This document shows positions 1 to 64,000 of a stretch of 64,000 bases of DNA, piece after piece. The position numbers and the translations under genes were made by a program. The stretch is taken from the sequence record CP113993.1; one strand, written 5' to 3'. This stretch comes from a plasmid. Numbering within the stretch: the stretch's first letter is position 1; each line of letters opens with the position of its first letter. Under the pieces are notes generated by a model. The model saw only the letters and a program-made list of their open reading frames with translations. It was not told the origin of the DNA and ran no database searches.

Positions 1-63
1 GATCCGTATAGCTTTTTTCGGATCTCAGCGGAAAAGAGAGAACTATGTATAGGTGTGAGATAT

Positions 64-139
64 CCATATGCCCAACATCTGCATATGCGTGGCATACGCA
101 TATCCTCACCATCTGCATATGCTGCATATATACATATGC
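64..139. promoter_or_regulatory. cluster of self-complementary GCATATGC boxes and 13-bp direct repeats upstream of vapB; probable VapB (AbrB/SpoVT-type) operator
   Basis: GCATATGC at 81-88 and 115-122, CCATATGC at 64-71, CATATATACATATGC at 125-139; 13-mer CATCTGCATATGC at 76-88 and 110-122; lies ~100 bp 5' of vapB. Confidence 0.4.
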
Positions 140-235
140 TGAACATCTGCCTATACTGAACAGATGCACACACCCGGTGCAATGAACATCATTCCGGATA
201 TGCATCACATATCCACACTTACCCGGGAGAGAATC

Positions 236-466
236 ATGAGAACCGTATCTATTTTTAAAAACGGCAACAACCGCGCCATCCGCCTTCCCCGCGATCTGGA
301 TTTTGATGGAGTGAGCGAGCTGGAAATCGTCCGGGAAGGGGACAGCATCATCCTGCGCCCTGTCCGGCCGACCTGGGGCTCGTTCGCGCAGCTCGAAAAA
401 GCTGACCCGGGCTTTATGGCGGAGCGTGAGGACGTTGTCAGCGACGAAGGACGATTTAACCTGTGA
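236..466 (+). CDS. vapB: VapB/VagC antitoxin (AbrB/SpoVT-like swapped-hairpin DNA-binding domain)
   Basis: MRTVSIFKNGNNRAIRLPRDLDF... N-terminus typical of VagC/VapB; 4-bp ATGA overlap with downstream PIN toxin gene; start taken at internal Met of the 164-466 ORF. Confidence 0.75.
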   Translation: MRTVSIFKNGNNRAIRLPRDLDFDGVSELEIVREGDSIILRPVRPTWGSFAQLEKADPGFMAEREDVVSDEGRFNL

Positions 467-879
467 AGAAAATGTATATGCTCGACACGAACATCTGCTC
501 GTTCATCATGCGCGAGCAGCCCGAAGCGGTGCTGAAGCGCCTGGAGCAGGCGGTGCTGCGCGGCCACCGTATTGTGGTCTCGGCCATCACCTACTCAGAG
601 ATGCGCTTCGGCGCCACCGGCCCGAAGGCCTCGCCGCGTCACATTGAACTGGTTGACGCGTTCTGCGCCCGCCTCGATGCTATCCTGCCCTGGGACCGGG
701 CCGCGGTGAACGCCACCACGGAGATTAAGGTGGCGCTACGCCTCGCCGGGACGCCGATCGGCCCGAACGACACGGCGATCGCCGGGCACGCTATTGCCGC
801 CGGCGCGGTACTGGTGACAAATAATACGCGGGAGTTTGAGCGGGTGCCGGGTCTTGTTCTGGAAGACTGGGGAAGATAA
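463..879 (+). CDS. vapC: VapC/VagD PIN-domain ribonuclease toxin
   Basis: MLDTNICSF...; acidic PIN residues (D at N-terminus, TNNTREF near C-terminus); translationally coupled to vapB. Confidence 0.8.
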   Translation: MKKMYMLDTNICSFIMREQPEAVLKRLEQAVLRGHRIVVSAITYSEMRFGATGPKASPRHIELVDAFCARLDAILPWDRAAVNATTEIKVALRLAGTPIGPNDTAIAGHAIAAGAVLVTNNTREFERVPGLVLEDWGR

Positions 880-1448
880 CGCTGTAAAACAAAATGTGCG
901 GAGGCGTTTCCGCTCACGGCCTCCCGGTATGAGACTGACGTCGGCGACGCGCTGGACGCTCTGCTGGCACGCGCTAGATTCAACGCCGCCCAGGCACAGG
1001 AGCTGCGGTGGCACCGCATACGCTGGCCGCTGACGGGTGATGAAGAATTTGAGCAGCGCTACGGGAAATCTTGATTAAACGCATCCGTGAAAAAAGGAAT
1101 ACTGAAAATGGCCAGAATTCAGTGCAACCGTGATCGGGGCAATAATTCATTCGACGGGGTGATTTGTCTGGCCCGGGGAAAATCGTTAACTGTGTACTAC
1201 ATGTTGCTTTTCGTTTTAAAAAACTTATATACAGCGAATGTTATTCAGAACGAAAGTACTTTCTCCAGCCGCAACCTGCTCATCTGGTATTCCTCATCTG
1301 TTACACTCCCCGCTTACAGTCTGTCCAGACCGTATCGTATAGTTCCGGGAGGAGCTCCTTCTCAGCCAAATTAAAGCCACACGGTCAGGATTATACCCAG
1401 AAGCCCGTTAATCGTGCTGCCCACAGGGGGACGTATTTTTATCCGCAC

Positions 1449-2297
1449 TCATGACGTCGTTGTCCGGCTGAAGCGGTAAAACCGGTCTGGCTCACTGACT
1501 ATCCACAGCGAATTCCGGCCATCAGAAGCTATCCCTTCCGCCTGCGGAATGTCCCGCTCCAGACCACTGTGTCCCCGGCGCAGCGGCATCACCCTCCTGC
1601 CGCCCTCCGGGTCTGACACCAGCACCAGGGCTGATTCATGGGAAAGCACATACAGCCGCCTGTTTATCCTGTCGTAATGCAGACCGGAGATATCCTTCAG
1701 GAACCACGGCAGGGACAACCGGTGCGTCAGTGAATCACTGACCGACAGAGAGTCATGGCTGTGGTCCGTTTCTAAAAAACGAAGCGGTTTCTTTTCCTGC
1801 GCCACCATCAGGGCATTCTCTCCCCGTCCACGGGCAAGGCCTTCAAAACCGGCATTGTCGCTTTTTCTGTCCACATCCAGGGTCAGGGTGTATGACGCCG
1901 GCGGCAGGACAGACGTATTCCTGTCAATGTGGTGGGTGGTGAGTATCCGCTCCCGTTCCCGGGACAGGACATAGCGGTTCCGGCCGAGATACTCAATGGC
2001 CTCAAAATCATGGTCGCCATCCGATGGTATCACCCGCAGCACGTTCCCGTCCGTGTCCAGCTCCACCACCGACGACGGATGGTCGGTCACGGCAAACAGC
2101 GTTCCGCTGTCCGGGTTCCACGTCAGGCCGGAGAGACCGCCCTGTATACCGGGAATGTCTTTTTCTGTCGCAAGCTGCCACTGCGTTTCCTCCGGGTACC
2201 AGGTTTCCGGAAAATACAGTGTGGCCGCACCGGCCACCATCAGAAGAGCGCCAGCCAGCAGTGCCGGTTTTTGTTTAAGTAAACGTCTCAGAGTCAT
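1449..2297 (-). CDS. SdiA-regulated domain (YjiK-like) protein with N-terminal signal/TM segment
   Basis: 282 aa; motifs LSGLTWNPDSGTLFAVTD and DFEAIEYLG resemble the YjiK/SdiA-regulated beta-propeller family; lies 3' of the fimbrial regulators as in pef-srg loci. Confidence 0.45.
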   Translation of the reverse strand: MTLRRLLKQKPALLAGALLMVAGAATLYFPETWYPEETQWQLATEKDIPGIQGGLSGLTWNPDSGTLFAVTDHPSSVVELDTDGNVLRVIPSDGDHDFEAIEYLGRNRYVLSRERERILTTHHIDRNTSVLPPASYTLTLDVDRKSDNAGFEGLARGRGENALMVAQEKKPLRFLETDHSHDSLSVSDSLTHRLSLPWFLKDISGLHYDRINRRLYVLSHESALVLVSDPEGGRRVMPLRRGHSGLERDIPQAEGIASDGRNSLWIVSEPDRFYRFSRTTTS

Positions 2298-2744
2298 GGT
2301 TCCGGATATTCAATTCATCGCATTACATGCAGTCAATGACAAACCAGAGCATGGCCAGGGCTCCGGTCAGGAAGCCGGAGATGAAAGCGCTGGTCAGCAG
2401 CAGTAAAATCAGCGCCCGGAGCGAAAAGCGTCCCCCGCCATACCCGGCGCGTCTTTCGTCATCCGGCATGTTGTCCTTCTGCAAAAAAATTCTCCGGGGA
2501 ATTACCGGTATGGAGATGTCCGGATAAAAAGAGCTTTATTCCCGTAAGGCCTGTCATGCAGCCCCGGATTATATTCATTCCATATTCAGTAACAGGAATA
2601 CCGATACAAAAAACACCAGTGATATCATGACGACAAAAGAAATACAGATGTAATAAATCATCTTCAGAAAGTTCATCAGTCAGTTACCGCAATATCTGTT
2701 CCGGCCACTTGTTCTCTCCATGCCCTTGTTTTACCGGATATCGG

Positions 2745-2957
2745 TCAGACCAGCCGCCATCGTCCGGACACGCCTTTATCTGCATTCATTTTCTCCACCA
2801 CCCCGGCTCCCTCAAGCGTGGCCAGGTAAGACCGGGCCTGGTATATTGTCAGTCCGGCCGCATCCGCAATACTCCGGGTCCTGACCGGTATATTTATCCT
2901 GCCGTTTGCCTGTGACTGCATAAAAGACAGAATTTTGTCGCAAGCGTCATTACTCAT
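2745..2957 (-). CDS. PapI/PefI/FaeA-family small winged-helix fimbrial regulator
   Basis: 70 aa from internal Met MSNDACDKILSF...; GLTIYQARSYLATLEGAGVV matches the PapI-family motif (DYQARYYL..LEKAG). Confidence 0.7.
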   Translation of the reverse strand: MSNDACDKILSFMQSQANGRINIPVRTRSIADAAGLTIYQARSYLATLEGAGVVEKMNADKGVSGRWRLV

Positions 2958-3022
2958 TTTGTTCTCCTGTATCAACGGGCAGATAACGGCCCCCCGGAAG
3001 CTGAAATACCTGCCCCGGGTCT

Positions 3023-3613
3023 TCACCTGTCAGAACCGTTGTCCGGCTCATCAGTAATCACCCCGGGCAACAGGCCGCTCGTGCACAGCACATGCAGGTT
3101 CTCCACCCCCGCATACTCCACCATACAGGCCCGGAGGTAATAATCCTTGCGTGATGCCGCCTTCAGTGACGCATTCCTGGTTATGGCCGTACACAGGGAT
3201 ATCAGAGTCCGCTTTCGCAAGTCAGTCAGTTCACCTGAGCTTTCCGGCCCGGCACTTCCCTTAAGCGCCTGCCGCAGCATGTCACGCAGCCGGAGGAGGC
3301 TGTCCCGGCCACTGATAACCTGCGCGGTTCCTCTCAGGAGCCGCATTTCCTGCAGCCGCGAAGGTACCAGAACAACCATGGGAACCGGACTGGCCGCGTG
3401 CAGCATTCTGATGCCCTGCAGATGCCGTCCCCAGCCGGCCAGCGGCTCCGCACTCAGTGCCACCAGGACCAGGTCATATGCCCCGGGAGGTGACATCTCC
3501 GGCCGCATCACGGCATACCCCATACCGGCAAGCAGATATGACAGCCCCAGCAGTTCATATTCACAGTTACCCGTCAACAGTATGCGTTTCCGGCGGGACA
3601 TGGTATTTTCCAT
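3023..3613 (-). CDS. LuxR-type HTH regulator with degenerate receiver-like N-domain (SrgD/Orf7-like)
   Basis: KRILLTGNCEYELLGLSYLL is receiver-like but lacks the phospho-acceptor Asp; C-terminus LTDLRKRTLISL...SRKDYYLRACMVEYAGVENLHVL has LuxR/GerE HTH spacing. Confidence 0.35.
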   Translation of the reverse strand: MENTMSRRKRILLTGNCEYELLGLSYLLAGMGYAVMRPEMSPPGAYDLVLVALSAEPLAGWGRHLQGIRMLHAASPVPMVVLVPSRLQEMRLLRGTAQVISGRDSLLRLRDMLRQALKGSAGPESSGELTDLRKRTLISLCTAITRNASLKAASRKDYYLRACMVEYAGVENLHVLCTSGLLPGVITDEPDNGSDR

Positions 3614-3815
3614 TTATTCTGCCCCCGCTAACTTAACGCCAGGCTCATCAGCCCTGCCAGCCCCACAAGAACCAGCAGATAAACCGTGACCAGTACACGT
3701 ACAGATATTTTCATTACGATCCCTGCTCAGAAATAGTTCACCACCGGCGTCAGGTTGCCCTGCCAGCGCATCCGGGCGGGCCGGGACATATTCAGGGATA
3801 CGGACACCGGTGGCC

Positions 3816-4580
3816 TCACCGGTATTCAATGCTCACTGCCAGGGAGGTGTGCCAGCGGGACGGTATCTCCCCCTTAAAACGCAGTTCCCCGCTGTCCGCC
3901 ACCGTCTGTGCGCCGTATACCCCGTCAACCTGGCGCAGGGCGGCGTCACTGAACCGGCTCAGTCCGGTCACGCTGCTGACCGTCATCTCCCGGAGCCAGG
4001 CCGGGCCTTCACTGTCAAACAGGGTCTGCAGTACACCCGGCGTCTGCTCCGCCGGCATCACCTGCCCCTGCGCCGGCAGGCCGTTACCCTGCAGGTCGTC
4101 ATACAACCCGGCATACTCCGCCCGGTCTCCCCGGACATGGCGCAGCACACCCGCCGTCTGCAGCCTGAAGCTGAACGTCCCGGTACGGACATTTCCCTCC
4201 CCCGTCACCGGCAGTGTCACCGATGCCGTCCCCGGTGCCGTCCACATCAGTGCAAAACCCTCTGTTCCATTACCGTACGTCACCTGCGGCGCAAGCCCCT
4301 CCCGGCCTGCCGGGGTGGTCAGGATAGTTTTTCCCAGCAGGACCGTCATGGCCGGCAGGGGAACCGGTATTACCTGCTCCCCACTGCGCAGGACTGAGTG
4401 TGCCTTCGTGTTTATCTGTGTGTTCCCTTCCCCGACCTTCCAGACCCAGGGATTACGGGTGCTGGTCACCGGCCCGCCCAGCTTCAGCTCTCCGCTGAAG
4501 TCTTCCCCCGGCGTGTTCCACGCCAGCACACAGGACGGCAGCAGACTGGCGGCCAGCAGTAAAATCGTCATTCGTTTCAT
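3816..4580 (-). CDS. K88/F4-type minor fimbrial subunit (FaeI/FaeJ-like)
   Basis: 254 aa, signal peptide MKRMTILLLAASLLPSCVLA, C-terminal beta-strand ending ..SIEYR; last structural gene of the operon. Confidence 0.6.
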   Translation of the reverse strand: MKRMTILLLAASLLPSCVLAWNTPGEDFSGELKLGGPVTSTRNPWVWKVGEGNTQINTKAHSVLRSGEQVIPVPLPAMTVLLGKTILTTPAGREGLAPQVTYGNGTEGFALMWTAPGTASVTLPVTGEGNVRTGTFSFRLQTAGVLRHVRGDRAEYAGLYDDLQGNGLPAQGQVMPAEQTPGVLQTLFDSEGPAWLREMTVSSVTGLSRFSDAALRQVDGVYGAQTVADSGELRFKGEIPSRWHTSLAVSIEYR

Positions 4581-4607
4581 TGTGTTCTTCCTCTCCCTGC
4601 CCGTTCT

Positions 4608-5399
4608 TTACTGGACCGTCACACTCAGCCCGGCCTGCCACTGCGCCGGCGTATTTTCTGCCGGCAGGCGCAGCTCAAAATCCGAGACGGCGGACGCATA
4701 GGCAGCCGCCAGCTGCGTCACCCGGGCGTCAGCCAGCACGCCCTGACTGATAACCTGACCGTTATCCGCCGTGCTCATTCCGTTACCGAAGCCCCGGTTC
4801 AGCATCAGCAGGGAAGGCAGGCGGCTTTTAAGCCACTGCGGCAAGGTGCCGGCCTGCACGCCGCTCACGCTCTGCCCGTTAACGAGCGACATACCTGCCG
4901 GCAAAACCGCCCCGTCTTCCTGGTGTCCGGCGCTGACGGCCATTCCCTGGTCAAGGGTGAAAGAAAGCTGTCCCGCCACGTGACCGTTCTCCGGGTTACG
5001 TACCGGGACAGAGGCGCGGAAGTGCTGCGCCGTCGTGCTACCGCCAGCCGTCACGGAAAACGGCTGACCGTTACTGCTGAACGTGATGAAAGGCGTGAAG
5101 CCGGGACCACCGCGCTCTGCCACCTCATACAGGTGGCCTTCCAGAAACGGCAGGGTGCCCTTACTGCGCAGGTCAAAAACAAGAAAGCCGTTTTCATTAC
5201 GGGCATCAGCGGTGTCCACCGCCCATGTCTGGTCAGGAGAGCCCACCTGCCAGGTCCATTTCGGGGCCTCGTCAGTGACCAGACCGTGAAACTGTATTTC
5301 CCCGCCGTCAAGAATTCCGGCCCGGGGTGCTGCGGAATAAAACAGGGCCAGCGCGGCCAGGGCGGAAATAATAGATTTATAATGATGCGTTATTTTCAT
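4608..5399 (-). CDS. K88/F4-type minor fimbrial subunit (FaeH-like)
   Basis: 263 aa, signal peptide; size and position match FaeH (267 aa) in the fae operon; C-terminal LSVTVQ. Confidence 0.6.
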
Positions 5400-5559
5400 C
5401 GTTATTCACTCTGTTTTATCCGGACATACAACCCCAGACAGGTCAGAAACTGGTTTTTTATTAAAATAAAGGACAAGCTGGCATTCTGAGCAAAAAACGC
5501 AGAAGGCCAGACTTGAATTAACCCTTGATGGTTATAATATAATATTTAAAAGACAGATA

Positions 5560-6384
5560 TTAAGAATAAGAGACAGTAATATGCAGCGGTGCAACCCACT
5601 CCGTATTTTCAGTAACAGCCTCATTGAATTTTACCTTCTGGGACACTCCAGCTTTTATACCAAAGGCATAAGAAGCAGCACCACCACTAATTCTATCGAT
5701 AGTCCCCTCCATGGGAGTGTTACCACCTTTTTTTGTTACGTCTGGATACTTTTTAGTTACGAGAGCCAGCAAATCATCACTTCCAAGCCCCCCAAATGAA
5801 ACGAGTCCTGAGTATGAAACCGCATTTTCAGGTGCGCCACCATAAAAAATCTGGCCAGGCTGCTTCGAGTACACTGAGCCGAAGAACGCCATATCATTTC
5901 CTTTAGCGTGATACATCACTAAGGTTTGTGCTGTTCCAGTAAGAGTAAAAACACCGCTCTGGAGAGAGTCTTTCCCTTTTACAGGGATCTGTAAGCTAAC
6001 AGAACTTCTGTCGTTAGATACCATTTCGATTTTATTACCATCAAATCCACTGAACTGGATTTGCGGAGCAGCCCCATATCCAGCCTGAAAATCTAGAGGA
6101 AAGGCCTCCGTTACCTTCCCCACAAGAACAGGCATATTCTCTTTGGCTGCAAATGTTAATTCAGTCTTGTCTTCTGACAGATCAGTGAAAGAGCTTTGGA
6201 AACTATCAAATCCAGCTCCAACACCCCATACCCATTGATTCTGGTATTCAGGTTTGGTAATTGTACCACCAAAATTCACAGTCTGATCTAGATTACCGGG
6301 TTGCTGCCAGCTTACATCAGCCATAACTTGACCAGACATTAACGCAGAAGCAGCCACCGCCAGTGCCATCAGTGTTTTTTTCAT
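5560..6384 (-). CDS. K88/F4-type major fimbrial subunit/adhesin (FaeG-like)
   Basis: 274 aa, signal peptide MKKTLMALAVAASALMSGQVMA; size and position match FaeG; markedly lower GC than flanking fae-like genes. Confidence 0.6.
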   Translation of the reverse strand: MKKTLMALAVAASALMSGQVMADVSWQQPGNLDQTVNFGGTITKPEYQNQWVWGVGAGFDSFQSSFTDLSEDKTELTFAAKENMPVLVGKVTEAFPLDFQAGYGAAPQIQFSGFDGNKIEMVSNDRSSVSLQIPVKGKDSLQSGVFTLTGTAQTLVMYHAKGNDMAFFGSVYSKQPGQIFYGGAPENAVSYSGLVSFGGLGSDDLLALVTKKYPDVTKKGGNTPMEGTIDRISGGAASYAFGIKAGVSQKVKFNEAVTENTEWVAPLHITVSYS

Positions 6385-6608
6385 GAGTTTAAATTCCTTT
6401 CAGTTTTATAAAACAATTAAAGAACTATTTTGTTATTAAATGGTAATTCCGTCTGTTACCCGGTCTTACCGCAAAACCATCCCCTGCCACCTTATTCAGG
6501 TGGCATCACTGAGATATTTATCCCTGTAATACAGAATGGCTTTACGTTATTGCCGTAAATAACAGTGCGGCATTCACTCCGGTAATGCGTGGTGTCCTGC
6601 CGTTCTTT

Positions 6609-7103
6609 TTAACTGACGCTTACTCCTTCCACTTCCACCGGCACCTGCACATTTCCCCGGTAGTTCGCCGGCACCTCCAGCTCCGCCGGCGCGTCACTTC
6701 TCAGCTCCACCTGCCGGGTTGCCGCCGGTACTGTGATCACCACATCCTCTCCCCGCTGGCTGGCCGAGAGGGCCGCCCGCTGCCCGTCCACCATCAGGGT
6801 GGTCTTCAGCGTGAGCCGTGCATCCCGGCCGTCTCCCAGTGTCCGTTTCACCGTGATATACACCATGTTTCCGGAGGCCGGACGGCTTTCCGCATTACGG
6901 ATAACCAGCGTCTCCGGCAGCGGACCGTTGCTCTCCGTCCGGTACAGCACCGGGTCCGCCGGGGTGCGCGTCACCTTCACCACGCTGTTGCCCACCACCT
7001 GACCGTTCACCACGCCCAGGTACTGCGTCTTCTCGCTGTAATCCGCCGCCAGGACCGGCAGGGCGCTGAAGAGGGCTACCGCCATCAGTGCTTTTTTCAT
7101 CAT
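6609..7103 (-). CDS. minor fimbrial subunit (FaeF-like)
   Basis: 164 aa with signal peptide MMKKALMAVALFSALPVLA; FaeF is 163 aa and follows the chaperone gene. Confidence 0.55.
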   Translation of the reverse strand: MMKKALMAVALFSALPVLAADYSEKTQYLGVVNGQVVGNSVVKVTRTPADPVLYRTESNGPLPETLVIRNAESRPASGNMVYITVKRTLGDGRDARLTLKTTLMVDGQRAALSASQRGEDVVITVPAATRQVELRSDAPAELEVPANYRGNVQVPVEVEGVSVS

Positions 7104-7135
7104 GGTTTCTCCTTACTCCGCAGGACCGGAAAGGA

Positions 7136-7930
7136 TTATTTTTTACCTGCCCCGGCCGCTGTTTTCGTCTCCGGGACCGTCTTTGCCTCCGGTGCCGCCA
7201 CTTTTTTCTGGTTGATGGTCCAGGTCTGCAGCTCGCCGTAATCGTTCAGGGAATCCACCTTCACCACATTCCCCTTCACCTGCACCTCATCCCCCGGCAT
7301 AAACATCAGCAGTTTCTGGGCGGTGTCGTTGTCCACCGCAACCTTTTTACCGTTCGCATCCAGCAGGCTGCCGATGGCGTAGATATACGGCGTGGTGTTG
7401 ACCAGCATCGTCCGCCCGTCCGGACGGACCTGCAGGCTGATGCCTTCCTCGGCGCCTTTACGGTCCTTCAGCAGCGCCTCCGGGCGGTAGAACAGCTTCA
7501 GCTTCGTGCGCAGGGCAATGGCAATTCCGCTGCCCTTCAGCGCCGGCGGAATATCCTGCAGGTTCAGCCAGTACACTGACTCTTTATCCTTCGGCAGGTG
7601 GTCAGAGGCCATGATGATACGCAGCGTCTGCTGCCCCTGCGGTTTCACCTTAAAAAAGGACGGTGTCACCACAAACGTCGGGCGGGTGTCTTTCTCCACA
7701 ATATTGTCCACCCACGCCTGGCCGCCGAAAGTACGCTCCTTGTCATTGTTGGTCACCGTGATGGTCAGCGCGTCCTTGTCGCCGCGAAAAATATAGCGGG
7801 TCTGGTCCGCCGCCAGGGAAGCCAGCGCACTCTGGCTCGCCATCATCAGGGCCAGGGTCATTCCCAGCGCCTTCGTCACTCTGTTACGGAAAAAAGAACG
7901 CATTTTCTGGGTCTGTTTCATCGTCATCAT
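7136..7930 (-). CDS. periplasmic fimbrial chaperone (PapD/FaeE/PefD family)
   Basis: 264 aa; signal peptide, Ig-like chaperone motifs (RYIFRGDKDALTITVTNN, YWLNLQDIPP); directly 3' of usher. Confidence 0.8.
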   Translation of the reverse strand: MMTMKQTQKMRSFFRNRVTKALGMTLALMMASQSALASLAADQTRYIFRGDKDALTITVTNNDKERTFGGQAWVDNIVEKDTRPTFVVTPSFFKVKPQGQQTLRIIMASDHLPKDKESVYWLNLQDIPPALKGSGIAIALRTKLKLFYRPEALLKDRKGAEEGISLQVRPDGRTMLVNTTPYIYAIGSLLDANGKKVAVDNDTAQKLLMFMPGDEVQVKGNVVKVDSLNDYGELQTWTINQKKVAAPEAKTVPETKTAAGAGKK

Positions 7931-7943
7931 TGTCCGGTTATGC

Positions 7944-10376
7944 TTATTCGCACGTAATTTCCTGTAGTTTCGCCGTCTCCTGCAGTTTCGCCGCAGGTAT
8001 CCGGCACTGTCCCAGCGTGATATCGCCGGGGCGGTCCACCGCGTTAATCATCAGCACGCCGTTGTTCGCCACAAAGCCCAGCGGCGTGTTATTGCTGTCC
8101 CGTGCCCATGTGCCGCCCGGCACAAAGGCCCCGTCCGGCATCCTCACCTGCAGCAGGTAACGGTGCACCTTCAGAGCATCAAACGGCATCCACACCACCG
8201 CCCTGTCCGTCGGCACCACCTTCCGGCTGGTCGTGGACAGCTCCGTGTCCAGCGGCAGCGTGCCCGCATCTATGGTCACCGTATTCCAGTCATAGCTGTT
8301 CAGCGGCACCACCAGGTTCCCGTCACTGTCCGACGTTTCATTGCCGGACATCACCTTCACCCCCGGCGTGTCCTTCACGCTCACCACCGCCACCGTGTCC
8401 CCGGTGGTCCGGCTGAACATGATGTCCCGCGCCGCCGGCACCGCCAGTACCGAACCGCTGGCTGACACCGAACCACTGGTGCCCGAACCGGACGAGTGGT
8501 TCACCGTGCCGTTCAGGTTCGCCCGGTCGCCGCTGTAGGCGGCGTTCAGGTAACTGCTGACACCGCCGTCACTGTCACGGCCGCCGCCCAGACCGTAACT
8601 GAACCGGTCGTTCAGGGCCCCGGAGATACCGGTACTGACGCCGGTGCCGCCATCTTTACCGGTGCTCACCGTGGTGCTGCTGCTGTACTTCCGCTCAAAC
8701 AGGGTGAACGGCACCGACACCGACGCGGAGGCCGACCAGGTGTTCTCCCCGTTCATGTTCCGGGACCCGGACCAGCCCAGATTCAGGCTGACGCTTTTTA
8801 TCTGTGTGCTCAGGGTACCGGTAATTCCTGTCTCCTTACCGTTGTCATCAGCGTACCGGTAACTGCCGGTCGTGGAGGCCGGGTAATAGCTCCGCTGCCA
8901 GCCCGACGCCGACAGGCTGAACAGCCCCCCCACCGGCTGGCTGATGCCCGCATTCCACTCATCCCGGGTCCGGCGCCCCTGGTTCTGCTGCAGCCATGTT
9001 TCAGCCGGGTTAAAGGAGGACATGTCCTCATACTCCGCACTCTGCCGTGACCAGCTCACCCGCAGTCCGGTGTTCGTCAGTTCAAGCTGTTTGCTCCAGG
9101 CCACCTGTACCTTGTTCCCGCGGCGGCTGCCGTCCCGGTACTTCGCCGTGGCATACGCCCCGTCAGTGGAAAGCGCCCCCAGATAACCGAGCCCCAGCAC
9201 CGCACCGGCGCGGGCGCCCTGCCAGTCCTGGTTGAACACGCCCCCCGTGCGCAGCGTCAGCCCGTCCAGACCATACCCGTATGACGCGGCAAACACCCCG
9301 CCCTCCAGGTCGCTGTCATCGTCCGGTATCCCGGCCGCCACGCTGAACTCGTGCTGTCCCGGGCTCAGCTGCCCGGCCATTACCGACAGCGGGAAGACCT
9401 GCGTCTGCTCCCGGCCGTCATCCCCGGTGACGGTCATCGTCACATCCCCGCTGCTGTACAGCGGCACATCCGTGACGGAGAACGGCCCGGCCGGCATCAT
9501 TCCCGAGTACAGCGTCCTGCCGTTCTGCGTCAGGGTCACCCTTGAGGGTCCGTTCGCAATGCCGCTGAACACCGGGGTGTACCCGAGGTTACCCGGCTTC
9601 ATGCTGTTGTTCCGCGACAGGGACACCCCGTACGTGCCGGTACTGCCCAGCAGGCTGTCGCCGGTGGAGGTTTTCCCGACCGCCAGGTCCGCACTCAGGG
9701 AGCGAATGGCCCGGGTGGCCGTGAACATGTTTATCGTGGCATCGTTGTTCCCGCCGTCACCGGTGCTGGCCGTGGCTGACGAACTCACCACCCAGCGGCC
9801 GATGTTGGCGTTCAGGTCCGCAGACCCGAACGCCGAGGAGTTATTTCGCCCGGTGTTGGCGTTCGCGTTGTAGTTCATCCGGAACGCCTCCGTCCCGTAG
9901 TCCCACTCCACGTTCTCCGGCATTTTCACCAGCCCCTTCTGGGGGATGGCCAGCGACAGGCTCTGGGTGGCGACATCGAAGTCCACCTTCACCGCCGGCG
10001 CTTTCGCCAGCACATAACACTGCCGGGTGGCGTCATACCCCTCACGGAAGTACTCCGCGCTGACATAAATCCCGGCCTTTGCCAGCCACGCTTCTGACAG
10101 ACACAGCGCCTCGCTGTCCTGCGGCGTCACGTCCAGAATGTGCTTCCCGGCCTCCTTCCCGTTCAGGGACAGGTCCACCAGGTAGCGCCCCGGCGCATAA
10201 TCTCCGTTCAGCGCCGCCCAGACTTCCGGGTTAATTCCCGCCCCGCCCTGTATAAAGGACATGTCCAGTTTTTCTCCGGCACTTGCGGTACCGCTGCCCA
10301 GGGCAACCGCTGTCGCAAGTGCCAGCGCTGTCCTGCGTGCCCCCCTCTCCTCCGGTGACATCCGCATCAGTCTCAT
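7944..10376 (-). CDS. outer-membrane fimbrial usher (FaeD/PefC family)
   Basis: 810 aa, N-terminal signal, Gly/Ser/Thr/Tyr-rich beta-barrel composition, C-terminal plug/CTD region; size matches FaeD (~812 aa). Confidence 0.85.
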   Translation of the reverse strand: MRLMRMSPEERGARRTALALATAVALGSGTASAGEKLDMSFIQGGAGINPEVWAALNGDYAPGRYLVDLSLNGKEAGKHILDVTPQDSEALCLSEAWLAKAGIYVSAEYFREGYDATRQCYVLAKAPAVKVDFDVATQSLSLAIPQKGLVKMPENVEWDYGTEAFRMNYNANANTGRNNSSAFGSADLNANIGRWVVSSSATASTGDGGNNDATINMFTATRAIRSLSADLAVGKTSTGDSLLGSTGTYGVSLSRNNSMKPGNLGYTPVFSGIANGPSRVTLTQNGRTLYSGMMPAGPFSVTDVPLYSSGDVTMTVTGDDGREQTQVFPLSVMAGQLSPGQHEFSVAAGIPDDDSDLEGGVFAASYGYGLDGLTLRTGGVFNQDWQGARAGAVLGLGYLGALSTDGAYATAKYRDGSRRGNKVQVAWSKQLELTNTGLRVSWSRQSAEYEDMSSFNPAETWLQQNQGRRTRDEWNAGISQPVGGLFSLSASGWQRSYYPASTTGSYRYADDNGKETGITGTLSTQIKSVSLNLGWSGSRNMNGENTWSASASVSVPFTLFERKYSSSTTVSTGKDGGTGVSTGISGALNDRFSYGLGGGRDSDGGVSSYLNAAYSGDRANLNGTVNHSSGSGTSGSVSASGSVLAVPAARDIMFSRTTGDTVAVVSVKDTPGVKVMSGNETSDSDGNLVVPLNSYDWNTVTIDAGTLPLDTELSTTSRKVVPTDRAVVWMPFDALKVHRYLLQVRMPDGAFVPGGTWARDSNNTPLGFVANNGVLMINAVDRPGDITLGQCRIPAAKLQETAKLQEITCE

Positions 10377-10400
10377 TCTGCTGCTCCTCCTTATTTTGTT

Positions 10401-10940
10401 TTACTGATACGTCACCACAAAGGTCAGGGCGCCGCTGTATTCCCCGGCCTTCACGTCCGCCGGAAACACCGGCTGTGCATGAAACCGGAACTGCCCCCTG
10501 GCAGCAAAATCCACCGGGTACTTCACCGCATGGTTTGCCTGCGTGATGCGCCCCCGGAAGTCTGCCTGCGTGTCCGCGGCCCGCACATCGATACGGATAC
10601 CGTCGCCGGCGCCACGGGTGACCACGCCCTGTCCGTCCAGCTGGCCCGGGTTGCCAAAATTCAGGGTGGCGATCTGCCCGGCCAGAAAGGCCGAACAGCC
10701 CTGAACGGTGGCACCGGTCTCATACAGCCGCACGGTGAAGTCACGCGGCGACACGGGTGCAGCGGACGACTTACGGTATGTCCCGAACGTCAGCCGGCTG
10801 CTGCCGGTACCGTCAGCATCCACCACCACATGACAGGCAGAGGCCACCACATCAGCGCTGAACAGGATTTTCTGAACAGAAGCGTGAGAAAGCCCGCCTC
10901 CTGCCAGCAGCAGAAGGTAAAATATCTTTATTTTTTTCAT
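10401..10940 (-). CDS. fimbrial subunit (FaeC/PefA-like, first structural gene)
   Basis: 179 aa, signal peptide [20 protein letters not shown], two Cys early in mature part, C-terminal ...TFVVTYQ donor-strand-acceptor-type ending. Confidence 0.7.
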
Positions 10941-10984
10941 AGGTTCACGTTTGCACGGAAATAAAGACCAGTTATCTCATTATC

Positions 10985-11305
10985 TCAGCAAATAACCGGA
11001 ATTGTCTGTCCTGTAAATTCCCCCTGCGGAATGTAATATGGCATAAGCCGGGATACAGTCTGGTTAACACGCTGGAGCCGTTTCAGCGCCCCTGAAAAAT
11101 AGCCGGGAGAAACATGATGCCGTTCACAGGCTTCCACGCGGGTATATCCCAGCACAAGATGGTCTTTAAGCGACTGAATCACTTTTTCACTGTGAATAGG
11201 CGATACTTCCACCAGTAACCAGAAATGAATTTCCGGCATTTCTCCCGGAATGAGGGATTTCCCGAAACTCCTGGTCAAAAGCAAATAACTGTCTTGTCCT
11301 GACAT
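10985..11305 (-). CDS. PapB/PefB/FaeB-family fimbrial transcriptional regulator
   Basis: 106 aa; SEKVIQSLKDHLVLGYTRVEACERHHVSPGYFSGALKRLQRVNQ resembles the PapB-family DNA-binding core; first gene of the operon. Confidence 0.65.
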   Translation of the reverse strand: MSGQDSYLLLTRSFGKSLIPGEMPEIHFWLLVEVSPIHSEKVIQSLKDHLVLGYTRVEACERHHVSPGYFSGALKRLQRVNQTVSRLMPYYIPQGEFTGQTIPVIC

Positions 11306-11853
11306 ATAACGGTACCCCAGAAATAAAAGCTGCTCTGCATCAGGCCGTATGACACCTGCAGTAATCCGGGTGGAATACAGGCTGCACTAAGGCTGATTGT
11401 TCTGGGGAAAAAAGATATCACAGCCATTTATATCGAAAAAGACAAAATACACGATCTTTAATACCACAAATAAAAGAAAAGCAAGAATAAAGAACCAAAA
11501 CACAAGCAACTTAAAGAGGATTACTCTAAAAAACACAAAAATTACCAGATAAGAGTTTATTTTATGTATAAAAATCAATATTTATGCCTAAGTAAATTAT
11601 TAAGCATAATCCAGATCTTAATCAAAAAACGATTAACAAAATTACGTAAAAATATGAAGTTAATAATCATTAAAAATATTAAGTGGTGGTATTAATGCAG
11701 CGTTTATTAATAATTCAAATAAATAACACCTTAAAAAGAGATATGACAAAGATGAAAGATCACCCTGCTCATGAAAAATCACGAGAATTCAGCATTACAA
11801 TACGTAGAAAGTAGTAATAAAATTTTCACAAAGCAAAAGTTAACGGAAAAAAT
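11306..11853. promoter_or_regulatory. AT-rich divergent fimbrial regulatory region with three GATC (Dam) sites, one in a pap-like ACGATCTTTA context
   Basis: GATC at 11453-11456 (cacGATCtttaat), 11614-11617 and 11758-11761; ~75% AT; lies between divergent papB-like and papI-like genes as in pap/pef/fae phase-variation switches. Confidence 0.5.
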
Positions 11854-11988
11854 ATGAAGCGCCAGATAGTCCAGTATATGTGTGGTAAAAGCGAGGGGTG
11901 TGGTACAGCGGAAATTGCTTATGCTCTGAAATTAAGCTCTTACCAGGCCCGTTATTATCTGCAGCAACTGGAAAAGGAAAAAAAGTAA
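11854..11988 (+). CDS. short PapI-family regulator (44 aa), divergent from papB-like gene
   Basis: MKRQIVQYMCGKSEGCGTAEIAYALKLSSYQARYYLQQLEKEKK; SYQARYYL..LEK matches the PapI signature; below the ORF-track length cutoff, found by manual translation. Confidence 0.6.
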   Translation: MKRQIVQYMCGKSEGCGTAEIAYALKLSSYQARYYLQQLEKEKK

Positions 11989-12266
11989 CCCGCACTCCCC
12001 TGCGTCGCGGAGCCAGAACGATATGGACAGTGTCAAACTAACGTTACCGGTAAAGAATTCAGTGTCGCCTGACAAACAGGTACCCGGTGTTTCAGTTTCC
12101 GGGCTGCACTGGCCTGCCCGTCGGCTGTCTAAGTGTTGCTGGCAGTGGCGACAGGGGAAATTAAAGCGGCCATCAAAAACTGAAACAAAAATGCAGCCGT
12201 AGTGTACGACATAGGGCCTTTGTAGAGACATTCAGAAAACCATAACAGTCTCCTGTTTGCTACCAT

Positions 12267-13234
12267 CTATACAGGTGTCGGGGGCTCCCAACCCTTTTCA
12301 TCCTCCTGAAACAGTGGAGCTCTATCGCAACCAGCATGCACATTAATATAGCCGCGATAGTACTTCTCACTACCTTCGCGATGATGATCCACATCTGGCC
12401 GGGAAATAATGTAATCACCGTGACCGGTACGTTCTGTCACGTTATGCCAGGCCACCATTTCAGCAAAGACCTGATTAAACTGACGGTCATTACCTTCGGG
12501 TTCAAAGCCCATTCTGGGGTCCCGCTCAAACAATACCGGAGCAATCAGATCCAGTTTATCTGCCAGTTCGTTACGGTCATGATGATTATGGAATACCACC
12601 CTGTCACCATAATCCGTGCAGACAAATTGATCAGTCCGGCGATCGCGGAACCGGACACTGCCGTTTTTCTGCAGGCGCGCCTCCAGATCCCCCTGTTTTC
12701 ATATACCGGCGTTCCGCCAGGTTCACAAAGTATCACGCAGCGATCGGCTGTCGTGGTTCGTGACTTGTCCTTACGGCGATCGCGATAATCCCATCCACGG
12801 AGTTGCGAAACAGCAGCCCTGTCTCCCTGTACAGCCTGAGCTTCCACCCACTGGCGATATGACGAAGGATACCATTTCCCTTCAGCAATAAGTTTCTGTC
12901 GCTCATCCCTGACCTCTTCTTTAAGCCTGATCAGGGCCTGCATACGCTGCACCTCGGCAATGTGATAATGCAGCTTACGTAAAACAGGATCGTCATACTG
13001 AACACGAATATGAGACTTACGCAGACGACACGCCTGGTGAATTTCCCGGCAGCGTTCACTATAACGCAGCTCAGGTTTACGCCAATGCTCCCGCCATGCA
13101 AGATAGCGGGCACGAAGGTCTGCCCGTGCTTCTGCTCTCGCCTCGCGACGCTGACGACGCAGAACAGGATCACGCCTGCAGCTCCTCATCCTCCAAATCA
13201 TCCCGGACGGAGACATAGGATACCAGGTCTTCAA
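12267..13234 (-). pseudogene. disrupted Arg/Glu-rich mobilization protein (ColE1 MbeA/MbeB-like relaxase region remnant), two overlapping same-strand ORFs
   Basis: ORFs 12545-13234 (229 aa) and 12267-12599 (110 aa) overlap out of frame; highly Arg-rich coiled sequence; lies directly 3' of a MobC-like gene; no intact relaxase N-terminus in the 215-bp gap. Confidence 0.3.
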
Positions 13235-13448
13235 ACGAAGACTTGCCGTCCCTTCTCTTTTTCGGAATGCTGCCGTTCACAATAAAACCTTAGTTTTCCA
13301 TTAACTGTTTACGTACTGTATTAGACAGTTCGGTGATGGCAACAAGCACACTGGCATACTCTTTGTCACCCGTTATTTTCCCTTCAACAAACAGATGCTT
13401 TTGCATCCATCCCAGCCTCATGAGTTCCTTCAGGAACTTATCATCAAT

Positions 13449-13625
13449 TCAGGAATGTACGCGTTTGTTCAATGCCGCACTTCGTATGTAGGCAGAAACA
13501 GTAAGCCTGGCATCTTCAGCTTTTTTTCTTATGATCTCATCTTCATCGGGAGAAAACCGGACCGCTCTGAGGAGGGTCTTCTGCCGTTTTTCACTACCAC
13601 TTCTTTCTCGCTTATCACTCACGGT
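13449..13625 (-). CDS. mobC: MobC/MbeC-family relaxosome accessory protein (ribbon-helix-helix)
   Basis: C-terminal RFSPDEDEIIRKKAEDARLTVSAYIRSAALNKR matches the MobC-family motif (R.T.DE...L...A...GLS.SEY.R); probable GTG start at 13625. Confidence 0.6.
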   Translation of the reverse strand, partial: TVSDKRERSGSEKRQKTLLRAVRFSPDEDEIIRKKAEDARLTVSAYIRSAALNKRVHS

Positions 13626-13667
13626 GTGCTCCTTACCGGGGTGTCGGGGCGAAGCCCTGACCAAGTG

Positions 13668-13705
13668 GTAAATGTATGGCCGCGCGTGCGCGGTTATACA
13701 TTTAC
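13668..13705. repeat. 10-bp perfect inverted repeat with GC-rich palindromic core immediately 5' of mobC; candidate oriT
   Basis: GTAAATGTAT-GGCCGCGCGTGCGCGG-TT-ATACATTTAC. Confidence 0.45.
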
Positions 13706-13789
13706 ACATCCTGCCCCCGGAAAGTCCGGCTGCGGGGAACAGGCCGCAGAAGTGGCTGCGGGAGGACAAACAGCAGCACCATCCGGCGC

Positions 13790-15235
13790 TGTGACCTTAC
13801 ACCCCTTGACATCCTCCACACCCTGAATGACGTGGATCCCTGCTACGTTCAGGCTGTCGCCTGAATCATTTCGGTGGGTTCCTGCTTCAACGGGCGGCCT
13901 GACTGCACCCTCCCTCCACAGGCAAGAACGGCGTGCCCCGCCGCTAAAATGTTACGAGCACCATTTACATCGGCGTTCGCTGTATATCCACATGCCTGAC
14001 ACTCGAATTTGCTTTGTGACGGGCGATTTTCTTTCGCTGTATGACCACAGCACACACAACGCTGGCTTGTGTACGCTGGCGGTACTGCCAGTACCTGACC
14101 GCCACGCCAGATCTGCTTGTACTCAAGCTGGCGGCGCATTTCATACCAGCCCAGATCCAGTATCGAACGGTTTAAACCTGATTTTGCCCGGACATTGCGC
14201 CCCGGCTGGCTGACCGTACCCGCTGCTGACCTGGACATGTTGCTGACCTTCAAATCCTCAATGACTATCATTGCGTGGTTTTTGCTGATTGTCGTTGTGA
14301 CTTTGTGTAGGTAGTCCCTGCGGATATTTGCGATACGGGAATGCAGGCGCTGTATTTTGCGTTTCTGCTTCTGCCAGTTGTTGCTGAATTTAACTTTGTG
14401 ACTTAACTGGCGCTGAAGTCTTGCCAGCTTTTTCTGTTTTTTCTGAAAACTGTTTACAGGCTCAAAGACTGTGCCATCTGACAGCGTGGCAAGTTTAGCC
14501 ACGCCAGCATCCAGTCCGACCATTGATACTGAAGGGTGAACAGGATCAGATACTTCACTTTCAGTCTGAATGCTGATGTACCACTTACCGTAGGACTGGC
14601 TGACTGTGACATTTTTTACAACATCCGTGACCTGACGACTGTTTCGGTAGCGCATCCAGCCAGGTTTCGGCAGAAAAATACGGCTGTTTTCCTGATCGAG
14701 CTTAACGCCCTGCGGGTAGCGGAATGCATCATTCTGTCCCCGCTTTTTGAATCGGGGAAAAGCCGCACGCTTCTGGAAGAAATTTTTGTAGGCTCGCTCA
14801 AGGTCTTTCAGTGACTGTTGCAATGGCTGTGATGGGGCATCTTTAAGCCATTGGGTTTCAGTGGCATTTTTCCACTCAACCAACCACGAGGTCATTTTCG
14901 TGTAGGAAATATATTTATTTCCGGCCTCATGATTCTCATTCTGAAGTGCCAGGGCACGATTGAAAACGAAACGACACGCACCCGCGAAGCACCTCATTTC
15001 ACGCTCCTGTTGACCATTTGGTCTTAACTGGAATTTAAATGCCTGTAGTCGTTTCATCCCGCTATTTTAAACAAAAAAAGTTAGGCGGAAAACCGCGCCT
15101 TATATCCCCGACCTGAAGGACGGGGCTTTACGGCGCACCGGGGTAAGGGTGCGGGGAGCGCCGTCACCGGCGCGACAGGGGCGGATGAACAGCACTACGG
15201 TGCCAGATAGTTTTCCTGAATCGGAAACACCTGAT
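13790..15235 (-). mobile_element. IS200/IS605-family element carrying tnpB only (IS1341-type); ends approximate
   Basis: 402-aa TnpB CDS with structured GC-rich sub-terminal hairpins at 15058-15230 (left end) and 13790-13860 (right end); no Y1 tnpA present. Confidence 0.6.
13849..15057 (-). CDS. tnpB: TnpB (OrfB) RuvC-like RNA-guided endonuclease of IS200/IS605 family
   Basis: 402 aa; OrfB_IS605-like N-terminus ([17 protein letters not shown]), RuvC motifs ([18 protein letters not shown]), C-terminal zinc finger CVCCGH...[18 protein letters not shown]. Confidence 0.85.
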
Positions 15236-15412
15236 TGTGTTCGAACGGATGTCTGACGACACCAGATAAACCCGGGGTTAAGGGGACAAAAGAAAATAAA
15301 CCAGTGATAAAAAGTGAAGTTTTTACACTTTTTAAAAGCAATAAATACGCTTTATCGCAGGGAGAATATGATAAAATAAAGTGTAATTATTTCACTTTTT
15401 CAAAGGTGTTTT

Positions 15413-15664
15413 ATGACAGGTTGGGAGCTGCGCATCTGGAGAAAGGGGATGTGCTGGTCACGCGAAAAAGCTGCGCGGGAGTTCGGCGTAACTTTGCGGA
15501 CATGGCACGCGTGGGAAAATGCGGAACAGGTGGATGTCACAGTCTGGCGAACCACCCAGGCACTTTCTGTCCTCGACCTGTTACCGCTCATGCATCGGAT
15601 GCGCAAAACTGACATCATCACTCGTCTGGAAAATGAATTGGGGAAAACGGCAGTGGGAGTATGA
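15413..15664 (+). CDS. small Cro/C1 (Xre)-type HTH DNA-binding protein
   Basis: 83 aa; WSREKAAREFGVTLRTWHAWE is a typical HTH_XRE helix-turn-helix. Confidence 0.4.
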   Translation: MTGWELRIWRKGMCWSREKAAREFGVTLRTWHAWENAEQVDVTVWRTTQALSVLDLLPLMHRMRKTDIITRLENELGKTAVGV

Positions 15665-15705
15665 ACCTTAAGAAAACAAAGCCCGGCAAAAGTGGGCGGT
15701 ACACT

Positions 15706-15933
15706 TCAGTCAGCAAATAATTTTTTCAGTTCAGCACCGGAAAGCCCGGTTGCCTGTTCAATCTGCTCTGGTGTCATTCCCATATTCCGGAGCTGTCGTG
15801 CAATAGCCTGTGCTTTTTCAGCAGCGCCCTCCTGACGACCTTCCTGACGACCTTCCTGACGACCTTCCTGGAGACCTTCCTTGCGTCCTTTCTGCTCAAG
15901 ACGTTCAGCAATAGTCATCAATTCCCCCTGCAT
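15706..15933 (-). pseudogene. C-terminal fragment of an Rpn (YhgA-like) recombination-promoting nuclease paralogue
   Basis: 75 aa nearly identical to the C-terminus of the adjacent 337-aa Rpn (EGRQEGRQEG repeats, NMGMTPEQIEQATGLSGAELKK). Confidence 0.6.
15829..15890. repeat. 12-bp tandem coding repeat (CCTTCCTGACGA x3-5) encoding EGRQ repeats; second copy at 16098-16180
   Basis: ccttcctgacgaccttcctgacgaccttcctgacgaccttcctggagaccttcc; in-frame within the Rpn C-termini. Confidence 0.7.
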
Positions 15934-15976
15934 GATTTTACAAAAATCCCGGCATTTGCCGGGATTTTCAGTTCAG

Positions 15977-16990
15977 TTAGTGAATAACCTTTTTCAGTTC
16001 AGCATCGGAAAGCCCGGTCGCCTGTTTAATCTGCTCCGGCGTCATTCCCATATTCCGGAGCTGTCGTGCAATAGCCTGTGCTTTTTCAGCAGCGCCCTCC
16101 TGACGACCTTCCTGACGACCTTCCTGGCGCCCTTCCTGGAGACCTTCCTTGCGTCCTTCCTCGCGACCTTTCTGCTCAAGACGTTCAGCAATAGTCATAA
16201 GTTTATCCTCATGTTGCGGCAGACGCGCAGCCAGCGCCCGCATAAATTCCGGGGAAGGTGAATCTCCCGCATTCACCATGTAATGAATCAGTACGCGTAC
16301 CTGCTCATCAGATACCATCTCCACCATTAACAGAGGGAGCTTATCCAGTAGCTCCATCAGGTCACGCTGGCGGATATGCTTCATCAGCAGTGTCAGCGCG
16401 GCCATGCGGCGATGGCACATGATGTCATCGTCATCAATGACGGTGACATCAACCAGCGGAAACGGGTTTGTATATATTTTACCCGCAACTTCCGGATTAC
16501 TGAAGCAGTCCAGCCAGTTTGTTGAATGTGGGTAGGGGCTGCGCTCTCCGTGATAGAACTGCAGCGGTATGACCAGCGGCAGCCTGCTATGCCCGGCTTC
16601 CAGGTGCCTTTGCATCGCTGCAATGGCATAACGCATCTGGCGAAACGCCATCATTTTATCATCGCTGGACTGATGTTCGATTAAAACATGGATGTATCCG
16701 TCATCGCCGTCAGTGGTTTTCATGCTCCACAGGATATCGCTGGCATACTGGCGCAGGTCTTCCTCAACGAACGTACCGGATTCCAGCTTCAGCGTGTCCA
16801 GGTTACAGACAGCCCGTAGTTCAGCCGGAAGGTGCAGTTCCAGAAAATCTCTGGCAACGTCGGGATTCGCCAGGAACGACCGGAACGCAGCATCATGCGG
16901 CGTGGGCGTTGTGGTGTTTTTCTTTTTACTCACTGTGCCTCCTGGTGAGATATCAGTACCAATCTTGCCGCCTGCTTTCGTGGACGGCAA
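15977..16990 (-). CDS. Rpn family recombination-promoting nuclease/putative transposase (YhgA-like, PD-(D/E)XK)
   Basis: 337 aa; HDAAFRSFLANPDVARDFLELHLP...[10 protein letters not shown]...C-terminal EGRQ repeats, characteristic of E. coli RpnA-E. Confidence 0.8.
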   Translation of the reverse strand: MPSTKAGGKIGTDISPGGTVSKKKNTTTPTPHDAAFRSFLANPDVARDFLELHLPAELRAVCNLDTLKLESGTFVEEDLRQYASDILWSMKTTDGDDGYIHVLIEHQSSDDKMMAFRQMRYAIAAMQRHLEAGHSRLPLVIPLQFYHGERSPYPHSTNWLDCFSNPEVAGKIYTNPFPLVDVTVIDDDDIMCHRRMAALTLLMKHIRQRDLMELLDKLPLLMVEMVSDEQVRVLIHYMVNAGDSPSPEFMRALAARLPQHEDKLMTIAERLEQKGREEGRKEGLQEGRQEGRQEGRQEGAAEKAQAIARQLRNMGMTPEQIKQATGLSDAELKKVIH

Positions 16991-17232
16991 GGGTTAATCA
17001 GTTTCAGGCACGTTTTATTTCAAGTGCGCGGAGTAAATGCCCCCACTCGCCTGAACGCATGGCGGGAACATGTACCCGCTGCTGTTTGCTGCAGCGTCTG
17101 ACAAGATGACAACCCGGCGCCAGGATTTCGGGGTCAATTTCATCCGGTGTCATCTGCCGCCGTGTGACGCGGGTCTGACGACGTACTTTTTTATCCTTCT
17201 GCAGACACTCTTCGCGTTGCTGCTTTACATAA

Positions 17233-18023
17233 TCAGCCATTGCCATGATAAATAACCTTACGCATTGGGTCATCCGTCGGGAATACCTTACGTTTCTTGA
17301 TGGCTGCCCGGATAACGCCGTTCAGCACTCTTATCGCGTTCGTGGTATAGATGGCCTTACGGATATCCGGCGGAAAGCCGAAGAGCGTATTGCGGTTTTC
17401 CCGGTGTACGCGCCAGCTTTTGCTGAGCTGCAGATATTTGTCATCCCAGGCACCCGCGAACACATCCAGCGCCATCAGCGTGGGGCCTGATACACCGCTT
17501 TCAGCCCACTGGTGACGGCTTTGTAGTCCTTCCGGGACACATATTTCTGACTGTCACGCACTCTATGGATGGTGCACAGCCGGATATGGATCTTCGGGTA
17601 AACGCTGTTTATCGCCACCGGGAAGCCCTTCAGACCGTCCACGCCGGCAATCAGGATATCCTCAGACCACGATTTTTAAGCTCTGTCAGCACACTAAGCC
17701 AGAACTTTGCGCCTTCATTTTCGGCCAGCCACATGCCGGGGAATTCCTTCTGGCCTCCGGTTGATACCCGGCGCGAGGACGACGGCTTTGTTTATTACGC
17801 TGCCATTCTGGCGGACTTTTACGACAATGCAGTCCATATAAACAATGGGATACAGCGCATCCAGTTGCCGGTTTTGCCACTCCGTAACCTGCTCTTTGAC
17901 GGCGTCGGTGACTTTAGATATCAGCGTGGGCGACACATCCGCGTCGTACATCTCTTTGAAGGTGGCGACGATTTCGCGGGTGGTCATGCCTTTGGCGTAG
18001 AGGGAGAAAATCTGGCTGTCCAT
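17233..18023 (-). pseudogene. IS256-family (mutator-type) transposase, fragmented by frameshifts/stops
   Basis: ORF 17715-18023 (ILSLYAKGMTTREIVATFKEMYDADVSPTLISKVTD, PIVYMDCIVVKVRQNG) and ORF 17233-17475 (VIYTTNAIRVLNGVIRAAIKKRKVFPTDD) are N- and C-parts of one IS256-like tnp. Confidence 0.7.
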
Positions 18024-18620
18024 CTGCGTAATACGCGTCTGGTCCTTCTTAAATCAGCTGCGGTTCAACGGTATTCTCACGGTCACGCGGTGTGTTCAGC
18101 TCTGTCTTGCCGTCATCGTAAAGCAGCATTTTTGACGAATAGCCATTGTGGGTATCAGAGCTTTTCTGGGGGCGTTTTTCTCGTGCCCGGGATGGTCGGT
18201 CAGCTCAGCATTTATCCCGGAGTATTTCATATCCTCTGCAGTATTTTGTACTTAGTAGTAAGGCTCCCCGTCAGCTTTATCAATCAGACCATCAGCGGAA
18301 ACCATTGTCACTGTTCATGGGGTCTTCGGAGCGTTATTTTGGTTGAAGACGGTAAACAACAAAGCGACTGATAGTCTTTTATATTCTTTATCAATCAGGT
18401 CAACTTTAAGTTTAGACTCCATCTCTGGTTTCTCGTCTCTCGGTACCAGTGAGCTGCGAAACCGTGGAGTTGTAGGCGTCCTGATAGCTTGAGTGAATGG
18501 GCTGACTGGCTTCCCAGTGGCAATAAACAGCATTTATCCGCAGACAGAGGTACAATTATCAAATCGTGTCGCAACACCATAAAACGTTCATGGCTGACCT
18601 GAAAACCGGTTTACCGTGCA

Positions 18621-18821
18621 GTGGCGAAAAAGGCGGCAGAAACGGTACTGGCTGAGCTGGAGGCGAAATGGGGCCAGCAGTATGCGATCGTGTTTCTGCC
18701 GTGGCGGCGTAAGTGGAAAAATCTGTCAGTGTACTTCCGCTACCCGGCGAATATCCGCAAGGTGATTTACACAATCAACGCGATAAAATCGGTACATCGA
18801 CTGGTAAAGGCTGAAACGTAG
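18621..18821 (+). pseudogene. IS256-family transposase C-terminal fragment
   Basis: RYPANIRKVIYTINAIKSVHRLVK; inverted homologue of 19400-19765. Confidence 0.6.
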
Positions 18822-18873
18822 TTCAGCGCAGGGCGTAACGACTTCCTGCTCCTTAATAATTCAGCGTCGGATA

Positions 18874-19083
18874 TTATTGAACATATTTCCAGACCGAGGC
18901 GGGTACCTTGTCATAAAGTTTATTCATCGTTAGTTCCGCCAGCCTGTGATCAGCAGCAGAATTAAATGCTTCAATATCATCTGCTGTTAATTTATATTGA
19001 TTATGGGATATTATTTTTTCCAGTGTTTTTAGAGATGAACAGCGTCGTAGTTGATATAACCATTCCTGTTTTGTCTTTGCCAT
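18874..19083 (-). CDS. hha: Hha/YmoA-family haemolysin-expression-modulating protein (H-NS co-regulator)
   Basis: 69 aa; LRRCSSLKTLEKIISHNQYKLTADDIEAFNSAADHRLAELTMNKLYDKVPASVWKYV closely parallels Hha/YmoA. Confidence 0.8.
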   Translation of the reverse strand: MAKTKQEWLYQLRRCSSLKTLEKIISHNQYKLTADDIEAFNSAADHRLAELTMNKLYDKVPASVWKYVQ

Positions 19084-19399
19084 AGCAGTATTCTTACATG
19101 TGGATTTAATCGAAGCTATAATAGCTTATGGAACCCTGCCAGTAAATACAACCGTTTCGGATAAGTGATAACAGAAATAATCTGATAGGGTCCATCTTTT
19201 AATAATACCTTTTTAATTGCATGCTTTGAACAAAAGACAGCTGGTCAGATATACATACCGAAACGGAAATGACGATGGGGTATTCGACGCACCATCATCA
19301 GCCACTCACTTAATATGAAAGGGACCAGACTGGAGTCTGTCACAGTCAATATTTCTGTCAGAAGGAGAGCGTTCAGAATTCTGTGTCACGTTAAAAATT

Positions 19400-19765
19400 C
19401 TACAGTGTCATCACCTTATTCAGTCGCCCTTCAAAATAAATGGCTAACTGCGACAATGTCAAATTCCAGCTCTGGATTGGCATTGTCCATTTTTCCTGTG
19501 CTTTCATCAGTCCCAGATAAAGCAGCTTCAACAGACTGTTTTCATTTGGGAAAGCTCCTTTGGTTTTGGTCAGTTTCCTGAACTGCTGATGTACCGATTC
19601 GACAGCATTTGTGGTGTAAATCACCTTGCGGATATTCGCCGGGTAGCGGAAGTATGCCGACAGGTTTCCCCACTTGCGACGCCATGACTGGAGGACTATC
19701 GGATACTGCTGGCCCCATTTCGCCTCCAGCTCATCCAGCGCCGTTTCTGCCGCTTCTTTTGACAC
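19400..19765 (-). pseudogene. IS256-family transposase C-terminal fragment
   Basis: RYPANIRKVIYTTNAVESVHQQFRKLTKTKGAFPNENSLLKLLYLGL...WTMPIQSWN. Confidence 0.65.
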
Positions 19766-20140
19766 CGCACGATACCGGCTTCAGGTCTGCCATGAACGTT
19801 CTGTGGTGTTTTGACGCCACATATTTACCCTGTACCACAAACTGCAGGTATGCACAGTCTCATGATCAACAAACCATCCCGTGAACGACACGATCATGCA
19901 GACAGTGCACCCCGCAGACAGAATTATACTGAATCTGCCGCCTCTGTCTTCCTGTACCTGTCTGAACTTGTTCGGCACCATCCATCGTTCCATCCTGCAG
20001 ACAGGTCTAGCAATCTCACATGAAGTGGGCCTCGTGAGGTAATGGAATTATGTGACTGCTCCCCACCGTAAACGGCGAGGCTTCCCACTTCTCAGGCTGC
20101 AATCGAAAAGAACCGACCTCACCAGTCTTTTTTTACGTCT

Positions 20141-20623
20141 TTAAATCTTGTAGAACAATGTATTTGGCGCAATGGGAGACTGAACAAAGCCAAAGTATTC
20201 ATAGAATGTTTTCGCCTGTTCATCAATAGCATGAACCATGATCGCTTTAATACCCACCTGGTCTGCCAGGTTAGATACCCGTGTTACAGCATCATTAAGC
20301 AGCCATTTTCCAAAACTATGCCCTTGAGTACACTCATCAACAGCAAGACGTCCCAGCAAAACAACCGGAACAGGATCGGGCATATTCTGGCGTAAACTGC
20401 GACCTAAACTGGCATGACTTACAGACCCCGTCGCAATAGAGTAATATCCCACTACTCGCTTTGTGCCTTCAGGGCAGATAACAAATGTACGGGAGGCATT
20501 GAGGTATTGGTTCTTCATCGCTCTGCGGCGAAGCCAGTCACTGAGCACATCATTCCCGCAATCAAACTGTTGAAGATAGTGTTCCTCGTTTAGCAACTCC
20601 GGTGCAGTAACACTTATTTCCAT
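20141..20623 (-). CDS. GNAT-family acetyltransferase toxin (TacT/AtaT-like) of type II TA system
   Basis: 160 aa; acetyl-CoA-binding-like core (GRLAVDECTQGHSFGKWLLNDAV), 10-bp overlap with upstream DUF1778 antitoxin. Confidence 0.7.
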   Translation of the reverse strand: MEISVTAPELLNEEHYLQQFDCGNDVLSDWLRRRAMKNQYLNASRTFVICPEGTKRVVGYYSIATGSVSHASLGRSLRQNMPDPVPVVLLGRLAVDECTQGHSFGKWLLNDAVTRVSNLADQVGIKAIMVHAIDEQAKTFYEYFGFVQSPIAPNTLFYKI

Positions 20624-20898
20624 TCAGGTTTCACATCCATCAGGCGCTGACGACCTTCAGTATTCTGTACAGGAGCTTCAAGTTGTTTAATAAAAGCCTG
20701 ATAGCGGGCATCATCCAGAACAAAAACGCGTTGATCCAGAATGATATTCTGGGCCTCGCTCACAGCCTTTTCTATGATGAAGTCGGTACGGTTTTTACTG
20801 ACCAGGCTCGCTGCATAATCAATCACAGCACGTTCCTCATCAGTAGCCCGTATATTTATTTGTTTATTACGCACAGATTTGCGGATTGTAGTTTGCAT
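20614..20898 (-). CDS. DUF1778 (TacA-like RHH) antitoxin
   Basis: start at internal Met MQTTIRK preceded by GGAGG RBS; INIRATDEERAVIDYAASL is RHH-like; N-terminal region negative-regulator-like. Confidence 0.65.
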   Translation of the reverse strand: MQTTIRKSVRNKQINIRATDEERAVIDYAASLVSKNRTDFIIEKAVSEAQNIILDQRVFVLDDARYQAFIKQLEAPVQNTEGRQRLMDVKPEWK

Positions 20899-20911
20899 GG
20901 CTCCTCCGGAA

Positions 20912-20966
20912 GGTAACAAATTGCTATACATAGACTATAGAGCCATTGGTAACAAATTGCTATACA
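20912..20966. promoter_or_regulatory. 19-bp perfect direct repeat (GGTAACAAATTGCTATACA x2) immediately 5' of the antitoxin gene; probable TA operator
   Basis: copies at 20912-20930 and 20948-20966. Confidence 0.5.
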
Positions 20967-21185
20967 AAAAATCAGATTTACATCCGTACAAAACTAATTT
21001 TTATCGAAAGCGCGGAAGATGACTATTACCACACTATCAAGCCGTGAACTGAATCAGGATATTACCCGAGCCAAAAACAGGGCATTGAGATACTCAGCCT
21101 GTTCGGAAGTGGGGTAAATGCGTATTTTGGTCGCTCTTAACATAGTCAGCGCTCATTGCTATAGACTTTTTATGTTAACGCCGGA

Positions 21186-21464
21186 ATGATTTTTTTTAAA
21201 GCCCTTCAGGCTTTTCCGCCTTTCCTCCCCGGCCACATTGGGCGAGGGTTCTCGGCAGGTCTTGCTGAGTTTTCCGGCAGAACGCTACCCGTTGATACTG
21301 CTGTAGCCCTACGTTGTGCCAGATTACACGTATCAGATAAACGCGGTGAGCGTGACGCTTTTATCGCAGCTACGGCACTTGTACACGGTATGACAGTCGT
21401 TACCAGGAACATAGCTGATTTCGAGACAACAGGAGTGGCGATTGTTAATCCGTGGATTTACTGA
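21186..21464 (+). pseudogene. C-terminal fragment of a PIN-domain VapC toxin
   Basis: DAFIAATALVHGMTVVTRNIADFETTGVAIVNPW is the conserved VapC C-terminus; no PIN N-terminus or vapB upstream. Confidence 0.5.
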
Positions 21465-21685
21465 TCTCCTGCCGCTATCATTATTCAGCGCCCTCACTAT
21501 GTGATCACTATAGGCTTGAACTACATTATCCAGCCGGCGTTCTTCTACCTGTACTTTTTCACACTGGAAATCTTCCAGATTCACCGTCTCCCCGAATGAT
21601 CTTCCGACCTCTTTCACCTTAAAAAATTATCCGCCGGACATCCATGCCCGCCCCCTGGTATTCGATTTTCATAACGGCATCTGCA

Positions 21686-22021
21686 TCAGTGTAACTGCGG
21701 GTGTTTTGCCCGCTCAGCGCAACATTCAGGGCACTCACAGGGTTCCTCCATTTCTTTGCGTACGTTCTCCAGCCAGGCAATAAACTCAGGCGGCACATCC
21801 CTCATCCGCAAAATTTCACTGGTGGCAAGCAGGGATGAATCCGTCAGTCCTGCCGGGCCATCCAGATACAGCGAAAGGAATCGGTTAATATCCCGTTCCG
21901 TCCGGCTAACCAGCGCGGCGATAACCAGCGGCACACCATTTTCCACGCAAACGTCGTGAAGTTGTCTGATTAGCGACTCAATTTTGTCAACGGCTTCCGG
22001 CAATGTGTTGATATCCTTCAT
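21686..22021 (-). CDS. hypothetical protein (111 aa, Cys-rich C-terminus CECPECC)
   Basis: clean ORF with coding-like composition; no recognisable family. Confidence 0.3.
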   Translation of the reverse strand: MKDINTLPEAVDKIESLIRQLHDVCVENGVPLVIAALVSRTERDINRFLSLYLDGPAGLTDSSLLATSEILRMRDVPPEFIAWLENVRKEMEEPCECPECCAERAKHPQLH

Positions 22022-23059
22022 AACTGTAACTCCTGTAATTCGATTTTCATGCAGATTTAGCTTCCTGGTAATTCCCCCGATAAAATGCCAGTACGCGCTG
22101 CATCACCTCGCTGTTCCTGCACTCCTGGCCAATATTATTTTTGCGTCGGTCACAGGCACACATTCCGTCACCCAATATTTCCTGACGGGATTTAGCCTGC
22201 CTGATCAGTTCTTTCTGTTTTGCCTGTTTTGCCTGTTTTGTCCGCTTGTTATTCCAGGCAGGGAAAGCCTGATCTGACGTAAAAACACCGAGCCCTGGGG
22301 CCAGATACATATCACCACAGCTCAGCAAGCCTGACAGGCAACGACGGTGTGTTCCATTATATTCCTGTCACTCTCTGCAGTTGTCCTGTCGTCATGCGCC
22401 CGTTTTTATGTACTCACTCAGTTATACACTGTTGTACTTTCTTCCGATGCTCCGGTGTGTAAGGCACTGCCATTAAATACTTCATCAAAAAATACCCCAC
22501 AACCTTTGTATCATCCTGTCGCTGTAAGTTGTTTCCAACAAACGCAATATTCATGGCTATGTCCCGAAATGTGTTCAGATAGCGCAGGCTTCGGGTTTGG
22601 CTCATCCTGCTCTGTAATGCAATGCACCGGGTACGGTTTCCATCAAATCCCCCTGTTAAATTTTTTGATATTGTTTCACGTTTTTCCGCCTGCTTTCCCA
22701 GCCCAAAATCACCCAGCGACTGCCGTTTATCCGAAAGCGATCAGTTCCCCCCTCAACGGCCAGTTTTTTCAGTCTGTCGGAATTCAGGTTGGTCAGTATC
22801 CACAGCCTTCATCGACGCGGTTTGCCTGTCAACAATCTGGTTCAGGAAGATGAACTCGTTTTTCGTATCGCGCTGCATACCAACCTCGTCGAGCCCCAGC
22901 AGGTCAACATCGCAAAGTCCGGCAGGAATGTTCCCTCGAATTTGCCCACGTCATGGCAGGCACGCTACCGCACGCCTCCGTACAGCCGTATGGTTACCCT
23001 GCGTACACCGGAGGTTTTTGTGGGTTATACGGGTTTTAACGGGGCGGAGAAGGGGCGGG

Positions 23060-23365
23060 TTAACGTTTCCGGGACTGAGAGGCGATTTTCCGGGCGGTGT
23101 GGAGTACCCGCAGGATACGTACATGCTCTTTTTCGGCTACATAGACGATGATGAACGGGAAGTGAGGCACCACAAGCTTACGCTGATTCTCCAGCCTCCC
23201 GGCCTTTACCCCAGCCAGCGGGTTTTCCTCCAGGATACCCGTCATGCCCGCCAGACGGTCGTCTGCGGCTATGGCAACCTCATCCCCGGCTTCCCGGTTC
23301 AGGTACAGGAAGATGTCTTCCCTGTCCCTCTGTGCGCGCTTTTCCCATTCAACCCTGACCGTCAC
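23060..23365 (-). CDS. parE: ParE/RelE-family toxin
   Basis: 101 aa; typical ParE features (DIFLYL...VKAGRLENQRKLVVPHFPFIIVYVAEKEHVRILRVLH); 4-bp overlap with upstream antitoxin. Confidence 0.7.
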   Translation of the reverse strand: MTVRVEWEKRAQRDREDIFLYLNREAGDEVAIAADDRLAGMTGILEENPLAGVKAGRLENQRKLVVPHFPFIIVYVAEKEHVRILRVLHTARKIASQSRKR

Positions 23366-23652
23366 AGCCTGCCCCGCATGGCCTGTTGTTTCAGCGTGTT
23401 CATCCTGTTTTCCATTTCATCGTGGCCGATATACTCGCCTTCACCGGCATCATAGCGGCTGAATGCCTGAGCTATCTGCTCTTCCAGCCAGTCTTCATGT
23501 ACGCTGCTCTGATAGCGGCGTTCTTCTTCTGCCAGCTCTTCGGCACGCTGGCGCATCAGCTCTGTCAGGCTCACCTGCTGACGCTCTGCTGCCTGCATGG
23601 CCAGTCGTTTGGTTTCTTCAGCTATCCGGAAGTGGATCGTACTGCTCATCAT
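23362..23652 (-). CDS. parD: ParD-like RHH antitoxin
   Basis: start at internal Met with GGAGGG RBS; MSSTIHFRIAEETKRLAMQAAERQQVSLTELMRQRA is RHH-like. Confidence 0.6.
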   Translation of the reverse strand: MMSSTIHFRIAEETKRLAMQAAERQQVSLTELMRQRAEELAEEERRYQSSVHEDWLEEQIAQAFSRYDAGEGEYIGHDEMENRMNTLKQQAMRGRL

Positions 23653-24372
23653 TCCCTCCACATGTGGTGTCGTTTGTGTTGTCATTATGAACGGTATATC
23701 CCGTTATGTCATCCAGGGTTTCCCGTTCTGCCGGATGTGTGCTGGCGTGAACCGCCTGAAGCGCCCGGACCGACACCTGCGTATAGATCTGCGTGGACTC
23801 CACGCTGGCATGACCCCGCATCGCCTGTATCCACCGCAGATCTGCACCATTCTCCAGCATCTGTGTCGCCATCGCGTGCCGGAACAGGTGGCAGCTCCCG
23901 TGCCCAACCAGGCCGGAGGCTTTCATATAGTGGCTGACGATGTTGGTGATGCCGTTCGGCCCCACACCCCCTCCACGACGTCCAGCGCCACGAACAGCGC
24001 CTTACAGTGCGGATTAACCAGCAACTGCGGTCTTAGCTGATGCAGATAATGCTGTACCCACCACAGCGCACGCTCACCCACCGGCACCACCCGGTCCTGT
24101 TTCCCCTTTCCCTGTACGATAGTCAGGATACGACGGTTCGCATCCACGCTGAACACGTCAAGACCCGCCGCCTCACTCCTGCGTACGCCCGTTGACCACA
24201 GCAGCTCCATCAGCACCCGGTCACGAATACCCGCAGGCGTGGTCAGGTCCGGCAGTGCCAGTACCTGCTCCACTTCATCCACGCTAAGGATATACCGTGG
24301 CAGGCACTTCTCCAGCCTCGGCAGCTCAAGGTCTGCCGCCGGGTTGGCCAGTATCAGGTTCTGTCGGGTCAT
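23618..24372 (-). pseudogene. tyrosine site-specific recombinase (plasmid ResD/Rsd/XerD-like resolvase) split by a frameshift
   Basis: ORF 23923-24372 carries the N-terminal/core-binding part (GIRDRVLMELLWSTGVRRSEAAGL); ORF 23618-23965 carries catalytic HxxR...Y box (GSCHLFRHAMATQMLENGADLRWIQAMRGHASVESTQIYTQV). Confidence 0.6.
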
Positions 24373-24594
24373 CCAGTGGAGCCAGACCTGAAGCGGCTGT
24401 AAGGCCGTACGCTGGGTCCGGGTGGTCAGCGGGGCACCATTACGTTTACGGTACTGGTACAGATGCCGCTGGTGATGCCTCTATACCGGAATCTATTGCA
24501 GTCCCCATGTGAACATCCGGTGAAGTCATCTTCACAGGAGTTTTCAGTCAGTTAGCATTACCGACATCCATTCACCGACTTACCGGAGGAACCG

Positions 24595-24924
24595 ATGTCA
24601 AAACACCGATGGTCCATTGAACAGAAAAGGCAGCACGTTGCCGCCTGGCGCACCAGCGGCCTTACACGCCAGCAATACTGTGAACTCAACGATATCCCCT
24701 TCAAATCACTTCGCGAATGGCCGAAGGATGTCGCAAAAGCTGAACGTCGGGCTAATGACCCCACCATTCTTCCCGTTCAGATTGCGCCAACACTGCAGGC
24801 TGATACTCCACCGCCCGTCACAAACGAGCCGGTTACACTCTTCATCCCCGGCGGGATACGGATGTGCTGTCATCCTTCACAACTGACTGATGTCTTCAGG
24901 GCGCTCAAATATGCTGACGCCTGA
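24595..24924 (+). CDS. IS66-family accessory protein TnpA (orf1)-like
   Basis: HRWSIEQKRQHVAAWRTSGLTRQQYCELNDIPFKSLREW resembles IS66 orf1. Confidence 0.45.
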   Translation: MSKHRWSIEQKRQHVAAWRTSGLTRQQYCELNDIPFKSLREWPKDVAKAERRANDPTILPVQIAPTLQADTPPPVTNEPVTLFIPGGIRMCCHPSQLTDVFRALKYADA

Positions 24925-25055
24925 TAATGTTTTCCTCACTGTTAAACCTGTCGATATGCGGCGCGGCATCGATACGCTGACACAGTATAGACAGGATGAA
25001 CTCAGGTCGACGTGGCATGAGGGCGCCGCCTTCGTCTTTGTCAACAATCTATGGT
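24890..25055 (+). pseudogene. truncated IS66-family TnpB (orf2) N-terminus
   Basis: LTVKPVDMRRGIDTLTQYRQDELRSTWHEGAAFVFVNN parallels IS66 TnpB (ITDMRNGFNGLA...GHLFIFRGRRGD); homology ends where the IS110-family element begins. Confidence 0.5.
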
Positions 25056-25059
25056 CACC

Positions 25060-26430
25060 CCCATTTTTGCAATACTGATTTTTGATTAATGGTGGGCTTG
25101 CTTCAATCTATCCGGCGTCTGTATGGGCAAGAATGCCCGCGCCACGATGAGTTCCGCGCCTGATGCACCTGAAAAAGCCCTCGGCTTCAGTGAGCCATTT
25201 GTTGTCTAAGGTTTCTCATCAGGCCGATATGCCGTTCATGTCATCAATAATCAGTCTTCGCAAAACCAGATGGGTAACTACTGTTTAACTACTTAATAAT
25301 CAATCTGTTGATTCAGCGCGACATATATCAGGCCTGATATGCATTGTGATTCGTCGTGATTGCCCATGCTATTCGCGCCAGTTTGTTTGCCAGAGCGCAG
25401 GCAACCACATTCGAATGCTTCTTGCTGAGTTGCTCTCTGACCCATTCGGCCAGTCTGCCCTGCTGATGTTCCAGTCGCATCATGAACGAGCGGGCACACT
25501 GAACCAGTAAACGGCGGAGGTTTTTGTCGCCCCGTTTGCTGATACCCAGCAGAGTCGATTTACCTCCTGTACTGTATTGCCGGGGGACAAGCCCTGTGGA
25601 AGCAGCAAAAAGCCCTGTGGAAGCAGCAAAATCCCTGCTGCATGAAAATTGTTTGCCATCACCGAGCTGTGATGAAAGCAGACTGGCCGTAATCGGCCCA
25701 ACACCGGGTATTGTCATGATGCGTTGAGTTGCATCATCAGTTTTGATTGACTGGTTTAATTCTGATTCCAGTTCTGTTATTTGCTCAACAAGGTAAAGAT
25801 AGTGAGCGTGTAATTTCATCAGCAAACGGCTCAGATATTCAGGTATTTCGTGTTCCACGAGCACCAGGGGCAGCCGCTTAATGACAGTATCGCCTACTGG
25901 CAGACTGATACCAAATTCCAGCAAAAAACCGTTGATCTGGTTGGTCGTTTTCACCTTGTCTCTGATAAGTGATTCTCTGGCCCGATGCAGCGCTCGCATC
26001 GCCTGCTGAACTTCGGTTCTGGGCTGGACAAACCACATTGATGGTCGCGATGCGGCTTCGCATATTGCCTCAGCGTCGACAAAATCATTTTTATTACTTT
26101 TGACGAACGGACGCACGAATTGCGAAGAGATAAGTTTTGCTTCATGACCGATATCACTGATACGCCGTGCCATAAAATGCGCACCGGCACAGGCTTCCAT
26201 AACAACAACAGTGGACGGACATGTCGCCAGAAACTGCATTAGATTAGTGCGCGTGAATTTCTTACGCTGAAGCGCCTTTCCGGACTTGTCCTGACAGTGA
26301 AGATGAAAAGAGTGTTTACCGAGAGCGATACCAATAAGCGCAACGTTTTCCATGATGGCCTCTCCTGAAAGAAAAACATCCTGCCAGCATACCGCTCACA
26401 GAGTGGGGGTGACCATCTCATTAAGCCCTG
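25060..26430 (-). mobile_element. IS110-family insertion sequence (ends approximate; no inverted repeats expected)
   Basis: 341-aa DEDD transposase; bounded by end of IS66 tnpB homology (~25055) and start of P4-type integrase homology (~26430); ~270-bp non-coding flank 3' of tnp and ~80 bp 5' of tnp. Confidence 0.65.
25328..26353 (-). CDS. IS110-family DEDD transposase/recombinase
   Basis: N-terminal RuvC-like MENVALIGIALGKHSFHLHCQD, C-terminal Tnp domain (MTIPGVGPITASLL...VPRQYSTGGKSTLLGISKRGDKNLRRLLV); expected catalytic Asp of IGIDxGK is Ala here; in-frame 21-bp tandem duplication (FAASTGL x2). Confidence 0.8.
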   Translation of the reverse strand: MENVALIGIALGKHSFHLHCQDKSGKALQRKKFTRTNLMQFLATCPSTVVVMEACAGAHFMARRISDIGHEAKLISSQFVRPFVKSNKNDFVDAEAICEAASRPSMWFVQPRTEVQQAMRALHRARESLIRDKVKTTNQINGFLLEFGISLPVGDTVIKRLPLVLVEHEIPEYLSRLLMKLHAHYLYLVEQITELESELNQSIKTDDATQRIMTIPGVGPITASLLSSQLGDGKQFSCSRDFAASTGLFAASTGLVPRQYSTGGKSTLLGISKRGDKNLRRLLVQCARSFMMRLEHQQGRLAEWVREQLSKKHSNVVACALANKLARIAWAITTNHNAYQA

Positions 26431-26712
26431 AGGGTAATGGGGTATGACATAACCAAGGACGTCTGTAGTCATGGATTCCGGGCTATGGCATGCAGTGCGT
26501 TGATTGAATCAGGTTTGTGGTCCCGCGATGCTGTTGAAAGGCAGATGAGTCATCAGGAGCGTAACGGTGTACGAGCAGCTTATATCCATAAAGCCGAACA
26601 CTTGGAAGAGCGGCGACTGATGCTACAGTGGTGGGCGGATTTTCTGGATGCAAACTCGAAAGAAAGTACCAGCCCCTTTGAGTATGCAAAGATTAACAAT
26701 CCATTAAAATAG
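26425..26712 (+). pseudogene. 3' fragment (last ~90 codons) of a P4-type phage/satellite integrase
   Basis: HGFRAMACSALIESGLWSRDAVERQMSHQERNGVRAAYIHKAEHLEERRLMLQWWADFLD is the conserved tyrosine-recombinase C-terminus (HxxR...Y) of P4/CP4-57-like integrases; N-terminus replaced by IS110-family element. Confidence 0.65.
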
Positions 26713-27035
26713 TAAGCACTCCGGGCAGATTGTCCGGAGTGCTTTGAATGACGATTTTCTTTGGTAATGATGAAGAAGGTTGATGGTAAGGCAAATTATC
26801 CCCGCCCCTCATTAATACTCATGTAGTCAAGTCATTTATAGCTGGCATCACGGACTTCTGATCTCCCCTAGTTGCAGGTAACGACTTCAGTCCGCTGAAA
26901 GCGAAAAGCGGAAGTTCGGGAGGGTTGTGATCTACTTTTAACCTTTGTAATTTAGAAGTATTCTTTTAAGATTAATCCACTTCCCATCGTCATCCTTTCG
27001 GTGCCCGTGAAAAGCTTTTTTAAGGTTACTGCCTC

Positions 27036-29345
27036 ATGGAGTTATGGATATTTATAATAGCTATTTATTTGATTTATATTCTTTTTTTCAAAAAGAAGAA
27101 ACCTAAGTCCGCGGGCTCTTATACTTCCGCTCCTGTGAAAGCACCACCTAAAGAATGGCTTGCTAACAACAAAAAAAATCAGGCGGTAATGCACAACGAT
27201 GACAGCGAAGATGACAATCTGGCTACGTTTACACTAAGTGGCGGACGGAATGTCGAATACAGCATAACAGCCACTCAACGCCAGAATCTCTCAAAAAATA
27301 CCGGTGCTTTGGCTCGCTGGATTTTACCGGGAGAGGTGATCACAGTCGGTGGGGTAGAGGTTACCGGTGCCCACTTCTATCTTGGACAGCGTATGAAACC
27401 TGCCGGGCATAACTCAGGTGGTTATTATGATGATAGTAGCGAGGCATCGCTAATTGACGACACGCTTAAGATATACCCCACACCTTACATTTACGAAGAT
27501 AGTTCATTAGGGTATTGGCCCAGTTTTTCCTCACTTTCACCTGAAGCACGTGGTGCGTACCTGAGTTGGCTTGCCAGCGACAGATGTGACACTTCTTGCC
27601 CAATTGGTTACGTTTTTATTTATCTGTATGGTCTGGAAAGACGGGCGCTTGTTGACAGCAGGGACAACAATATATCTGACGATGAGTTCTATTCTCTTTT
27701 CAAAGAGATCTGCCGTCTCAGATCGGTTTTCAATGAAAACCGATCTTTCCGGAACTACTCGTCCCAGCTACTTGAAGCGATGTCCATTCTTCGCCCGAAC
27801 GAAAATCTTGCAGCAGCTCTCGTCAATGATTCGGAGTTCAGCAATAGAATGCAATTCAGGCTAATCCTGGCAAAGACAGTTGAGGCAGGAGCCCCGGTGC
27901 CAGCTGATCTGGCTCTGACGTGGGTGACAAACCATACTGAATACTCATTGCGAACCCCTGCCCGCCGTTGCGCGAAAGAATTTGCTGCACTTTTTAAACG
28001 GCGTTACACCCTTAAATACGGTGAAGGGATGGTAGTGAAGCCGAATAAAGCGCGTCTGCGTTTAGATTACACACCTGCAAGTCCCAGTTTGCGAGGTATT
28101 CGGCTTCCTGTTCCCGACTTGCCTGATCCAAGTGCATTGAAAGGCCCTGTTCAGCAGCTTATGACCCTTGCCGATATATGCACAGATGAACTAGATGCTT
28201 ACAGTCGTTACCTTGGTAGAAAAGGCACTTCAGCAAATGATACCGCTGCAATTTTGTTGCTGCCTTCAGAAATCGTTAACGAAAGCGCAGAAAAAATATT
28301 AAGTGCATTCAAACGCTGGGCTGATGACGCGATCCTCAGTAAGGGTGGAGTAGTTTCAGTTGCTGACTACTGGTCACATATGAATGCTACCTGTCCGGCG
28401 AAGATCAATAAAAAAGAGGCCGACTTGATGCAGGCCTTTGCACAGAAAATGGGGTACTGTCTGGCTCCTGACCCCTATTACCACCACGTAAAGGCAGATG
28501 TCGATGGTGTTCTTGTTTTATTCCCTGCAGGAGAAGGTGGACGCTTCTCACCTTCTCCTGAATTTATCACAGCTGTATTGACGCTCCGATTAGGTGCGGT
28601 AGTCGCCTTGATTGACAATTCTCTCGATCAAGCCGAACAGAAAGTGCTCGAGAATGCCATCAACAACAATGCCGGCTTCAGCGATGATGAAAAGCGCTCT
28701 CTACACGCATATTTAACGTGGCAGCTTCATACCCCGGCGAACATGACGGGAATGAAGAGCCGGATTGAATTACTTGATACTGCGGAAAAATCAGCTGTTG
28801 GTAAGGTTATCGTTAGTGTTGCTTGCTCTGATGGCAGAATTACGCCTGCCGAAATCAAACAGCTTGAGAAGATTTATACAAGCCTGGGGCTGGATCCCTC
28901 ATCCGTATCAAGCAATATCCACCAGCATTCCGCAACTGAAACTGCTCTCGTTTCATCTGTACCAGCTAATCAGTCGACGGCAGGGTTTACACTGGATGCC
29001 AACGTACTTGCCCGCCACGAATCTGCCACTGATGATGTTCGTAAATTACTGAACTCGATTTTCACTGAAGAAGAACCAGAACAACCAGAAAGCACTCCAG
29101 CCTCATTAACCGGGGAAGGGGGCCTTGACCCCGCTCATAGCCAACTTTATCGCAGGTTGCTGGAGAAAGAACAATGGTCCAGAAAAGAGGCGACAGAGTT
29201 ATGCAGTAACTGGAACTTGATGCTCGGCGGTGCGCTTGAGGTGATCAATGATTGGTCCTATGCGGTGGTTGATGCACCAGTGCTGGAAGATACTGATGAT
29301 CATATTTGGGTTGACCTGGAAATAGCCAAAGAATTAGAGGGTTAG
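27036..29345 (+). CDS. TerB-N/TerB-C domain protein with N-terminal TM helix; Shango SngA-like
   Basis: 769 aa; N-terminal hydrophobic helix; C-terminal TerB-like motif VSVACSDGRITPAEIKQLEKIYTSLGL; first of three co-directional genes with 3-bp gap to next. Confidence 0.55.
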   Translation: MELWIFIIAIYLIYILFFKKKKPKSAGSYTSAPVKAPPKEWLANNKKNQAVMHNDDSEDDNLATFTLSGGRNVEYSITATQRQNLSKNTGALARWILPGEVITVGGVEVTGAHFYLGQRMKPAGHNSGGYYDDSSEASLIDDTLKIYPTPYIYEDSSLGYWPSFSSLSPEARGAYLSWLASDRCDTSCPIGYVFIYLYGLERRALVDSRDNNISDDEFYSLFKEICRLRSVFNENRSFRNYSSQLLEAMSILRPNENLAAALVNDSEFSNRMQFRLILAKTVEAGAPVPADLALTWVTNHTEYSLRTPARRCAKEFAALFKRRYTLKYGEGMVVKPNKARLRLDYTPASPSLRGIRLPVPDLPDPSALKGPVQQLMTLADICTDELDAYSRYLGRKGTSANDTAAILLLPSEIVNESAEKILSAFKRWADDAILSKGGVVSVADYWSHMNATCPAKINKKEADLMQAFAQKMGYCLAPDPYYHHVKADVDGVLVLFPAGEGGRFSPSPEFITAVLTLRLGAVVALIDNSLDQAEQKVLENAINNNAGFSDDEKRSLHAYLTWQLHTPANMTGMKSRIELLDTAEKSAVGKVIVSVACSDGRITPAEIKQLEKIYTSLGLDPSSVSSNIHQHSATETALVSSVPANQSTAGFTLDANVLARHESATDDVRKLLNSIFTEEEPEQPESTPASLTGEGGLDPAHSQLYRRLLEKEQWSRKEATELCSNWNLMLGGALEVINDWSYAVVDAPVLEDTDDHIWVDLEIAKELEG

Positions 29346-29348
29346 TGA

Positions 29349-30665
29349 ATGTCTGTAACACGTATAAGAGTGAAAGAGCGCGACGCTATTATTCAGTCAC
29401 TTAAGTCAGGAGTAACGCCAAGGATAGGGATTCAGCATATCCAGGTTGGCCGCGTGAATGAGATAACCGCCCTCCATCAGGATATTGAACGGATTGCTGA
29501 TGGAGGGGCGAGCTTCAGACTTATCATTGGTGAGTACGGTTCCGGGAAAACGTTCTTTTTAAGTGTTGTGCGGTCTATTGCGTTAGAGAAGAAGTTGGTT
29601 GCGGTCAGTGCAGACCTTTCTCCCGACAGACGTATTCACTCATCGGGAGGTCATGCTCGTAATCTCTACTCAGAGCTTATGAAAAATATGTCCACCAGAA
29701 ACAAACCAGATGGCAATGCGTTACTTAGCGTTGTGGAAAGGTTCGTTACTGAGGCAAGGAAGGAAGCTGATGCGAACGGCTCCCAAGTCTCATCCGTTAT
29801 TCATAAACGCCTTGCTGCTTTGTCAAATATGGTGGGCGGATATGACTTTGCGAAGGTCATTGACGCATTCTGGCGCGGGCACGAGCAGGATAACGAAACC
29901 TTAAAATCCAATGCCATTCGCTGGTTGCGGGGCGAATACACCACCAAAACTGATGCCCGTAATGATCTCGATGTCCGAACTATTATCTCAGACGCCTCAT
30001 TCTATGATTCTTTGAAGTTGATTAGCCTTTTTGTCCGTCAGGCAGGCTATGCCGGACTTTTAGTTAGCCTCGACGAGATGGTGAACCTCTTTAAGTTGAA
30101 TAATACGCAAGCGAGAACAGCCAACTACGAACAGATCTTGCGGATCCTGAATGACTGCCTGCAAGGCTCCGCCGAAAATATTGGTTTTATCCTCGGGGGG
30201 ACGCCAGAGTTTCTTTTCGATCCACGTAAGGGGCTCTACAGCTATGAGGCGCTCCAGTCGCGTCTGGCAGAAAACCGATTCGCACAGAAAGCAGGCGTGA
30301 TTGACTACTCGTCTCCCACGCTGCATCTTGCCAGCCTCACTCCTGAGGAACTGTATATTTTACTGAAAAATCTTCGTCATGTTTATGCTGGTGGAGATCC
30401 CGCGAATTATCTGGTGCCAGATGATGCTCTGACCGGGTTTCTGCATCACTGCAGCAAAACCATCGGAGATGCTTACTTTCGTACTCCCCGCAATACCATA
30501 AAAGGTTTTCTGGATATGCTAGCTGTGCTGGAGCAAAACAGAATGATGAACTGGCAAGCGCTCATCGAGGGAGTGGCGATTGAAGAAGACAAGCCCAGCG
30601 ATATGGATGACACCACTGTGGAGGAAAGCGATGACGACGACGGCCTGGCGAATTTCAGACTATGA
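29349..30665 (+). CDS. P-loop ATPase (DUF2791/BrxD-like); Shango SngB-like
   Basis: 438 aa; Walker A GEYGSGKT, Walker B-like LLVSLDEM; 4-bp overlap with downstream helicase gene. Confidence 0.6.
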   Translation: MSVTRIRVKERDAIIQSLKSGVTPRIGIQHIQVGRVNEITALHQDIERIADGGASFRLIIGEYGSGKTFFLSVVRSIALEKKLVAVSADLSPDRRIHSSGGHARNLYSELMKNMSTRNKPDGNALLSVVERFVTEARKEADANGSQVSSVIHKRLAALSNMVGGYDFAKVIDAFWRGHEQDNETLKSNAIRWLRGEYTTKTDARNDLDVRTIISDASFYDSLKLISLFVRQAGYAGLLVSLDEMVNLFKLNNTQARTANYEQILRILNDCLQGSAENIGFILGGTPEFLFDPRKGLYSYEALQSRLAENRFAQKAGVIDYSSPTLHLASLTPEELYILLKNLRHVYAGGDPANYLVPDDALTGFLHHCSKTIGDAYFRTPRNTIKGFLDMLAVLEQNRMMNWQALIEGVAIEEDKPSDMDDTTVEESDDDDGLANFRL

Positions 30666-32884
30666 GCAGTGCCTACAATAGTCTCGATCCCCGTGTCCGT
30701 AAGTGGGTTTATAAGCAGGACTGGTCATCATTAAGGCCCTTGCAGGAGAGTTCTATTCCGGCAATTTTAGCCCGCGATCGTGATGTACTAATTAGTGCAG
30801 GTACAGCAGCGGGTAAAACAGAAGCTTTCTTTCTTCCTGCCTGTTCGGCGGTTGCAGATCTCACCGGTGGATTTGGCATTATCTATATCAGCCCGTTGAA
30901 GGCATTGATTAACGATCAGCACCGTCGTCTCGAGAGTCTTGGTGAAGCCCTGGAAATGCAAGTGACGCCCTGGCACGGGGATGTACCACAAAGCAAAAAA
31001 AAGAAAGCACGGACAAACCCGTCTGGCATCTTACTTATCACACCTGAATCACTTGAGTCTTTGCTCATAAACTCATTGGGTTGGCTCAAACAGGCGTTTT
31101 CTTCAGTGGCATACATTGTTATTGATGAGTTCCACACTTTTATTGGCTCAGAGCGTGGTATACAGCTGCTTTCTCTGCTTAATAGAATTGACCATGTGCT
31201 AGGACGCCAGTTAAATCCAATTCCCCGTGTCGCGTTGAGTGCCACGCTGGGAGAACTGGAAAAAGTGCCAGAACTATTGCGCCCGGATAAGAGATTACCT
31301 TGTGAAACGGTAACAGACAGTAATAGCACAGCCACACTACAGGTTCAGGTTAAAGGTTATCTTGAGCGGGAGCCCGAAAAAGGAGAAGAGCTCCAGAGCT
31401 CTGCCGAACAGCTCGTCTGCGCGGATATTTTCAGGCTCTGCCGTGGCGATTCCCACCTGGTCTTTGCTAACAGTCGAAAGCGTACTGAAAGCATAGCGGC
31501 AACACTGAGCGACATGTGTGAGGCAAATGTCGTTCCTAATGAATTCTTTCCTCATCATGGTTCCCTGGCCAGGGAGTTACGTGAGACGCTTGAAGCCCGA
31601 CTGCAGAAAGGGAATTTGCCCACAACCGCTGTTTGTACAATGACGCTAGAGCTGGGTATTGATATTGGTAAGGTGCAGTCGGTCATACAAGTTACACCTC
31701 CGCATTCTGTTTCCAGTCTGCGTCAACGTATGGGACGTTCAGGGCGGCGCGATTCCCCAGCGGTACTGAGAATGTTAATTACTGAACCTGAACTTACCGC
31801 AACCAGCAGCATTGTGGATCATTTACGTCTGCAGTTGGTACAGGCGATGGCAATGATCAGGTTGATGATCTCTAAACGCTGGTTCGAGCCTGCAGATGTC
31901 CGGCAGAAACATTACTCCACGCTGCTACACCAGATCCTTGCTATTACTGCGCAATGGGGCGGAGTTCGTGCCGATCAGCTCTGGTCACAACTTTGCCAGA
32001 CAGGTCCGTTCCGGAATGTCGATATAAATGACTTCAAAAGTCTGCTTAAACATATGGGGATATGTGGCCTGCTTACTCAACTTGCCAGCGGTGAAATAGT
32101 TGTCGGGGCTGAGGGGGAGAAGCTGACTAATCACTACACGTTTTATGCCGTATTCAATACACCTGAGGAGTTTCGAATCGTTACAGGAAACCGAACTCTT
32201 GGCACAGTGCCTGTAGACTCCCCACTTTTGCCTGAGCAGCACATCATCTTCGGCGGACGGCGCTGGAAAGTGACAGAGATCGAGGTTGAAAAAAAGGTTA
32301 TCTATGTTGAGGCGACTAAAGGCGGACAGCCGCCACTATTCAGAGGTAGCGGGATGTCTGTTCATGATGTTGTTCGCCAGGAGATGCTCGCTATCTATAG
32401 GGAAAATGATTACCGTATCGCGGTAGGCAGCAAGAGAGTCGATTATGCTGATGCTGCTGCCAGAAGCCTCTTTGCGGAAGGCAGTAACAACTTCCAACGC
32501 TACAATCTACAAAATGACTGTTTTATTGCCAGCGGTCAGAACTGCTACGTGATCCCGTGGATGGGGGATAAAATTGTCAATACAATTACGTCCCTGCTTA
32601 TACGTTGCGGCTTTAAAGCCAGTTCATTTGCAGGTGCGATAGAGGTAGAGGATTCAAACGTTGCCTCTGTTCAGCGTGCACTTAAGAAAATGCTATTGTC
32701 AGGGTTACCTTCAGAGTTTGAACTTGCTGCAGTTGTTCCTGACAAGTATCTGGATAAATATGACGAGTATTTACCAGAGTCTTTGCTTGCGAAAGGGTAT
32801 GGGGCAAAGGCGTATGATGTAGAAGGAACGTGCATCTGGCTGCAGAAACACCTTCAGTCGACTGGATATGTAGTCAGGGTATAA
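30662..32884 (+). CDS. DEAD/DEAH-box (Lhr/BrxHI-like) SF2 helicase; Shango SngC-like
   Basis: 740 aa; motif I GTAAGKTEA, motif II VIDEFH, motif III SATL, motif VI QRMGRSGRR. Confidence 0.7.
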   Translation: MSSAYNSLDPRVRKWVYKQDWSSLRPLQESSIPAILARDRDVLISAGTAAGKTEAFFLPACSAVADLTGGFGIIYISPLKALINDQHRRLESLGEALEMQVTPWHGDVPQSKKKKARTNPSGILLITPESLESLLINSLGWLKQAFSSVAYIVIDEFHTFIGSERGIQLLSLLNRIDHVLGRQLNPIPRVALSATLGELEKVPELLRPDKRLPCETVTDSNSTATLQVQVKGYLEREPEKGEELQSSAEQLVCADIFRLCRGDSHLVFANSRKRTESIAATLSDMCEANVVPNEFFPHHGSLARELRETLEARLQKGNLPTTAVCTMTLELGIDIGKVQSVIQVTPPHSVSSLRQRMGRSGRRDSPAVLRMLITEPELTATSSIVDHLRLQLVQAMAMIRLMISKRWFEPADVRQKHYSTLLHQILAITAQWGGVRADQLWSQLCQTGPFRNVDINDFKSLLKHMGICGLLTQLASGEIVVGAEGEKLTNHYTFYAVFNTPEEFRIVTGNRTLGTVPVDSPLLPEQHIIFGGRRWKVTEIEVEKKVIYVEATKGGQPPLFRGSGMSVHDVVRQEMLAIYRENDYRIAVGSKRVDYADAAARSLFAEGSNNFQRYNLQNDCFIASGQNCYVIPWMGDKIVNTITSLLIRCGFKASSFAGAIEVEDSNVASVQRALKKMLLSGLPSEFELAAVVPDKYLDKYDEYLPESLLAKGYGAKAYDVEGTCIWLQKHLQSTGYVVRV

Positions 32885-33182
32885 ATGACTTATTTATACC
32901 CTGATTTTTTTACTTCCCGGTGGACTTACTTGGCTTTAGTCCCGGAGTGTTGCCAGGAGTATCTTTATTATCTCGTCGGCGTTGATCCGGTTTTCCTGTC
33001 GATTTAGCAATTGGTTTTGGACCAGGTTTAAGACCCATGATAGTTATCCTTCAGAGATGTAAGAGGAAAACCCTCAGCATTGGTATATTAGATACTGAGA
33101 AATTTTTCAATGGGAGTGATCAACTGTATTAGCTCAGACCTGATCTGACAGTTACCGGTTATTTATACAGGTATCTGTCAGA

Positions 33183-33794
33183 TTACATCTGGCTTAAATT
33201 TTTCTCAGCCCAGATGCGCTTTCCATCAAGTAACGTTTCCATCGGCGTCCGGCCGCAGCACATTTTCCCCTGATGGGTTCGCTCATTGTTATAGTGAGCC
33301 AGCCATTCATCAAGATCGGATTGTAATGTATCAAGATCTCCATATAACTTTTTGCGGAACGTCACCTGATAAAACTCGTTCAGTATCGTTTTGCGGAACC
33401 GCTCGCCGATCCCGTTGGTCTGAGGGGACATTGCCTTCGTTTTCGTGTGTTCGATGTCATTTATCGCCAGATAAAGCTGATAATCATGCAGCTCCACTTT
33501 ACCGCAATACTCTGTGCCCCTGTCTGTCAGTATCCTCAGCATCGGCAGGCCCTGAGACTCATAAAACGGAAGGACACTATCATTCAGTAAATCAGCCGCT
33601 GTAATCGGCGTTTTGGTAACATAGAGCTTGCAGTGAGCCACCTTCGAGTACGTATCAACGAACATCTGCTGATAGATTCGCCCGACGCCTTTCAGGTTGC
33701 CCACGTAGAACGTGTCCTGTGACCCCAGATATCCCGGATGAGCGGTTTCAATCTCACCACAGGCTTCATCATCACTGGCTTTACGCTCCGGCAT
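33183..33794 (-). pseudogene. 5'-truncated DDE (rve) transposase catalytic domain (IS481/IS3-family-like)
   Basis: GSQDTFYVGNLKGVGRIYQQMFVDTYS...LTDRGTEYCG...ERFRKTILNEF integrase-core motifs; no HTH N-domain upstream. Confidence 0.55.
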
Positions 33795-34195
33795 CGGTTC
33801 ATAGTCTCCTATTGGTTAAAATAGCTGAAAAGGGTGTGTCAGAATCCTGCTATGCGCTGGCGCAGTTGAGTTTACTGGTGCAGTGATGTGGATTTCGTGC
33901 GTCACTTTCCCGCTAATTCGCGGTTAAAGTGACGCACCGGGCTGGCGCAGTGTTTGAAAATTACGATTCTGGTGCAGGTTTACGGTCACGCGTCAGCAAA
34001 ACCTGACGGCAATGCATGCCACAGCCCGTAATGTAAAAAGCGCTGATTGTCAGCAGATGCAGACTGGCCGGAATACTTCGGCGTGAAAGAACGTTAACCA
34101 GCAGGTTGGTACAGTTAAAAGGATAAGTGTGAAATTTGACCTCTGTCGCAGTCAACTGCGAGCCGGCGTTTGCGGAGGTATTCACCGGTAGGGTC

Positions 34196-34256
34196 TGCCA
34201 TCCTGAGTTCCTCAGGCGCTTCTTTCAGGCCATGAAGCATTTTGTGCAGGAGGGAG
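34196..34256. repeat. ~60-bp imperfect direct repeat, second copy at 35146-35206, bracketing the chpS-chpB module
   Basis: ccatcctga(g/t)..tcaggcgcttctttcagg(c/t)catgaagcattttgtgcagg(a/c)gggag in both copies. Confidence 0.6.
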
Positions 34257-34387
34257 ATTAACTCAGGGGGCTACAGTGCGAGAAGGAGAAACTGTTTTTA
34301 TCTGTAAAAAGATTTTCAATCAATTGTCGATATAAAAAAGAGAGCGCCGTATGTGACAGCGCCCTCGTTCAGGTTACATAAAAGATA

Positions 34388-34720
34388 TCAGCTCAGAATG
34401 GCTTCCAGTCGGGCCAGCACTTCATTTACGACAGCTTCGGGTATACGTTCCAGACGCTTACCATTCCGGGCACCCATATCAATCGTTCTGGGCTGGTCGC
34501 AGCGAATAACACCCGTTGTTTTTGTTCCCGCGCCGTCCAGGGAGACGGTAAAACCGGCTGTGCGGGCAAAGTCTCCGCCGCTGGTGACGGGAACGACAAC
34601 GGGTAACCGGGTGAACTTATTAAATGATGCCGGAGAAACGATAAGTACCGGACGTTTTCCGCTTTGTTCATGTCCGGCTGTAGGATCCAGTGAGACGAGC
34701 CAGATTTCCCCTCTGTCCAT
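34388..34720 (-). CDS. chpB: MazF/PemK/ChpB-family endoribonuclease toxin
   Basis: 110 aa; GEIWLVSLDPTAGHEQSGKRPVLIVS...RLPVVVPVTSGG close to ChpBK/MazF; adjacent to antitoxin. Confidence 0.8.
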   Translation of the reverse strand: MDRGEIWLVSLDPTAGHEQSGKRPVLIVSPASFNKFTRLPVVVPVTSGGDFARTAGFTVSLDGAGTKTTGVIRCDQPRTIDMGARNGKRLERIPEAVVNEVLARLEAILS

Positions 34721-34978
34721 TTACAGGATCTCCTTACCCACTGCAGGCGCATCCATCCATTCCCTATCCTCATCGCTCATTTCGGCGTGCGGATCGCACT
34801 GTGCCAGCAGTTCCTCAAGCGAATAACGGGGCCGTTTCTGGGGTTCAATAATCAGGCAGCCATTATCAATGGTCATTCCCACTTCGCTGTCTGTCGACAG
34901 AGCCAGCGTTTTCAACACGGCGGGAGGAACCGCCAGCATGACGGATCCGCCAACCTTTTTCAGACGAGTGGTATACAT
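34721..34978 (-). CDS. chpS: MazE/ChpS/PemI-family antitoxin (AbrB-type)
   Basis: 85 aa from internal Met MYTTRLKKVGGSVMLAVPPAVLKTL; SpoVT/AbrB swapped-hairpin motif. Confidence 0.75.
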   Translation of the reverse strand: MYTTRLKKVGGSVMLAVPPAVLKTLALSTDSEVGMTIDNGCLIIEPQKRPRYSLEELLAQCDPHAEMSDEDREWMDAPAVGKEIL

Positions 34979-35588
34979 AGAGCACCTCCGGATATTATAT
35001 TTTAATATAACATCAATGGCTGGCGGAGCGCAATTTTTAGTCAGATTCATTATGGTTTCCTTAGTGTAGCTAAGCGTAAAGGAGGCCTTAATCCGTCCTA
35101 AGACAGATCCGGCAGTTTTCAAAGGCTGCATTACCGGTAAAACGGCGACCATCCTGATACATCAGGCGCTTCTTTCAGGTCATGAAGCATTTTGTGCAGG
35201 CGGGAGCTTAGTTCGTGGTAAGAAGGCCGATAATAGAAAACTGTTTTTGCGGTTCAAAGGGTTATGGCGGATCAGATAACCGAAATGCGGCGCAGCTTCC
35301 GGCACGGACCTTCTCCGGAGAAGTATCAGCGATAGTACAAAGGCCATATTAGTTCAGATATGACACCCGGCAATTAGGCAAGAGAAAAAAGGACGAACAC
35401 GCGTTTACAGAGAACATATGACCTAAAGTAACAATATGACACAAGACTAATCATAACGTTACAAAATATATCATGCTCATTGATTTATAAAGAAAAATTA
35501 ACCACAACTATTGCAATGTCATCCGAGCGGCGTAACATAAATTGTTGAAATATTAGTCGCCGAAAAGTCGAGATAGATGAGGTGATAT

Positions 35589-38450
35589 GTGAATCCCCCT
35601 TTACTGCGTTCCTATAATGCCGTTATCAAACATACGTTATCCCAAGCAAAAAAATCCAGAACAACGAAACACATTGCCGGTTTTTGTCAGTTACAGGGGC
35701 CCACGGGCAGTGGAAAAACTAGCGCTCTCTACCGTTCTGGCTTCGCCGATAACGTCCCTCCGGCGTTGGAGACAATAAAAAAATCAGACTCTCAGGCCAT
35801 TCTGGTTACCCATCGCTGGAATATACTCCACGACATTTACGAAAAAACAGGTTCGCATGAAGACAGTAATGGAAAACCATTTAACGTTAGTGTGCTTTAT
35901 GCGCAGGATGAACAAATTGTTTCTGCAATCGAGGTTACGCCACTACCTCATGAGAAAGATATTTCCGCAGATTCACTCCCGGATCCCTTTAATTCCATCA
36001 ACGAACTTGAGGGAAAAAACTTATTTGTCGACCCAGATATTGCAGACAAACTGCGTAAGAATTGCAGGAATATCCTGTATATCAATAAATTATTGAAAGG
36101 ATACCCGGCACATTTACGTGCAGCTATCGCCAGTGAAAAAGAGGCGTTAATAAAATCATGTGCGGCAGTTGAGATATCGTTAATTCAAAATATCAAATTG
36201 CTGGAAAAAGAAGCCAGGAAGCAAAAAGAAAAATATGGTGAAGAACATGAACTCTTGCAGGCCGCCAAGCAACGAGTTGATGACTTCCGTCGTCATGCCT
36301 GGGTCAGACGCATTCTGCCCGCCATCGCTTGGCGCGACGAAAAACAACACCTGCTGATTATGACAACCCAAAAGCTCGTTTCATCATTTTACGATGGGCG
36401 GCGCAAAGTACGAATGTCCAGCAAAGAGCTGCGCAATTATGTCATTTTTATTGATGAATTTGATTATCAGGCTGAGGTACTACAGGAATATCTGGCGCAA
36501 GCTCAATGGGTTCAGGAACCGCCTGAATGCTTGGGGCAGTTACTCGAGGGGGGACGCAGATTACTGCAACGAATGCAGTATGTTGAAACAGCACCTGCCC
36601 CGATGATCCGTGAACGTCTTGGGACATTTCTTAACAAACTGGATGACGCCTTAAAAGGAAAAAAATTGATTTAACTCATGCCAGATCGCTAGTAATTCCT
36701 CTGCAAAGATATCTGGATAATAAACCCTTCGGTGAACATTATTTATTTCGCTCCGATCAACTGGTAACCAGTGAGCGCCTTATCATGCGACAGGCTGAAC
36801 ATGGCTACGAAATTATCAGACCAGATTCCTCATTTCAGGATAACGATCAGGCTATCGACATCAGTGATTTTTTGCGCCTGATGGAAAAGTTTATTCGAAA
36901 GTTCAGTCTGATGTTAACGGACCTGACAGCCAGCGAAGATGAAACGTATGAATACATCAAAAAGTTAACCCGACTTCTGTTCGACCCGGTTAATGACTAC
37001 AGACCGTCATATTATGGTTCAACCCTGCCAAATATGTCCCGGTTTTTGTTACCACGTACCGATCTGCCTGAACTGCGGGAACTAAGAAAAAGTAATATTT
37101 TGCCCAATACACATGCCAGTATTTTTGGGTTAACTAACTGGTTGCTGAAACAAAATGTTGTGGATACCGATATCGATCCATTACGAATACAGATCAAGCG
37201 TGCGTTCTTGCCAACAACAGCAGAAGGTTTACTACTGTCACTAGCCAGCCGTAATCTCGTTTTTGCACTGTCGTGCCACATCATATATTGAAAGAGCCTG
37301 CAACCACTTTGATGTCCGGTGGATAAACTCAGCCTTACGCTATATTGCAGAAGCACGTAACCCTACAGTTACGGAAAGCTTTCTCGGAACTACTTTTGAA
37401 AACCGACCTGATTCCTGGTTTAAAGAACCGATGCCCTACGTTCAGACCGATGATGACCTTCAGTTACAAAATACCGCGATTGAAGAAATCAATCGCAGCA
37501 AGGAAAGCATCAGAAAGACACAACTGAATACTGAGATCCATGATTTTAATAGAACAAAGAACAGCCCGCATTCAGCCGATCTTCTCGCTTCTCTGCCCCC
37601 CGATTTTTTCCAGAATGATGATGAACCTTCAACAGATTTCGAATCAGAATATCGCCAGAATATTCTACTTAAACTGCTTGATGTGCTGGATCTAGCAGGA
37701 AAAAGGCCTCAGCACCGAGGGCATCTGGCTTTTGTTAATTCCATATCTTATTTAAGAAAATGGCTAACCGCTGCAATAGCGACACAAAGCAGAGATTGCC
37801 TCACATGGTTAAAGCTGGATCCGCCTTTATCCGACAATCTTCTGCTGAAGAATTTTACTGATGTATTTATCCCGTTGACTATACATAACGAGCCCGCACT
37901 AATCTGTCTGTTAACCGCAGAATGTCAGAAAAGAAAGGGCTTCCGTGATGCCTATCAGGCTGCATTTGCTTCCCGACGTATTGTTATTGTGCTGACACAA
38001 ACTGCCTCTGCCACCAACGGTATAAATCTGGATTTCAGCCTGCCTGAATCCGGCAAAAATATGGATTTGACCTGTTTATATTTACTGGAATCACGGCATT
38101 TTTACTTTTCCGCTTTCCAGACCATTGCAGATAGCAATGATGATATGGCACATGCAGGCTTCCAGTTACGCAATCTGGAAAAACTACTACGAGCAGGGGA
38201 AATTTCACGTAAACAGCATCAGCGCTTCATCCTGCCACTGATGTTGAACAGGAAGAACGAAATCTCCCGGTTAAACGGAGAGTATAAGAGAACCAGCGAT
38301 TATATAAAAAATACGGCAGCCAATGTTCAACAGCAGGTTGGTCGTATTGAGAGAGCCTGGTGTGAAGTACCCAACGCTGAGATTCACCTTGATGCTGAAC
38401 TAGCAAAAGACCTGTCCCGCTTTGCTTCATTACCTATCTATACCCAATAA
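35589..38450 (+). pseudogene. large (~950-codon) SF2-helicase-like ATPase split into three ORFs by frameshifts at A7 and T5 homopolymers; candidate defence gene
   Basis: motif I GPTGSGKTSAL (res ~37), motif II VIFIDEFDY, motif V LTQTASATNGINLD, motif VI QQVGRIERAW; frame 0 to 2 switch at A-run 36659-36665, frame 2 to 0 switch near T-run 37260-37264; AT-rich (~40% GC) relative to surroundings. Confidence 0.5.
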
Positions 38451-38453
38451 ACC

Positions 38454-39517
38454 TCAAGATGCAGATTTCAGCACCTGAAAGTGATCATTAATTCGGGATG
38501 ACAGAGAACCTGCTATATCCGGCAGCGTCTGGTTAAAAAACTCAGATATTGCGTCCCTGAATTCCTTCGTACTACTGAAGTAACGATTATTCCGCGCATG
38601 TTCGTTCATTAACTTCCACATTCGCTCTATCGGATTCAGGTTCGGACTGTAAGGTGGAAGATAATGTAGCCTGATATTTACCACCTCCGCCCAGTCTTTC
38701 ACTAACTGTGAACGGTGATAACCTGCGCCATCCAGAATAACGTGAATTTTCTGGTTGTAATCAGGATAAACCTTTCGTATCTCATTGAAAAAACGGGATA
38801 CGTTATATTCATTAATCGTTTTATATTCGCAGATTAGCGGGTATTCCGGGGTCTTCAGATTCAGCGCCCCCATGATATTCAGCCGCGTACGACTGCCTGT
38901 TGTTTTTACTGCTTTTTTTCTGGCCTTTGCATATCCAGCCGTAGCTGATTTTTAGTGGCCTGAGTTGGATGGACTCCATCAATAAAAAGAACCGGTTCAT
39001 CACCCACGGTTTCTTTCAGTTCCTCATAATATTCAATAAATTGTCTTTGTTTCTCTTCACTGAACTTATGGGGGACGCCTGACGGCTTTTTGTAAGTGAA
39101 GCCGTTACGATGCAGCCACTTGTTCATGCCCGGAACGCTGAAAACGATGTTCCATGTCCGGGCAACAAACGCAATAACATCGCGGGCATGGTGAAACAAA
39201 TTATCGGTTAACTGACTGATTAAAAAGGCTGTTTGTTCAGCACTGAGTTTACTGTCTGAGCCGCCGTTTTCGGGCTTCAGCTTCCCTTTGTTCAGAAACT
39301 CGCTGATATGGTGGTCAACGGTCGTCTGATGCAGGCGCAAAGCCTGAGCAATCATGGCAGAACTCCAGCCTTCGGAGGCCAGAAGAATGGCTTTAATACG
39401 ATCCCTGACTCGCCCGTCACGACTGGAATCGTGAAGGCGCTCAAGTTCAGCTTTTTGTTGGTCAGTGATGAATATTTTCATGGTGAGCAGCATGATCTCC
39501 TGTTGCCGAAAAATCAA
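38454..39517 (-). mobile_element. IS630-family (Tc1/mariner-type DDE) insertion sequence, transposase in two ORFs
   Basis: ORF 38906-39517 (HTH part, MKIFITDQQKAELERL...) and ORF 38454-38873 (DDE part VILDGAGYHRS...LPPYSPNLNPIERMW). Confidence 0.75.
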
Positions 39518-40023
39518 GCATCTTCAATGATCACGGGTATATTATTGTAAATATGTGAGGAACTCATAACAATCTCACCCTGCCTGTTCATATACCCCCC
39601 GTCAGCACCCACCAGACCTGAAATACTGATTAACTGTTCAATATCAAATACGGGGGCTGGTTTTATAAAAACCAGTTCGGTGTAGGTATGTTTATCCTGC
39701 CAGAATAGTCTGACCTGATAATGAAGCATATACTTTATATCAGAAGAAATTACCCCCATTTTTTCTAAAGCGGTAATATCATAAGTCTGAATTTTCTTAC
39801 TTTCTTCTGTTACCGGCCAGCTGAATTGCGCTACACTGCCTGCTATGTATGACAGTTGTTTGGCAATCAGATTCGCTGTTGTAAATTCACGCTCCTGATG
39901 GAGATAATAAACCCCGCCCAGAACCCCTAGCACAAACAGAATAATAACAAAAGCCACTTCTATTAATGTGAATGCCCGTTGAGACTGCTTTTTTTTACTG
40001 AGGTGATTCATCTGCCACACCAT
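39514..40023 (-). CDS. type IVb pilin-like protein (prepilin-type N-terminus), 3' end abutting/possibly altered by IS630
   Basis: 169 aa; class III signal-like QRAFTLIEVAFVIILFVLGVLGG with Glu+5; stop codon overlaps IS630 transposase start. Confidence 0.5.
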   Translation of the reverse strand: MVWQMNHLSKKKQSQRAFTLIEVAFVIILFVLGVLGGVYYLHQEREFTTANLIAKQLSYIAGSVAQFSWPVTEESKKIQTYDITALEKMGVISSDIKYMLHYQVRLFWQDKHTYTELVFIKPAPVFDIEQLISISGLVGADGGYMNRQGEIVMSSSHIYNNIPVIIEDA

Positions 40024-40078
40024 GTTTTATTTTCTGCCGCACAGTGGTATCACGACTCCTTCCGGGGGATAGTAGTTT

Positions 40079-40507
40079 TCAGGATATATTTTTATGAAAC
40101 AATTTCACATACCTCGCCTTAACCTTCTTGATATATCGTTTTTTCAAGCGAAGTGTACTGGAGTGATAACGCCCCACGCCTTCCCATAAATCACCATTTT
40201 CAAGAATAATGGAGCGCTTAAGGATCCAGGTACCGACCTGAATATTAAAACAGTCATCATTCTTTAGAACCTGATAGGCCCTGTCACTATCAGAGTCAAA
40301 AAAAACTTTGCTGACCAAAGATAACCAGGCACCGGTATTGATCTGCATTATGCCCAGATCTTCTGTATTATTTTTATTTGCCACCGCCAGACCATGCCGT
40401 CCCCCCTCTACAGAAATGATACTGGTAATAATTTCTGCAGGAATATGATTTACCGCGGCCGCCTGAATGAGGCATATGTAAACAGGGATCAGACCAGAAA
40501 CAAACAT
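40079..40507 (-). CDS. lytic transglycosylase (SLT domain; BfpH/PilT(R64)-like)
   Basis: ISVEGGRHGLAVANKNNTEDLGIMQINTGAW resembles the SLT catalytic region; start chosen at internal Met to limit overlap. Confidence 0.5.
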   Translation of the reverse strand: MFVSGLIPVYICLIQAAAVNHIPAEIITSIISVEGGRHGLAVANKNNTEDLGIMQINTGAWLSLVSKVFFDSDSDRAYQVLKNDDCFNIQVGTWILKRSIILENGDLWEGVGRYHSSTLRLKKRYIKKVKARYVKLFHKNIS

Positions 40508-41247
40508 GCCATAAATCCTAACGCAAGTGCCGGCCCCATTGGTGAATACCGCATTCCTTTTAACCGCAGCGGTAGCGCATAGGAAATAAACGACAGCGAG
40601 GTAATAAGTAAAAACAGATGTAACATTTCCAGACCTAACCATGCACCAGCTGCGGTAGCCAGTGCAATATCCCCCCCGGCAAATACATCCTCTTTTTTAA
40701 CCAGCCCCGTGATCAACATCGATAAATACATTACAAAAAAGGCTAACATCGCGCCCAGAATACGCATTTCAGGTAAAATACAGAACGGAGAAAAGGCAAG
40801 GCCCAGCCAGAACAACGGATACGTGACAATCGCCGGAAGCCAGTGCTCATAAATATCAATTAGTGATAAAAAGAGCAGACTCAGAAAGATCACAATAGCC
40901 CACAATGCCGTATACATACTACCAAAGTAGATGAATATACAGACCCCTCCACATCCGCCAGCCAGTTCTAATACAGGATAACGTCTCGGAATTGGACGAT
41001 GACAGTGAGAACATCTTCCCTTTGTCAGGAAAAAAACAATAACAGGTAACAGGTATAAAAATTTTATCCGCTTTCCACAATAATTACACTGTGACGGCGG
41101 TGAACATATAGTAAATTTCTTCCGGGGATTGTCCCGCCACCCCAACTGATGTGGTAAACGTTCTGCCGCCAGACAGCAAAAGCTGGTGATCGTTGCACAT
41201 ACGATAAAGACAAAAATAATCTGAAGCACAGGAAAATCTTGGAACAT
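40489..41247 (-). CDS. prepilin peptidase (A24 family; PilD/BfpP/PilU-like)
   Basis: 252 aa; N-terminal tetra-Cys CNYCGKRI...CSHCHRPI, conserved GGDIALATAAGAWLG Asp motif, multiple TM helices. Confidence 0.8.
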   Translation of the reverse strand: MFQDFPVLQIIFVFIVCATITSFCCLAAERLPHQLGWRDNPRKKFTICSPPSQCNYCGKRIKFLYLLPVIVFFLTKGRCSHCHRPIPRRYPVLELAGGCGGVCIFIYFGSMYTALWAIVIFLSLLFLSLIDIYEHWLPAIVTYPLFWLGLAFSPFCILPEMRILGAMLAFFVMYLSMLITGLVKKEDVFAGGDIALATAAGAWLGLEMLHLFLLITSLSFISYALPLRLKGMRYSPMGPALALGFMACLFLV

Positions 41248-42205
41248 TTTGTTTATGCCTGAATTTCACCATAGTGATACAATATACGGTAACTCACGTC
41301 ATAATAAGATAAAACGAGTTATCATTATACCCCATCCGGTTTCTGATGGACGAAAAATATCCTTCCCATGTGAGAGTATTTCCTCTCCGTTCACAATCAC
41401 TTTTCCTGGTCTTTGATCTTTCCATTTCCGGCACGCTACCGCCCCTGAAAAAACATTCAGTCCGAACTTTTATTACATGAAAATGACACTAACCACTAAC
41501 TCAAACTGTTGTTAAGCATATATTTTTCTCACACAAATAACATCGTAAACCGGTTTTATTGCGTGTATTGAAGATTTAATTTCGTAATATATTTAATCCA
41601 TCCAGAATTACTGAACGGATTCAGCCGAGACGCCTTTATTTTACTGACCACGGTGACAAATCAGCGTTTTTTCTGATTAGGTTCGATAATCCCCGATGCA
41701 ATATCCGGAATAGATGTTCTTGGATATGGAACCGCCCGATATAACACAGCATCGAATGATTCAGAGTCTGACTTGATGGCTTTGAGCCAGCCCATTCACA
41801 TAAGATCAGCAAAAACTGCATGACCTTCATACCGACGGCACACGCCGTCACTAAGCAAGTTGTGCTCCAGCTCCAGGCACGCCTGCCGCTCCTTTCTCCG
41901 GGGCATTCGGCATTCATAATAGCAGGGCCCTGCCAGAAGCCTCTTGGTGGCATCACTGGCAGACAACACGGCAAACACATCCTGCTGATTTTCCTGGCTC
42001 GACGTTGCTCCGGCTCTTCCTGACCCTGCATGTCATCATGGGCTATCCTAAATCCGACAATTCCTGAAACTACCGCAGCATGTAATCTTACGACATCAGC
42101 GATACCTGTCAGGAATTCTGTCCAGCTGCCCCTGTTAACAGTGATCGCTCAGGTAATCACTGCACTCGATAATAAAAGGGCTCATTACCAGCGGTCAGTT
42201 CTGGA

Positions 42206-42496
42206 TCAGCATATTCCATTTTTTCGGCGCGTCGTTGATCGCCAGATATATAATCTTCCGTACCGGTCAATTGTCGGGAATACGTTGCGTTTCTTGATGG
42301 CAACCCTGATCACGCTGTGCAACGATTCGATAGCATTCGTGGTGTAGATGTCCCCTGGCGGATAACTGAAGAGCGTATTGAGGCTTTCCCTGTCGGCACG
42401 CCAGCTTTTGCTGATGTGCGGGTACCTGTCGTCCCGGACTTCTGCGAACGTATCCAGTAAATACTGTGTCTGCTGCCCACTTTTATCAGGCTTCAC
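42206..42496 (-). pseudogene. IS256-family transposase fragment
   Basis: SKSWRADRESLNTLFSYPPGDIYTTNAIESLHSVIRVAIKKRNVFPT. Confidence 0.55.
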
Positions 42497-43264
42497 TGCC
42501 CGAAGTCATTGATAACGACTGTGCGCCGACACGCCGGATCGTTCAAATACTTCAGCGACAGAAAGGTTGCAGACCATGTCAGCCATCCTTCCTGTAACGC
42601 TCCGCGCCCCGTATCTGTGCAGCCTGATAAAAAGCCCCGTTCCTCGGGAGAGCTCCCCACACGCTGGCATGCCTGAGTGGCAGTACTCCGGCCAGCAGGT
42701 TCATACCCGCCTCGACATCAGTGTCAGGTTCGCCACAGGACAACATCGGTAATCGGTTCATTGCGGAAAAAAGCCATTGCCCCTTCCGGATTACCATATC
42801 ACCCGATAAACAATGACAGCGAACAGTCGCATGCACAGAAAACGTCAGGTAGTCGTGTATCCACCCAACGGGAAGATGCCCTGAAAAAGTTGTGCAGTTT
42901 GCGGGGATATAAGCGGAGGGGCGCTGAAATTAAACAGATAGTTGAGTGCGGCCATTCTGCTTCCAGCGTGGCATCATGTCCTGGTGTCACTACCCCAGGC
43001 TTTACGCCCGGGTAAAAAAGTACAGTCCTCTGCTACGAAGGCTCCCCTTCCCTTTCACAACACCCATGACCCGTCTGATGATGCTATATCACTACTGCAG
43101 TTATTTTGGCGCAGTATAAAACGATATCAGTCATTCACCATCCAGTAATGATTTCACACATTTTATTTACGTCTGCCGTTATTTATAATCACTGTCAGTC
43201 GCTATATACCTATCATATGACAGGGTCTCTTGGTCACCAGAAAGGGGTTACTCTGTTCAGATAA

Positions 43265-45145
43265 TTACAGCGCAACCACCCGGTTGATTTCAACAACAAG
43301 ATTACTGGGCAGATAATAGTAGTCGGTAACGTGAGCGCTGTTGCGTAGCATGATTCTGAAAATTTTCCGCTGCCAGGCAGGGAAAACGTTGTTTCGTTTT
43401 TTCAGCATCAAAGATTCATGACCAATGTAATAAGTCATTTTCTTGAAATTCATCTGGCAACGCTCGAACTCAGCGCCACTCAACAACTGAGGAATATTGG
43501 GATGTTCCATAAAACCATAGTGCGCGCTGCAGCACCACAAACCAGAAGCTTTTTGAAGCAGGGTTAACCGGTTTTTTGAGGCGACATAAGGCACATCATC
43601 AATAAGAATGGTTAATAATAAAACATTATTGTGCAATGAGCCATTACGCTCAACGTGCAGCCGCATAACTGATGGAACCCCGGTCACAGTACGGGAAAGA
43701 AACACCGCTGTTCCCGGTATTCTCGGGATCGCCTGTTCCTTGAGGGAATGCATAAAACCCGTAAGCGAAATCATGGAATCCTGTGTCTTCCGGTGGACAA
43801 TATTGCTGCCCTTGTGCCAGATTTGCATCAGGGTGAAGATAATTATAGCCAGCAGTAATGGAATATAACCGCCATCGATCAGTTTGGTCAGATTCGCGCA
43901 CAGGAATAATAAATCAGTACACAGAAAAAAACCCGCGGTTAACAGGCTGACAGGGAAGGGCCACTTCCAGATTTCTCTCATAGAGATAAACAACAATGAC
44001 GATGTCAGAGCCATGGCGAGGGATACTGCAACACCGTAAGCTGAAGCCAGATTTTCTGAGGTCTTGAAAAAAATAGCCAGCAGCAGGGTGGCGGACATCA
44101 ACATAAAATTGATGCTGCCAATGTAGATTTGGCCATAACTCTCCTTAGTGGTTTGCAGAATCTGCAGACGTGGCAACCAGTTCAGTTGAATGGCCTGCCG
44201 GGTCATAGAAAATGCGCCGCTTATCACAGCCTGACTGGCGATGATGGTGGCCAGTGTGGCGAGAATCACCAGGGGAATTAACAACGGAGGTGGGCACAAC
44301 AGATAGAAGATATTCTGGCTGTAATTGACGCCCGACAACACCATCGCCGTTTGCCCCGCGTAATTCAGCAACAGGCTGGGAAACACAATACAAAACCATG
44401 CAAACCGGATCGGTTTACTCCCAAAGTGCCCCATATCCGCGTACAGCGCTTCTGCCCCCGTCACACACAGAAAGACACCACTGAGCACTGCAAAATTTAT
44501 GATGCCATGTCTCAGCAAATAGGTAACCGCATAGAGAGGATTGAGTGCTGACAGTACATCCGGATAGAGGAGTATGCCTCTGATACCCAGCAGGGCAATA
44601 CAAAGAAACCATAACATCATTATCGGGGAAAACAGTTTACTGATTTTAGCCGTCCCCAGATGCTGCAGGGCAAATAATAATAACAGAATTACTACAGCCG
44701 CAGGCAAAATATAGCGACTGAGTTGCGGCATCACCAGTTTGACACCCTCAAGTGCGGAGAGTACGGAGATGGCTGGCGTAATCGCGCCGTCGCTGTAAAT
44801 CAGTGCAGCACCAAACAGTGCAGCGATAACAATAGCAGGGCGGGAACGTTTATAGCAGCCCAGCAGTGACATTAATGCCAGAATACCACCTTCCCCATGG
44901 TTATCAAGTCGCATGACGCATAAGGCATACTTCAGTGAAGTTATAATGACCATGGTCCAGAATATCAATGACAGTAACCCCAGAATCTCAGTAGCAACAT
45001 GGGGATTACCGGCCAGGACCAGTACCGTTTTCATGGTATATAACGGACTGGTACCAATGTCACCAAACACGATACCCAGAGCACAAAACGCCAGAGCAGG
45101 AAGGTGTTTACTGGTTGGTAAGTCGTTACCCTTATACTCTGCCAT
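43265..45145 (-). CDS. kup: Kup/HAK/KT-family K+ uptake transporter
   Basis: 626 aa; signature GIVFGDIGTSPLY near N-terminus, 12 TM core plus cytoplasmic C-domain, length as E. coli Kup (622 aa). Confidence 0.85.
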   Translation of the reverse strand: MAEYKGNDLPTSKHLPALAFCALGIVFGDIGTSPLYTMKTVLVLAGNPHVATEILGLLSLIFWTMVIITSLKYALCVMRLDNHGEGGILALMSLLGCYKRSRPAIVIAALFGAALIYSDGAITPAISVLSALEGVKLVMPQLSRYILPAAVVILLLLFALQHLGTAKISKLFSPIMMLWFLCIALLGIRGILLYPDVLSALNPLYAVTYLLRHGIINFAVLSGVFLCVTGAEALYADMGHFGSKPIRFAWFCIVFPSLLLNYAGQTAMVLSGVNYSQNIFYLLCPPPLLIPLVILATLATIIASQAVISGAFSMTRQAIQLNWLPRLQILQTTKESYGQIYIGSINFMLMSATLLLAIFFKTSENLASAYGVAVSLAMALTSSLLFISMREIWKWPFPVSLLTAGFFLCTDLLFLCANLTKLIDGGYIPLLLAIIIFTLMQIWHKGSNIVHRKTQDSMISLTGFMHSLKEQAIPRIPGTAVFLSRTVTGVPSVMRLHVERNGSLHNNVLLLTILIDDVPYVASKNRLTLLQKASGLWCCSAHYGFMEHPNIPQLLSGAEFERCQMNFKKMTYYIGHESLMLKKRNNVFPAWQRKIFRIMLRNSAHVTDYYYLPSNLVVEINRVVAL

Positions 45146-45727
45146 TAAACAAATCCTTTTAGTAATACATCAACGGTTAACAATGCCTTTACTAAAGGCG
45201 AGCAACCTGAATGCTAAATTTTCTCATTTACATCATTTGTAAGTAGTCTGACGGATATAACAATGAAAATATGCCAGTAGCTGATATCAATAAGATATGG
45301 ACCGTCACCGAGGCCTCGAATCTCACACCTACAACCTCTGAGTTAATTGCTCTGTCCAGATGAGCTGGTAACGCATAACTGATGGTGATTAGTATCACGC
45401 TCCCTATGGGCAAGAGATGATACACAGAACCAGTATCTGTTTCACTACCCGGAAATAAATCCCCTTCGGTCATGGCGATAGGTTCTGTGTCGTCATAGCC
45501 ACATTATTTCTGACTCTTACCTACATTACACATAAAACAACCATGATATCCTGGCTAAATTAACAAATGACAGTATATATGCCCCCCCTGCGGGTGTAAC
45601 CGTAATTGCATTTTATGATGACACCATTGCGCAATATGTGGAAAAACGGTGTCATCAACCTGACATATCCATATCGGTGATAGATTATTTTATTTGTCCC
45701 ACACGCTGTAGAATTATAAATTACATA

Positions 45728-45755
45728 CACTCCATAGCAGTACCGCTATGGAGTG
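45728..45755. terminator. 11-bp perfect stem hairpin ~70 bp 3' of small minus-strand ORF
   Basis: CACTCCATAGC-agtacc-GCTATGGAGTG. Confidence 0.3.
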
Positions 45756-45824
45756 GCAAGATACCAACTCGTTAAAAAATAACCTGAAAAGTTAAAAATC
45801 TTACCGTTTTAACGGTGTTGCCTC

Positions 45825-46091
45825 TTATCTGAACTGATGGGGGTTTTTTATACCTTTTTGTTCATAAATCCAGATATCCTCGATGCGACGGCTTAATGCT
45901 TCATAAAGATCATGCAGGGTGCTGACCCCCTCTTCATAATGTTGTGTGGCATACGGCACATCTGGCAAAACAGAAGCAGCACTGGTTCCATGTAATATTT
46001 CACCAAGAATTAACATAAAAAGTAATGGGAGTAAATGCACATTCAATTTTTTAAATAAAACCGGATCGATAAAAAATAATTTACGGTTCAT
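45825..46091 (-). CDS. hypothetical small secreted protein
   Basis: signal-peptide-like MNRKLFFIDPVLFKKLNVHLLPLLFMLILGEILHG; no family recognised. Confidence 0.25.
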   Translation of the reverse strand: MNRKLFFIDPVLFKKLNVHLLPLLFMLILGEILHGTSAASVLPDVPYATQHYEEGVSTLHDLYEALSRRIEDIWIYEQKGIKNPHQFR

Positions 46092-46878
46092 TGATACCTT
46101 TCCCGTTATAAACCACATTCATTTACAGCAAAACACTGCCTGGTATGTTAATCCTTATCTCCTGGGTATAATAGAGCACTACTATAAATGATAGTTTTCT
46201 CCATTATTGTCCTCTCCCTTGTCCAGCTCCTCTCATTCAGATGCCCCCCAGTTAAGCAGGGGTACGTTCTCAGACACTATATCTCTCTATGCCCCTACAC
46301 AGGAATGCCAGTATATTCCTAAACGCAGTAGTTTCAATAATATATGGTAAAAAAACGAAATAAAAAAAGTAATAAACGAAACCAATTACACTTTATATTA
46401 CTGATGTAACATCCTGACGAAAGAAAAATTATATAAAAGAAGAATATTTACAGGGGCAGATAATATAGACAATTATTATAATAATTGTAAAATATTGTTC
46501 AAATCATGAAAGGCAAAGCAGGCATGGTTCCGGGGAAAGCAGTCAGAAGCGCGCCTGTAGCACGAACACATCTCCCTGCTTTTTGCACAGTAAATGATTT
46601 ATTTTCTGCTGATTGCTACAGAAATTATTACTATCTGTATGCTAAGCTAGCGTCAGGATTCGAGTTTTATCCAAGCCAGTAGCCCGGTTGCGCTACGTGA
46701 AAACGGGAAGGGTTACAGGGGTGTACCAGGCCTGAATTCACGTAGCGCTCCTTTTCTCTTACTTAATAGCGTCTCCCCTTTGACTTCCGCTCCAGTTCCC
46801 CCGTCTCCGCTCTGGCCCTCCCTGAAGCCCTCCGTGTCTGTCTTCGTGCAAGATCCTCTGTAATCCGTGATTTACGGT

Positions 46879-47880
46879 TCATTGCGATAAAAGGATCCAT
46901 CTGGCCGGACCTGTATTCCTATAATCAGGGCATGTTCTGCGTGAAGACATTCCACCTAAGAAACTTTCCGCGCAGGCATTATCGTGGCAGTTACCCTCCG
47001 CGCTCATGCTGCCCTGAGATTGTGCCGTTTCAGCAGTACCTGATATCTGCTGAGCAGTACTGACCGTCATGGACGGTGTGAACGATAACCTGTTCAGGTC
47101 GTCTGCGCCGCCACAGTACCATCTGCAACGCATCGCACGCCAGTTGTGGCGTCAGCCAGCCGATAACGACGCGTGACCACAGGTCGATGACCACGGCAAG
47201 ATACTGCCAGCCTTCATCCGTGAGAAGATACATGATGTCGCTGGCGCAGAAGGCCTGCTTCAGCAGATTCTCTGACACCGGCAGGCCGTGTTCACGGTAA
47301 CTGACCGGACTGAACCGGCGTGAGGCTTTTGCCCGCCCCCCCCTGCGGTAATGGTTTTGATATTGTACTCCGGCAGTTCATCAGCGAGGCGTGGTCGCTG
47401 TTTCGCCTCAGTAAATGCCTTACTAACAGCAGCACACAAATGAGCCGGAACGGCTGTTGCGGGCCTGGTTGGTGGCTGTGACGTCGCCAGACATACCAGC
47501 CGCTGCGGGCAACCCGAAGTACACGACACATGGTTTTGACACTAAACTCAGTCCGATGCTTTTCGAAAAAGACATACTGTATTTCAGGCGCTTCGTGAAG
47601 TTTGTCGCGGCCTTTTGCAGGATGGCCAGTTCTTCATCCCGTTCAGGACAGGCGTTTTCGGCGACCAGTTCGCTCTCGCGTTCAGACGATGTCAGTTGCT
47701 GCTGCTGTTTGCTGCACCAGGCCTGGAATTGTGAATCGTACAGACTGAGCTGGCGGGCTACCAATACGTTCTGCCAGCCTCAGGGCTTCCTGGTCGTTGA
47801 TGCCGATTTGTCATGTGAGTCACCTCTGTCGGAGAGTTTACTCACTTAGTACCGTGTCCACTATTGGTGAGTAAGATCAA
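46879..47880 (-). pseudogene. degenerate IS3 (IS3-family) copy; OrfA and OrfB fragments with multiple frameshifts
   Basis: OrfA-like LSLYDSQFQAWCSKQQQQLTSSERESEL...DEELAILQKAATNF; OrfB-like [24 protein letters not shown]...[14 protein letters not shown] and GNCHDNACAESF. Confidence 0.65.
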
Positions 47881-48254
47881 ATATCCACTCCCTGCAGAAC
47901 TCATCAGCTCACGTTTCCCGGCTTACAATCATTCCATGAGTGTCTTGCAGAGCACTTACACAGCCACGGCTACTTCGCTCATACAGGCCGGCCGGTTGGT
48001 CCCATAAGTTATCTCCTGTAACACGATCGCTCAGCACATGCTGTTCTGGCTCATACAGACAGAGGAAAAGCACGTCAGGGATCGTTTGATCTATGGATAG
48101 ACTGTAGTTATCTGACGCAGGTTATACAGGGAAAAAGCGGACAGGTTGGAACAGGTACATGGACAGTTATTCCATGCAGATGCTGTGTCACCGGCAACAC
48201 GGGGAGGGGGTCCAGATGCTGGCCAGATATCGTGCGCAGCTTTTATATGGTCAG

Positions 48255-48515
48255 GATGTTTATTGACTGAGGTATGTCAGACCACATATCACAGTCAACA
48301 ATACGGCATGGAATCGGCGTACACCACATACCTCAGTCAATATTTGCATACCTGCGAGGTTTTATACATGCGACAGTCAATTCTTTCAGGTCAGAATAAG
48401 GCTTAATAAAGCGAAATTATTTACTGTGGTATGCGAAACACATATTACTGTCAATTTTCAGATATGCAGCATGCCACAATCAATATCTGCATACCCCAGT
48501 CAATGTTTGGGGTTC
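48255..48515. repeat. RepFIB iteron cluster 3' of repA (direct and inverted copies of ~CATATCACAGTCAA)
   Basis: ACCACATATCACAGTCAACA 48282-48300, CACATACCTCAGTCAATATT 48325-48344, ACATATTACTGTCAATTTT 48440-48458 and others. Confidence 0.7.
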
Positions 48516-49522
48516 ATACTGGTGAGAGCTTCAGCTAGTTTTTTAGGATCAATACCGGCAGCTTCCAGGGCCTTGATTACTTCATCGTAATTCTGCTCCG
48601 GTTCCTTTTCCACTTTGTCCTTTCGCGGTGTTTTAACAGTACTGCTGATGAGCTTAGGATTGCGATAATGAACGCTGAAGTAGGTTGCTCGTCCGCGCTT
48701 AAATTCTGTGTAGTCCAGATAACCGATATCCCTGAGTTGCTCCATCGCCTTACGGACCGTGTGGTTCTGCGTATAGACATTGGATGTGAGGTTCAGTCTG
48801 TCCCGCATACGCTTCATTGAGATAGGTGCCGGATTCTGCGGAAGACTCTCTATGTAGGTATACAGCGCTTGTGCAGATTCTTTTCTCTGGAGTGCATCAA
48901 TAGCCTTCAGACGAAGAAGAACTCTTCTGTCCATATGATACAGCTCGAACAGCTTAGGCTCCGCCTTAATCTCAACAATATCTTCGTTAATGTCATAGAA
49001 TGCCGACTGAACAAGATGGGTTGTCCAGCCTTTGGTTTCACTCTGGAACTGCAACGTCACCGAAGCCAGTTTGAATAAGGAATTACTGATGCGATCGCGC
49101 ATTTTCTTGTTGGAACGCCGGGAATCAAAACCACACATTTTAACAAACTCAACAAAGGACAGTTCCAGAGTGTCCTTTTTTACACCATACTCTGACATGG
49201 AACGAATGATCCCGAGCCAGACCTTAAAGTCTGTATCCATGTCAAGACGCGATCCTGTGATCCTAACATCCGTATACCCTTCACTCTTGGCGATAGACAG
49301 CTGTACAAGCTCCTCAGTCGCGTCTGTGACGTTTTTACGGTTCGCCTTGCTCTTCCCTGTCGATTTCAACGTGGGAACGAACAGCCCGAGTCGCATGAGG
49401 GCTACTGGCTGCACGGTACTTGTACTGTTGACATCCAACTTAACAACTTCACCAGTTGTCTTATCCACTTCCTGCAGATTCAGAGGTAACTTATTATTTT
49501 CACTCGTCATTTTAGATCCCAA
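48500..49522 (-). CDS. repA: RepFIB replication initiator RepA (Rep_3 family)
   Basis: 340 aa; [50 protein letters not shown]..., [16 protein letters not shown]..., [17 protein letters not shown] parallel F/P307 RepFIB RepA. Confidence 0.85.
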
Positions 49523-49544
49523 CGATTATCCACAAGGGCAAGTA

Positions 49545-49640
49545 TAAATGCATATCACAGTCAACGTAAATACATACCTCAGTAAATACCATTGCATATC
49601 ACAGTATTAGAGACTACATATAGCAGTCAAGATATTACAC
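49545..49640. repeat. RepFIB iterons 5' of repA
   Basis: ATGCATATCACAGTCAACG 49548-49566, ATTGCATATCACAGTATTAG 49591-49610, CATATAGCAGTCAAGATATT 49617-49636. Confidence 0.7.
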
Positions 49641-49660
49641 ACTACAGTGAATGGAGACCC

Positions 49661-49770
49661 CTCCTGAGGCCAGATACGGTGCGGGCTTAAGGGATCCGAG
49701 GATCTCTTTATGATCTAAGTATGATCTCTTTAAGGATCATTTATTGGATCGATCCTGTGGATAACGATCT
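49661..49770. promoter_or_regulatory. origin-like cluster of 8 GATC sites with DnaA box TGTGGATAA
   Basis: ggatccgaggatctctttatgatctaagtatgatctctttaaggatcatttattggatcgatcctgtggataacgatctg. Confidence 0.6.
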
Positions 49771-49879
49771 GCCTGATGCTTAACAGAACGAGGGACTCCT
49801 CCGCCAGTCAATTGTTTTGATTCTGTTTCTGCCGAACAACAAGCGTTATAACTACTGATGATCCTTTTCAGAACCAGCC

Positions 49880-50112
49880 AATATTGACTGTAGTATGTAA
49901 ACAAAAAATCCTTTCATTTTTTCATACCACAGTAAATAACTGCATATCACAGTCAATATTCACTCGCTCCTCTTACTCAGGAGTCTCAATCATACAAAAA
50001 GAGTTGAGATACGCTGAAAATTCAGCCTGATTCCCCTTCCTCAAAAGGTTGCCACACCATAACACAGCTTTCCCAACATACAACTGACCGATAAATTGAC
50101 TGTAATATGCAA
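49880..50112. repeat. additional RepFIB iterons (inverted and direct) between ori region and sopA
   Basis: AATATTGACTGTAGTATG 49881-49898 (inverted), CTGCATATCACAGTCAATATTC 49941-49962, AAATTGACTGTAATATGCA 50093-50111 (inverted). Confidence 0.6.
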
Positions 50113-50255
50113 AATTATCTGCAATACGCGAAATACATGTTCAATAAACAAACAACTTTGCGATTTCTATCATACTTTGCACTTTTATTGTTGCTTTGCA
50201 TTAAATTTCAAGATTTAATAAAACTATGCAAAGTAAAGATTAAAGGATATTCAGA

Positions 50256-51422
50256 ATGGGACTGATGGATACACTTGACCAGTGCATTTCAGCGGGTCAC
50301 GAGATGACAAAAGCGATTGCGATTGCGCAATTTAATGATGACAGCCCTGAAGCCAGACAAATTACACGTCGCTGGAGAATTGGTGAGGCAGCAGACTTAG
50401 TCGGAGTATCATCTCAGGCCATAAGAGATGCAGAGAAAGCAGGCCGATTACCACATCCTGATATGGAAACCCGAGGAAGAGTTGAACAACGTGTGGGTTA
50501 TACCATTGAGCAAATTAACCATATGCGTGATGTATTTGGAACCCGTCTACGCCGTCATGAAGATTCCTTTCCCCCTGTTATCAGTGTCGCAGCCCATAAA
50601 GGTGGTGTTTACAAAACCTCCGTTTCAGTCCATCTAGCTCAAAACCTCGCACTGAAAGGTTTACGTGTATTACTCGTTGAAGGCAATGATCCACAGGGAA
50701 CAGCGTCCATGTATCACGGATGGGTACCTGATCTCCATATTCATGCCGAAAATACATTACTCCCCTTCTATCTTGGTGAAAAAGATGATGCCGCTTATGC
50801 CATCAAACCAACATGCTGGCCTGGCCTCGATATCATCCCTTCCTGTCTGGCTCTGCATCGTATAGAAACAGAACTAATGGGAAAATTTGACGAAGGTAAG
50901 TTGCCTACAGATCCTCACCTGATGCTTCGCCTTGCTATCGAAACCGTTGCGCATGATTATGATGTCATTGTGATAGACAGTGCACCTAATCTGGGTATTG
51001 GTACAATTAATGTTGTTTGCGCTGCTGATGTACTGATTGTTCCGACTCCGGCAGAATTATTTGATTACACATCTGCCCTCCAGTTCTTCGATATGCTACG
51101 TGATTTACTTAAGAATGTAGATCTGAAAGGCTTCGAACCCGATGTCAGAATTCTTCTGACCAAATACAGCAATAATAACGGTTCACAGTCGCCCTGGATG
51201 GAAGAACAAATAAGAGATGCCTGGGGTAGTATGGTACTGAAAAATGTAGTACGTGAAACGGACGAAGTAGGTAAAGGACAAATTCGTATGAGGACTGTTT
51301 TTGAACAAGCTATTGATCAACGTTCTTCTACTGGAGCATGGCGAAATGCACTTTCAATTTGGGAACCTGTCTGTAATGAAATCTTCGATCGCCTGATTAA
51401 ACCTCGTTGGGAGATTAGATAA
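50256..51422 (+). CDS. sopA: SopA partition ATPase (ParA family, long N-terminal HTH extension)
   Basis: 388 aa; deviant Walker [28 protein letters not shown]; upstream CTTTGC operator repeats at 50155-50200. Confidence 0.9.
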
Positions 51423-52381
51423 TGAAACGCGCACCTGTCATTCCAAAACATACTGTTACTCCCCCCGTTGAGACGAGCCCTTCAGCGACATCAGCCGCCC
51501 CAATGGTGGATTCTTTAATTGCACGCGTCGGTGTTATGGCCAGAGGCAATTCAATCACGCTTCCTGTTTGTGGGAAAGAAGTCAAATTTACCCTTGAGGT
51601 TATACCTGCAGACTCAGTCGAAAGTACAACGTCTGTCTGGTCAGGGAATGAGCGCGACCAGGATCTTCTGACAGAAGATTCTCTTGACGACCTCATTCCT
51701 TCTTTTCTGCTGACTGGACAACAAACCCCCGCCTTTGGACGCCGGATGGCTGGAGTTGTTGAAGTCGCCGATGGGAGCCGCCGTCGTAAAGCCGCTATTC
51801 TCACCACCAGTGATTACAGAGTACTGGTAGGGGAGCTGGATGACGAACAGATGGGGACATTATCCAGGCTGGGTAATGACTATCGCCCGACCAGTGCATA
51901 TGAACGTGGTAAACGTTATGCGCACCGATTAGAACATGAATTTAATGGCAACATCTCCTGGTTAGCGGATGCTGAGAATATCTCCCGAAAGATTATCACG
52001 CGTTGTATTAATACTGCCCGGTTACCGAAATCGGTTGTTGCTCTCTTCAACCATCCCGGAGAATTATCCGCTCGTACAGGTGAATCATTATATAAAACAT
52101 TCTCTGGCAAAGAGGAACAGCTGTTACAGCAGGCAGAGCGTTTACATGAGCGAAAAAAAGCTGGAGTTATGTTTGAAGCGGATGAGGTTATATCATTATT
52201 AACTGAGGTATTGAAGAAACCTGCAGGGAAAGAAACGACGAGTTCACGACATCAGTTTGCTCCCGGTGCTTCAGTGCTGTATAAAGGTGACAAAGTGACT
52301 GTTAATCTGGACAGAACACGTATTCCTGTTAGTTATATAGAGAAGATAGAAAACATTCTGAGAGAACTGGAGAAAAAATAA
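51422..52381 (+). CDS. sopB: SopB centromere-binding protein (ParB family)
   Basis: 319 aa; ParB box [18 protein letters not shown] region; overlaps sopA stop. Confidence 0.9.
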
Positions 52382-52614
52382 ATATTTCATAAAGTTTAAT
52401 TCTGATGATTGATCGCTGTTCCTGACAAACAGCAATATTTTTTTCGCTCTGTTCCTGAGGTTCACTGGTCTGGATATTTTCCAGACCTTATGTTTTATTC
52501 AGACACGACCATTTGATATAACCCCTGAGTTGTATTTTATCTGTTCCAAAAGTCGACCAGATGCTAAGCTGCAAACATACTCCCACTGTGCTCTGAACCG
52601 CAAGATGAAAAGTT

Positions 52615-52956
52615 GGGACCATGGTCCCGGCCCCGCCTCTGCCCTTACACAGAAAAGATATAAATGACTCCGGATCATAAAAACTATGTGCCGATGATGT
52701 TGCGTTAACTGGTTCCCGGTCTTTAACTATTTTTTACCAGAAAGCTGTTATGAAGGCTCGTTTTGAGTAATGCCCCCTTCCCTGCTCTCCCTTACTTTGC
52801 TGAGGCACCATAGTAAAAGCTTTCTATCCCTCAGACTGCAGCATTCTCAGCATTTTTAATGCTGAATAAAAAACGGTAGTACTACATGAAATGAAAGTAT
52901 TCTGCAGGTTACGGAGTTCATCTCTCTCAGAAATCGATTGTGGGACCGTGGTCCCA
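52615..52956. repeat. two isolated SopB-box palindromes (sopC-like centromere sites) 3' of sopB
   Basis: GGGACCATGGTCCC at 52615-52628; TGGGACCGTGGTCCCA at 52941-52956. Confidence 0.6.
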
Positions 52957-53490
52957 GCTTATTCACTGTTGCTATACTGCCGTATCGGGTACCTGCATTT
53001 TGTATCTCCGTACATTGAATTTGTTTTCGTTGATTACATCGCTGGTTACGCTTTCAGCCCATCTTCCAGTATTCTCCTGACCGATCATGTCCGGAGATGT
53101 CAGTTAAGGGGGACTGCATGTCGATCTTCCTTTTTATAATACTCCGGGCTGGCTGACATATTTACTATCCAGAGTTCCATGGGGAGCAGAGACTATAAAC
53201 AGACGGGGGCGATACAGCTGTGAATATTTACGTACGGAATACGTAAATTTGATTCTCTGGTTTCCTTTATAGAGTCACATGTTACATCATCTTTACGGGT
53301 AGTACTGAATAAACTGTGTTTAATATAACGTTAAATTGCTGATAAAAAATACAGGGAAGGCAGGGGCCATGTAACTGTCAGTATTATTATCCGGACATAA
53401 GATTGCTGTAGTGTTGTCAGGGTGACTATTCCCGGTTCTGTCGGGAGAGGTTTCCTGCCTCTCAGGCCGCAACCGTCAGAGTGTCAAGGG

Positions 53491-53733
53491 TTACGCTGGC
53501 CTCCATGGGCTGAGATAATGAGTCCTGCCACCTGTAATTACGGTAAGCCCTTGCTTCGTTATGTTGAGTGCCGCATTGATATCGCGGTTATGTTCAACAC
53601 CATATTCAGGACACGGCCAGATGCGCTGATGAAGTGGCATCTCCAGCATTCTGTAACCGCAACAGTGGCTGGTTTCGGACTGGTAACCACTGGTAAGGTT
53701 CATTAGGTGAGTGTTTTTTCTGCTTTCCTGCAT
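53491..53733 (-). pseudogene. C-terminal remnant of an IS200/IS605-family TnpB
   Basis: WPCPEYGVEHNRDINAALNITKQGL is the TnpB zinc-finger/RuvC-III tail. Confidence 0.5.
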
Positions 53734-54098
53734 TCCCGTTGCCAGTTAGCATCCTCGATAGCGTAAGCATGGTTATATTTTTCATCATATTGGGTATTTG
53801 CAGTGTCTCTACAATTATCGCCAGATTTTCGTCGACAATAATAGCGCAACATGGAACGCCCACCGGTGTAACCCATCGCTTTAATTTCTGCAAGGATGAC
53901 CTCGCCATTCCAGATATTTTCCGCCAGGTGCGTGTCGATATAGTCCATGAACGGCTTCAGTTTAGCCATTTTGTGGCGCGTTTTTCTGGCCGGCGGCTCA
54001 GGGTATTTAAGATACCGTCTGACAGTACGCTCAGAGCAACCCACCTGAGTTGCAATGTCGATAATGGACGCACCCTGCTTGTGCATTTGCTTTATCAT
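53703..54098 (-). pseudogene. 5' fragment of IS21 istA (HTH domain only)
   Basis: MIKQMHKQGASIIDIATQVGCSERTVRRYLKYPEPPARKTRHKMAKLKPFMDYIDTHLAENIWNGEVILAEIKAMGYTGGRSMLRYY matches the IS21 IstA N-terminus; truncated before the DDE domain. Confidence 0.7.
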
Positions 54099-54936
54099 GT
54101 AAAAGTCCTCTCAGCTCAGCATGTCGATGTCCTTTCTGGTGTGAGAACCTTAAGGAAACAACATGTTGGGCGGAGCGGACAATTCAAATAGTGAATTACT
54201 GTCTTATATTAGTGGCGCTAAAAACGAGAGAGTTTGTGTTGAAAATCAATGTGGGTACTGGCTTCCCCGTTCGTGTAATGTGCCAGTCGTAATCTGTGAC
54301 GCAAGCAAAAAGCGTTGTCCCGTAAGAAAAAGCGTAAAGGTAATCCTGTCACCCTGTTTTCAATGTGTTGTTCTTTCTTGACATTAATGGAAAAAAGTGT
54401 TTTGTGGGACACTACATATAACCCGACTACGGGTCATAAATATATTGATTTCGCGCAATGTCCTTATATTCATAGATAAGTCAGTCATCCCCGGTAGCCG
54501 GTATGTCTTAGCGTCAAGCCGGAAGACATCGGCAAGAGACTGATATTACAAATAATAAGAACAATAATAATGCAAAAATATCACTCCTGTACCGTTAATA
54601 TTAATATTACGATGAGCTTTTTAGAAAGCTGTCTGACGGCTTTATAAAGCTACAGGTGATACACCACTTCTGATAGTATCAACTATGTGCGTCAGAGATA
54701 ACCGCAAGTCGAAACAAACATGGCAACGACTATTCTTCTTCATACATAAGGATGAAAAAACAACAGATTTCGTATCATCGTGTGCCCACGAATGCAAGAT
54801 CTGAGAGTGCCGGAGAGACAATGCAGGAGTAATAATGTTTAGTGTGTCTGAATAATTACTATATATAGTATTCTACTGGGGTTTATGCATTCACATAGCC
54901 AGCAGTGCTGGCGATCGAGTTCTACTGAGGATTTAC

Positions 54937-54993
54937 TGAGACCATGGTCCCAGCTCGCTTGACTGGAAAGCGTCAGATGGGACCACGGTCCCA
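54937..54993. repeat. two further SopB-box palindromes ~2.4 kb from sopB
   Basis: GAGACCATGGTCCCAG at 54938-54953; TGGGACCACGGTCCCA (exact F sopC core) at 54978-54993. Confidence 0.6.
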
Positions 54994-55676
54994 TTTTGTT
55001 CATGGTTAGAAAAATAAGTAATGTTTTAGAAAGTTGCTGACCATGAAATTTTTTGTCATGTATGCTGCAATAGTAAATATCAGGGATTTTTTGATAAAAT
55101 GCCAGTTATGACGTGCTTCTGAACGGAAAATGATTTTTCAGGTACACTATTCCCTGTCGCCTCAGTCTGAAACCTTTGTCTTCTGGCGAGCCAATGCGGT
55201 ATTTCCATCGGAGAAACTTGCCTCAGCTTCTGTAAAATGCAGCGTTTGCCACACAGAAGGAAATTTATTACTGATCCATTAAGAGGGATTAATCCTTTCT
55301 TCTAATTTCTCTTTTTCATTCATGCCCCCAAATGCCGATCACCCGGACAAGGGTGTCAGCCTGGAATAACCACCTTTGGCTATTCGGTTCATGATTCTAT
55401 CCGGAGGTGTAGAACTGGCCCAGGACGGAACGAGAGCGGCAACAGGGATAAATCTTCTTCATGAGTCAGGCCTCGGCTGGTAGCTGCTGGCCAGCGTCCT
55501 GAGGCGGCTGGTACCTACGATTCAAAATCAATAAAAATAGCCAATTAAAAAATCAGCCGAAAATGAAGTTGATCAGAACATTTAAAGGGGGGAGGGGCAG
55601 GGACGTGATTTGGTGAACCAGAATCCGGAAACAGGTAGATGGACTGACCCCCACGACCGTAGACAAGGTCTGTCCT

Positions 55677-56000
55677 CACGACGAGGCCTGTTCAAAGGCC
55701 TCCAGACTGACGCCGTCGAGATGACTGTGGCGCCGGGCCCGGTTGTAGAACACTTCGATGTAATTGAAGATATCCGCCCGGGCCAGATCCCGGGTTTTAT
55801 AGATACGTTTTCTGATCCGCTCTTTTTTCAGCGAACTGAAGAACGATTCGGCCACGGCATTATCCTGACAGTTGACACGCCGGCTTATGCCCGGTGCTAG
55901 GTTGTTGGTCCGGCAGAAGCGCTGCCAGTCGTCGCTGGCGTACTGGCTGTCCTGGACGCCATTCCAGGAGCAAGCCGTTATCGGGATGCTGTTGATCTGC
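55677..56000 (-). pseudogene. 3' fragment of an IS3-family OrfB transposase
   Basis: manual translation gives ...NCQDNAVAESFFSSLKKERIRKRIYKTRDLARADIFNYIEVFYNRARRHSHLDGVSLEAFEQASS*. Confidence 0.55.
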
Positions 56001-56071
56001 CTGTTTTGATTGCGCAGTAATGAATAAACTTCGCGTGAGATATATCGCTTCCATCTTTGTATGCTCTTCGG

Positions 56072-56953
56072 CTACTCGCCTGGCGACATATGCCTTCGTT
56101 TTATCGTCAGTTCGCAAATGTCCGATAGCAATGATGTGAAGTACACTATTTGCAGCACGATCTCCCCCCGGTTAAGCCGGTAACGATTCGTTTTTCCTGA
56201 AGATACGGGAACAGGGCTGACACCACAAAGTGCCGCGAAATCTGATTCTAATCTTAATCGTTGGGGATTGTCTCCGGCAGTGATCAGCAACTGTGAAGCG
56301 TTTTCGTACCAAATAGCATTATGTGTAATCAGTTCACGCACCAGCTCATCGACAAGTACCGCAATCATGACATCCAGATCAGCGATTTCGTCATGTAACT
56401 CGAGATAGCGTCGGGCAAGGGATTTTAATGTAATGCGATAAACGCTGGTAACATTGCGGTATTCACTGGCATCAGGCCCCTAGGATCCCAGAGACCTGAT
56501 GAGCTGCATGCGTGTCATAGTTCTGAACTGTTCACGTAATTCATCCGGGGCAGAGATAATATTGGAATGGATAATCTGGAGAGCGACTCTGCGGGCTGAT
56601 CTTGCTGTTTTTCGACAGGTTTTTAATACCCGCAGAGATTCAATCATGCCATCATGCGTTTTGGGAGTCACTCTCCTGATACCCGCGAATGCTGCATGAG
56701 CGGCACATTCAGCATCAATCGTGTCACTTTTACCCCGTTTGCGTCGCGCCATCCGATCTGGCGCAGTCACCTCAGGTACTTCTAACCCGGCGTTCTGAAA
56801 ATAACGAAGTAGCCCGGAACCATAGGTACCTGTGCACTCAACGCCAATTCTCTTTAATGCCCCAAACGAGGTCATCCATGCCAGCATCTGCCGGTAACTT
56901 TGTCGTGTTGTGGAGAAAGACCGGGTTCCCGGGACTTTATTGTTCTGATCCAC
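56072..56953 (-). pseudogene. IS110-family transposase, N-truncated and frameshifted
   Basis: ORF 56480-56953 (GVECTGTYGSGLLRYFQNAGLEV...) and ORF 56072-56368 (ALCGVSPVPVSSGKTNRYRLNRG) are consecutive parts of an IS110-type Tnp. Confidence 0.55.
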
Positions 56954-57695
56954 GACCGTGGAATCTCCAGACAGATAACCCGGACAGGACAGTAATGAGA
57001 CAAGCCGTCAGGCCCTCCCTGAGTCACGCGCCCCGGTGAGAAGATGCCTCGCATGAAGGCGCTTTCGGCAACCGACAGGTCCAGGGCAGGTGAAAGAGTT
57101 ACTGCCATGGAACGTCACCCTCTCTGTAAACTAATTTTACCCCACGTCCTTCATGGGGCGCTTATTGATCTGAGCGGATTAAGGACGTTTGTGCGCGGGG
57201 GCTGCTGAGAAGGTACGTGTGCGACACGGGTGGCCGTCAAAGGATGAAGTCCGTCCGGCTCTGCTGACAGATATAAGCTATGTCAGGGCGATGGAGGGCT
57301 GGATGGTCACCACCCGCTCCCGCTGGTGTGAACTATTATCTCTCAACGTGCTCCCCGTAGCGGGTAAACTACCTGTTAAATAACACTGAACGCCCGGGTT
57401 GCCTGTACTATGTTTCACAGCTTATATTAAGCATGAAAGCTTTCACGTATTTTGTTGAGAGATTCAATGTCCATATTAAAACCGGAAGCTTTTCAATGAG
57501 ATATGTCATACAAAACGAGGCTAATACAATTGAACGTACCATCATGATGCACTGATTCTCATTTTGATAATTTGGAAACGACACAGGAGAATATTGATCC
57601 TGTTATTGCATACTAGTTTTAACGCGATCCACATATCCGCACTCAAAATTCACCTTCCTGTATACATGGCATATCCATTGCTTGATTAACTTCTC

Positions 57696-58316
57696 TTACC
57701 TATGAGTGGAGACGAAGGTTATAGATACACTGCTGTTGGCCGTGACGTGCCACGTGTAGATGGCTATGTCCGGCGATGTCGACATCCGGAATGACGGTAA
57801 CATCAACCAGCGGGAAGGCGCTGCTGTAGAGTTTGCCTGCCAGCGCCGGAGCGTCAAACTCATCCAGCCACCGGGTGGAGTACGGATACGGCTGCGTTTA
57901 GCCGTACAGAACAGTACCGGTATCACCAGTGGCAATTTTTTATGGCCTGCCTCCAGGTGGCGCTGCATGGCGGCCACCGCATAGCGGAGCAGGCGAAAGG
58001 CCATATGTTTGTCCGGCGTTGACTGGTGCTCAATCAGGACATGAATATATCCGTCGCCAGCGGTGGTTTTCAGGCTGTAGAGCACGTTGCTGAAATACTG
58101 GCGGAGATCATCCTCAACAAACGAGCCTGATTCCAGTTTCAGCGTGCTGAGATCGTAGATGGCCCGCAGCTCTGCGGGCAGATGCAGCTCCATGAAATCC
58201 CGGGCAATATCCGGTTGCGTCAGGAACTGCCTGAACGTGGCATCGTGGGGAGTGGGTATGCTGATTTTTTTCTTTATCAGCCCTGGCTCTGAAAAGTGAC
58301 TCGCAGATGTTATCAC
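57696..58316 (-). pseudogene. N-terminal fragment of an Rpn (YhgA-like) family nuclease
   Basis: [55 protein letters not shown]...[17 protein letters not shown] parallels the 15977-16990 Rpn. Confidence 0.6.
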
Positions 58317-58358
58317 CGCCCGGAAAAGCTAACATTGGCGGTGAACGGAATTGCCATT

Positions 58359-58999
58359 CTAACGTGAATAAGTATCGTCAATCAGTTGCCTTTTATGGTT
58401 ACCGTTACAGACCCTGATTACTGTCATCTTTGATACGCCAGCCAGGCGGGCTGTTTCACGCAGTGATTTGCCGTGGACCAGACGCGGAGTGCGTATCAAT
58501 TCATGTTTCTGTGCATCGGCTACCCTGCCCCGATATCTGCCCTCCGCTTTTGCCTTGCGGATACCTTCAGCCTGGCGCCGTCGCCGGTCCTCGTAGTCTT
58601 TTCGGGCAATAGCGGCGAGCATATCCAGCATCATGCCATTTACGGCCTTCAGCATGCTTCGGGTAAAGTCATCACTTACTGTGCTGGATAGCGCCAGATG
58701 GCTGGTCAGTAGGTCAGGACTGGCGATGGCCAGCTGCTTGTCAGTGATTTGCTTTCTGAGTGTCTCCCAGCCTGCATCATCCAGGCGGGTAAGCCTGTCG
58801 ACCTGTTCAATGATAATGACATAACCATGTTCCGCATCCCTGGGAAGCCTGGTCAGCTCAGGACGGTTCATTGTAGTACCATCGATATACCAGCCAGCAA
58901 TACGGTGGCCATGTTGGTTTGCAAATGCCTTAAGTGCATTTTTGCCCGGCCGACATCCTGCTCTGAAGTGGATGTCCGGAGGTAACCAAAAACGAACAT
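58359..58999 (-). pseudogene. serine recombinase (resolvase/invertase family) with frameshift at a T5/A5 run near codon 20
   Basis: manual translation from ATG at 58999: MFVFGYLRTSTSEQDVGRAK..., then shifted frame ...LKAFANQHGHRIAGWYIDGTTMNRPELTRL...; C-terminal HTH GKSLRETARLAGVSKMTVIRV. Confidence 0.55.
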
Positions 59000-59211
59000 T
59001 TTTGCCTTTCTGGTAACGTTTAAGTGGTATTGCTGATTATAGGGAGCGCGGTCTTGCTGTCCTTCCCATCATACCACGGCGTTCTCGCCGTCAAGGGCTG
59101 CGCGCGCTTTGCTCGCTTGCGGCAGGGGCCGTCTGCGACCCTGTGACAGCTTGCGCTGCGCCGTGCTGATGCCGGTTCGGGCAATACCGCCCTGGTAACC
59201 GGAGAACGATT

Positions 59212-59724
59212 ATGTCGCAACAGTCTCTTTCTACTTTTTTGCACGCATCGCTGCTGGTGCGTGATATTCACGGACACTATTTACCAGCAACTGACAAACA
59301 GATCCTGGATGCTGCTTGTCAGATCATCGATTTGAAAATGCAGCGGGGAGCGCAATTTACTGCTGCATCGTCCACCCGGGATTATCTGTCTGTCAAACTG
59401 GCCAATTATGAACGAGAGGTGTTTGTGGTTCTGTTTCTTGATATGCAAAATCGGCTGATTGAGTACGCTGAAATGTTCCACGGTAGCATTGGCAGTACCG
59501 AGGTTCATCCGCGCGAAATCGTCAAAAAGGCCATGCAGAATAACGCCGCGGCAGTTATTCTGGCACATAACCATCCGAGCGGAAATGCCAAACCGAGCGA
59601 CGCAGACAGAAAGATAACTCAGCATATCCGTGAAGCGCTGAGTCTGGTGGAGGTTCGGACGCTCGATCATATCATTGTCGGCGGCAACGATACCATATCA
59701 TTCGCGGAGCACGGGTGGTTGTAA
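59212..59724 (+). CDS. RadC-like JAB/MPN-domain protein (YeeS/YkfG family)
   Basis: 170 aa; JAMM-like HNHPSG(N)AKPSDAD motif; VVLFLDMQNRLIEY. Confidence 0.8.
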   Translation: MSQQSLSTFLHASLLVRDIHGHYLPATDKQILDAACQIIDLKMQRGAQFTAASSTRDYLSVKLANYEREVFVVLFLDMQNRLIEYAEMFHGSIGSTEVHPREIVKKAMQNNAAAVILAHNHPSGNAKPSDADRKITQHIREALSLVEVRTLDHIIVGGNDTISFAEHGWL

Positions 59725-60510
59725 CATGCGGGGCTGCGGCCCCTTTTTGGCTGAGGCTGGGTATTCCGGCTTTTCTGTGATCGCGGTCAGTCCGGTTTCA
59801 TGCACCACATCGTCACACTTCCCAGCCGTCAGGGCTGCATAATCTGTGGTCATTGTCTGTCATCGCAATTCACTCCTTGGCTCGCGGCTGGCGGTACAAG
59901 GCGCTGTATACAAGGTTGTGTCTTCGCTGTACTACGGACTGCACACCCCCATGCTTGTTACCCTTGTCACCTGACTAGTGCCCTGCGTCCCGTCAGCTGC
60001 GGATGATAAACTCAGGAAAGATTAGAATAAAGCTGCCCCCGCTTTTTCACGTCAGTCCTCCCGGACAGGATGCCAGGAATATGTCGCTTTCACGGGATCT
60101 GAGCCACCTGGCGTAATGCCTGCACGGTCAAGTAGTCGATCTCTAATGGCTGCGGTATGGCAGAAATCTGTGACAAATTGTCGGAAAGGGCTGGCACCAT
60201 TGACTGTCATCCCCTTTTGCTTCAGACGAGAGGGCATCATTGGCCACCGCTGGCACAGCATACCGGTGTGCAGCGATTTTAGGCTCCGTTGACCGTATCA
60301 GTGGTGCCCGCTTTCCTTTGCAGACAGGTTTCAGATGTCAGTTCGCTTGCCGTAAAATGGGGGATTCTGACGCCGTTCTCTTTCAGTGTGCCGGCCTACT
60401 GAAGGTTCCCCGGCGTGCTGAGTACGGGGGACGTCAAGTTTCCCGGCTGACGCTCTTTCCGGGATATGGTGATGTTATTTTCAACCAATACCAACACATG
60501 CAGAACTTGG

Positions 60511-60613
60511 ATATGTTTAAAAAATAGAAAAATATGTACATATTCGCTTGATGTGTCGATCTGACGTACATCTAATCGACATATGTCGATAAAATTGGAT
60601 TTTTTAAACATGT
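60511..60613. promoter_or_regulatory. nested inverted-repeat region spanning the fic start codon
   Basis: outer arms ATATGTTTAAAAAAT (60511-60525) / ATTTTTTAAACATGT (60599-60613); inner perfect 14-bp palindrome TCGACATATGTCGA (60576-60589); TGTCGAT/ATCGACA at 60554-60581. Confidence 0.45.
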
Positions 60614-61686
60614 TATGGCAACCAGAACGACCCTTTAACCAGCTTCCGCTTTTACCTCCTGAACTCTCTCAAATAGAGACGCGGGCAGTGCTAAGAGCCT
60701 ACATTAAGGCCAGATCAGCTCTTGCTTAACTGAAAACAGCCGGGCAGTTGCTTCCCGAGCAGGGGCTACTGGTTAACATTCTTCCAATGCTGGAAGCGAA
60801 AGACTCTTCCCGTATCGAGAATATTGTGACAACCAGCGATCAGTTGTTCCAGTATGCGGACCGTGAAGAACTGGCTGACCCGGCTACTAAAGAAGCGTTG
60901 CGTTATCGTACAGCGATGTATGAAGGGGTGAAACATATCGGGAAATATCCATTATGTACTTCTACAGCAGCGGCTATCTGTACCACGCTACGCGGTGTTG
61001 ATACTTATGTACGTAAAACTCCCGGAACGGTACTACGCGATCAACATATGAATGTGGTTTATACGCCGCCTGAAGGTGAAGAGGTTATCCGTGGTTTGCT
61101 GACTAACTGGGAAACGTTTATTCATGCTCAGGACGAGATAGACCCACTTGTGAAAATGGCAGTTGCACATTACCAGTTTGAGTGTATTCACCCATTCCCG
61201 GATGGCAATGGGCGTACCGGGCGCATTCTGAATATTCTCTATCTGATCCAGAGTGAATTGCTGTCATTACCAATACTTTATCTTTCACGCTTTATTCTGG
61301 AACGACGTGCTGACTATTATGCGTTGTTGCGTGACGTTACAGTGAGGCAGGCATGGGAAGAATGGGTATTGTTTATGCTGGAAGGTGTCGCATCAACAGC
61401 AGCCTGTACGATCCAAAAGCTCGCACAGGTAAGAGCATTGATGAACAGCACGGCAGACTACGTGCGTAAAGAGCTACCAAAAATATATTCCTGGGAATTG
61501 ATTCAGGTTCTTTTTATGCAGCCTTATTGCCGTATTGAAAATGTTGTGGGAGCCGGGCTGGCACGTCGCCAGACGGCATCTGTTTATCTGAAACAGCTTG
61601 TCAGTGTTGGTGTTCTTGATGAGATGGTTTCCGGCCGAGAAAAACTCTATATCAATACCCGGTTGCTGAATGAGCTGAACGCATAA
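60610..61686 (+). pseudogene. fic: Fic-family protein (Fic_N + FIC domain) with in-frame TAA at codon 40
   Basis: N-terminus MLWQPERPFNQLPLLPPELSQIETRAVLRAYIKARSALA*LKTAGQLLPEQGLL matches Fic_N consensus (PYN.LP.LPP...LET.AVLK...A.LAELKG) with GAA to TAA at 60727-60729; FIC motif HPFPDGNGRTGR downstream; ORF-track model starts at TTG 60748. Confidence 0.6.
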
Positions 61687-61812
61687 CTGGTCCTATATAA
61701 CCGGGCTGCAATTAACAGGAACATATAGGTGATTAAGCATAAGACAACCTGCCGGGAGGAGACTGCCAGTATTCATTCTTAAAAGACCACTGGGTCTCAG
61801 GGGGGAACCCGC

Positions 61813-63021
61813 TCAGGAATTGCTCACGATTTCCTTGCTGCTTCGGATATGCCAGGCCAGAGGCAGTGTCAGCAGCAGTGTGGCGGCCAGCAGCATAATG
61901 GCATGAGGGATCCCGGAGATATCACCGATACAGCCGAACAGTATCGGTGCCAGCGTGCCGCCTCCGGTGGTTCCGGTGTAAAAGATGGCAAATGCCTGTT
62001 CGATTTTTCTTGCTCCGGCCAGGTCGGGTACGGAGCCATAAAGTACCGACGATGTACCGTTCAGCATGATCCCCAGCAGTGGCAACATCATCATCAGGGC
62101 CAGAAAGGGCAGATATACTGCGATGACGATCAATACCGCCGTGGTGAACTCCGTCAGCCACACCGTTTTCACCATGCCGATATGTGTACCCACATAGCCT
62201 GTCAGCAGTTTTCCGAAGGCACCGCCGACAAATAACAACGTCAGTCCGAGGCCAGTGTCTGTGATACCGGCACCTTTATCTTTCAGCAGAAACGGCAGAA
62301 ATGTCAGGAAACCCATTCGTGCTGCACTGTCGAGCGTGCCGATAACGGTCAGTACGTACAGCCACCGACCGGATGCCTTATCCGTGACGGGACTGGTGGT
62401 CAGAGGGGGCATGTCTGAGTGAGCAGGCCTGGACGGAATCAGCCACCACAGCAGCCCAGCCGTAGCAAGGCCAGACAGGCCCAGTAGTACGGCGCTTTCC
62501 CGCCAGTTGATGACAGCCAGTAATGCTCCGACCAGCCCGGGCAACAGGGTTTTGCCGATATCACCGGCAAAGTTATATTGTGCCAGCGCCTCTTTAACGC
62601 CACCTCCCGCGCTGTATGAATCGGTAATCAGTGAGGATGCCAGCGGATGTTGGACACTGGCGCCCAGTCCCCCCAGCAAAAGCGCCAGTAACAACGTTGT
62701 TAACCCGCCGGCCATACCCGCAAGGAGCCAGGCAATGCCCACCAGCGCCGTACCGGTGACCAGCAGACATGCCCGTCCCCGCCGTCTGGCCAGTATACCA
62801 ACGGACAGCTGGGAAACCGCCATCATCCCGGAATATGCGCCGCGCAGGAGGCCCAGCCAGGCATAACTCATCGCGAACTGAGACTGCCAGACAGGCAGTA
62901 AAACGTAGATGACATCAGTCAGCCCGTCATGTACGGCGTGAGCGCTGCAGCCTGCAAATAAGGCCCGGCGGCGAGAGCAGCCCCCGGAGAGTGACATGCT
63001 GGTATGAGTAAGACGTTTCAT
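61813..63021 (-). CDS. MFS-family transporter
   Basis: 12 predicted TM helices; start taken at internal Met MKRLTHTSMSL; Gly/Leu-rich TM composition. Confidence 0.65.
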   Translation of the reverse strand: MKRLTHTSMSLSGGCSRRRALFAGCSAHAVHDGLTDVIYVLLPVWQSQFAMSYAWLGLLRGAYSGMMAVSQLSVGILARRRGRACLLVTGTALVGIAWLLAGMAGGLTTLLLALLLGGLGASVQHPLASSLITDSYSAGGGVKEALAQYNFAGDIGKTLLPGLVGALLAVINWRESAVLLGLSGLATAGLLWWLIPSRPAHSDMPPLTTSPVTDKASGRWLYVLTVIGTLDSAARMGFLTFLPFLLKDKGAGITDTGLGLTLLFVGGAFGKLLTGYVGTHIGMVKTVWLTEFTTAVLIVIAVYLPFLALMMMLPLLGIMLNGTSSVLYGSVPDLAGARKIEQAFAIFYTGTTGGGTLAPILFGCIGDISGIPHAIMLLAATLLLTLPLAWHIRSSKEIVSNS

Positions 63022-63618
63022 AATTCGGGGCATCCATTGTACGGAGAGATGAATAATCAGACGACTGCCATCAATTGGCAACGATACGGACTACCCTGTC
63101 GAAATATGGCCAACGGGAACAGTTGTTGAAACGTAATATCAGGAACAGTAATATTTATGTTTTCTGTATTATCGGTTTTCTGTGTATACAGCTATACAAT
63201 ACTAAAATGCTTAACAGAATTAACCGCTCCTATCAAGTGTGAACGCTTTTATTTTCATAATATTATTTATTTATTTTCATTTTATAAAGATTTACAGCAT
63301 CAATGCTACAGATAATTGACTGCTCCCCGCCCAGGTTTCACCGGTGTACCGGCTGCAGATGTCACATTCGATCGGCCGGAGAGGAGGAAAGCTGCAGAGT
63401 CAGGGCTGCGGGAACTTACCGGAACCGGTGTACGTCGGGTAATCATCTGAAACAGGGAAATATTGTGACGAGTCATATGCGGGGGACTGACCACGCTGAC
63501 AGAAACGTTTCCAGATCCACTGTACGGGACGCCCGGAACATGCTGTGTTCATCGTCCTTGTATAACAAGAAGGGACCGTGGTGGAGTAAAAGCGATCCTG
63601 CGCTGAAGAAATGGCGAA

Positions 63619-63694
63619 ACGCCCCCTGGTGGGCATGACACCAGGGGGCGTTCCTAATCTTATAACTTCAGAGATGAGGTGCTGAAGTTATAAG
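63619..63694. terminator. two consecutive perfect hairpins (11-bp GC-rich stem, then 13-bp AT-rich stem)
   Basis: CGCCCCCTGGTG-ggcatgaca-CACCAGGGGGCG (63619-63650) followed by CTTATAACTTCAG-agatgaggtg-CTGAAGTTATAAG (63659-63694). Confidence 0.35.
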
Positions 63695-63901
63695 ATAATG
63701 AGTAATATCTCATCCGGAAAGCGGGTTCTCAATATTGTTTCACATTTTTGTTATTTGAAATTCATTAAGTGCAAAGCTGTGGACGCATTATTTGACATCC
63801 TCCCCGCCCAGAAACACGGGACTTTACGGCATAACCAGGTAAAAAAAAGGGCACTGTTGCAAAGTTAGCGATGAGGCAGCCTTTTGTCTTATTCAAAGGC
63901 C

Positions 63902-64000
63902 TTACATTTCAAAAACTCTGCTTACCAGGCGCATTTCGCCCAGGGGATCACCATAATAAAATGCTGAGGCCTGGCCTTTGCGTAGTGCACGCATCACCTC
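63902..64000 (-). CDS. 3' end of an unidentified gene continuing beyond the window
   Basis: open frame from window edge ...EVMRALRKGQASAFYYGDPLGEMRLVSRVFEM* with TAA at 63902-63904. Confidence 0.25.
   Translation of the reverse strand, partial: EVMRALRKGQASAFYYGDPLGEMRLVSRVFEM

What the first reader, a model, noticed from the sequence alone, without database searches (positions are those of the whole stretch)
25060..26430. IS110-family element: catalytic Asp to Ala change, in-frame 21-bp duplication, and unusual distribution of non-coding ends
The recombinase N-terminus reads IGIALGK. IS110-family RuvC-like DEDD enzymes have IGIDxxK there, and a single A-to-C change (GAT to GCT) would remove the first catalytic Asp. 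The gene also carries a tandem 21-bp duplication (FAASTGL x2). IS110-family elements encode a structured bridge/guide RNA in one non-coding end. Here only ~80 bp separate the start codon from P4-integrase homology, whereas ~270 bp lie 3' of the gene. So either the bridge-RNA locus is 3' (IS1111-like layout) or the 5' end was truncated. This may be a decaying copy, or a variant with a repositioned guide RNA.
Basis: partly seen in the sequence, partly recalled or inferred. Interest (0 to 1): 0.6.

Follow-up and report, generated by a model that had tools for sequence, protein, structure and literature searches.

The report
Dead copy of an IS1111-type insertion sequence
This is an ordinary RNA-guided insertion sequence of the IS4321/IS5075 clade on a Salmonella pESI-type megaplasmid; its transposase gene is dead and decaying, while its ends and its guide-RNA region, which lies in the normal place for this group, are still intact.

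Summary
The recombinase (window 25328-26353, minus strand, 341 aa) reads IGIALGK where relatives read IGIDLGK, because of a single GAT>GCT change. It carries an exact 21-bp tandem duplication (25589-25630). It has 70 bp of non-coding DNA 5' of the gene and 280 bp 3'.

The layout is not unusual. About 55 relatives (65-100% aa identity, including IS4321 of R751) have 66-75 bp 5' and 251-297 bp 3'. They share the same ends: TAATGAG + sub-terminal inverted repeat on the left, repeat + AGA on the right. This sets the element at 25048-26423.

The 3' region holds a covariation-supported guide RNA (seekRNA / bridge RNA). Two of its variable segments change together with the flanking target across the family. 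In the window it differs from an active Salmonella copy at only 2 nt.

The Ala replaces the residue that aligns with IS621 D11, which is essential for recombination. On the window lineage 9 of 10 codon changes are non-synonymous and six hit invariant residues; across the family the ratio is 25:97. D10A came before the duplication.

Verdict: a non-autonomous fossil copy of a known kind. It may still be mobilisable in trans. It also sits on a deletion junction between an IS66 tnpB and a P4-type integrase gene. Low interest.

The parts
25048..26423 (-). Whole insertion sequence: 1376 bp, or 1355 bp without the duplication
   Evidence: Homology with about 55 family members stops exactly outside TAATGAG...CCATAGA, and the flanks diverge beyond it. 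This fits the IS1111-family rule of a 7-bp left and 3-bp right extension (PMC11187229).
26354..26423 (-). Left end: 7-bp extension TAATGAG (26417-26423), sub-terminal inverted repeat ATGGTCACCCCCA (26404-26416), then RBS AGGAGA. 70 bp non-coding.
   Evidence: Differs by 1 nt from active copies L008-L015.
25328..26353 (-). Transposase/recombinase gene, 341 aa: open reading frame but degenerate
   Evidence: It has 9 non-synonymous and 2 synonymous codon differences from the intact copy.
26324..26326 (-). Codon 10, GCT (Ala) in place of GAT (Asp): first residue of the DEDD catalytic tetrad
   Evidence: hhalign aligns family D10/E53/D90/D93 to IS621 D11/E60/D102/D105. Mutation of D11 abolishes IS621 recombination (PMC11208158).
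25589..25630 (-). Exact tandem 21-bp duplication (FAASTGL x2, aa 242-255), in frame, ending 5-6 residues before the nucleophile loop
   Evidence: The unit is bounded by imperfect direct repeats CAGGGATT / CAGGGCTT 21 bp apart, which suggests slippage (read output).
25562..25576 (-). YSTGG loop, aligned with IS621 Y239-E240-S241-G242 (the nucleophile loop); sequence intact
   Evidence: S254, T255 and G256 are invariant in alignment A3, and nearly so among 106 homologues.
25048..25327 (-). 3' non-coding region (280 bp), ending in the right sub-terminal repeat (25051-25063) plus AGA (25048-25050)
25096..25275 (-). Conserved guide-RNA (seekRNA / bridge-RNA) scaffold
   Evidence: Alignment A4 of 42 relatives. 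The consensus structure is 96% paired, against 33-43% when partners are slid, and 13 pairs have compensatory changes.
25158..25224 (-). Target-binding module: stem (25216-25224 with 25158-25166), inner CCU/AGG helix, central hairpin GGCUC..GAAGCC, and two guide segments in the internal loop
   Evidence: Six of the 9 pairs of this stem show compensatory changes.
25198..25208 (-). Guide segment 1, TAGACAACAAA: reads as the bottom strand of the right-hand target flank, so it would pair with the top strand
   Evidence: 11/11 match at the chromosomal site of L013 and 7 contiguous matches at the window's flank. The segment changes with the flank across the family (for example AAAGGTTAAC, GATAAAAAAA, GAAACAAAA) and in IS4321 (AAAACGGAA against flank TTCCGTTTT).
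25172..25180 (-). Guide segment 2, GGGCTTTTT: reads as the top strand of the target across the insertion point (GGGCT|TT..)
   Evidence: it covaries with the flank in nearly every member (GGGCCTT, GGGTCTTTTT, GGGAGTTTTT, GTGGCTTTTTA, GCCGTTTTTT, TCACTTTTTT ...).
25105..25157 (-). Second, family-invariant module: CUCAUC ... GC hairpin ... GGAUAGAUU. Inferred donor-binding loop.
   Evidence: CTCAT matches the complement of the left end and ATAGAT matches the right end. The hairpin's 4 pairs all show compensatory changes. The donor-binding role is inference, because the ends never vary.
26424..26712 (+). Flank: 3' fragment of a P4-type integrase gene, cut exactly at the IS
   Evidence: An intact homologue (L097) reads ...AATAA|AGCCCTGAGGG, which is GGGCT|TTATTT, a target for this IS, at the same position.
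24890..25047 (+). Flank: 5' fragment of IS66-family tnpB (its tnpA lies at 24595-24924), cut exactly at the IS
   Evidence: An intact homologue (L096) reads CCAATAA|ATCCCG, which is GGGAT|TTATTGG, at the same position.

Best explanation
Window 25048-26423 (minus strand) is a defective, non-autonomous copy of an IS1111-group insertion sequence (IS110 family) from the IS4321/IS5075/ISSfl8 clade. It is fixed on a Salmonella pESI-type megaplasmid.

How active members work (established for the group): they excise as a circle. Joining the right end to the left end builds a promoter. In this element the junction would read TTGCAA-17 bp-GATAAT. That promoter drives the transposase gene and the downstream non-coding region. 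The non-coding region yields a roughly 80-150-nt guide RNA. Two loop segments of that RNA pair with the two strands of a specific target, here GGGCT|TT(G/A)T.... The DEDD/Ser recombinase then inserts the circle without a target duplication.

What is left in this copy: both ends, the flanking half-targets and the guide-RNA region are intact. The recombinase has lost the first catalytic Asp (D10A). Later it gained a 7-residue in-frame duplication just before the nucleophile loop, plus eight further amino-acid changes. It can therefore no longer catalyse excision or insertion and is drifting neutrally. In principle an intact relative could move it in trans (inferred).
For: Family membership and layout:
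- Domain architecture and NCBIfam match.
- The same ends, 66-75 bp 5' and 251-297 bp 3' non-coding DNA, in about 55 relatives and in IS4321.
- The published IS1111 layout places the seekRNA downstream of the transposase gene (PMC11187229).

Guide RNA:
- Two segments of the non-coding region covary with the flanks across the family.
- They occur in the published order, with the top-strand-pairing segment 5' of the bottom-strand-pairing segment.
- The structure is supported by compensatory changes.
- The window's non-coding region differs from the active copy at 2 nt, neither in a stem.

Dead enzyme:
- D10 aligns with IS621 D11.
- Mutation of D11 abolishes IS621 recombination.
- 115 of 120 homologues keep Asp at this position.

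Decay:
- All 9 non-synonymous changes are derived on the window lineage, against 1 synonymous change.
- The family ratio is 25 non-synonymous to 97 synonymous (Fisher p = 1.7e-5).
- The window pattern is compatible with neutrality (binomial p = 0.47).
- Six of the nine changes hit columns that are invariant in alignment A3.
- Sister variants carry further private lesions.

Order of events: P0002 (loci L003-L007) is the same insertion with the same flanks. It has D10A but not the duplication.

Active relative: P0005 is identical in at least 3 different genomic contexts.

Promoters: none is found in the integrated element. The circle junction would create TTGCAA-17-GATAAT.
Against: - No activity or transcription data exist for this copy.
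- The reading frame is still open after about 1% divergence. That is not improbable under neutrality, but it leaves room for a retained non-catalytic role.
- The essential role of the first Asp was shown for IS621, not for an IS1111-group enzyme.
- The single-sequence fold of the non-coding region is no more stable than shuffled sequence (z = 0), so the structure rests on covariation alone.
- Rfam has no matching family.
Confidence: 0.88

Rival explanations
1. The element is still an autonomous, active IS. On this reading Ala10 and the 7-residue insertion are tolerated in this clade.
For: The ORF is open, the ends and guide region are intact, and the remaining catalytic residues E53, D90, D93 and YSTGG are present.
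Against: - The residue aligned with D10 is essential in IS621.
- Among 120 homologues, Asp is replaced only in copies that carry other lesions.
- The 341-aa version occurs at one place per record, always in the same context, in 103 plasmids. The intact 334-aa version is found in several contexts.
- The substitution pattern is neutral.
Confidence: 0.03
2. The dead recombinase and its intact guide RNA have been exapted. The pair might act as an RNA-guided DNA-binding factor or as a dominant-negative subunit that blocks related incoming IS.
For: - The frame is open and the guide scaffold is intact.
- The same GAT>GCT change arose independently in an E. coli copy.
- Exaptation of transposon-encoded RNA-guided proteins is known for Cas12f/TnpB-like proteins (title of PMC12259090, seen in the listing; not read).
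Against: - Non-synonymous changes outnumber synonymous ones 9:1, and six hit invariant residues outside the active site.
- Sister copies carry different extra lesions, including a 25-aa deletion in P0013.
- The sister copy L007 has 4 changes in conserved guide columns.
- No promoter is present in the integrated state.
- The recurrence of D10A can be explained by survivorship: copies that cannot excise stay where they are (inference).
Confidence: 0.05
3. The 5' end was truncated when the integrase gene was disrupted, and an upstream bridge RNA was lost.
For: Only 70 bp lie upstream of the start codon, and integrase homology abuts the element.
Against: The left end is complete and collinear with all intact relatives, which also have 66-75 bp upstream. 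The guide RNA is located 3' of the gene.
Confidence: 0.01

Closest known systems
IS4321 / IS5075 (IS1111 group of the IS110 family; Partridge & Hall 2003, as cited in PMC11187229)
   Same: - 334-aa DEDD/Ser transposase.
- Identical left end TAATGAG plus sub-terminal repeat, and right-end repeat plus AGA.
- About 260-280 bp of downstream non-coding DNA with the same conserved RNA scaffold.
- Guide segment complementary to the flank.
   Different: - Only 66% aa identity to the window protein, or 69.5% to the intact Salmonella copy.
- The guides are programmed for the Tn21-type inverted repeat (..GCTTTATT|TTCCGTTTTC) rather than GGGCT|TTGTTG.
- The window copy is catalytically dead and carries the duplication.
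ISSfl8 (NCBI name for P0094) and unnamed E. coli / Salmonella 334-aa relatives (P0005, P0030)
   Same: Same clade and layout. Identity to the window protein is 85% aa for ISSfl8, 88% for the E. coli copies and 95% for the intact Salmonella copy P0005.
   Different: These have Asp10, no duplication, and occur in several genomic contexts. The guide-2 segment differs by 1-2 nt and matches their own flanks.
ISEc11, ISKpn4, ISPa11 seekRNA systems (Siddiquee et al. 2024, PMC11187229)
   Same: - Non-coding region downstream of the transposase gene gives a transposase-bound RNA.
- The top-strand match lies 5' of the bottom-strand match, and the two matches overlap at the insertion point.
- A promoter is made only at the circle junction.
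- Both target flanks are needed for excision.
   Different: The targets differ and the transposases are more distant. Those elements were tested experimentally; nothing here was.
IS621 / ISCro4 bridge recombinases (PDB 8wt6, 9t56; PMC11208158, PMC11208160)
   Same: RuvC-like DEDD domain, coiled coil and Tnp domain. hhalign probability 98%, 29% identity. The RNA has two loops: a variable target loop and a constant donor loop.
   Different: In IS621 the bridge RNA is encoded 5' of the gene in the left end, and there are no sub-terminal inverted repeats. The core here is not CT.

Membership tests
IS110 family, IS1111 group (IS4321/IS5075 clade) | Transposase with an N-terminal DEDD RuvC-like domain (PF01548) and a C-terminal Transposase_20 domain (PF02371) | tested here: met
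   (E = 2.9e-15 and 5.3e-20). NF033542 scores 315 bits against a cut-off of 140.
IS110 family, IS1111 group (IS4321/IS5075 clade) | Complete DEDD catalytic tetrad | tested here: not met
   A10 replaces D10, which aligns with IS621 D11. E53, D90 and D93 are present. So the copy is a member by descent but not a functional one.
IS110 family, IS1111 group (IS4321/IS5075 clade) | Conserved Ser-Gly nucleophile loop in the Tnp domain | tested here: inconclusive
   The YSTGG motif is present and aligns with IS621 YESG. A 7-aa duplication ends 5-6 residues upstream, and its structural effect was not tested.
IS110 family, IS1111 group (IS4321/IS5075 clade) | Sub-terminal inverted repeats with a 7-bp left and a 3-bp right terminal extension | tested here: met
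   TAATGAG + ATGGTCACCCCCA ... TGGGGGTGACCAT + AGA. The flanks diverge exactly outside these in about 55 relatives.
IS110 family, IS1111 group (IS4321/IS5075 clade) | Long non-coding region downstream of the transposase gene that encodes a seekRNA with two target-matching segments, the top-strand match 5' of the bottom-strand match | tested here: met
   The region is 280 bp. The guide segments covary with the flanks. The structure is supported by covariation. The RNA itself was not observed.
IS110 family, IS1111 group (IS4321/IS5075 clade) | Site- and orientation-specific insertion without a target-site duplication | tested here: met
   The flanks are GGGCT and TTGTTG, with no direct repeat. 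Both halves match the guides.
IS110 family, IS1111 group (IS4321/IS5075 clade) | Promoter assembled at the circle junction | tested here: met
   At sequence level only. Right end joined to left end gives TTGCAA-17 bp-GATAAT. No promoter is found in the integrated copy.
IS110 family, IS1111 group (IS4321/IS5075 clade) | Circle formation and transposition | not testable with these tools
   Requires PCR or in vivo assays.
IS110-type layout (IS621, ISEc21): bridge RNA 5' of the gene | Structured non-coding RNA of about 150-200 nt in the left end, upstream of the recombinase gene | tested here: not met
   The left end has only 70 bp of non-coding DNA, made up of the terminal repeat and the RBS. Rfam gives no hit.

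The most novel reading that the evidence does not exclude
The catalytically dead recombinase and its still-intact guide RNA may be retained on pESI as an RNA-guided, non-cutting DNA-binding module. It could act as a dominant-negative subunit that limits transposition of related IS, or as a binder of GGGCTTTTT-type terminator-like sites. On this reading, the independent recurrence of the same D10A change in an E. coli copy would reflect selection for such dead variants.
Probability: 0.03. Interest if true: 0.6.

Novelty: already known. Interest (0 to 1): 0.15.

Why it matters
It matters little in itself. This is a fossil IS copy, annotated as "IS110 family transposase" in more than 100 deposited pESI plasmids.

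It has three modest uses:
- It gives a natural, ordered series of inactivating lesions in a bridge/seekRNA recombinase: D10A first, then the in-frame duplication, then further missense changes.
- The family comparison gives a clear guide-to-target code for the IS4321 clade, which could help predict the targets of unannotated members.
- The element marks a deletion junction in pESI, which is useful for reconstructing plasmid history.

Tried and rejected
- Rfam scan of 24000-27500 at E <= 1 found nothing. Rfam appears to have no model that detects this RNA.
- phmmer of the whole protein against PDB aligned only residues 46-333 with IS621/ISCro4. The N-terminal 155 aa alone gave only chance hits. 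The catalytic Asp was instead mapped by profile alignment to the IS621 gene fetched from a plasmid.
- The single-sequence RNA fold of the non-coding region has z = 0 against shuffles. It is uninformative, so alignment covariation was used instead.
- A search for an uninterrupted "empty site", using the two flanks joined together, found no record covering both halves. A simple insertion into a contiguous site is therefore rejected.
- Partridge & Hall 2003 (PMC219399) is not in the paper library. IS4321 was read directly from R751 instead.
- My first guess at the ends (GGGCTTAATGAG ... ATAGATT) was rejected. The outer 5 and 2 bases vary with the target in relatives, and only TAATGAG/AGA gives a junction promoter.
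- Assembly artefact as the source of the duplication is rejected.
- I did not build a covariance model or predict the protein structure, because neither would change the verdict.

Full report
**What is in the sequence.** The region holds one long ORF on the minus strand (25328..26353, 341 aa) that starts MENVALIGIALGK. It matches PF01548 (DEDD_Tnp_IS110), PF02371 (Transposase_20) and NCBIfam NF033542, "IS110 family RNA-guided transposase". To its left lie an IS66-family tnpA and the first ~50 codons of tnpB. To its right lies the last ~90 codons of a P4-type tyrosine integrase. The 1401-bp stretch including flanks matches 103 plasmid records at >=99% identity, once per record. The 30 listed are all 100% identical Salmonella enterica plasmids of 168-323 kb. 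From memory, this size and source fit the pESI megaplasmid of S. Infantis.

**The three observations hold.**
- Relatives have GAT (Asp) where the window has GCT (Ala) at 26324-26326.
- TRF reports a perfect two-copy, 21-bp array at 25589-25631. It encodes FAASTGL twice and is absent from every 334-aa relative.
- There are 70 bp of non-coding DNA upstream of the gene and 280 bp downstream.

**True ends.** I fetched an intact Salmonella relative (P0005, 334 aa, IGIDLGK) in at least three different genomic contexts. I also fetched E. coli copies and 80 family loci from one-genome-per-species contigs, at 65-93% aa identity. In about 55 of these the element begins TAATGAG + ATGGTC(A/C/T)CCCC and ends with the inverted copy + AGA. 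Sequence diverges immediately outside. This is the IS1111-family signature described by Partridge & Hall and restated by Siddiquee et al. 2024: sub-terminal repeats with a 7-bp left and a 3-bp right extension (PMC11187229). The element is therefore window 25048-26423. Joining its right end to its left end gives TTGCAA-17 bp-GATAAT, the junction promoter expected for the circular intermediate. The integrated copy has no sigma-70-like site, against 2.1 expected by chance. IS4321 of plasmid R751 has the same ends and a 334-aa transposase that is 66% identical, so this is the IS4321/IS5075 clade.

**The layout is canonical.** All relatives have 66-75 bp upstream and 251-297 bp downstream of the gene. 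Siddiquee et al. showed that in IS1111-type elements the non-coding region lies downstream of the transposase gene. There it yields a transposase-bound seekRNA of about 80-150 nt, whose top-strand match lies 5' of the bottom-strand match. Nothing is truncated or repositioned here.

**The guide RNA.** The alignment of 42 distinct downstream regions (A4) shows a strongly conserved scaffold interrupted by two hypervariable blocks.
- Block 2 (window 25172-25180, GGGCTTTTT) has the same sequence as the target's top strand across the insertion point in nearly every member. It changes with the flank: GGGCCTT, GGGTCTTTTT, GGGAGTTTTT, GTGGCTTTTTA, GCCGTTTTTT, TCACTTTTTT and others.
- Block 1 (25198-25208, TAGACAACAAA) has the same sequence as the bottom strand of the right flank. 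It matches 11/11 at the chromosomal site of L013 and 7 contiguous bases at the window's own flank. Other members read AAAGGTTAAC, GATAAAAAAA or GAAACAAAA. IS4321 reads AAAACGGAA against its flank TTCCGTTTT.

The blocks sit in an internal loop, either side of a small hairpin. The loop is closed by a stem in which 6 of 9 pairs show compensatory changes. A second hairpin has 4 of 4 covarying pairs. Overall 96% of cells are paired, against 33-43% when partners are slid. A second, invariant module (CUCAUC...hairpin...GGAUAGAUU) matches the invariant element ends. I infer it is the donor-binding loop, but with no variation this cannot be tested. The window's downstream region differs from the active copy at two positions. 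One is A>T in guide 2, where T is the family consensus. The other is a hairpin-loop base. The RNA module is therefore intact. Rfam has no matching family, and a single-sequence fold is uninformative.

**The enzyme is dead and drifting.** Profile alignment to IS621, whose gene I fetched from a plasmid, gave 98% probability. It puts family D10/E53/D90/D93 on IS621 D11/E60/D102/D105, and YSTGG on Y-E-S241-G242. Hiraizumi et al. report that D11 coordinates the catalytic Mg2+ and that mutation of D11 abolishes recombination (PMC11208158).

Against the intact copy, the window gene has 9 non-synonymous and 2 synonymous codon differences. With E. coli as outgroup, all 9 non-synonymous changes and one synonymous change are derived on the window lineage. 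The intact Salmonella copy differs from the E. coli copy by 25 non-synonymous and 97 synonymous changes. The contrast is significant (Fisher p = 1.7e-5), and 9:1 fits the neutral expectation of 3.3:1 (binomial p = 0.47). Six of the nine changes (D10A, P77S, R107W, V125A, H141N, S162P) hit columns that are invariant among 11 family members down to 77% identity.

**Order of events.** P0002 (loci L003-L007) is the same insertion with identical flanks. It has D10A and six of the other changes but lacks the duplication. So D10A came first. Other variants carry further private lesions. P0001 has the duplication plus P46L and G292C. P0013 has the duplication plus an internal deletion. The duplication is bounded by CAGGGATT and CAGGGCTT, 21 bp apart, which suggests replication slippage. 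It ends 5-6 residues before the nucleophile loop.

**Genomic setting.** No uninterrupted "empty site" exists in the plasmid collection. An intact integrase homologue reads GGGCT|TTATTT (element orientation) exactly where the window's integrase fragment meets the IS. An intact IS66 tnpB homologue reads GGGAT|TTATTGG exactly where the tnpB fragment meets it. Each flank is therefore half of a separate, plausible target site. The most economical reading is inference: either two same-orientation insertions followed by recombination between the copies, or recombination between one IS end and a second target. Either would delete the rest of IS66 and the 5' part of the integrase gene.

**Verdict.** This is an ordinary IS1111-type element with the standard 3' guide RNA. 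It is a decaying, non-autonomous copy and not a new architectural variant. Exaptation of the dead protein and RNA cannot be strictly excluded, but the substitution pattern argues against it.

Noticed in passing
window 24890-25047 and 26424-26712: The IS sits on a deletion junction. Its two flanks are truncated, unrelated genes (IS66 tnpB and a P4-type integrase). In intact homologues of each gene there is a target-like site (GGGAT|TTATTGG and GGGCT|TTATTT) exactly at the break. This suggests two insertions followed by recombination, or recombination between one IS end and a second target.
   Followed up: partly
L101:601-1599 (E. coli, P0092): An E. coli-type copy carries the same GAT>GCT D10A change independently. 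It also has S15F, P220L and a 6-bp in-frame deletion: 3 non-synonymous to 1 synonymous change against the STEC299 copy. One possible reason (inference) is that copies unable to excise persist as fossils.
   Followed up: partly
L101:~580-600 and ~1880-1900: That E. coli copy is flanked by a 19-bp direct repeat, TTAAATGAAAGTGCATAGA, which ends in CATAGA like the IS right end. This is unexpected for a family that makes no target duplication, and I have no explanation for it.
   Followed up: no
L008-L095 insertion sites: Across the clade, 40 of 46 unique sites have a T-rich right flank starting TT. At least 11 have a GC-rich hairpin of 6 bp or more abutting the insertion point. Many members therefore insert between the stem and the T-tract of terminator-like hairpins.
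   Followed up: partly
window 25182-25197 (minus strand): The guide RNA's own central hairpin plus guide 2 (UGGCUCACUGAAGCCG AGGGCUUUUU) scores as an intrinsic-terminator-like site. It resembles the hairpin-plus-T-run targets of the family.
   Followed up: no
window 25605-25615: The junction of the 21-bp duplication creates AGGGCTTTTT, a 10-nt match to guide segment 2 of the element's own RNA. This is probably coincidence, because guide 1 does not match the adjacent sequence.
   Followed up: partly
L002 (E. coli plasmid pTW10828_114.6k), locus 1788-2792: This is another decayed copy, with two internal stop codons. It is annotated as a pseudogene, "IS110 family RNA-guided transposase". Its guide 2 (GGGTCTTTTT) still matches its flank.
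   Followed up: partly
L027, L032, L039 (Xenorhabdus / Photorhabdus): Three species share an atypical left end (ATACAAG instead of TAATGAG) and the same left flank (..aaacc[a/c]gattaaag), with no guide match. This may be a rearranged or hybrid left end. In L041 a 77-bp inverted copy of a left end lies downstream of the gene.
   Followed up: no
window 23060-24372: A RelE/ParE-like toxin ORF (23060-23365) sits next to an upstream antitoxin-like ORF (23362-23685). A tyrosine recombinase is split into two overlapping ORFs (23618-23965 and 23923-24372), apparently by a frameshift.
   Followed up: no
window 27036-30665: A 769-aa ORF is followed by a 438-aa ORF. Their counterparts in the sister plasmid loci are annotated TerB_N/TerB_C and BrxC/BrxD-like ATPase. 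This may be a defence-type gene pair next to the IS.
   Followed up: no

Follow-up and report, generated by a model that had tools for sequence, protein, structure and literature searches.

A known Shango defence operon on a pESI-like plasmid of Salmonella Infantis and its probable arrival as an E. coli-type island fragment

Organization of the locus

The window analysed here (64,000 nt of a plasmid, sequence record CP113993.1) is 100% identical, over all the stretches compared (about 10 kb), to pN55391, a pESI-like IncFIB megaplasmid of Salmonella Infantis, and about 100 further S. Infantis megaplasmids match it (105 records at 99% or more). Epidemic in poultry-associated S. Infantis, pESI is a conjugative megaplasmid that carries multidrug-resistance and virulence determinants; that its copies are identical at this locus is a consequence of their recent clonal expansion rather than of selection. 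The features of the locus are as follows.

25328–26353, minus strand: IS110-family transposase (Pfam DEDD_Tnp_IS110 and Transposase_20), forming the left boundary, outside Shango
26425–26712, plus strand: relic of a P4-family tyrosine integrase, comprising C-terminal residues ~326–420 and the stop codon, with the HxxR and catalytic-Tyr region kept
26716–26742, plus strand: perfect 9-bp inverted repeat, GCACTCCGG...CCGGAGTGC, followed by TTT, directly 3' of the int stop codon
26925–26953, plus strand: weak candidate promoter, TTGTGA-17 nt-TAATTT, predicted from the sequence, in the conserved sngA leader
27036–29345, plus strand: sngA, 769 aa (PADLOC, Pfam, hydropathy, identity to KTE113, AF2 model with TerB-fold matches)
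29349–30665, plus strand: sngB, 438 aa (PADLOC, Pfam, NCBIfam, identity to KTE113)
30662–32884, plus strand: sngC, 740 aa (PADLOC, motifs, solved relatives, identity to KTE113)
32872–32906, plus strand: strong intrinsic terminator that overlaps the sngC stop codon (16-pair stem, then a T-run)
32885–33124, plus strand: conserved 3' tail of the cassette, ending at ~33124, where the E. coli island and the Klebsiella plasmids cease to be homologous
33183–33794, minus strand: N-terminally truncated IS481-family transposase fragment (Pfam rve and rve_3), forming the right boundary, outside Shango

The sequence-only reading had described three tightly coupled, co-directional genes with the architecture of the Shango anti-phage system, and the ORF check confirmed their coordinates and lengths. 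The genes are adjacent and in the A-B-C order that Shango requires, with a gap of 3 nt between sngA and sngB and an overlap of 4 nt (ATGA) between sngB and sngC. The PADLOC search that had been proposed matched the SngA (1.1e-101, profile positions 12–524 of 528), SngB (1.6e-185, 615 bits, positions 1–439 of 439) and SngC (2.4e-278, 924 bits, positions 3–719 of 720) profiles along essentially their whole length. The dN/dS values obtained against an 84%-identical Klebsiella plasmid cassette (0.12 for SngA, 0.035 for SngB and 0.074 for SngC) indicate that the three ORFs are real genes rather than chance frames, and all three reading frames are intact, with the Walker A, DEFH, SAT and QxxGRxGR motifs kept. 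The identification can therefore be stated more firmly than as "Shango-like", from the profile matches and the near-identity to a validated type system: positions 27036–32884 carry an intact sngA-sngB-sngC operon, a known Shango system orthologous to that of E. coli KTE113. This identity is already known, and PADLOC or DefenseFinder would be expected to label the locus.

Domain content of the three proteins

SngA was expected to be a TerB-N/TerB-C protein with an N-terminal transmembrane helix, and Pfam and hydropathy bear this out. The protein contains TerB_N (residues 98–309, 2e-47), TerB (519–624, 1e-7) and TerB_C (644–768, 2e-27) domains, all above the gathering cutoffs, and residues 3–17 form a predicted membrane helix (mean Kyte-Doolittle value of 2.8) followed by KKKKPK. 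The anchor had been singled out as notable, but it is not new: 104 of 106 full-length enterobacterial SngA relatives have it, as does the KTE113 type system (MEFWIFIIAIYLIYIIFFKKKK in pESI and MELWIFIIAIYLIYILFFKKKK in KTE113). The PADLOC SngA profile (528 positions) aligns from residue 41, so the anchor may not be universal outside Enterobacterales. The AF2 model, of moderate confidence (pLDDT 65), yielded TerB-fold matches, with residues 19–192 disordered. Of the three subunits, SngA evolves fastest (82% identity, versus 96% for SngB and 89% for SngC), and its N-terminal module, made up of the membrane helix, the linker and TerB_N, is mosaic, with a nucleotide identity of ~70% and a dS above 2, versus 84–91% and ~0.5 for the rest of the cassette.

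The TerB domain, together with the RefSeq label "tellurite resistance TerB family protein" in some annotations, could point to a tellurite-resistance or general stress module. We give this reading almost no weight, since terZABCDE, terW and terY are not annotated nearby, TerB gives the lowest-scoring of the domain matches in SngA (32.7 bits), sngA shares its operon with genes for an ATPase and a DNA helicase, and an orthologue protects against phages. TerB domains also occur in other defence proteins, Bunzi BnzA and Dionysus DinB, for which a link of defence to the membrane has been proposed; however, these are paired with membrane or pore-forming proteins rather than with an ATPase and a helicase, and among TerB defence systems only the SngA type has TerB_N and TerB_C.

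The second and third proteins were also correctly anticipated, as a DUF2791/BrxD-like P-loop ATPase and a DExH Lhr/BrxHI-like helicase, respectively. SngB matches Pfam BrxC_BrxD (PF10923, 1e-149) and has a Walker A motif, GEYGSGKT, at residues 61–68. SngC contains the Pfam DEAD and Helicase_C domains, with a weak WH_Lhr match located after the motor, and motifs I (AGTAAGKT), II (DEFH155), III (SAT193) and VI (QRMGRSGR355); it is an Lhr/BrxHI-like DExH superfamily-2 helicase. The solved structures nearest to its motor are those of Lhr (5v9x and 7lhl) and MrfA (6znp), with profile E values of 1e-32 to 1e-29. This similarity to the Lhr and MrfA (YprA) DNA repair helicases is limited to residues ~6–373; the C-terminal 270 residues belong to no recognised family, and the NCBIfam Lhr-type equivalogs score far under their cutoffs. 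A TAG-to-TCG change lengthens SngC by eight residues, to 740 aa rather than the usual 732 aa. Its AF2 model has a pLDDT of 45, too low for use, so residues 470–740 may hide a cryptic effector domain. Pfam identified no nuclease domain in SngA, SngB or SngC, and no toxin or pore domain was detected in the three proteins.

Type 2 BREX contains a homologous ATPase and Lhr-like helicase, and SngB and SngC do match the PADLOC profiles of BrxD (2.5e-43, 147 bits) and BrxHI (4.6e-115, 384 bits), as SngB does the Pfam BrxC_BrxD family. A leftover of type 2 BREX/Pgl joined to an unrelated TerB gene would account for these matches, and a type 2 BREX fragment was an outcome that the sequence-only reading had named as speaking against Shango; it was rejected on the profile scores, the Shango profiles scoring far higher for both proteins, and NCBIfam BrxD giving only 145 bits against SngB for a cutoff of 350 bits. 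Furthermore, type 2 BREX has a PglX methyltransferase and a PglZ phosphatase, whereas this locus has a TerB protein instead; PglX, PglZ, PglW and PglY are not annotated in the surrounding 30 kb, the flanking ORFs scanned had no BREX matches, and the three-gene unit alone has been validated as a defence system. A BREX leftover is thus extremely improbable.

Relationship to validated and plasmid-borne Shango systems

The closest characterised relative, the Shango system of E. coli KTE113 (SG206), has been cloned and validated against phages (Millman et al. 2022, bioRxiv 10.1101/2022.05.11.491447, supplementary table). The pESI proteins are 96.5% (SngA, 399 residues), 98.2% (SngB) and 97.5% (SngC) identical to it over the ~400 residues available for each, and the two systems share the gene order and the lengths of SngA (769 aa) and SngB (438 aa). 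The leader is shared from ~135 nt upstream of sngA and diverges further upstream. The pESI copy differs in its SngC, which has lost the stop codon that ends the 732-aa KTE113 protein, and in its location on a conjugative plasmid rather than on the chromosome. The Shango system of Pseudomonas aeruginosa PA14 (PA14_RS11735-45), consisting of a TerB-like protein, an ATPase and a DEAD/DEAH helicase and situated in a chromosomal core defence hotspot, has also been validated as anti-phage (Johnson et al. 2023, PMC10250203); it shares a PADLOC/DefenseFinder family with the pESI operon and is likened here by description only. Protection against phages has been shown for the 96–98% identical KTE113 orthologue and for the PA14 system, and the pESI copy may protect likewise.

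The sequence-only reading was right in placing the operon on a plasmid, as the identity to pN55391 shows, but not in regarding this location as notable. PLSDB contains at least 562 plasmids with the cassette, most of them IncF plasmids of Klebsiella (~470 Klebsiella records), and Shango on Klebsiella plasmids has already been noted in a preprint (bioRxiv 10.64898/2026.08.13.739500). The cassette of conjugative Klebsiella IncFIB/IncFII plasmids (e.g., NZ_CP018886 pIncF) corresponds to window positions 26925–33124 at 84% nucleotide identity, lacks the integrase relic and lies between lacZY and repA; its 5' 900 nt, encoding the SngA TM-TerB_N module, is only ~70% identical to the pESI sequence. 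Moreover, Table S19 of Millman 2022 lists two Shango instances, on two contigs, for each of the S. Infantis strains N55391, FSIS1502169 and CVM44454, and one for strain 1326/28. The locus studied here appears to be one of the N55391 entries, on the basis of a contig-to-replicon assignment that we infer, and the presence of two instances in N55391 and other pESI strains but one in 1326/28 suggests a second, chromosomal copy.

Origin of the plasmid copy

The P4-type integrase remnant that had been placed just 5' of the operon, starting at 26425, was recovered by both tblastn and BLASTP. An E. coli tRNA-Phe island integrase matched positions 26425–26709 with 91.6% identity (tblastn; 91% by BLASTP), and Arm-DNA-bind_3, Phage_int_M and Phage_integrase domains are all present in the full-length E. 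coli relative, which shares 54% identity with P4 Int across 97% of its length. The remaining parts of int are absent from the 64-kb window (tblastn). The survival of only residues 326–420 (95 codons), 91% identical to a P4-family relative, indicates P4 ancestry and a dead fragment, and the relic is non-functional. The inverted repeat at 26716–26742, which also accompanies the int remnant in E. coli, probably served as the terminator of the former int gene.

A ~95% nucleotide-identical Shango copy is present in 443 E. coli genomes, nearly all chromosomal; the E. coli copies of this clade are chromosomal at 2772 of 2789 places. In E. coli 06-00048, the copy lies within a tRNA-Phe island and likewise adjoins an int remnant; the sngC terminator, the best match of the terminator scan, is conserved in the E. 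coli island. Homology to the island begins only at ~26419, past the IS110 gene (NCBIfam transpos_IS110, 315 bits for a cutoff of 140); the IS481 fragment on the other side covers positions 118–283 of 284 of transpos_IS481 (179 bits for a cutoff of 224). From these comparisons we infer that a ~6.7-kb E. coli-type tRNA-Phe island fragment moved to the plasmid with the last 95 int codons and is now bounded by IS110 and IS481. We consider it highly probable that the locus is a known Shango system on a pESI-like plasmid that arrived in this way.

The remnant had also been taken to place the operon in a P4-satellite hotspot, and this explanation was not supported. No tRNA or att site was found in the window, and P4 satellite genes (alpha primase/helicase, psu, sid, delta, cos) are annotated neither near the locus in pN55391 nor in the 8 kb that follow Shango in the E. 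coli island. SngB had no match in 50,697 phage and satellite records. IMG/VR contained five Shango contigs, and the flanks of the two that were scanned had only IS, integrase, anti-restriction and RadC neighbours.

The surroundings of the operon are decaying (the int relic, the IS481 fragment and a broken helicase gene), no strong sigma-70 site was detected ahead of sngA by a consensus scan, and Table S19 gives two instances for N55391 and other pESI strains. The pESI copy could thus be a silent or redundant passenger, hitch-hiking in S. Infantis with no added phenotype. We regard this as improbable: homology to the validated KTE113 clone starts at 26899 (that to the Klebsiella cassette exactly at 26925), so the leader sufficient in that clone is kept in the window from there on, the frames and catalytic motifs are intact, and purifying selection is strong across lineages.

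A role of pESI Shango mainly in mobile-element conflict, hindering incoming plasmids or conjugative DNA rather than phages, would be in keeping with its occurrence on conjugative plasmids (at least 500 records), the plasmid-stability and toxin-antitoxin genes near pESI Shango and another Salmonella contig on which Shango lies among conjugation genes (shufflon, TraF, TraG). A wrecked DdmD-like helicase gene also adjoins pESI Shango, and DdmD is part of a plasmid-elimination system. Nevertheless, the anti-phage phenotype is the only one tested for Shango, no plasmid-exclusion experiment is known for it, and the E. coli copies of the clade are mostly chromosomal, such that this role seems even less probable than that of a passenger.

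Possible mechanism and significance

Our literature search found no mechanistic paper on Shango, and the idea of TerB in membrane surveillance is already in the literature. The conserved membrane anchor, the rapid evolution of SngA, the kinship of SngC with Lhr and MrfA and the lack of a nuclease domain lead us to propose, tentatively, that phage defence relies on a TerB sensor or scaffold tethered to the membrane, which would bring a BrxD-type ATPase and a helicase of the Lhr type to the nucleic acid of the phage. The single N-terminal helix would hold SngA in the inner membrane, with the TerB_N/TerB/TerB_C body in the cytoplasm, as the KKKK stretch after the helix suggests. SngA would act as a sensor or scaffold at the envelope, the site of phage DNA entry, and would recruit or license SngB, a BrxD-type P-loop ATPase, and SngC, an Lhr-type 3'-5' DExH translocase. 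SngB and SngC would then load on phage DNA or replication intermediates, blocking genome establishment or replication. The lack of nuclease, toxin and pore domains favours direct interference, possibly with a hand-off to host nucleases, over abortive infection, and the modest protection reported for Shango (a 10–100-fold reduction in EOP in P. aeruginosa and ~10-fold in E. coli; Johnson 2023, PMC10250203) fits direct interference.

More speculatively, and with a lower probability than this mechanism, emergent S. Infantis may have Shango at a second locus, probably in the chromosome, besides that on pESI. The plasmid copy would then make phage resistance transferable, and the mosaic N-terminal module of SngA might act as an exchangeable determinant of specificity through which phage entry is sensed at the membrane. 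If this were true, pESI Shango would be relevant to the spread of pESI and to phage biocontrol in poultry.

The locus itself has little discovery value, since it differs little from the type system and the discovery paper already lists the strain. An intact, transferable Shango on pESI is of modest practical value for the design of phage biocontrol against this S. Infantis lineage, and leads on the mechanism of Shango are provided by the membrane anchor, which is conserved, and by the N-terminal half of SngA, which is mosaic and evolves fast.

Identity of the operon

Three tightly coupled, co-directional ORFs lie in the region, exactly as described in the sequence-only reading, and they correspond to SngA (TerB protein), SngB (BrxD-like ATPase) and SngC (Lhr-like helicase) of the Shango anti-phage system.

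Features of the operon (window coordinates)
27036-29345, + strand: sngA, 769 aa; Pfam TerB_N, TerB and TerB_C
29349-30665, + strand: sngB, 438 aa; Pfam BrxC_BrxD (PF10923), 1e-149
30662-32884, + strand: sngC, 740 aa; Pfam DEAD and Helicase_C, with a weak Lhr winged-helix match
32872-32906: 16-pair intrinsic terminator, which closes the operon

A 3-nt gap separates sngA from sngB, and sngB and sngC share a 4-nt ATGA overlap. The family previously named DUF2791 is BrxC_BrxD. All the catalytic motifs of the operon are intact, with a Walker A motif (GEYGSGKT) in SngB and helicase motifs I, II (DEFH), III (SAT) and VI (QRMGRSGR) in SngC. Residues 3-17 of SngA (LWIFIIAIYLIYILF), with a mean hydropathy of 2.8, are followed by KKKKPK, and together they make up a predicted N-terminal anchor of the textbook kind. 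No ncRNA element was detected in the whole window with Rfam at gathering thresholds.

The three proteins matched the PADLOC-DB profiles for SngA (1e-101), SngB (2e-185) and SngC (2e-278) essentially end to end. The SngB protein scored 615 bits with the SngB profile versus 147 with BrxD, the SngC protein scored 924 bits with its own profile versus 384 with BrxHI, and the NCBIfam BrxD equivalog gave SngB 145 bits, against a cutoff of 350. Shango is therefore favoured, since the BREX profiles score far lower and the NCBIfam BrxD match falls under its cutoff. Assignment to another system and absence of a TerB domain had been set beforehand as grounds for abandoning the Shango call; the TerB domain is present, and the outcome favours Shango. 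The profile scores, together with the absence of pglX and pglZ from the annotated 30-kb surroundings, led us to reject a BREX type 2 fragment, which is effectively excluded, as is a tellurite-resistance module.

The validated Escherichia coli type system, KTE113 Shango (SG206; IMG genes 2538938181-83), consists of a 769-aa SngA starting with MEFWIFIIAIYLIYIIFFKKKK, a 438-aa SngB and a 732-aa helicase (Millman et al. 2022, bioRxiv 10.1101/2022.05.11.491447, tested-systems supplement). The window proteins are 96.5% (SngA), 98.2% (SngB) and 97.5% (SngC) identical to these over the approximately 400 residues per protein printed in that work, and the two loci have a common DNA leader from window position 26899. 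On the parts compared, the window operon is the type system, from which it differs by a handful of substitutions.

Replicon, previous listing and distribution

Over the stretches compared (about 10 kb), the segment has the same sequence (100% identity) as pN55391 (CP016411), the plasmid of Salmonella Infantis strain N55391, and about 100 other S. Infantis plasmids, which are conjugative IncFIB replicons of roughly 300 kb. Their size, replicon type and gene content mark them as pESI-type megaplasmids; the name pESI is our own attribution, and the record annotations examined do not use it. The pESI copy is unusual only at the sngC stop (window 32858-32884), where TCG replaces the usual TAG, found in E. 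coli 06-00048, so that SngC gains eight codons (STGYVVRV) into the terminator stem and has 740 rather than 732 aa.

Table S19 of Millman et al. 2022, which lists Shango instances, has two contigs for each of S. Infantis N55391, FSIS1502169 and CVM44454, and one contig only for strain 1326/28. As N55391 is a chromosome-plus-plasmid assembly, we infer that one of its instances is the plasmid locus and the other chromosomal, and the two-contig listings suggest that S. Infantis has a chromosomal Shango besides the plasmid one. This probable chromosomal copy speaks for the view that the plasmid copy is silent or redundant, which we nevertheless consider improbable. Whichever contig is which, the Shango content of strain N55391 is already catalogued; in our literature search, no main text mentioned Shango in S. 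Infantis or on pESI. The system is a validated one and this instance of it was already known and listed; the features offered as new are not new.

This applies to both the plasmid location and the membrane anchor, which had been singled out as notable. Carriage on plasmids is common: at least 562 plasmids in PLSDB contain at least 80% of the cassette, about 470 of the matching records being Klebsiella plasmids, mostly conjugative IncFIB/IncFII, with the cassette 26925-33124 at 84% identity. Shango has also been reported on ST307 plasmids (2026 preprint, bioRxiv 10.64898/2026.08.13.739500), and the closest Salmonella SngC (P0122) comes from another Salmonella assembly in which the operon lies among conjugation genes. 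That pESI Shango serves mainly in plasmid-versus-plasmid conflict is, in our judgement, very unlikely. The anchor is already present in KTE113 Shango and in 104 of 106 full-length SngA relatives, across Enterobacterales and down to 51% identity.

Origin of the segment and the integrase relic

The stretch 26425-26709 codes for residues 326-420 of a tyrosine integrase. A copy of the segment with ~95% nucleotide identity was found in 443 E. coli genomes, almost always on the chromosome. In E. coli 06-00048, the order in the tRNA-Phe island is intact integrase, ept/omp insert, integrase remnant and sngABC. In the island integrase, the domains are Arm-DNA-bind_3, Phage_int_M and Phage_integrase, and alignment with phage P4 Int covers 97% of its length at 54% identity; the window relic matches the C-terminus of the island integrase at 91% identity. 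Given this architecture, the similarity to P4 Int and the identity of the relic, the description of a P4-type integrase remnant was correct as regards ancestry. Homology with the E. coli island extends from about 26419 to about 33124, and mobile elements adjoin both ends.

Neighbours of the homologous segment
Left, adjoining the start of homology: IS110-family element
Right, adjoining the end of homology: IS481-family transposase, N-terminally truncated

The integrase relic was probably carried along from a chromosomal island. The proposed P4 satellite or hotspot setting is not supported: there is no tRNA in the window and no remaining int anywhere in its 64 kb, the annotation shows no P4 satellite gene either on the plasmid or in the 8 kb downstream in the E. 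coli island, and SngB had no match among 50,697 phage records. Five IMG/VR contigs carry Shango; the flanks of the two scanned contain transposases, integrase pieces, an anti-restriction gene and RadC, satellite genes not being among the neighbours. These settings are island or IS junk, and the satellite hotspot was rejected. A composite transposon was also rejected, as no notable flanking direct or inverted repeats occur in 24500-34500.

In the E. coli 06-00048 locus (L002, 7028-11412), the intact integrase is followed by genes for a phosphoethanolamine transferase and an outer-membrane protein, and then by a shorter integrase remnant, which directly precedes sngA; this layout implies tandem accretion or replacement at the tRNA-Phe site. 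The pESI remnant retains 95 codons of int, more than that of E. coli 06-00048. Within the IS110 transposase ORF, positions 25589-25630 form a perfect 21-nt tandem duplication (AAGCCCTGTGGAAGCAGCAAA, two copies), an in-frame repeat of seven codons.

Genetic neighbourhood

The regions at about 14400-24000 and 34388-35152, mapped via the pN55391 annotation, are dense in addiction and mobile-element genes (TnpB, Rpn-family nuclease, Hha, GNAT/DUF1778, RelE/DinJ and PemK/MazE-type toxin-antitoxin genes, with VapBC farther off). The neighbourhood of Shango is a plasmid accessory region, not a classical defence island.

Features downstream of the operon
35589-38450, + strand: three ORFs annotated as hypothetical (361, 168 and 395 aa), pieces of one decayed SF2 helicase-like gene
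38454-39517, - strand: IS630, which cuts the helicase-like gene of pESI at about residue 949

The three pieces align with residues 1-358 (48%), 406-566 (58%) and 566-949 (55%) of an intact 1293-aa ORF of Proteus mirabilis H110 (NZ_OL790812; L007:6001-9882), whose product has a weak DdmD match (PADLOC, 3.9e-10). At a distance of 2.7 kb from Shango, pESI thus holds the remains of a second helicase of a defence-like kind. The P. mirabilis ORF belongs to a five-gene array (L007, 382-12308), in which genes for a WYL regulator and for type III R-M mod and res accompany that of the 1293-aa helicase-like protein and an 823-aa ORF that gave no PADLOC match; the array possibly represents an accessory module, so far uncharacterised, of a type III R-M system.

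Selection and the mosaic structure of SngA

Between the pESI and Klebsiella plasmid lineages, dN/dS values were 0.12 for sngA, 0.035 for sngB and 0.074 for sngC; at 0.035-0.12, these sequence comparisons indicate strong purifying selection on sngABC across both lineages. SngA is the fastest-evolving subunit, with 82% protein identity between pESI and Klebsiella, versus 96% for SngB and 89% for SngC. In the same enterobacterial genera, SngC (732 aa) keeps 85-90% identity, and SngA falls to 51-82%. The divergence is uneven along the gene: the leader and codons 1 to ~300 of sngA (26925-27900) are ~70% identical to the Klebsiella cassette at the nucleotide level and the rest 84-91%, and dS is 2.2-2.4 for codons 1-309 versus 0.44-0.71 downstream. 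This pattern suggests that the TM-linker-TerB_N module of SngA was swapped by recombination.

Possible mechanism and implications

Our literature search found no mechanistic study of Shango. The protection it provides is modest, about 10-fold in E. coli and 10-100-fold in Pseudomonas aeruginosa (Johnson et al. 2023, PMC10250203), and TerB proteins have been suggested to perform membrane surveillance (Millman et al. 2022). Among solved structures, those of the DNA helicases Lhr and MrfA are closest to SngC. Pfam searches of all three subunits revealed no nuclease, toxin or pore domain, and WH_Lhr alone was found in the C-terminal 342 residues of SngC with E values up to 10. The AF2 model of SngA is of moderate quality (pLDDT 65); Foldseek searches of the PDB returned TerB-fold structures (2h5n, 2ou3) and weak winged-helix matches, none with E ≤ 1e-3. 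The predicted SngC model (pLDDT 45) is too poor to be used for a hidden effector domain, because the homologues listed are all at least 85% identical.

With these facts, the conserved anchor and the fast-evolving, mosaic SngA in mind, we tentatively propose, as a possible though doubtful model, that SngA would be a membrane-tethered sensor or scaffold through which the SngB ATPase and the 3'-5' translocase SngC would be brought onto phage nucleic acid during its entry or replication, the outcome being direct interference rather than abortive infection. The locus has practical value, as phages are of interest for the biocontrol of S. Infantis and pESI is a conjugative plasmid that is epidemic. 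For the biology of Shango, it provides two small leads: the conserved anchor and the mosaic N-terminal module of SngA.

Follow-up and report, generated by a model that had tools for sequence, protein, structure and literature searches.

A probable recent pseudogene of a DdmD-type helicase-nuclease on the pESI megaplasmids of Salmonella Infantis

Positions 35589-38442 of the window (the whole 64,000-nt stretch of CP113993.1 that was analysed) are very probably a pseudogene of recent origin, derived from a DdmD-type helicase-nuclease, the effector of a two-gene, DdmDE-like anti-plasmid system. The window is S. Infantis pESI megaplasmid sequence (100% identity), and the gene is interrupted by two frameshifts and truncated at an IS630-family element (Table 1). 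An earlier note on this DNA had described an SF2 helicase-like gene, related to defence and interrupted by frameshifts, and that description is upheld. The same note had treated the gene as an orphan, single-gene system that could not be placed in any named family. However, its product (protein A) is homologous to the DdmD of DdmDE-type systems, as judged from the profile of A and a structure model of its partner (protein B), and intact relatives always pair A with a gene for an ~818-aa, DdmE-like Argonaute protein.

The three consecutive plus-strand ORFs reported earlier were recovered at 35589-36674 (361 aa), 36785-37291 (168 aa) and 37263-38450 (395 aa), and the RefSeq annotation has three 'hypothetical protein' CDSs at the locus. 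Addition of one A in the A7 run and removal of one base near 37270 gives a stop-free frame of 951 codons, 97.1% identical to residues 1-951 of the intact S. India protein. The helicase motifs I, II, V and VI that had been claimed are all located in this repaired frame, as GPTGSGKT (residue 37), DEFD (289), TQTASATNG (803) and QQQVGRIERAW (914), respectively; motif III (LSATSY) was missing from the earlier list. The proposed ~950-codon gene does exist as a frame without stops, but it covers no more than the first 73% of a gene of ~1299 codons, and is therefore incomplete. The insertion between motifs I and II, put at ~250 aa and called unusually long, measures ~245 aa and is ordinary here, as DdmD proteins have an 'Insertion' domain in that position. 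Fragment 1 carries the Walker A motif (with K43), the Insertion region and motif II, shares 82.8% identity with residues 1-360 of the E. coli LF82 protein A (tblastn), and stops at a TAA that frameshift 1 creates. For fragment 2, LF82 A residues 355-563 match 36650-37276 in frame 2 with 92.8% identity (tblastn), and the ORF finder gives just the 168-aa portion. Fragment 3, which bears motifs V and VI, is 86.4% identical to LF82 A residues 563-952 (tblastn).

The A7 run is indeed a frameshift site, since near relatives (the intact S. India gene and the S. Macclesfield copy) carry A8. The second lesion had been placed in or near a T5 run (37260-37264), but the actual change is a T inserted at 37274, where GTCG^GCC becomes GTCGTGCC; there is no homopolymer at the site, and motif mapping indicates that the insertion disrupts the invariant helicase motif III (S562-A563-T564). 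Homology to the intact relatives ends at 38442/38443, where the IS630/ISEc40-like element starts. At the TATAC of this junction, the sequence in common with intact ddmD-like genes ends and the element begins, and the TAA at 38448-38450 sits 5-7 nt beyond the junction, in IS-side sequence. The boundaries of the element were set by comparison with ISEc40, and in pN55391 it is annotated as an IS630 family transposase. A search for terminal inverted repeats around it returned an internal pair only, and there is no second IS630 copy in the 64-kb window. Insertion or rearrangement by the IS630-like element took codons ~952-1299 of A, its last ~348 codons with every nuclease residue included, and all of B. 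No trace of the A C-terminus or of B was detected in the 64-kb window (tblastn), and neither was found on any pESI plasmid; only six PLSDB records carry them, none of them pESI. The window copy has neither an uninterrupted helicase-nuclease ORF (two frameshifts, and a cut at codon ~951) nor an adjacent DdmE-like gene (tblastn with B against the window and pESI plasmids). Because of the two frameshifts and the IS630 truncation, the pESI copy cannot work as a DdmDE system.

Table 1. Coordinates of the pseudogene, its lesions and its neighbours in the window
Feature	Position	Strand	Basis or remark
ddmD-like fragment 1, codons 1 to ~357	35589..36674	+	helicase domain 1; ORF list, tblastn
ddmD-like fragment 2, codons ~358-562, Arch-like region	36666..37273	+	-1 frame relative to fragment 1; tblastn
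ddmD-like fragment 3, codons 563-951	37275..38442	+	helicase domain 2; frame of fragment 1 again
Frameshift 1, 1-nt deletion (A8 to A7)	36659..36665	+	multiple alignment
Frameshift 2, single inserted T	37274	+	alignment with LF82, SC418, S. India and S. Macclesfield
Truncation junction TATAC	38439..38443		alignments; ISEc40 match begins at 38436
IS630-family (ISEc40-like) element	38436..39542	-	91% identity over 1107 nt to ISEc40 of E. coli APEC IMT5155
Shango SngABC, intact	27036..32884	+	PADLOC: SngA 1e-101, SngB 2e-185, SngC 2e-278
PemK toxin; PemI antitoxin	34388-34720; 34721-34978	-	divergent from the pseudogene; annotation and Pfam PemK_toxin

Intact A is a single ORF of 1299-1319 codons, followed by a B ORF of 813-822 codons, with no internal stops. 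Such pairs were read in E. coli LF82 (as LF82_RS10435-RS10440) and SC418, in S. India, and in Serratia, Vibrio and a cyanobacterium, and B lies directly downstream of A at every locus examined. The family is found in E. coli LF82, Klebsiella, Serratia, Salmonella, Vibrio and cyanobacteria, and the partner protein B accounts for ~66 clusters among 1.84 billion representatives. Pfam, NCBIfam and PADLOC 2023 fail to recognise A and B: scans with the fragments, full-length A and B produced sub-threshold P-loop/DEAD matches only. The PADLOC DdmD model reached E=1.3e-3 on fragment 1 and gave nothing on the full-length LF82 protein; PbeC, which matched fragment 1 at 1.2e-5, was rejected when the value fell to 0.096 with the full protein. 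Single-sequence phmmer searches of the PDB with A and B gave no match, and literature searches located no experiment on the A/B clade.

The profile of A, when compared against the PDB, matches V. cholerae DdmD (8u0w, 8u0u, 9bf1, 9ezx and 9khv) with E=1e-20 and the L. casei homologue LcDdmD (9ix4) with E=1e-8. The match to DdmD falls in two stretches, A 251-607 and 809-1209 against DdmD 226-581 and 724-1113, and spans both the helicase and the C-terminal PD-(D/E)xK nuclease. Invariant positions in 27/27 members of the A family are K43, D289/E290, S562-A-T564, G918/R919/R922, D1172 and D1183/K1185. Intact A has the helicase core of DdmD (Walker A, motifs II and VI, and the Insertion/Arch regions, with QQxxGRxER invariant in 27/27) as well as its D...D-x-K nuclease signature, in the form of D1172 and D1183-A-K1185. 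D1183 and K1185 align to D1100 and K1102 of V. cholerae DdmD, both of them essential catalytic residues (Loeff et al., bioRxiv 10.1101/2024.05.10.593530).

In a confident AF2 model of B (pLDDT 83, pTM 0.80), the six best PDB matches are all DdmE (E=4e-19 to 4e-12), headed by L. casei DdmE (9ixm_B, E=3.6e-19, TM 0.52-0.58); the other matches include the V. cholerae DdmE structures 9bgk_E, 8u3k_E, 9ezy_B and 8u0j_A, and canonical Argonautes reach ~1e-9 at best. By these model matches and by adjacency, B is a long Argonaute-like protein with the DdmE fold (putatively of the 'long-C' type), encoded just downstream of A. A sequence bridge is provided by P0172, with one match to the B profile (3e-16) and another to L. 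casei DdmE (1e-5); two further weak relatives of B that are DdmE-sized (P0192 and P0188) have no DdmE match by sequence. The B profile finds no DdmE in the PDB, its one match being a spurious copper chaperone. DdmE is without the DEDX catalytic tetrad and holds the 5' end of the guide in a MID pocket; the invariant B residues Y373-x12-Q386 and E452-x3-K456 are spaced as are Y363/Q376 and E401/K405 of V. cholerae DdmE, although this is pattern matching only. Because the A profile matches DdmD and the B model matches DdmE best, A and B are classified as a divergent DdmDE-type system, whose putative 'anti-plasmid' role is carried over from its relatives.

The mechanism of an intact system is inferred by homology to the V. 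cholerae and L. casei DdmDE systems. B would be a catalytically inert, Argonaute-like sensor carrying short DNA guides, which would bind complementary plasmid DNA and open a D-loop. It would then recruit A, presumably an auto-inhibited dimer, which would dissociate, load on the non-target strand, translocate 5'->3' with ATP, and cut the DNA by means of its C-terminal PD-(D/E)xK nuclease. In the window copy, the slip from A8 to A7 shifts the frame past codon ~357; the T in motif III restores the first frame, with the ~205 codons in between out of frame and motif III destroyed; and the IS630-family element cuts the gene at codon ~951, removing the nuclease domain and the partner gene.

The lesions are fixed across the pESI plasmids. 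There are 105 Salmonella plasmid records at least 99% identical over 35400-38600, most of those listed being 100% identical, and these are S. Infantis pESI-type IncFIB megaplasmids from many laboratories and sources. None of the pESI copies inspected differs at either frameshift site. A few pESI assemblies have indels in other homopolymers, namely G6 (36548) and C6 (37596), and the A7 run and the inserted T are unchanged in five pESI copies having indels elsewhere. An S. Macclesfield plasmid copy, 99.75% identical, is without all three lesions and has a 5-bp deletion of its own, which falls in the region of fragment 1; the nearest relative differs from the remnant in the window by 9 substitutions. 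Given that the two sites do not vary among the pESI plasmid copies inspected, the interruptions are ascribed neither to assembly error nor to phase variation, the two causes that had been suggested.

Phase variation, by which homopolymer slippage would toggle a single-gene defence helicase, is very improbable. Frameshift 1 is truly a change in poly-A length, from A8 in relatives to A7 in the window, but frameshift 2 is a T between G and G, outside any repeat, and neither site varies in any pESI copy examined, the five indel-bearing copies included. Even an in-frame product would still be without the nuclease domain and the DdmE-like partner. A contingency locus would show reversible change in repeat length, among closely related isolates, in an otherwise intact gene, whereas here the A7 run is invariant in the pESI copies inspected, the second lesion involves no repeat and the gene is truncated; the 8-nt A tract, in frame in intact genes, is a mutation hotspot of the ordinary kind and no evidence of a switch. 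Slippage between A8 and A7 could, in principle, still occur. Programmed frameshifting was also considered and rejected, as relatives are in frame at both sites.

There is similarly little to recommend an anti-defence decoy, in which a truncated DdmD fragment (e.g. the 361-aa N-terminal piece, with its dimerisation Insertion) would poison the DdmD-like dimers of the host and would be kept for that reason. DdmD does act as a dimer, with an interface in the Insertion and Arch (bioRxiv 10.1101/2024.10.09.617351), fragment 1 has lost neither its start codon nor the sequence upstream of it, and the remnant has been preserved throughout the pESI plasmids. However, this conservation is explained by recent clonal spread of pESI, the 9 substitutions relative to the nearest relative yield no selection signal, and the S. 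Macclesfield copy is broken differently, within the very region of fragment 1. The truncated fragment product may have some residual role.

Even less probable is a sequencing or assembly artefact, with an unbroken gene in the real plasmid. Errors often take the form of homopolymer indels, and G6 and C6 do vary in a few pESI assemblies, but the same A7 run, extra T and IS630 junction recur in ~100 independent assemblies from different countries and sources, the extra T is outside any homopolymer, and truncation by an IS is not a type of error. Finally, a true multi-gene locus, in which the ORFs (three CDSs in RefSeq) would encode separate functional subunits of a split helicase, is just as improbable, given that every other family member is a single ORF, that the splits are 1-nt indels, one of them within an invariant catalytic motif, that a 99.75% identical copy is without them, that annotated ORF 2 begins ~40 codons past the homologous coding start, and that the catalytic nuclease is absent. 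Recent inactivation of a DdmD-type gene remains by far the best account of the segment, and the three 'hypothetical proteins' of pESI, which ranks among the Salmonella megaplasmids of greatest epidemiological importance, can be re-labelled as one ddmD-like pseudogene, which should count neither as a defence system nor as a candidate for a new one.

The surroundings of the pseudogene agree with the earlier description, with the PemI/PemK toxin-antitoxin pair 5' and the IS630 element 3', and the claim of a defence-island context is supported by the intact Shango system and by PemIK (34388-34978) alongside. Shango is part of an island common to the window and the S. Macclesfield plasmid (synteny with L004, 99.5-99.7%). 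The segment had also been called AT-rich, at ~40% GC; the GC content of the remnant is below that of the window (49.3%), but the value is 43.6%. PemIK is kept as a neighbour of enterobacterial copies of the A+B module (Pfam PemK_toxin matches in six contexts) and is missing beside the Vibrio and cyanobacterial members at the loci inspected, and it was therefore rejected as a core third component.

The chromosomal copies read (E. coli LF82 and SC418, Serratia, Vibrio and a cyanobacterium) are intact, and two closely related plasmid copies are broken independently, a pattern that fits selection against anti-plasmid systems on plasmids and suggests that the host may act as a barrier against resistance megaplasmids as they spread. 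A broader scenario can be offered tentatively, and may well prove wrong: A and B would represent a so far uncatalogued clade, enterobacterial and marine, of DdmDE-type anti-plasmid systems guided by an Argonaute, self-defeating on a conjugative plasmid, and the Shango-PemIK-A-B island would have been intact on reaching IncFIB megaplasmids, to be knocked out independently in pESI (A8 to A7, the inserted T and the IS630 deletion) and in the S. Macclesfield plasmid (the 5-bp deletion). If so, the independent knock-outs would be a natural counterpart of the experimental inactivation of apsAB under plasmid maintenance, and E. coli or Salmonella hosts with an intact copy in the chromosome could hinder the spread of pESI. 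The analysis also brings to light a rare, unannotated DdmDE-type clade that is missed by current profile libraries and is present in the well-studied E. coli LF82.

The V. cholerae DdmDE system, reportedly described by Jaskolska et al. in 2022, resembles A+B in gene order, with a helicase-nuclease of ~1200-1300 aa and then an Argonaute-like protein of ~700-800 aa encoded by adjacent genes, and in the long insertion that separates Walker A from motif II. Its DdmE is matched by the B model with E=1e-17 to 1e-12 (8u3k, 9bgk and 9ezy), but structural identity is ~11% and there is no direct profile match; A and B are longer, by ~110 and ~130 aa respectively. The relatives on which transfer of the 'anti-plasmid' role would rest share ~10-12% identity with B and low identity with A. 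No DdmABC partner system was seen nearby, and the window copy differs from V. cholerae DdmDE in being frameshifted and without nuclease or DdmE. The L. casei DdmDE system (9ixm, 9iw3 and 9ix4) provides the closest structure for B, and its LcDdmD is matched by A; it differs in its Gram-positive origin and in guide preferences unlike those of the V. cholerae system, and the sequence link between its DdmE and B is weak and transitive, through P0172. The mechanism is common to DdmDE systems that are ~14% identical to each other (bioRxiv 10.1101/2024.10.09.617351).

ApsAB of E. coli ST38 (Zongo et al. 2024, PMC11096173) likewise pairs an SF2 helicase that bears a PD-(D/E)xK nuclease with an Argonaute-like protein, but its components are of different size (ApsA 1569 aa, ApsB 743 aa). 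It sits in enterobacterial genomic islands, sometimes beside Shango, and its copies are often partly deleted or inactivated, inactivation being selected when a plasmid must stay (PMC11096173). The N-terminal 400 aa of ApsA and of ApsB gave no clear hhalign result, and a full ApsAB locus was therefore used for a full-length comparison, in which A and ApsA gave E=1.8e-3 with a probability of 15%, and B and ApsB no similarity. Membership in ApsAB, for which similarity to both proteins and the ApsB MID-like motif (Y-x3-K...QG...K) were considered, was rejected on these hhalign results. None of the accessions, organisms or N-terminal motifs of the A family is in the supplements of the ApsAB paper or in its ApsA/DdmD-like catalogue (PMC11096173). 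Type I CRISPR-Cas systems (Cascade and Cas3) are more distant, with crRNA on Cascade as opposed to DNA guides on an Argonaute fold and with a separate helicase-nuclease family, and A+B is without an array or adaptation genes. The likeness is one of analogy, not homology, and follows a parallel with Cascade/Cas3 drawn by the DdmDE authors (bioRxiv 10.1101/2024.05.10.593530; 10.1101/2024.10.09.617351): in both cases, a guided sensor would open an R- or D-loop and recruit a helicase-nuclease to the non-target strand.

The three plus-strand ORFs described in the earlier note appear in the ORF listing with the coordinates claimed, and every helicase motif quoted for them is found in the sequence, but these ORFs are the remnant of a ddmD-like gene rather than an entire gene of ~950 codons: the intact E. 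coli relatives have 1299-1300 codons. The region is somewhat AT-rich, as claimed, relative to the window (49.3% GC), but its GC content is 43.6%, not ~40%; that of the adjacent Shango genes is 47.9%. From 35400 to 38600 the sequence matches many Salmonella enterica serovar Infantis pESI-type IncFIB megaplasmids, including pN55391, at 100% identity, and 105 PLSDB records reach at least 99% over this segment.

Aligning the window with the E. coli, S. India and S. Macclesfield copies revealed three lesions. The first frameshift lies at 36659-36665, where the window has an A7 run and the S. India and S. Macclesfield copies have A8, indicating a 1-nt deletion; a TAA stop follows 7 nt past the run. 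The second is an extra T at 37274 (GTCG^GCC to GTCGTGCC), outside any repeat, which hits an invariant motif, helicase motif III, turning LSATSY into LSCHIIY-stop, and restores the reading frame of ORF 1. Single-base repairs do join the ORFs, as had been proposed, and the A7 run is a real site, but the second site is not the T5 run, which ends 10 nt upstream of the extra T. The third lesion is a truncation: homology to intact copies stops at 38442/38443, inside TATAC, at about codon 951. With both indels repaired, the frame comprises 951 codons with no stops and matches the S. India protein at 97.1% identity; the decay is therefore recent. Neither the missing 347 C-terminal residues of the intact helicase-nuclease homologue (hereafter A) nor any part of its partner protein (B) was matched by tblastn within the 64-kb window. 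Among 72,556 plasmids, the A C-terminus and B match only the same six records, none of them pESI.

The earlier suggestion that the gene is phase-variable at its homopolymers or split by assembly fails on both counts. The A7 run, the extra T and the IS junction are identical in about 100 independently sequenced plasmids, which speaks against assembly error. Against phase variation, both frameshift sites are invariant even in five pESI records whose lengths vary by 1-3 nt; these five carry their indels in G6 at 36548, in C6 at 37596, as an added A after 36920, and within the IS.

Features of the window and of related loci (L001, E. coli LF82; L002, E. coli SC418; L004, S. Macclesfield plasmid; L005, S. 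India; L006, C. freundii; L016, Serratia quinivorans)
Feature	Coordinates	Strand	Details
Shango SngABC, complete	27036-32884	+	PADLOC E-values: SngA (769 aa) 1e-101; SngB (438 aa) 2e-185; SngC (740 aa) 2e-278
Integrase-core transposase fragment	33183-33794	-	203 aa, between Shango and PemK
PemI/PemK pair	34388-34978	-	Upstream of and divergent from ddmD-like gene
ORF 1 of remnant	35589-36674	+	361 aa
ORF 2 of remnant	36785-37291	+	168 aa
ORF 3 of remnant	37263-38450	+	395 aa
IS630-family element	38436-39542		91% identity to ISEc40
Type IV pilus genes	39514-41247	-	Directly past IS630; pilin-like 'type II secretion system protein', lytic transglycosylase, A24 prepilin peptidase
PemI/PemK in relatives	L001 6671-7261; L004 7989-8579; L005 3895-4485; L006 6989-7579; L016 6167-6757
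Gabija after A-B	L001 16584-20382; L002 16570-19599; L016 14497-18298		GajA-like OLD/ATPase nuclease and UvrD-like helicase

Beyond the IS630 element, the pil gene cluster stands in place of the rest of the ddmD-like gene and begins immediately, so that nothing but the IS separates the defence island from the pil genes. The ISEc40-like transposase (38454-39517, minus strand) reads as two ORFs of 139 and 203 aa in different frames and is annotated in RefSeq as one 341-aa CDS; in E. coli APEC IMT5155, the copy of ISEc40 carries the flag 'internal stop'. The split may reflect programmed frameshifting or a defective copy.

Intact homologues are found elsewhere. On E. coli chromosomes (LF82, SC418 and about 24 others), the gene is a single ORF with 82-85% identity, followed directly by an ORF of 816-818 codons, and the S. 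India record holds an intact A-B pair at 96.6% identity. The A family comprises 74 proteins, nearly all of 1280-1330 aa, and the B family 63 that run from about 800 to 835 aa; none of them has a name. Among the hosts are Klebsiella, Serratia, Erwinia, Photorhabdus, Vibrio, Alteromonas, Rheinheimera, Endozoicomonas, cyanobacteria and one spirochaete. Contrary to the view that the helicase has no partner gene, B adjoins A in every intact locus examined, including those of Vibrio, a cyanobacterium and Serratia.

The S. Macclesfield plasmid has the same Shango-PemIK-ddmD-like order, 99.5-99.7% identical, with an additional 1.6-kb IS3-family element (L004 5167-6781) exactly at the transposase fragment (window ~33184). 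PemI/PemK is upstream and divergent in every enterobacterial context examined (Salmonella, Citrobacter, Serratia, E. coli). It directly adjoins the ddmD-like gene in the pESI, Macclesfield, India and Citrobacter records; Serratia has one small ORF in between, and LF82 three genes, ISEc1 among them. Its absence from the Vibrio and cyanobacterial loci marks the pair as a lineage-specific neighbour rather than a component, one that may be coupled to the system in function or may just stabilise the island. Gabija directly follows the A-B operon in LF82, SC418 and Serratia quinivorans, with both of its genes fragmented in SC418.

Several of these relatives are themselves broken. The S. Macclesfield copy, on a conjugative IncFIB plasmid (NZ_CP022118), is nearer to the pESI copy than any other, at 99.75% identity, and has none of its three lesions; its ddmD-like gene is split by a 5-bp deletion of its own (TCAAT, L004 ~10102, corresponding to window 36503-36507), next to an intact DdmE-like gene. 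Here the gene was inactivated independently, on a second conjugative plasmid. In the Citrobacter record, an IS1 lies within the 5' end of the ddmD-like gene. In one Klebsiella quasipneumoniae chromosome, A is full length and the partner gene appears broken, its product (P0092) measuring just 452 aa, with 54% coverage and 92% identity. It is doubtful that the S. India (NZ_CP022016, 473 kb) and C. freundii (NZ_CP056241, 82 kb) records are plasmids, and this bears on any attempt to compare plasmid-borne with chromosomal copies: although classed as plasmids, both are non-mobilizable and have genes typical of chromosomes (between them amn; cbl, nac, hypF and fdhF), and the cbl-nac flank is the chromosomal site that also holds the LF82 island.

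Curated libraries recognise neither A nor B. The A profile matches V. cholerae DdmD structures (E=1e-20, stretches 251-607 and 809-1209) and L. casei DdmD (E=1e-8), and the family-invariant D1183-A-K1185 aligns with the catalytic D1100/K1102 of DdmD, which are needed for plasmid elimination (Loeff et al., bioRxiv 10.1101/2024.05.10.593530). The long stretch separating motifs I and II, noted previously as unusual, is present and corresponds to the DdmD Insertion domain. For B, a profile search gave no direct match to DdmE by sequence, and an exhaustive profile search across 1.84 billion representatives retrieved only 66 clusters. A confident AlphaFold2 model from 28 family members (pLDDT 83.1, pTM 0.80) has DdmE as all six of its best Foldseek matches in the PDB (L. 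casei, E=3.6e-19, TM 0.52/0.58; V. cholerae, 2e-17 to 4e-12), followed by canonical Argonautes and PIWIs at about 1e-9. One of the 66 clusters, P0172, matches both B (E=3e-16) and L. casei DdmE (E=1e-5), providing a transitive sequence link. A and B thus constitute a divergent DdmDE-type system, and the locus, which the earlier note could not place in any named system, is a fixed pseudogene from a system of known kind; the observations in that note were largely right, its interpretation only in part.

By homology to solved relatives, B of an intact system would take up short DNA guides, which are 5'-phosphorylated in the V. cholerae system, and would pair with complementary plasmid DNA to form a D-loop. 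An auto-inhibited A dimer would then be recruited and dissociate, loading a monomer onto the non-target strand; this would move 5' to 3' on ATP while its PD-(D/E)xK domain nicks or degrades DNA. The window copy has lost sensor and nuclease, and its motif III is destroyed, leaving it incapable of any DdmDE step; the best-supported conclusion is that the locus does nothing. A by-product of the analysis is an unannotated DdmDE clade in familiar enterobacteria.

The known system to be compared is ApsAB of E. coli ST38, a helicase-nuclease and an Argonaute-like protein that eliminates plasmids, occurs in islands sometimes with Shango, is often partially deleted, and is inactivated when a plasmid is selected for (Zongo et al. 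2024, PMC11096173). The independent inactivation of both copies that really lie on plasmids might echo what experimental evolution did to apsAB, a tentative hypothesis and a rather doubtful one given the very few independent lineages and the two 'plasmid' records that look chromosomal. Compared with a full ApsAB locus from Enterobacter, A has, at hhalign E=1.8e-3, no more than marginal similarity to ApsA, B has none to ApsB, and the family is absent from the tables of Zongo et al. 2024 (PMC11096173), which together place it on the DdmDE side of the continuum.
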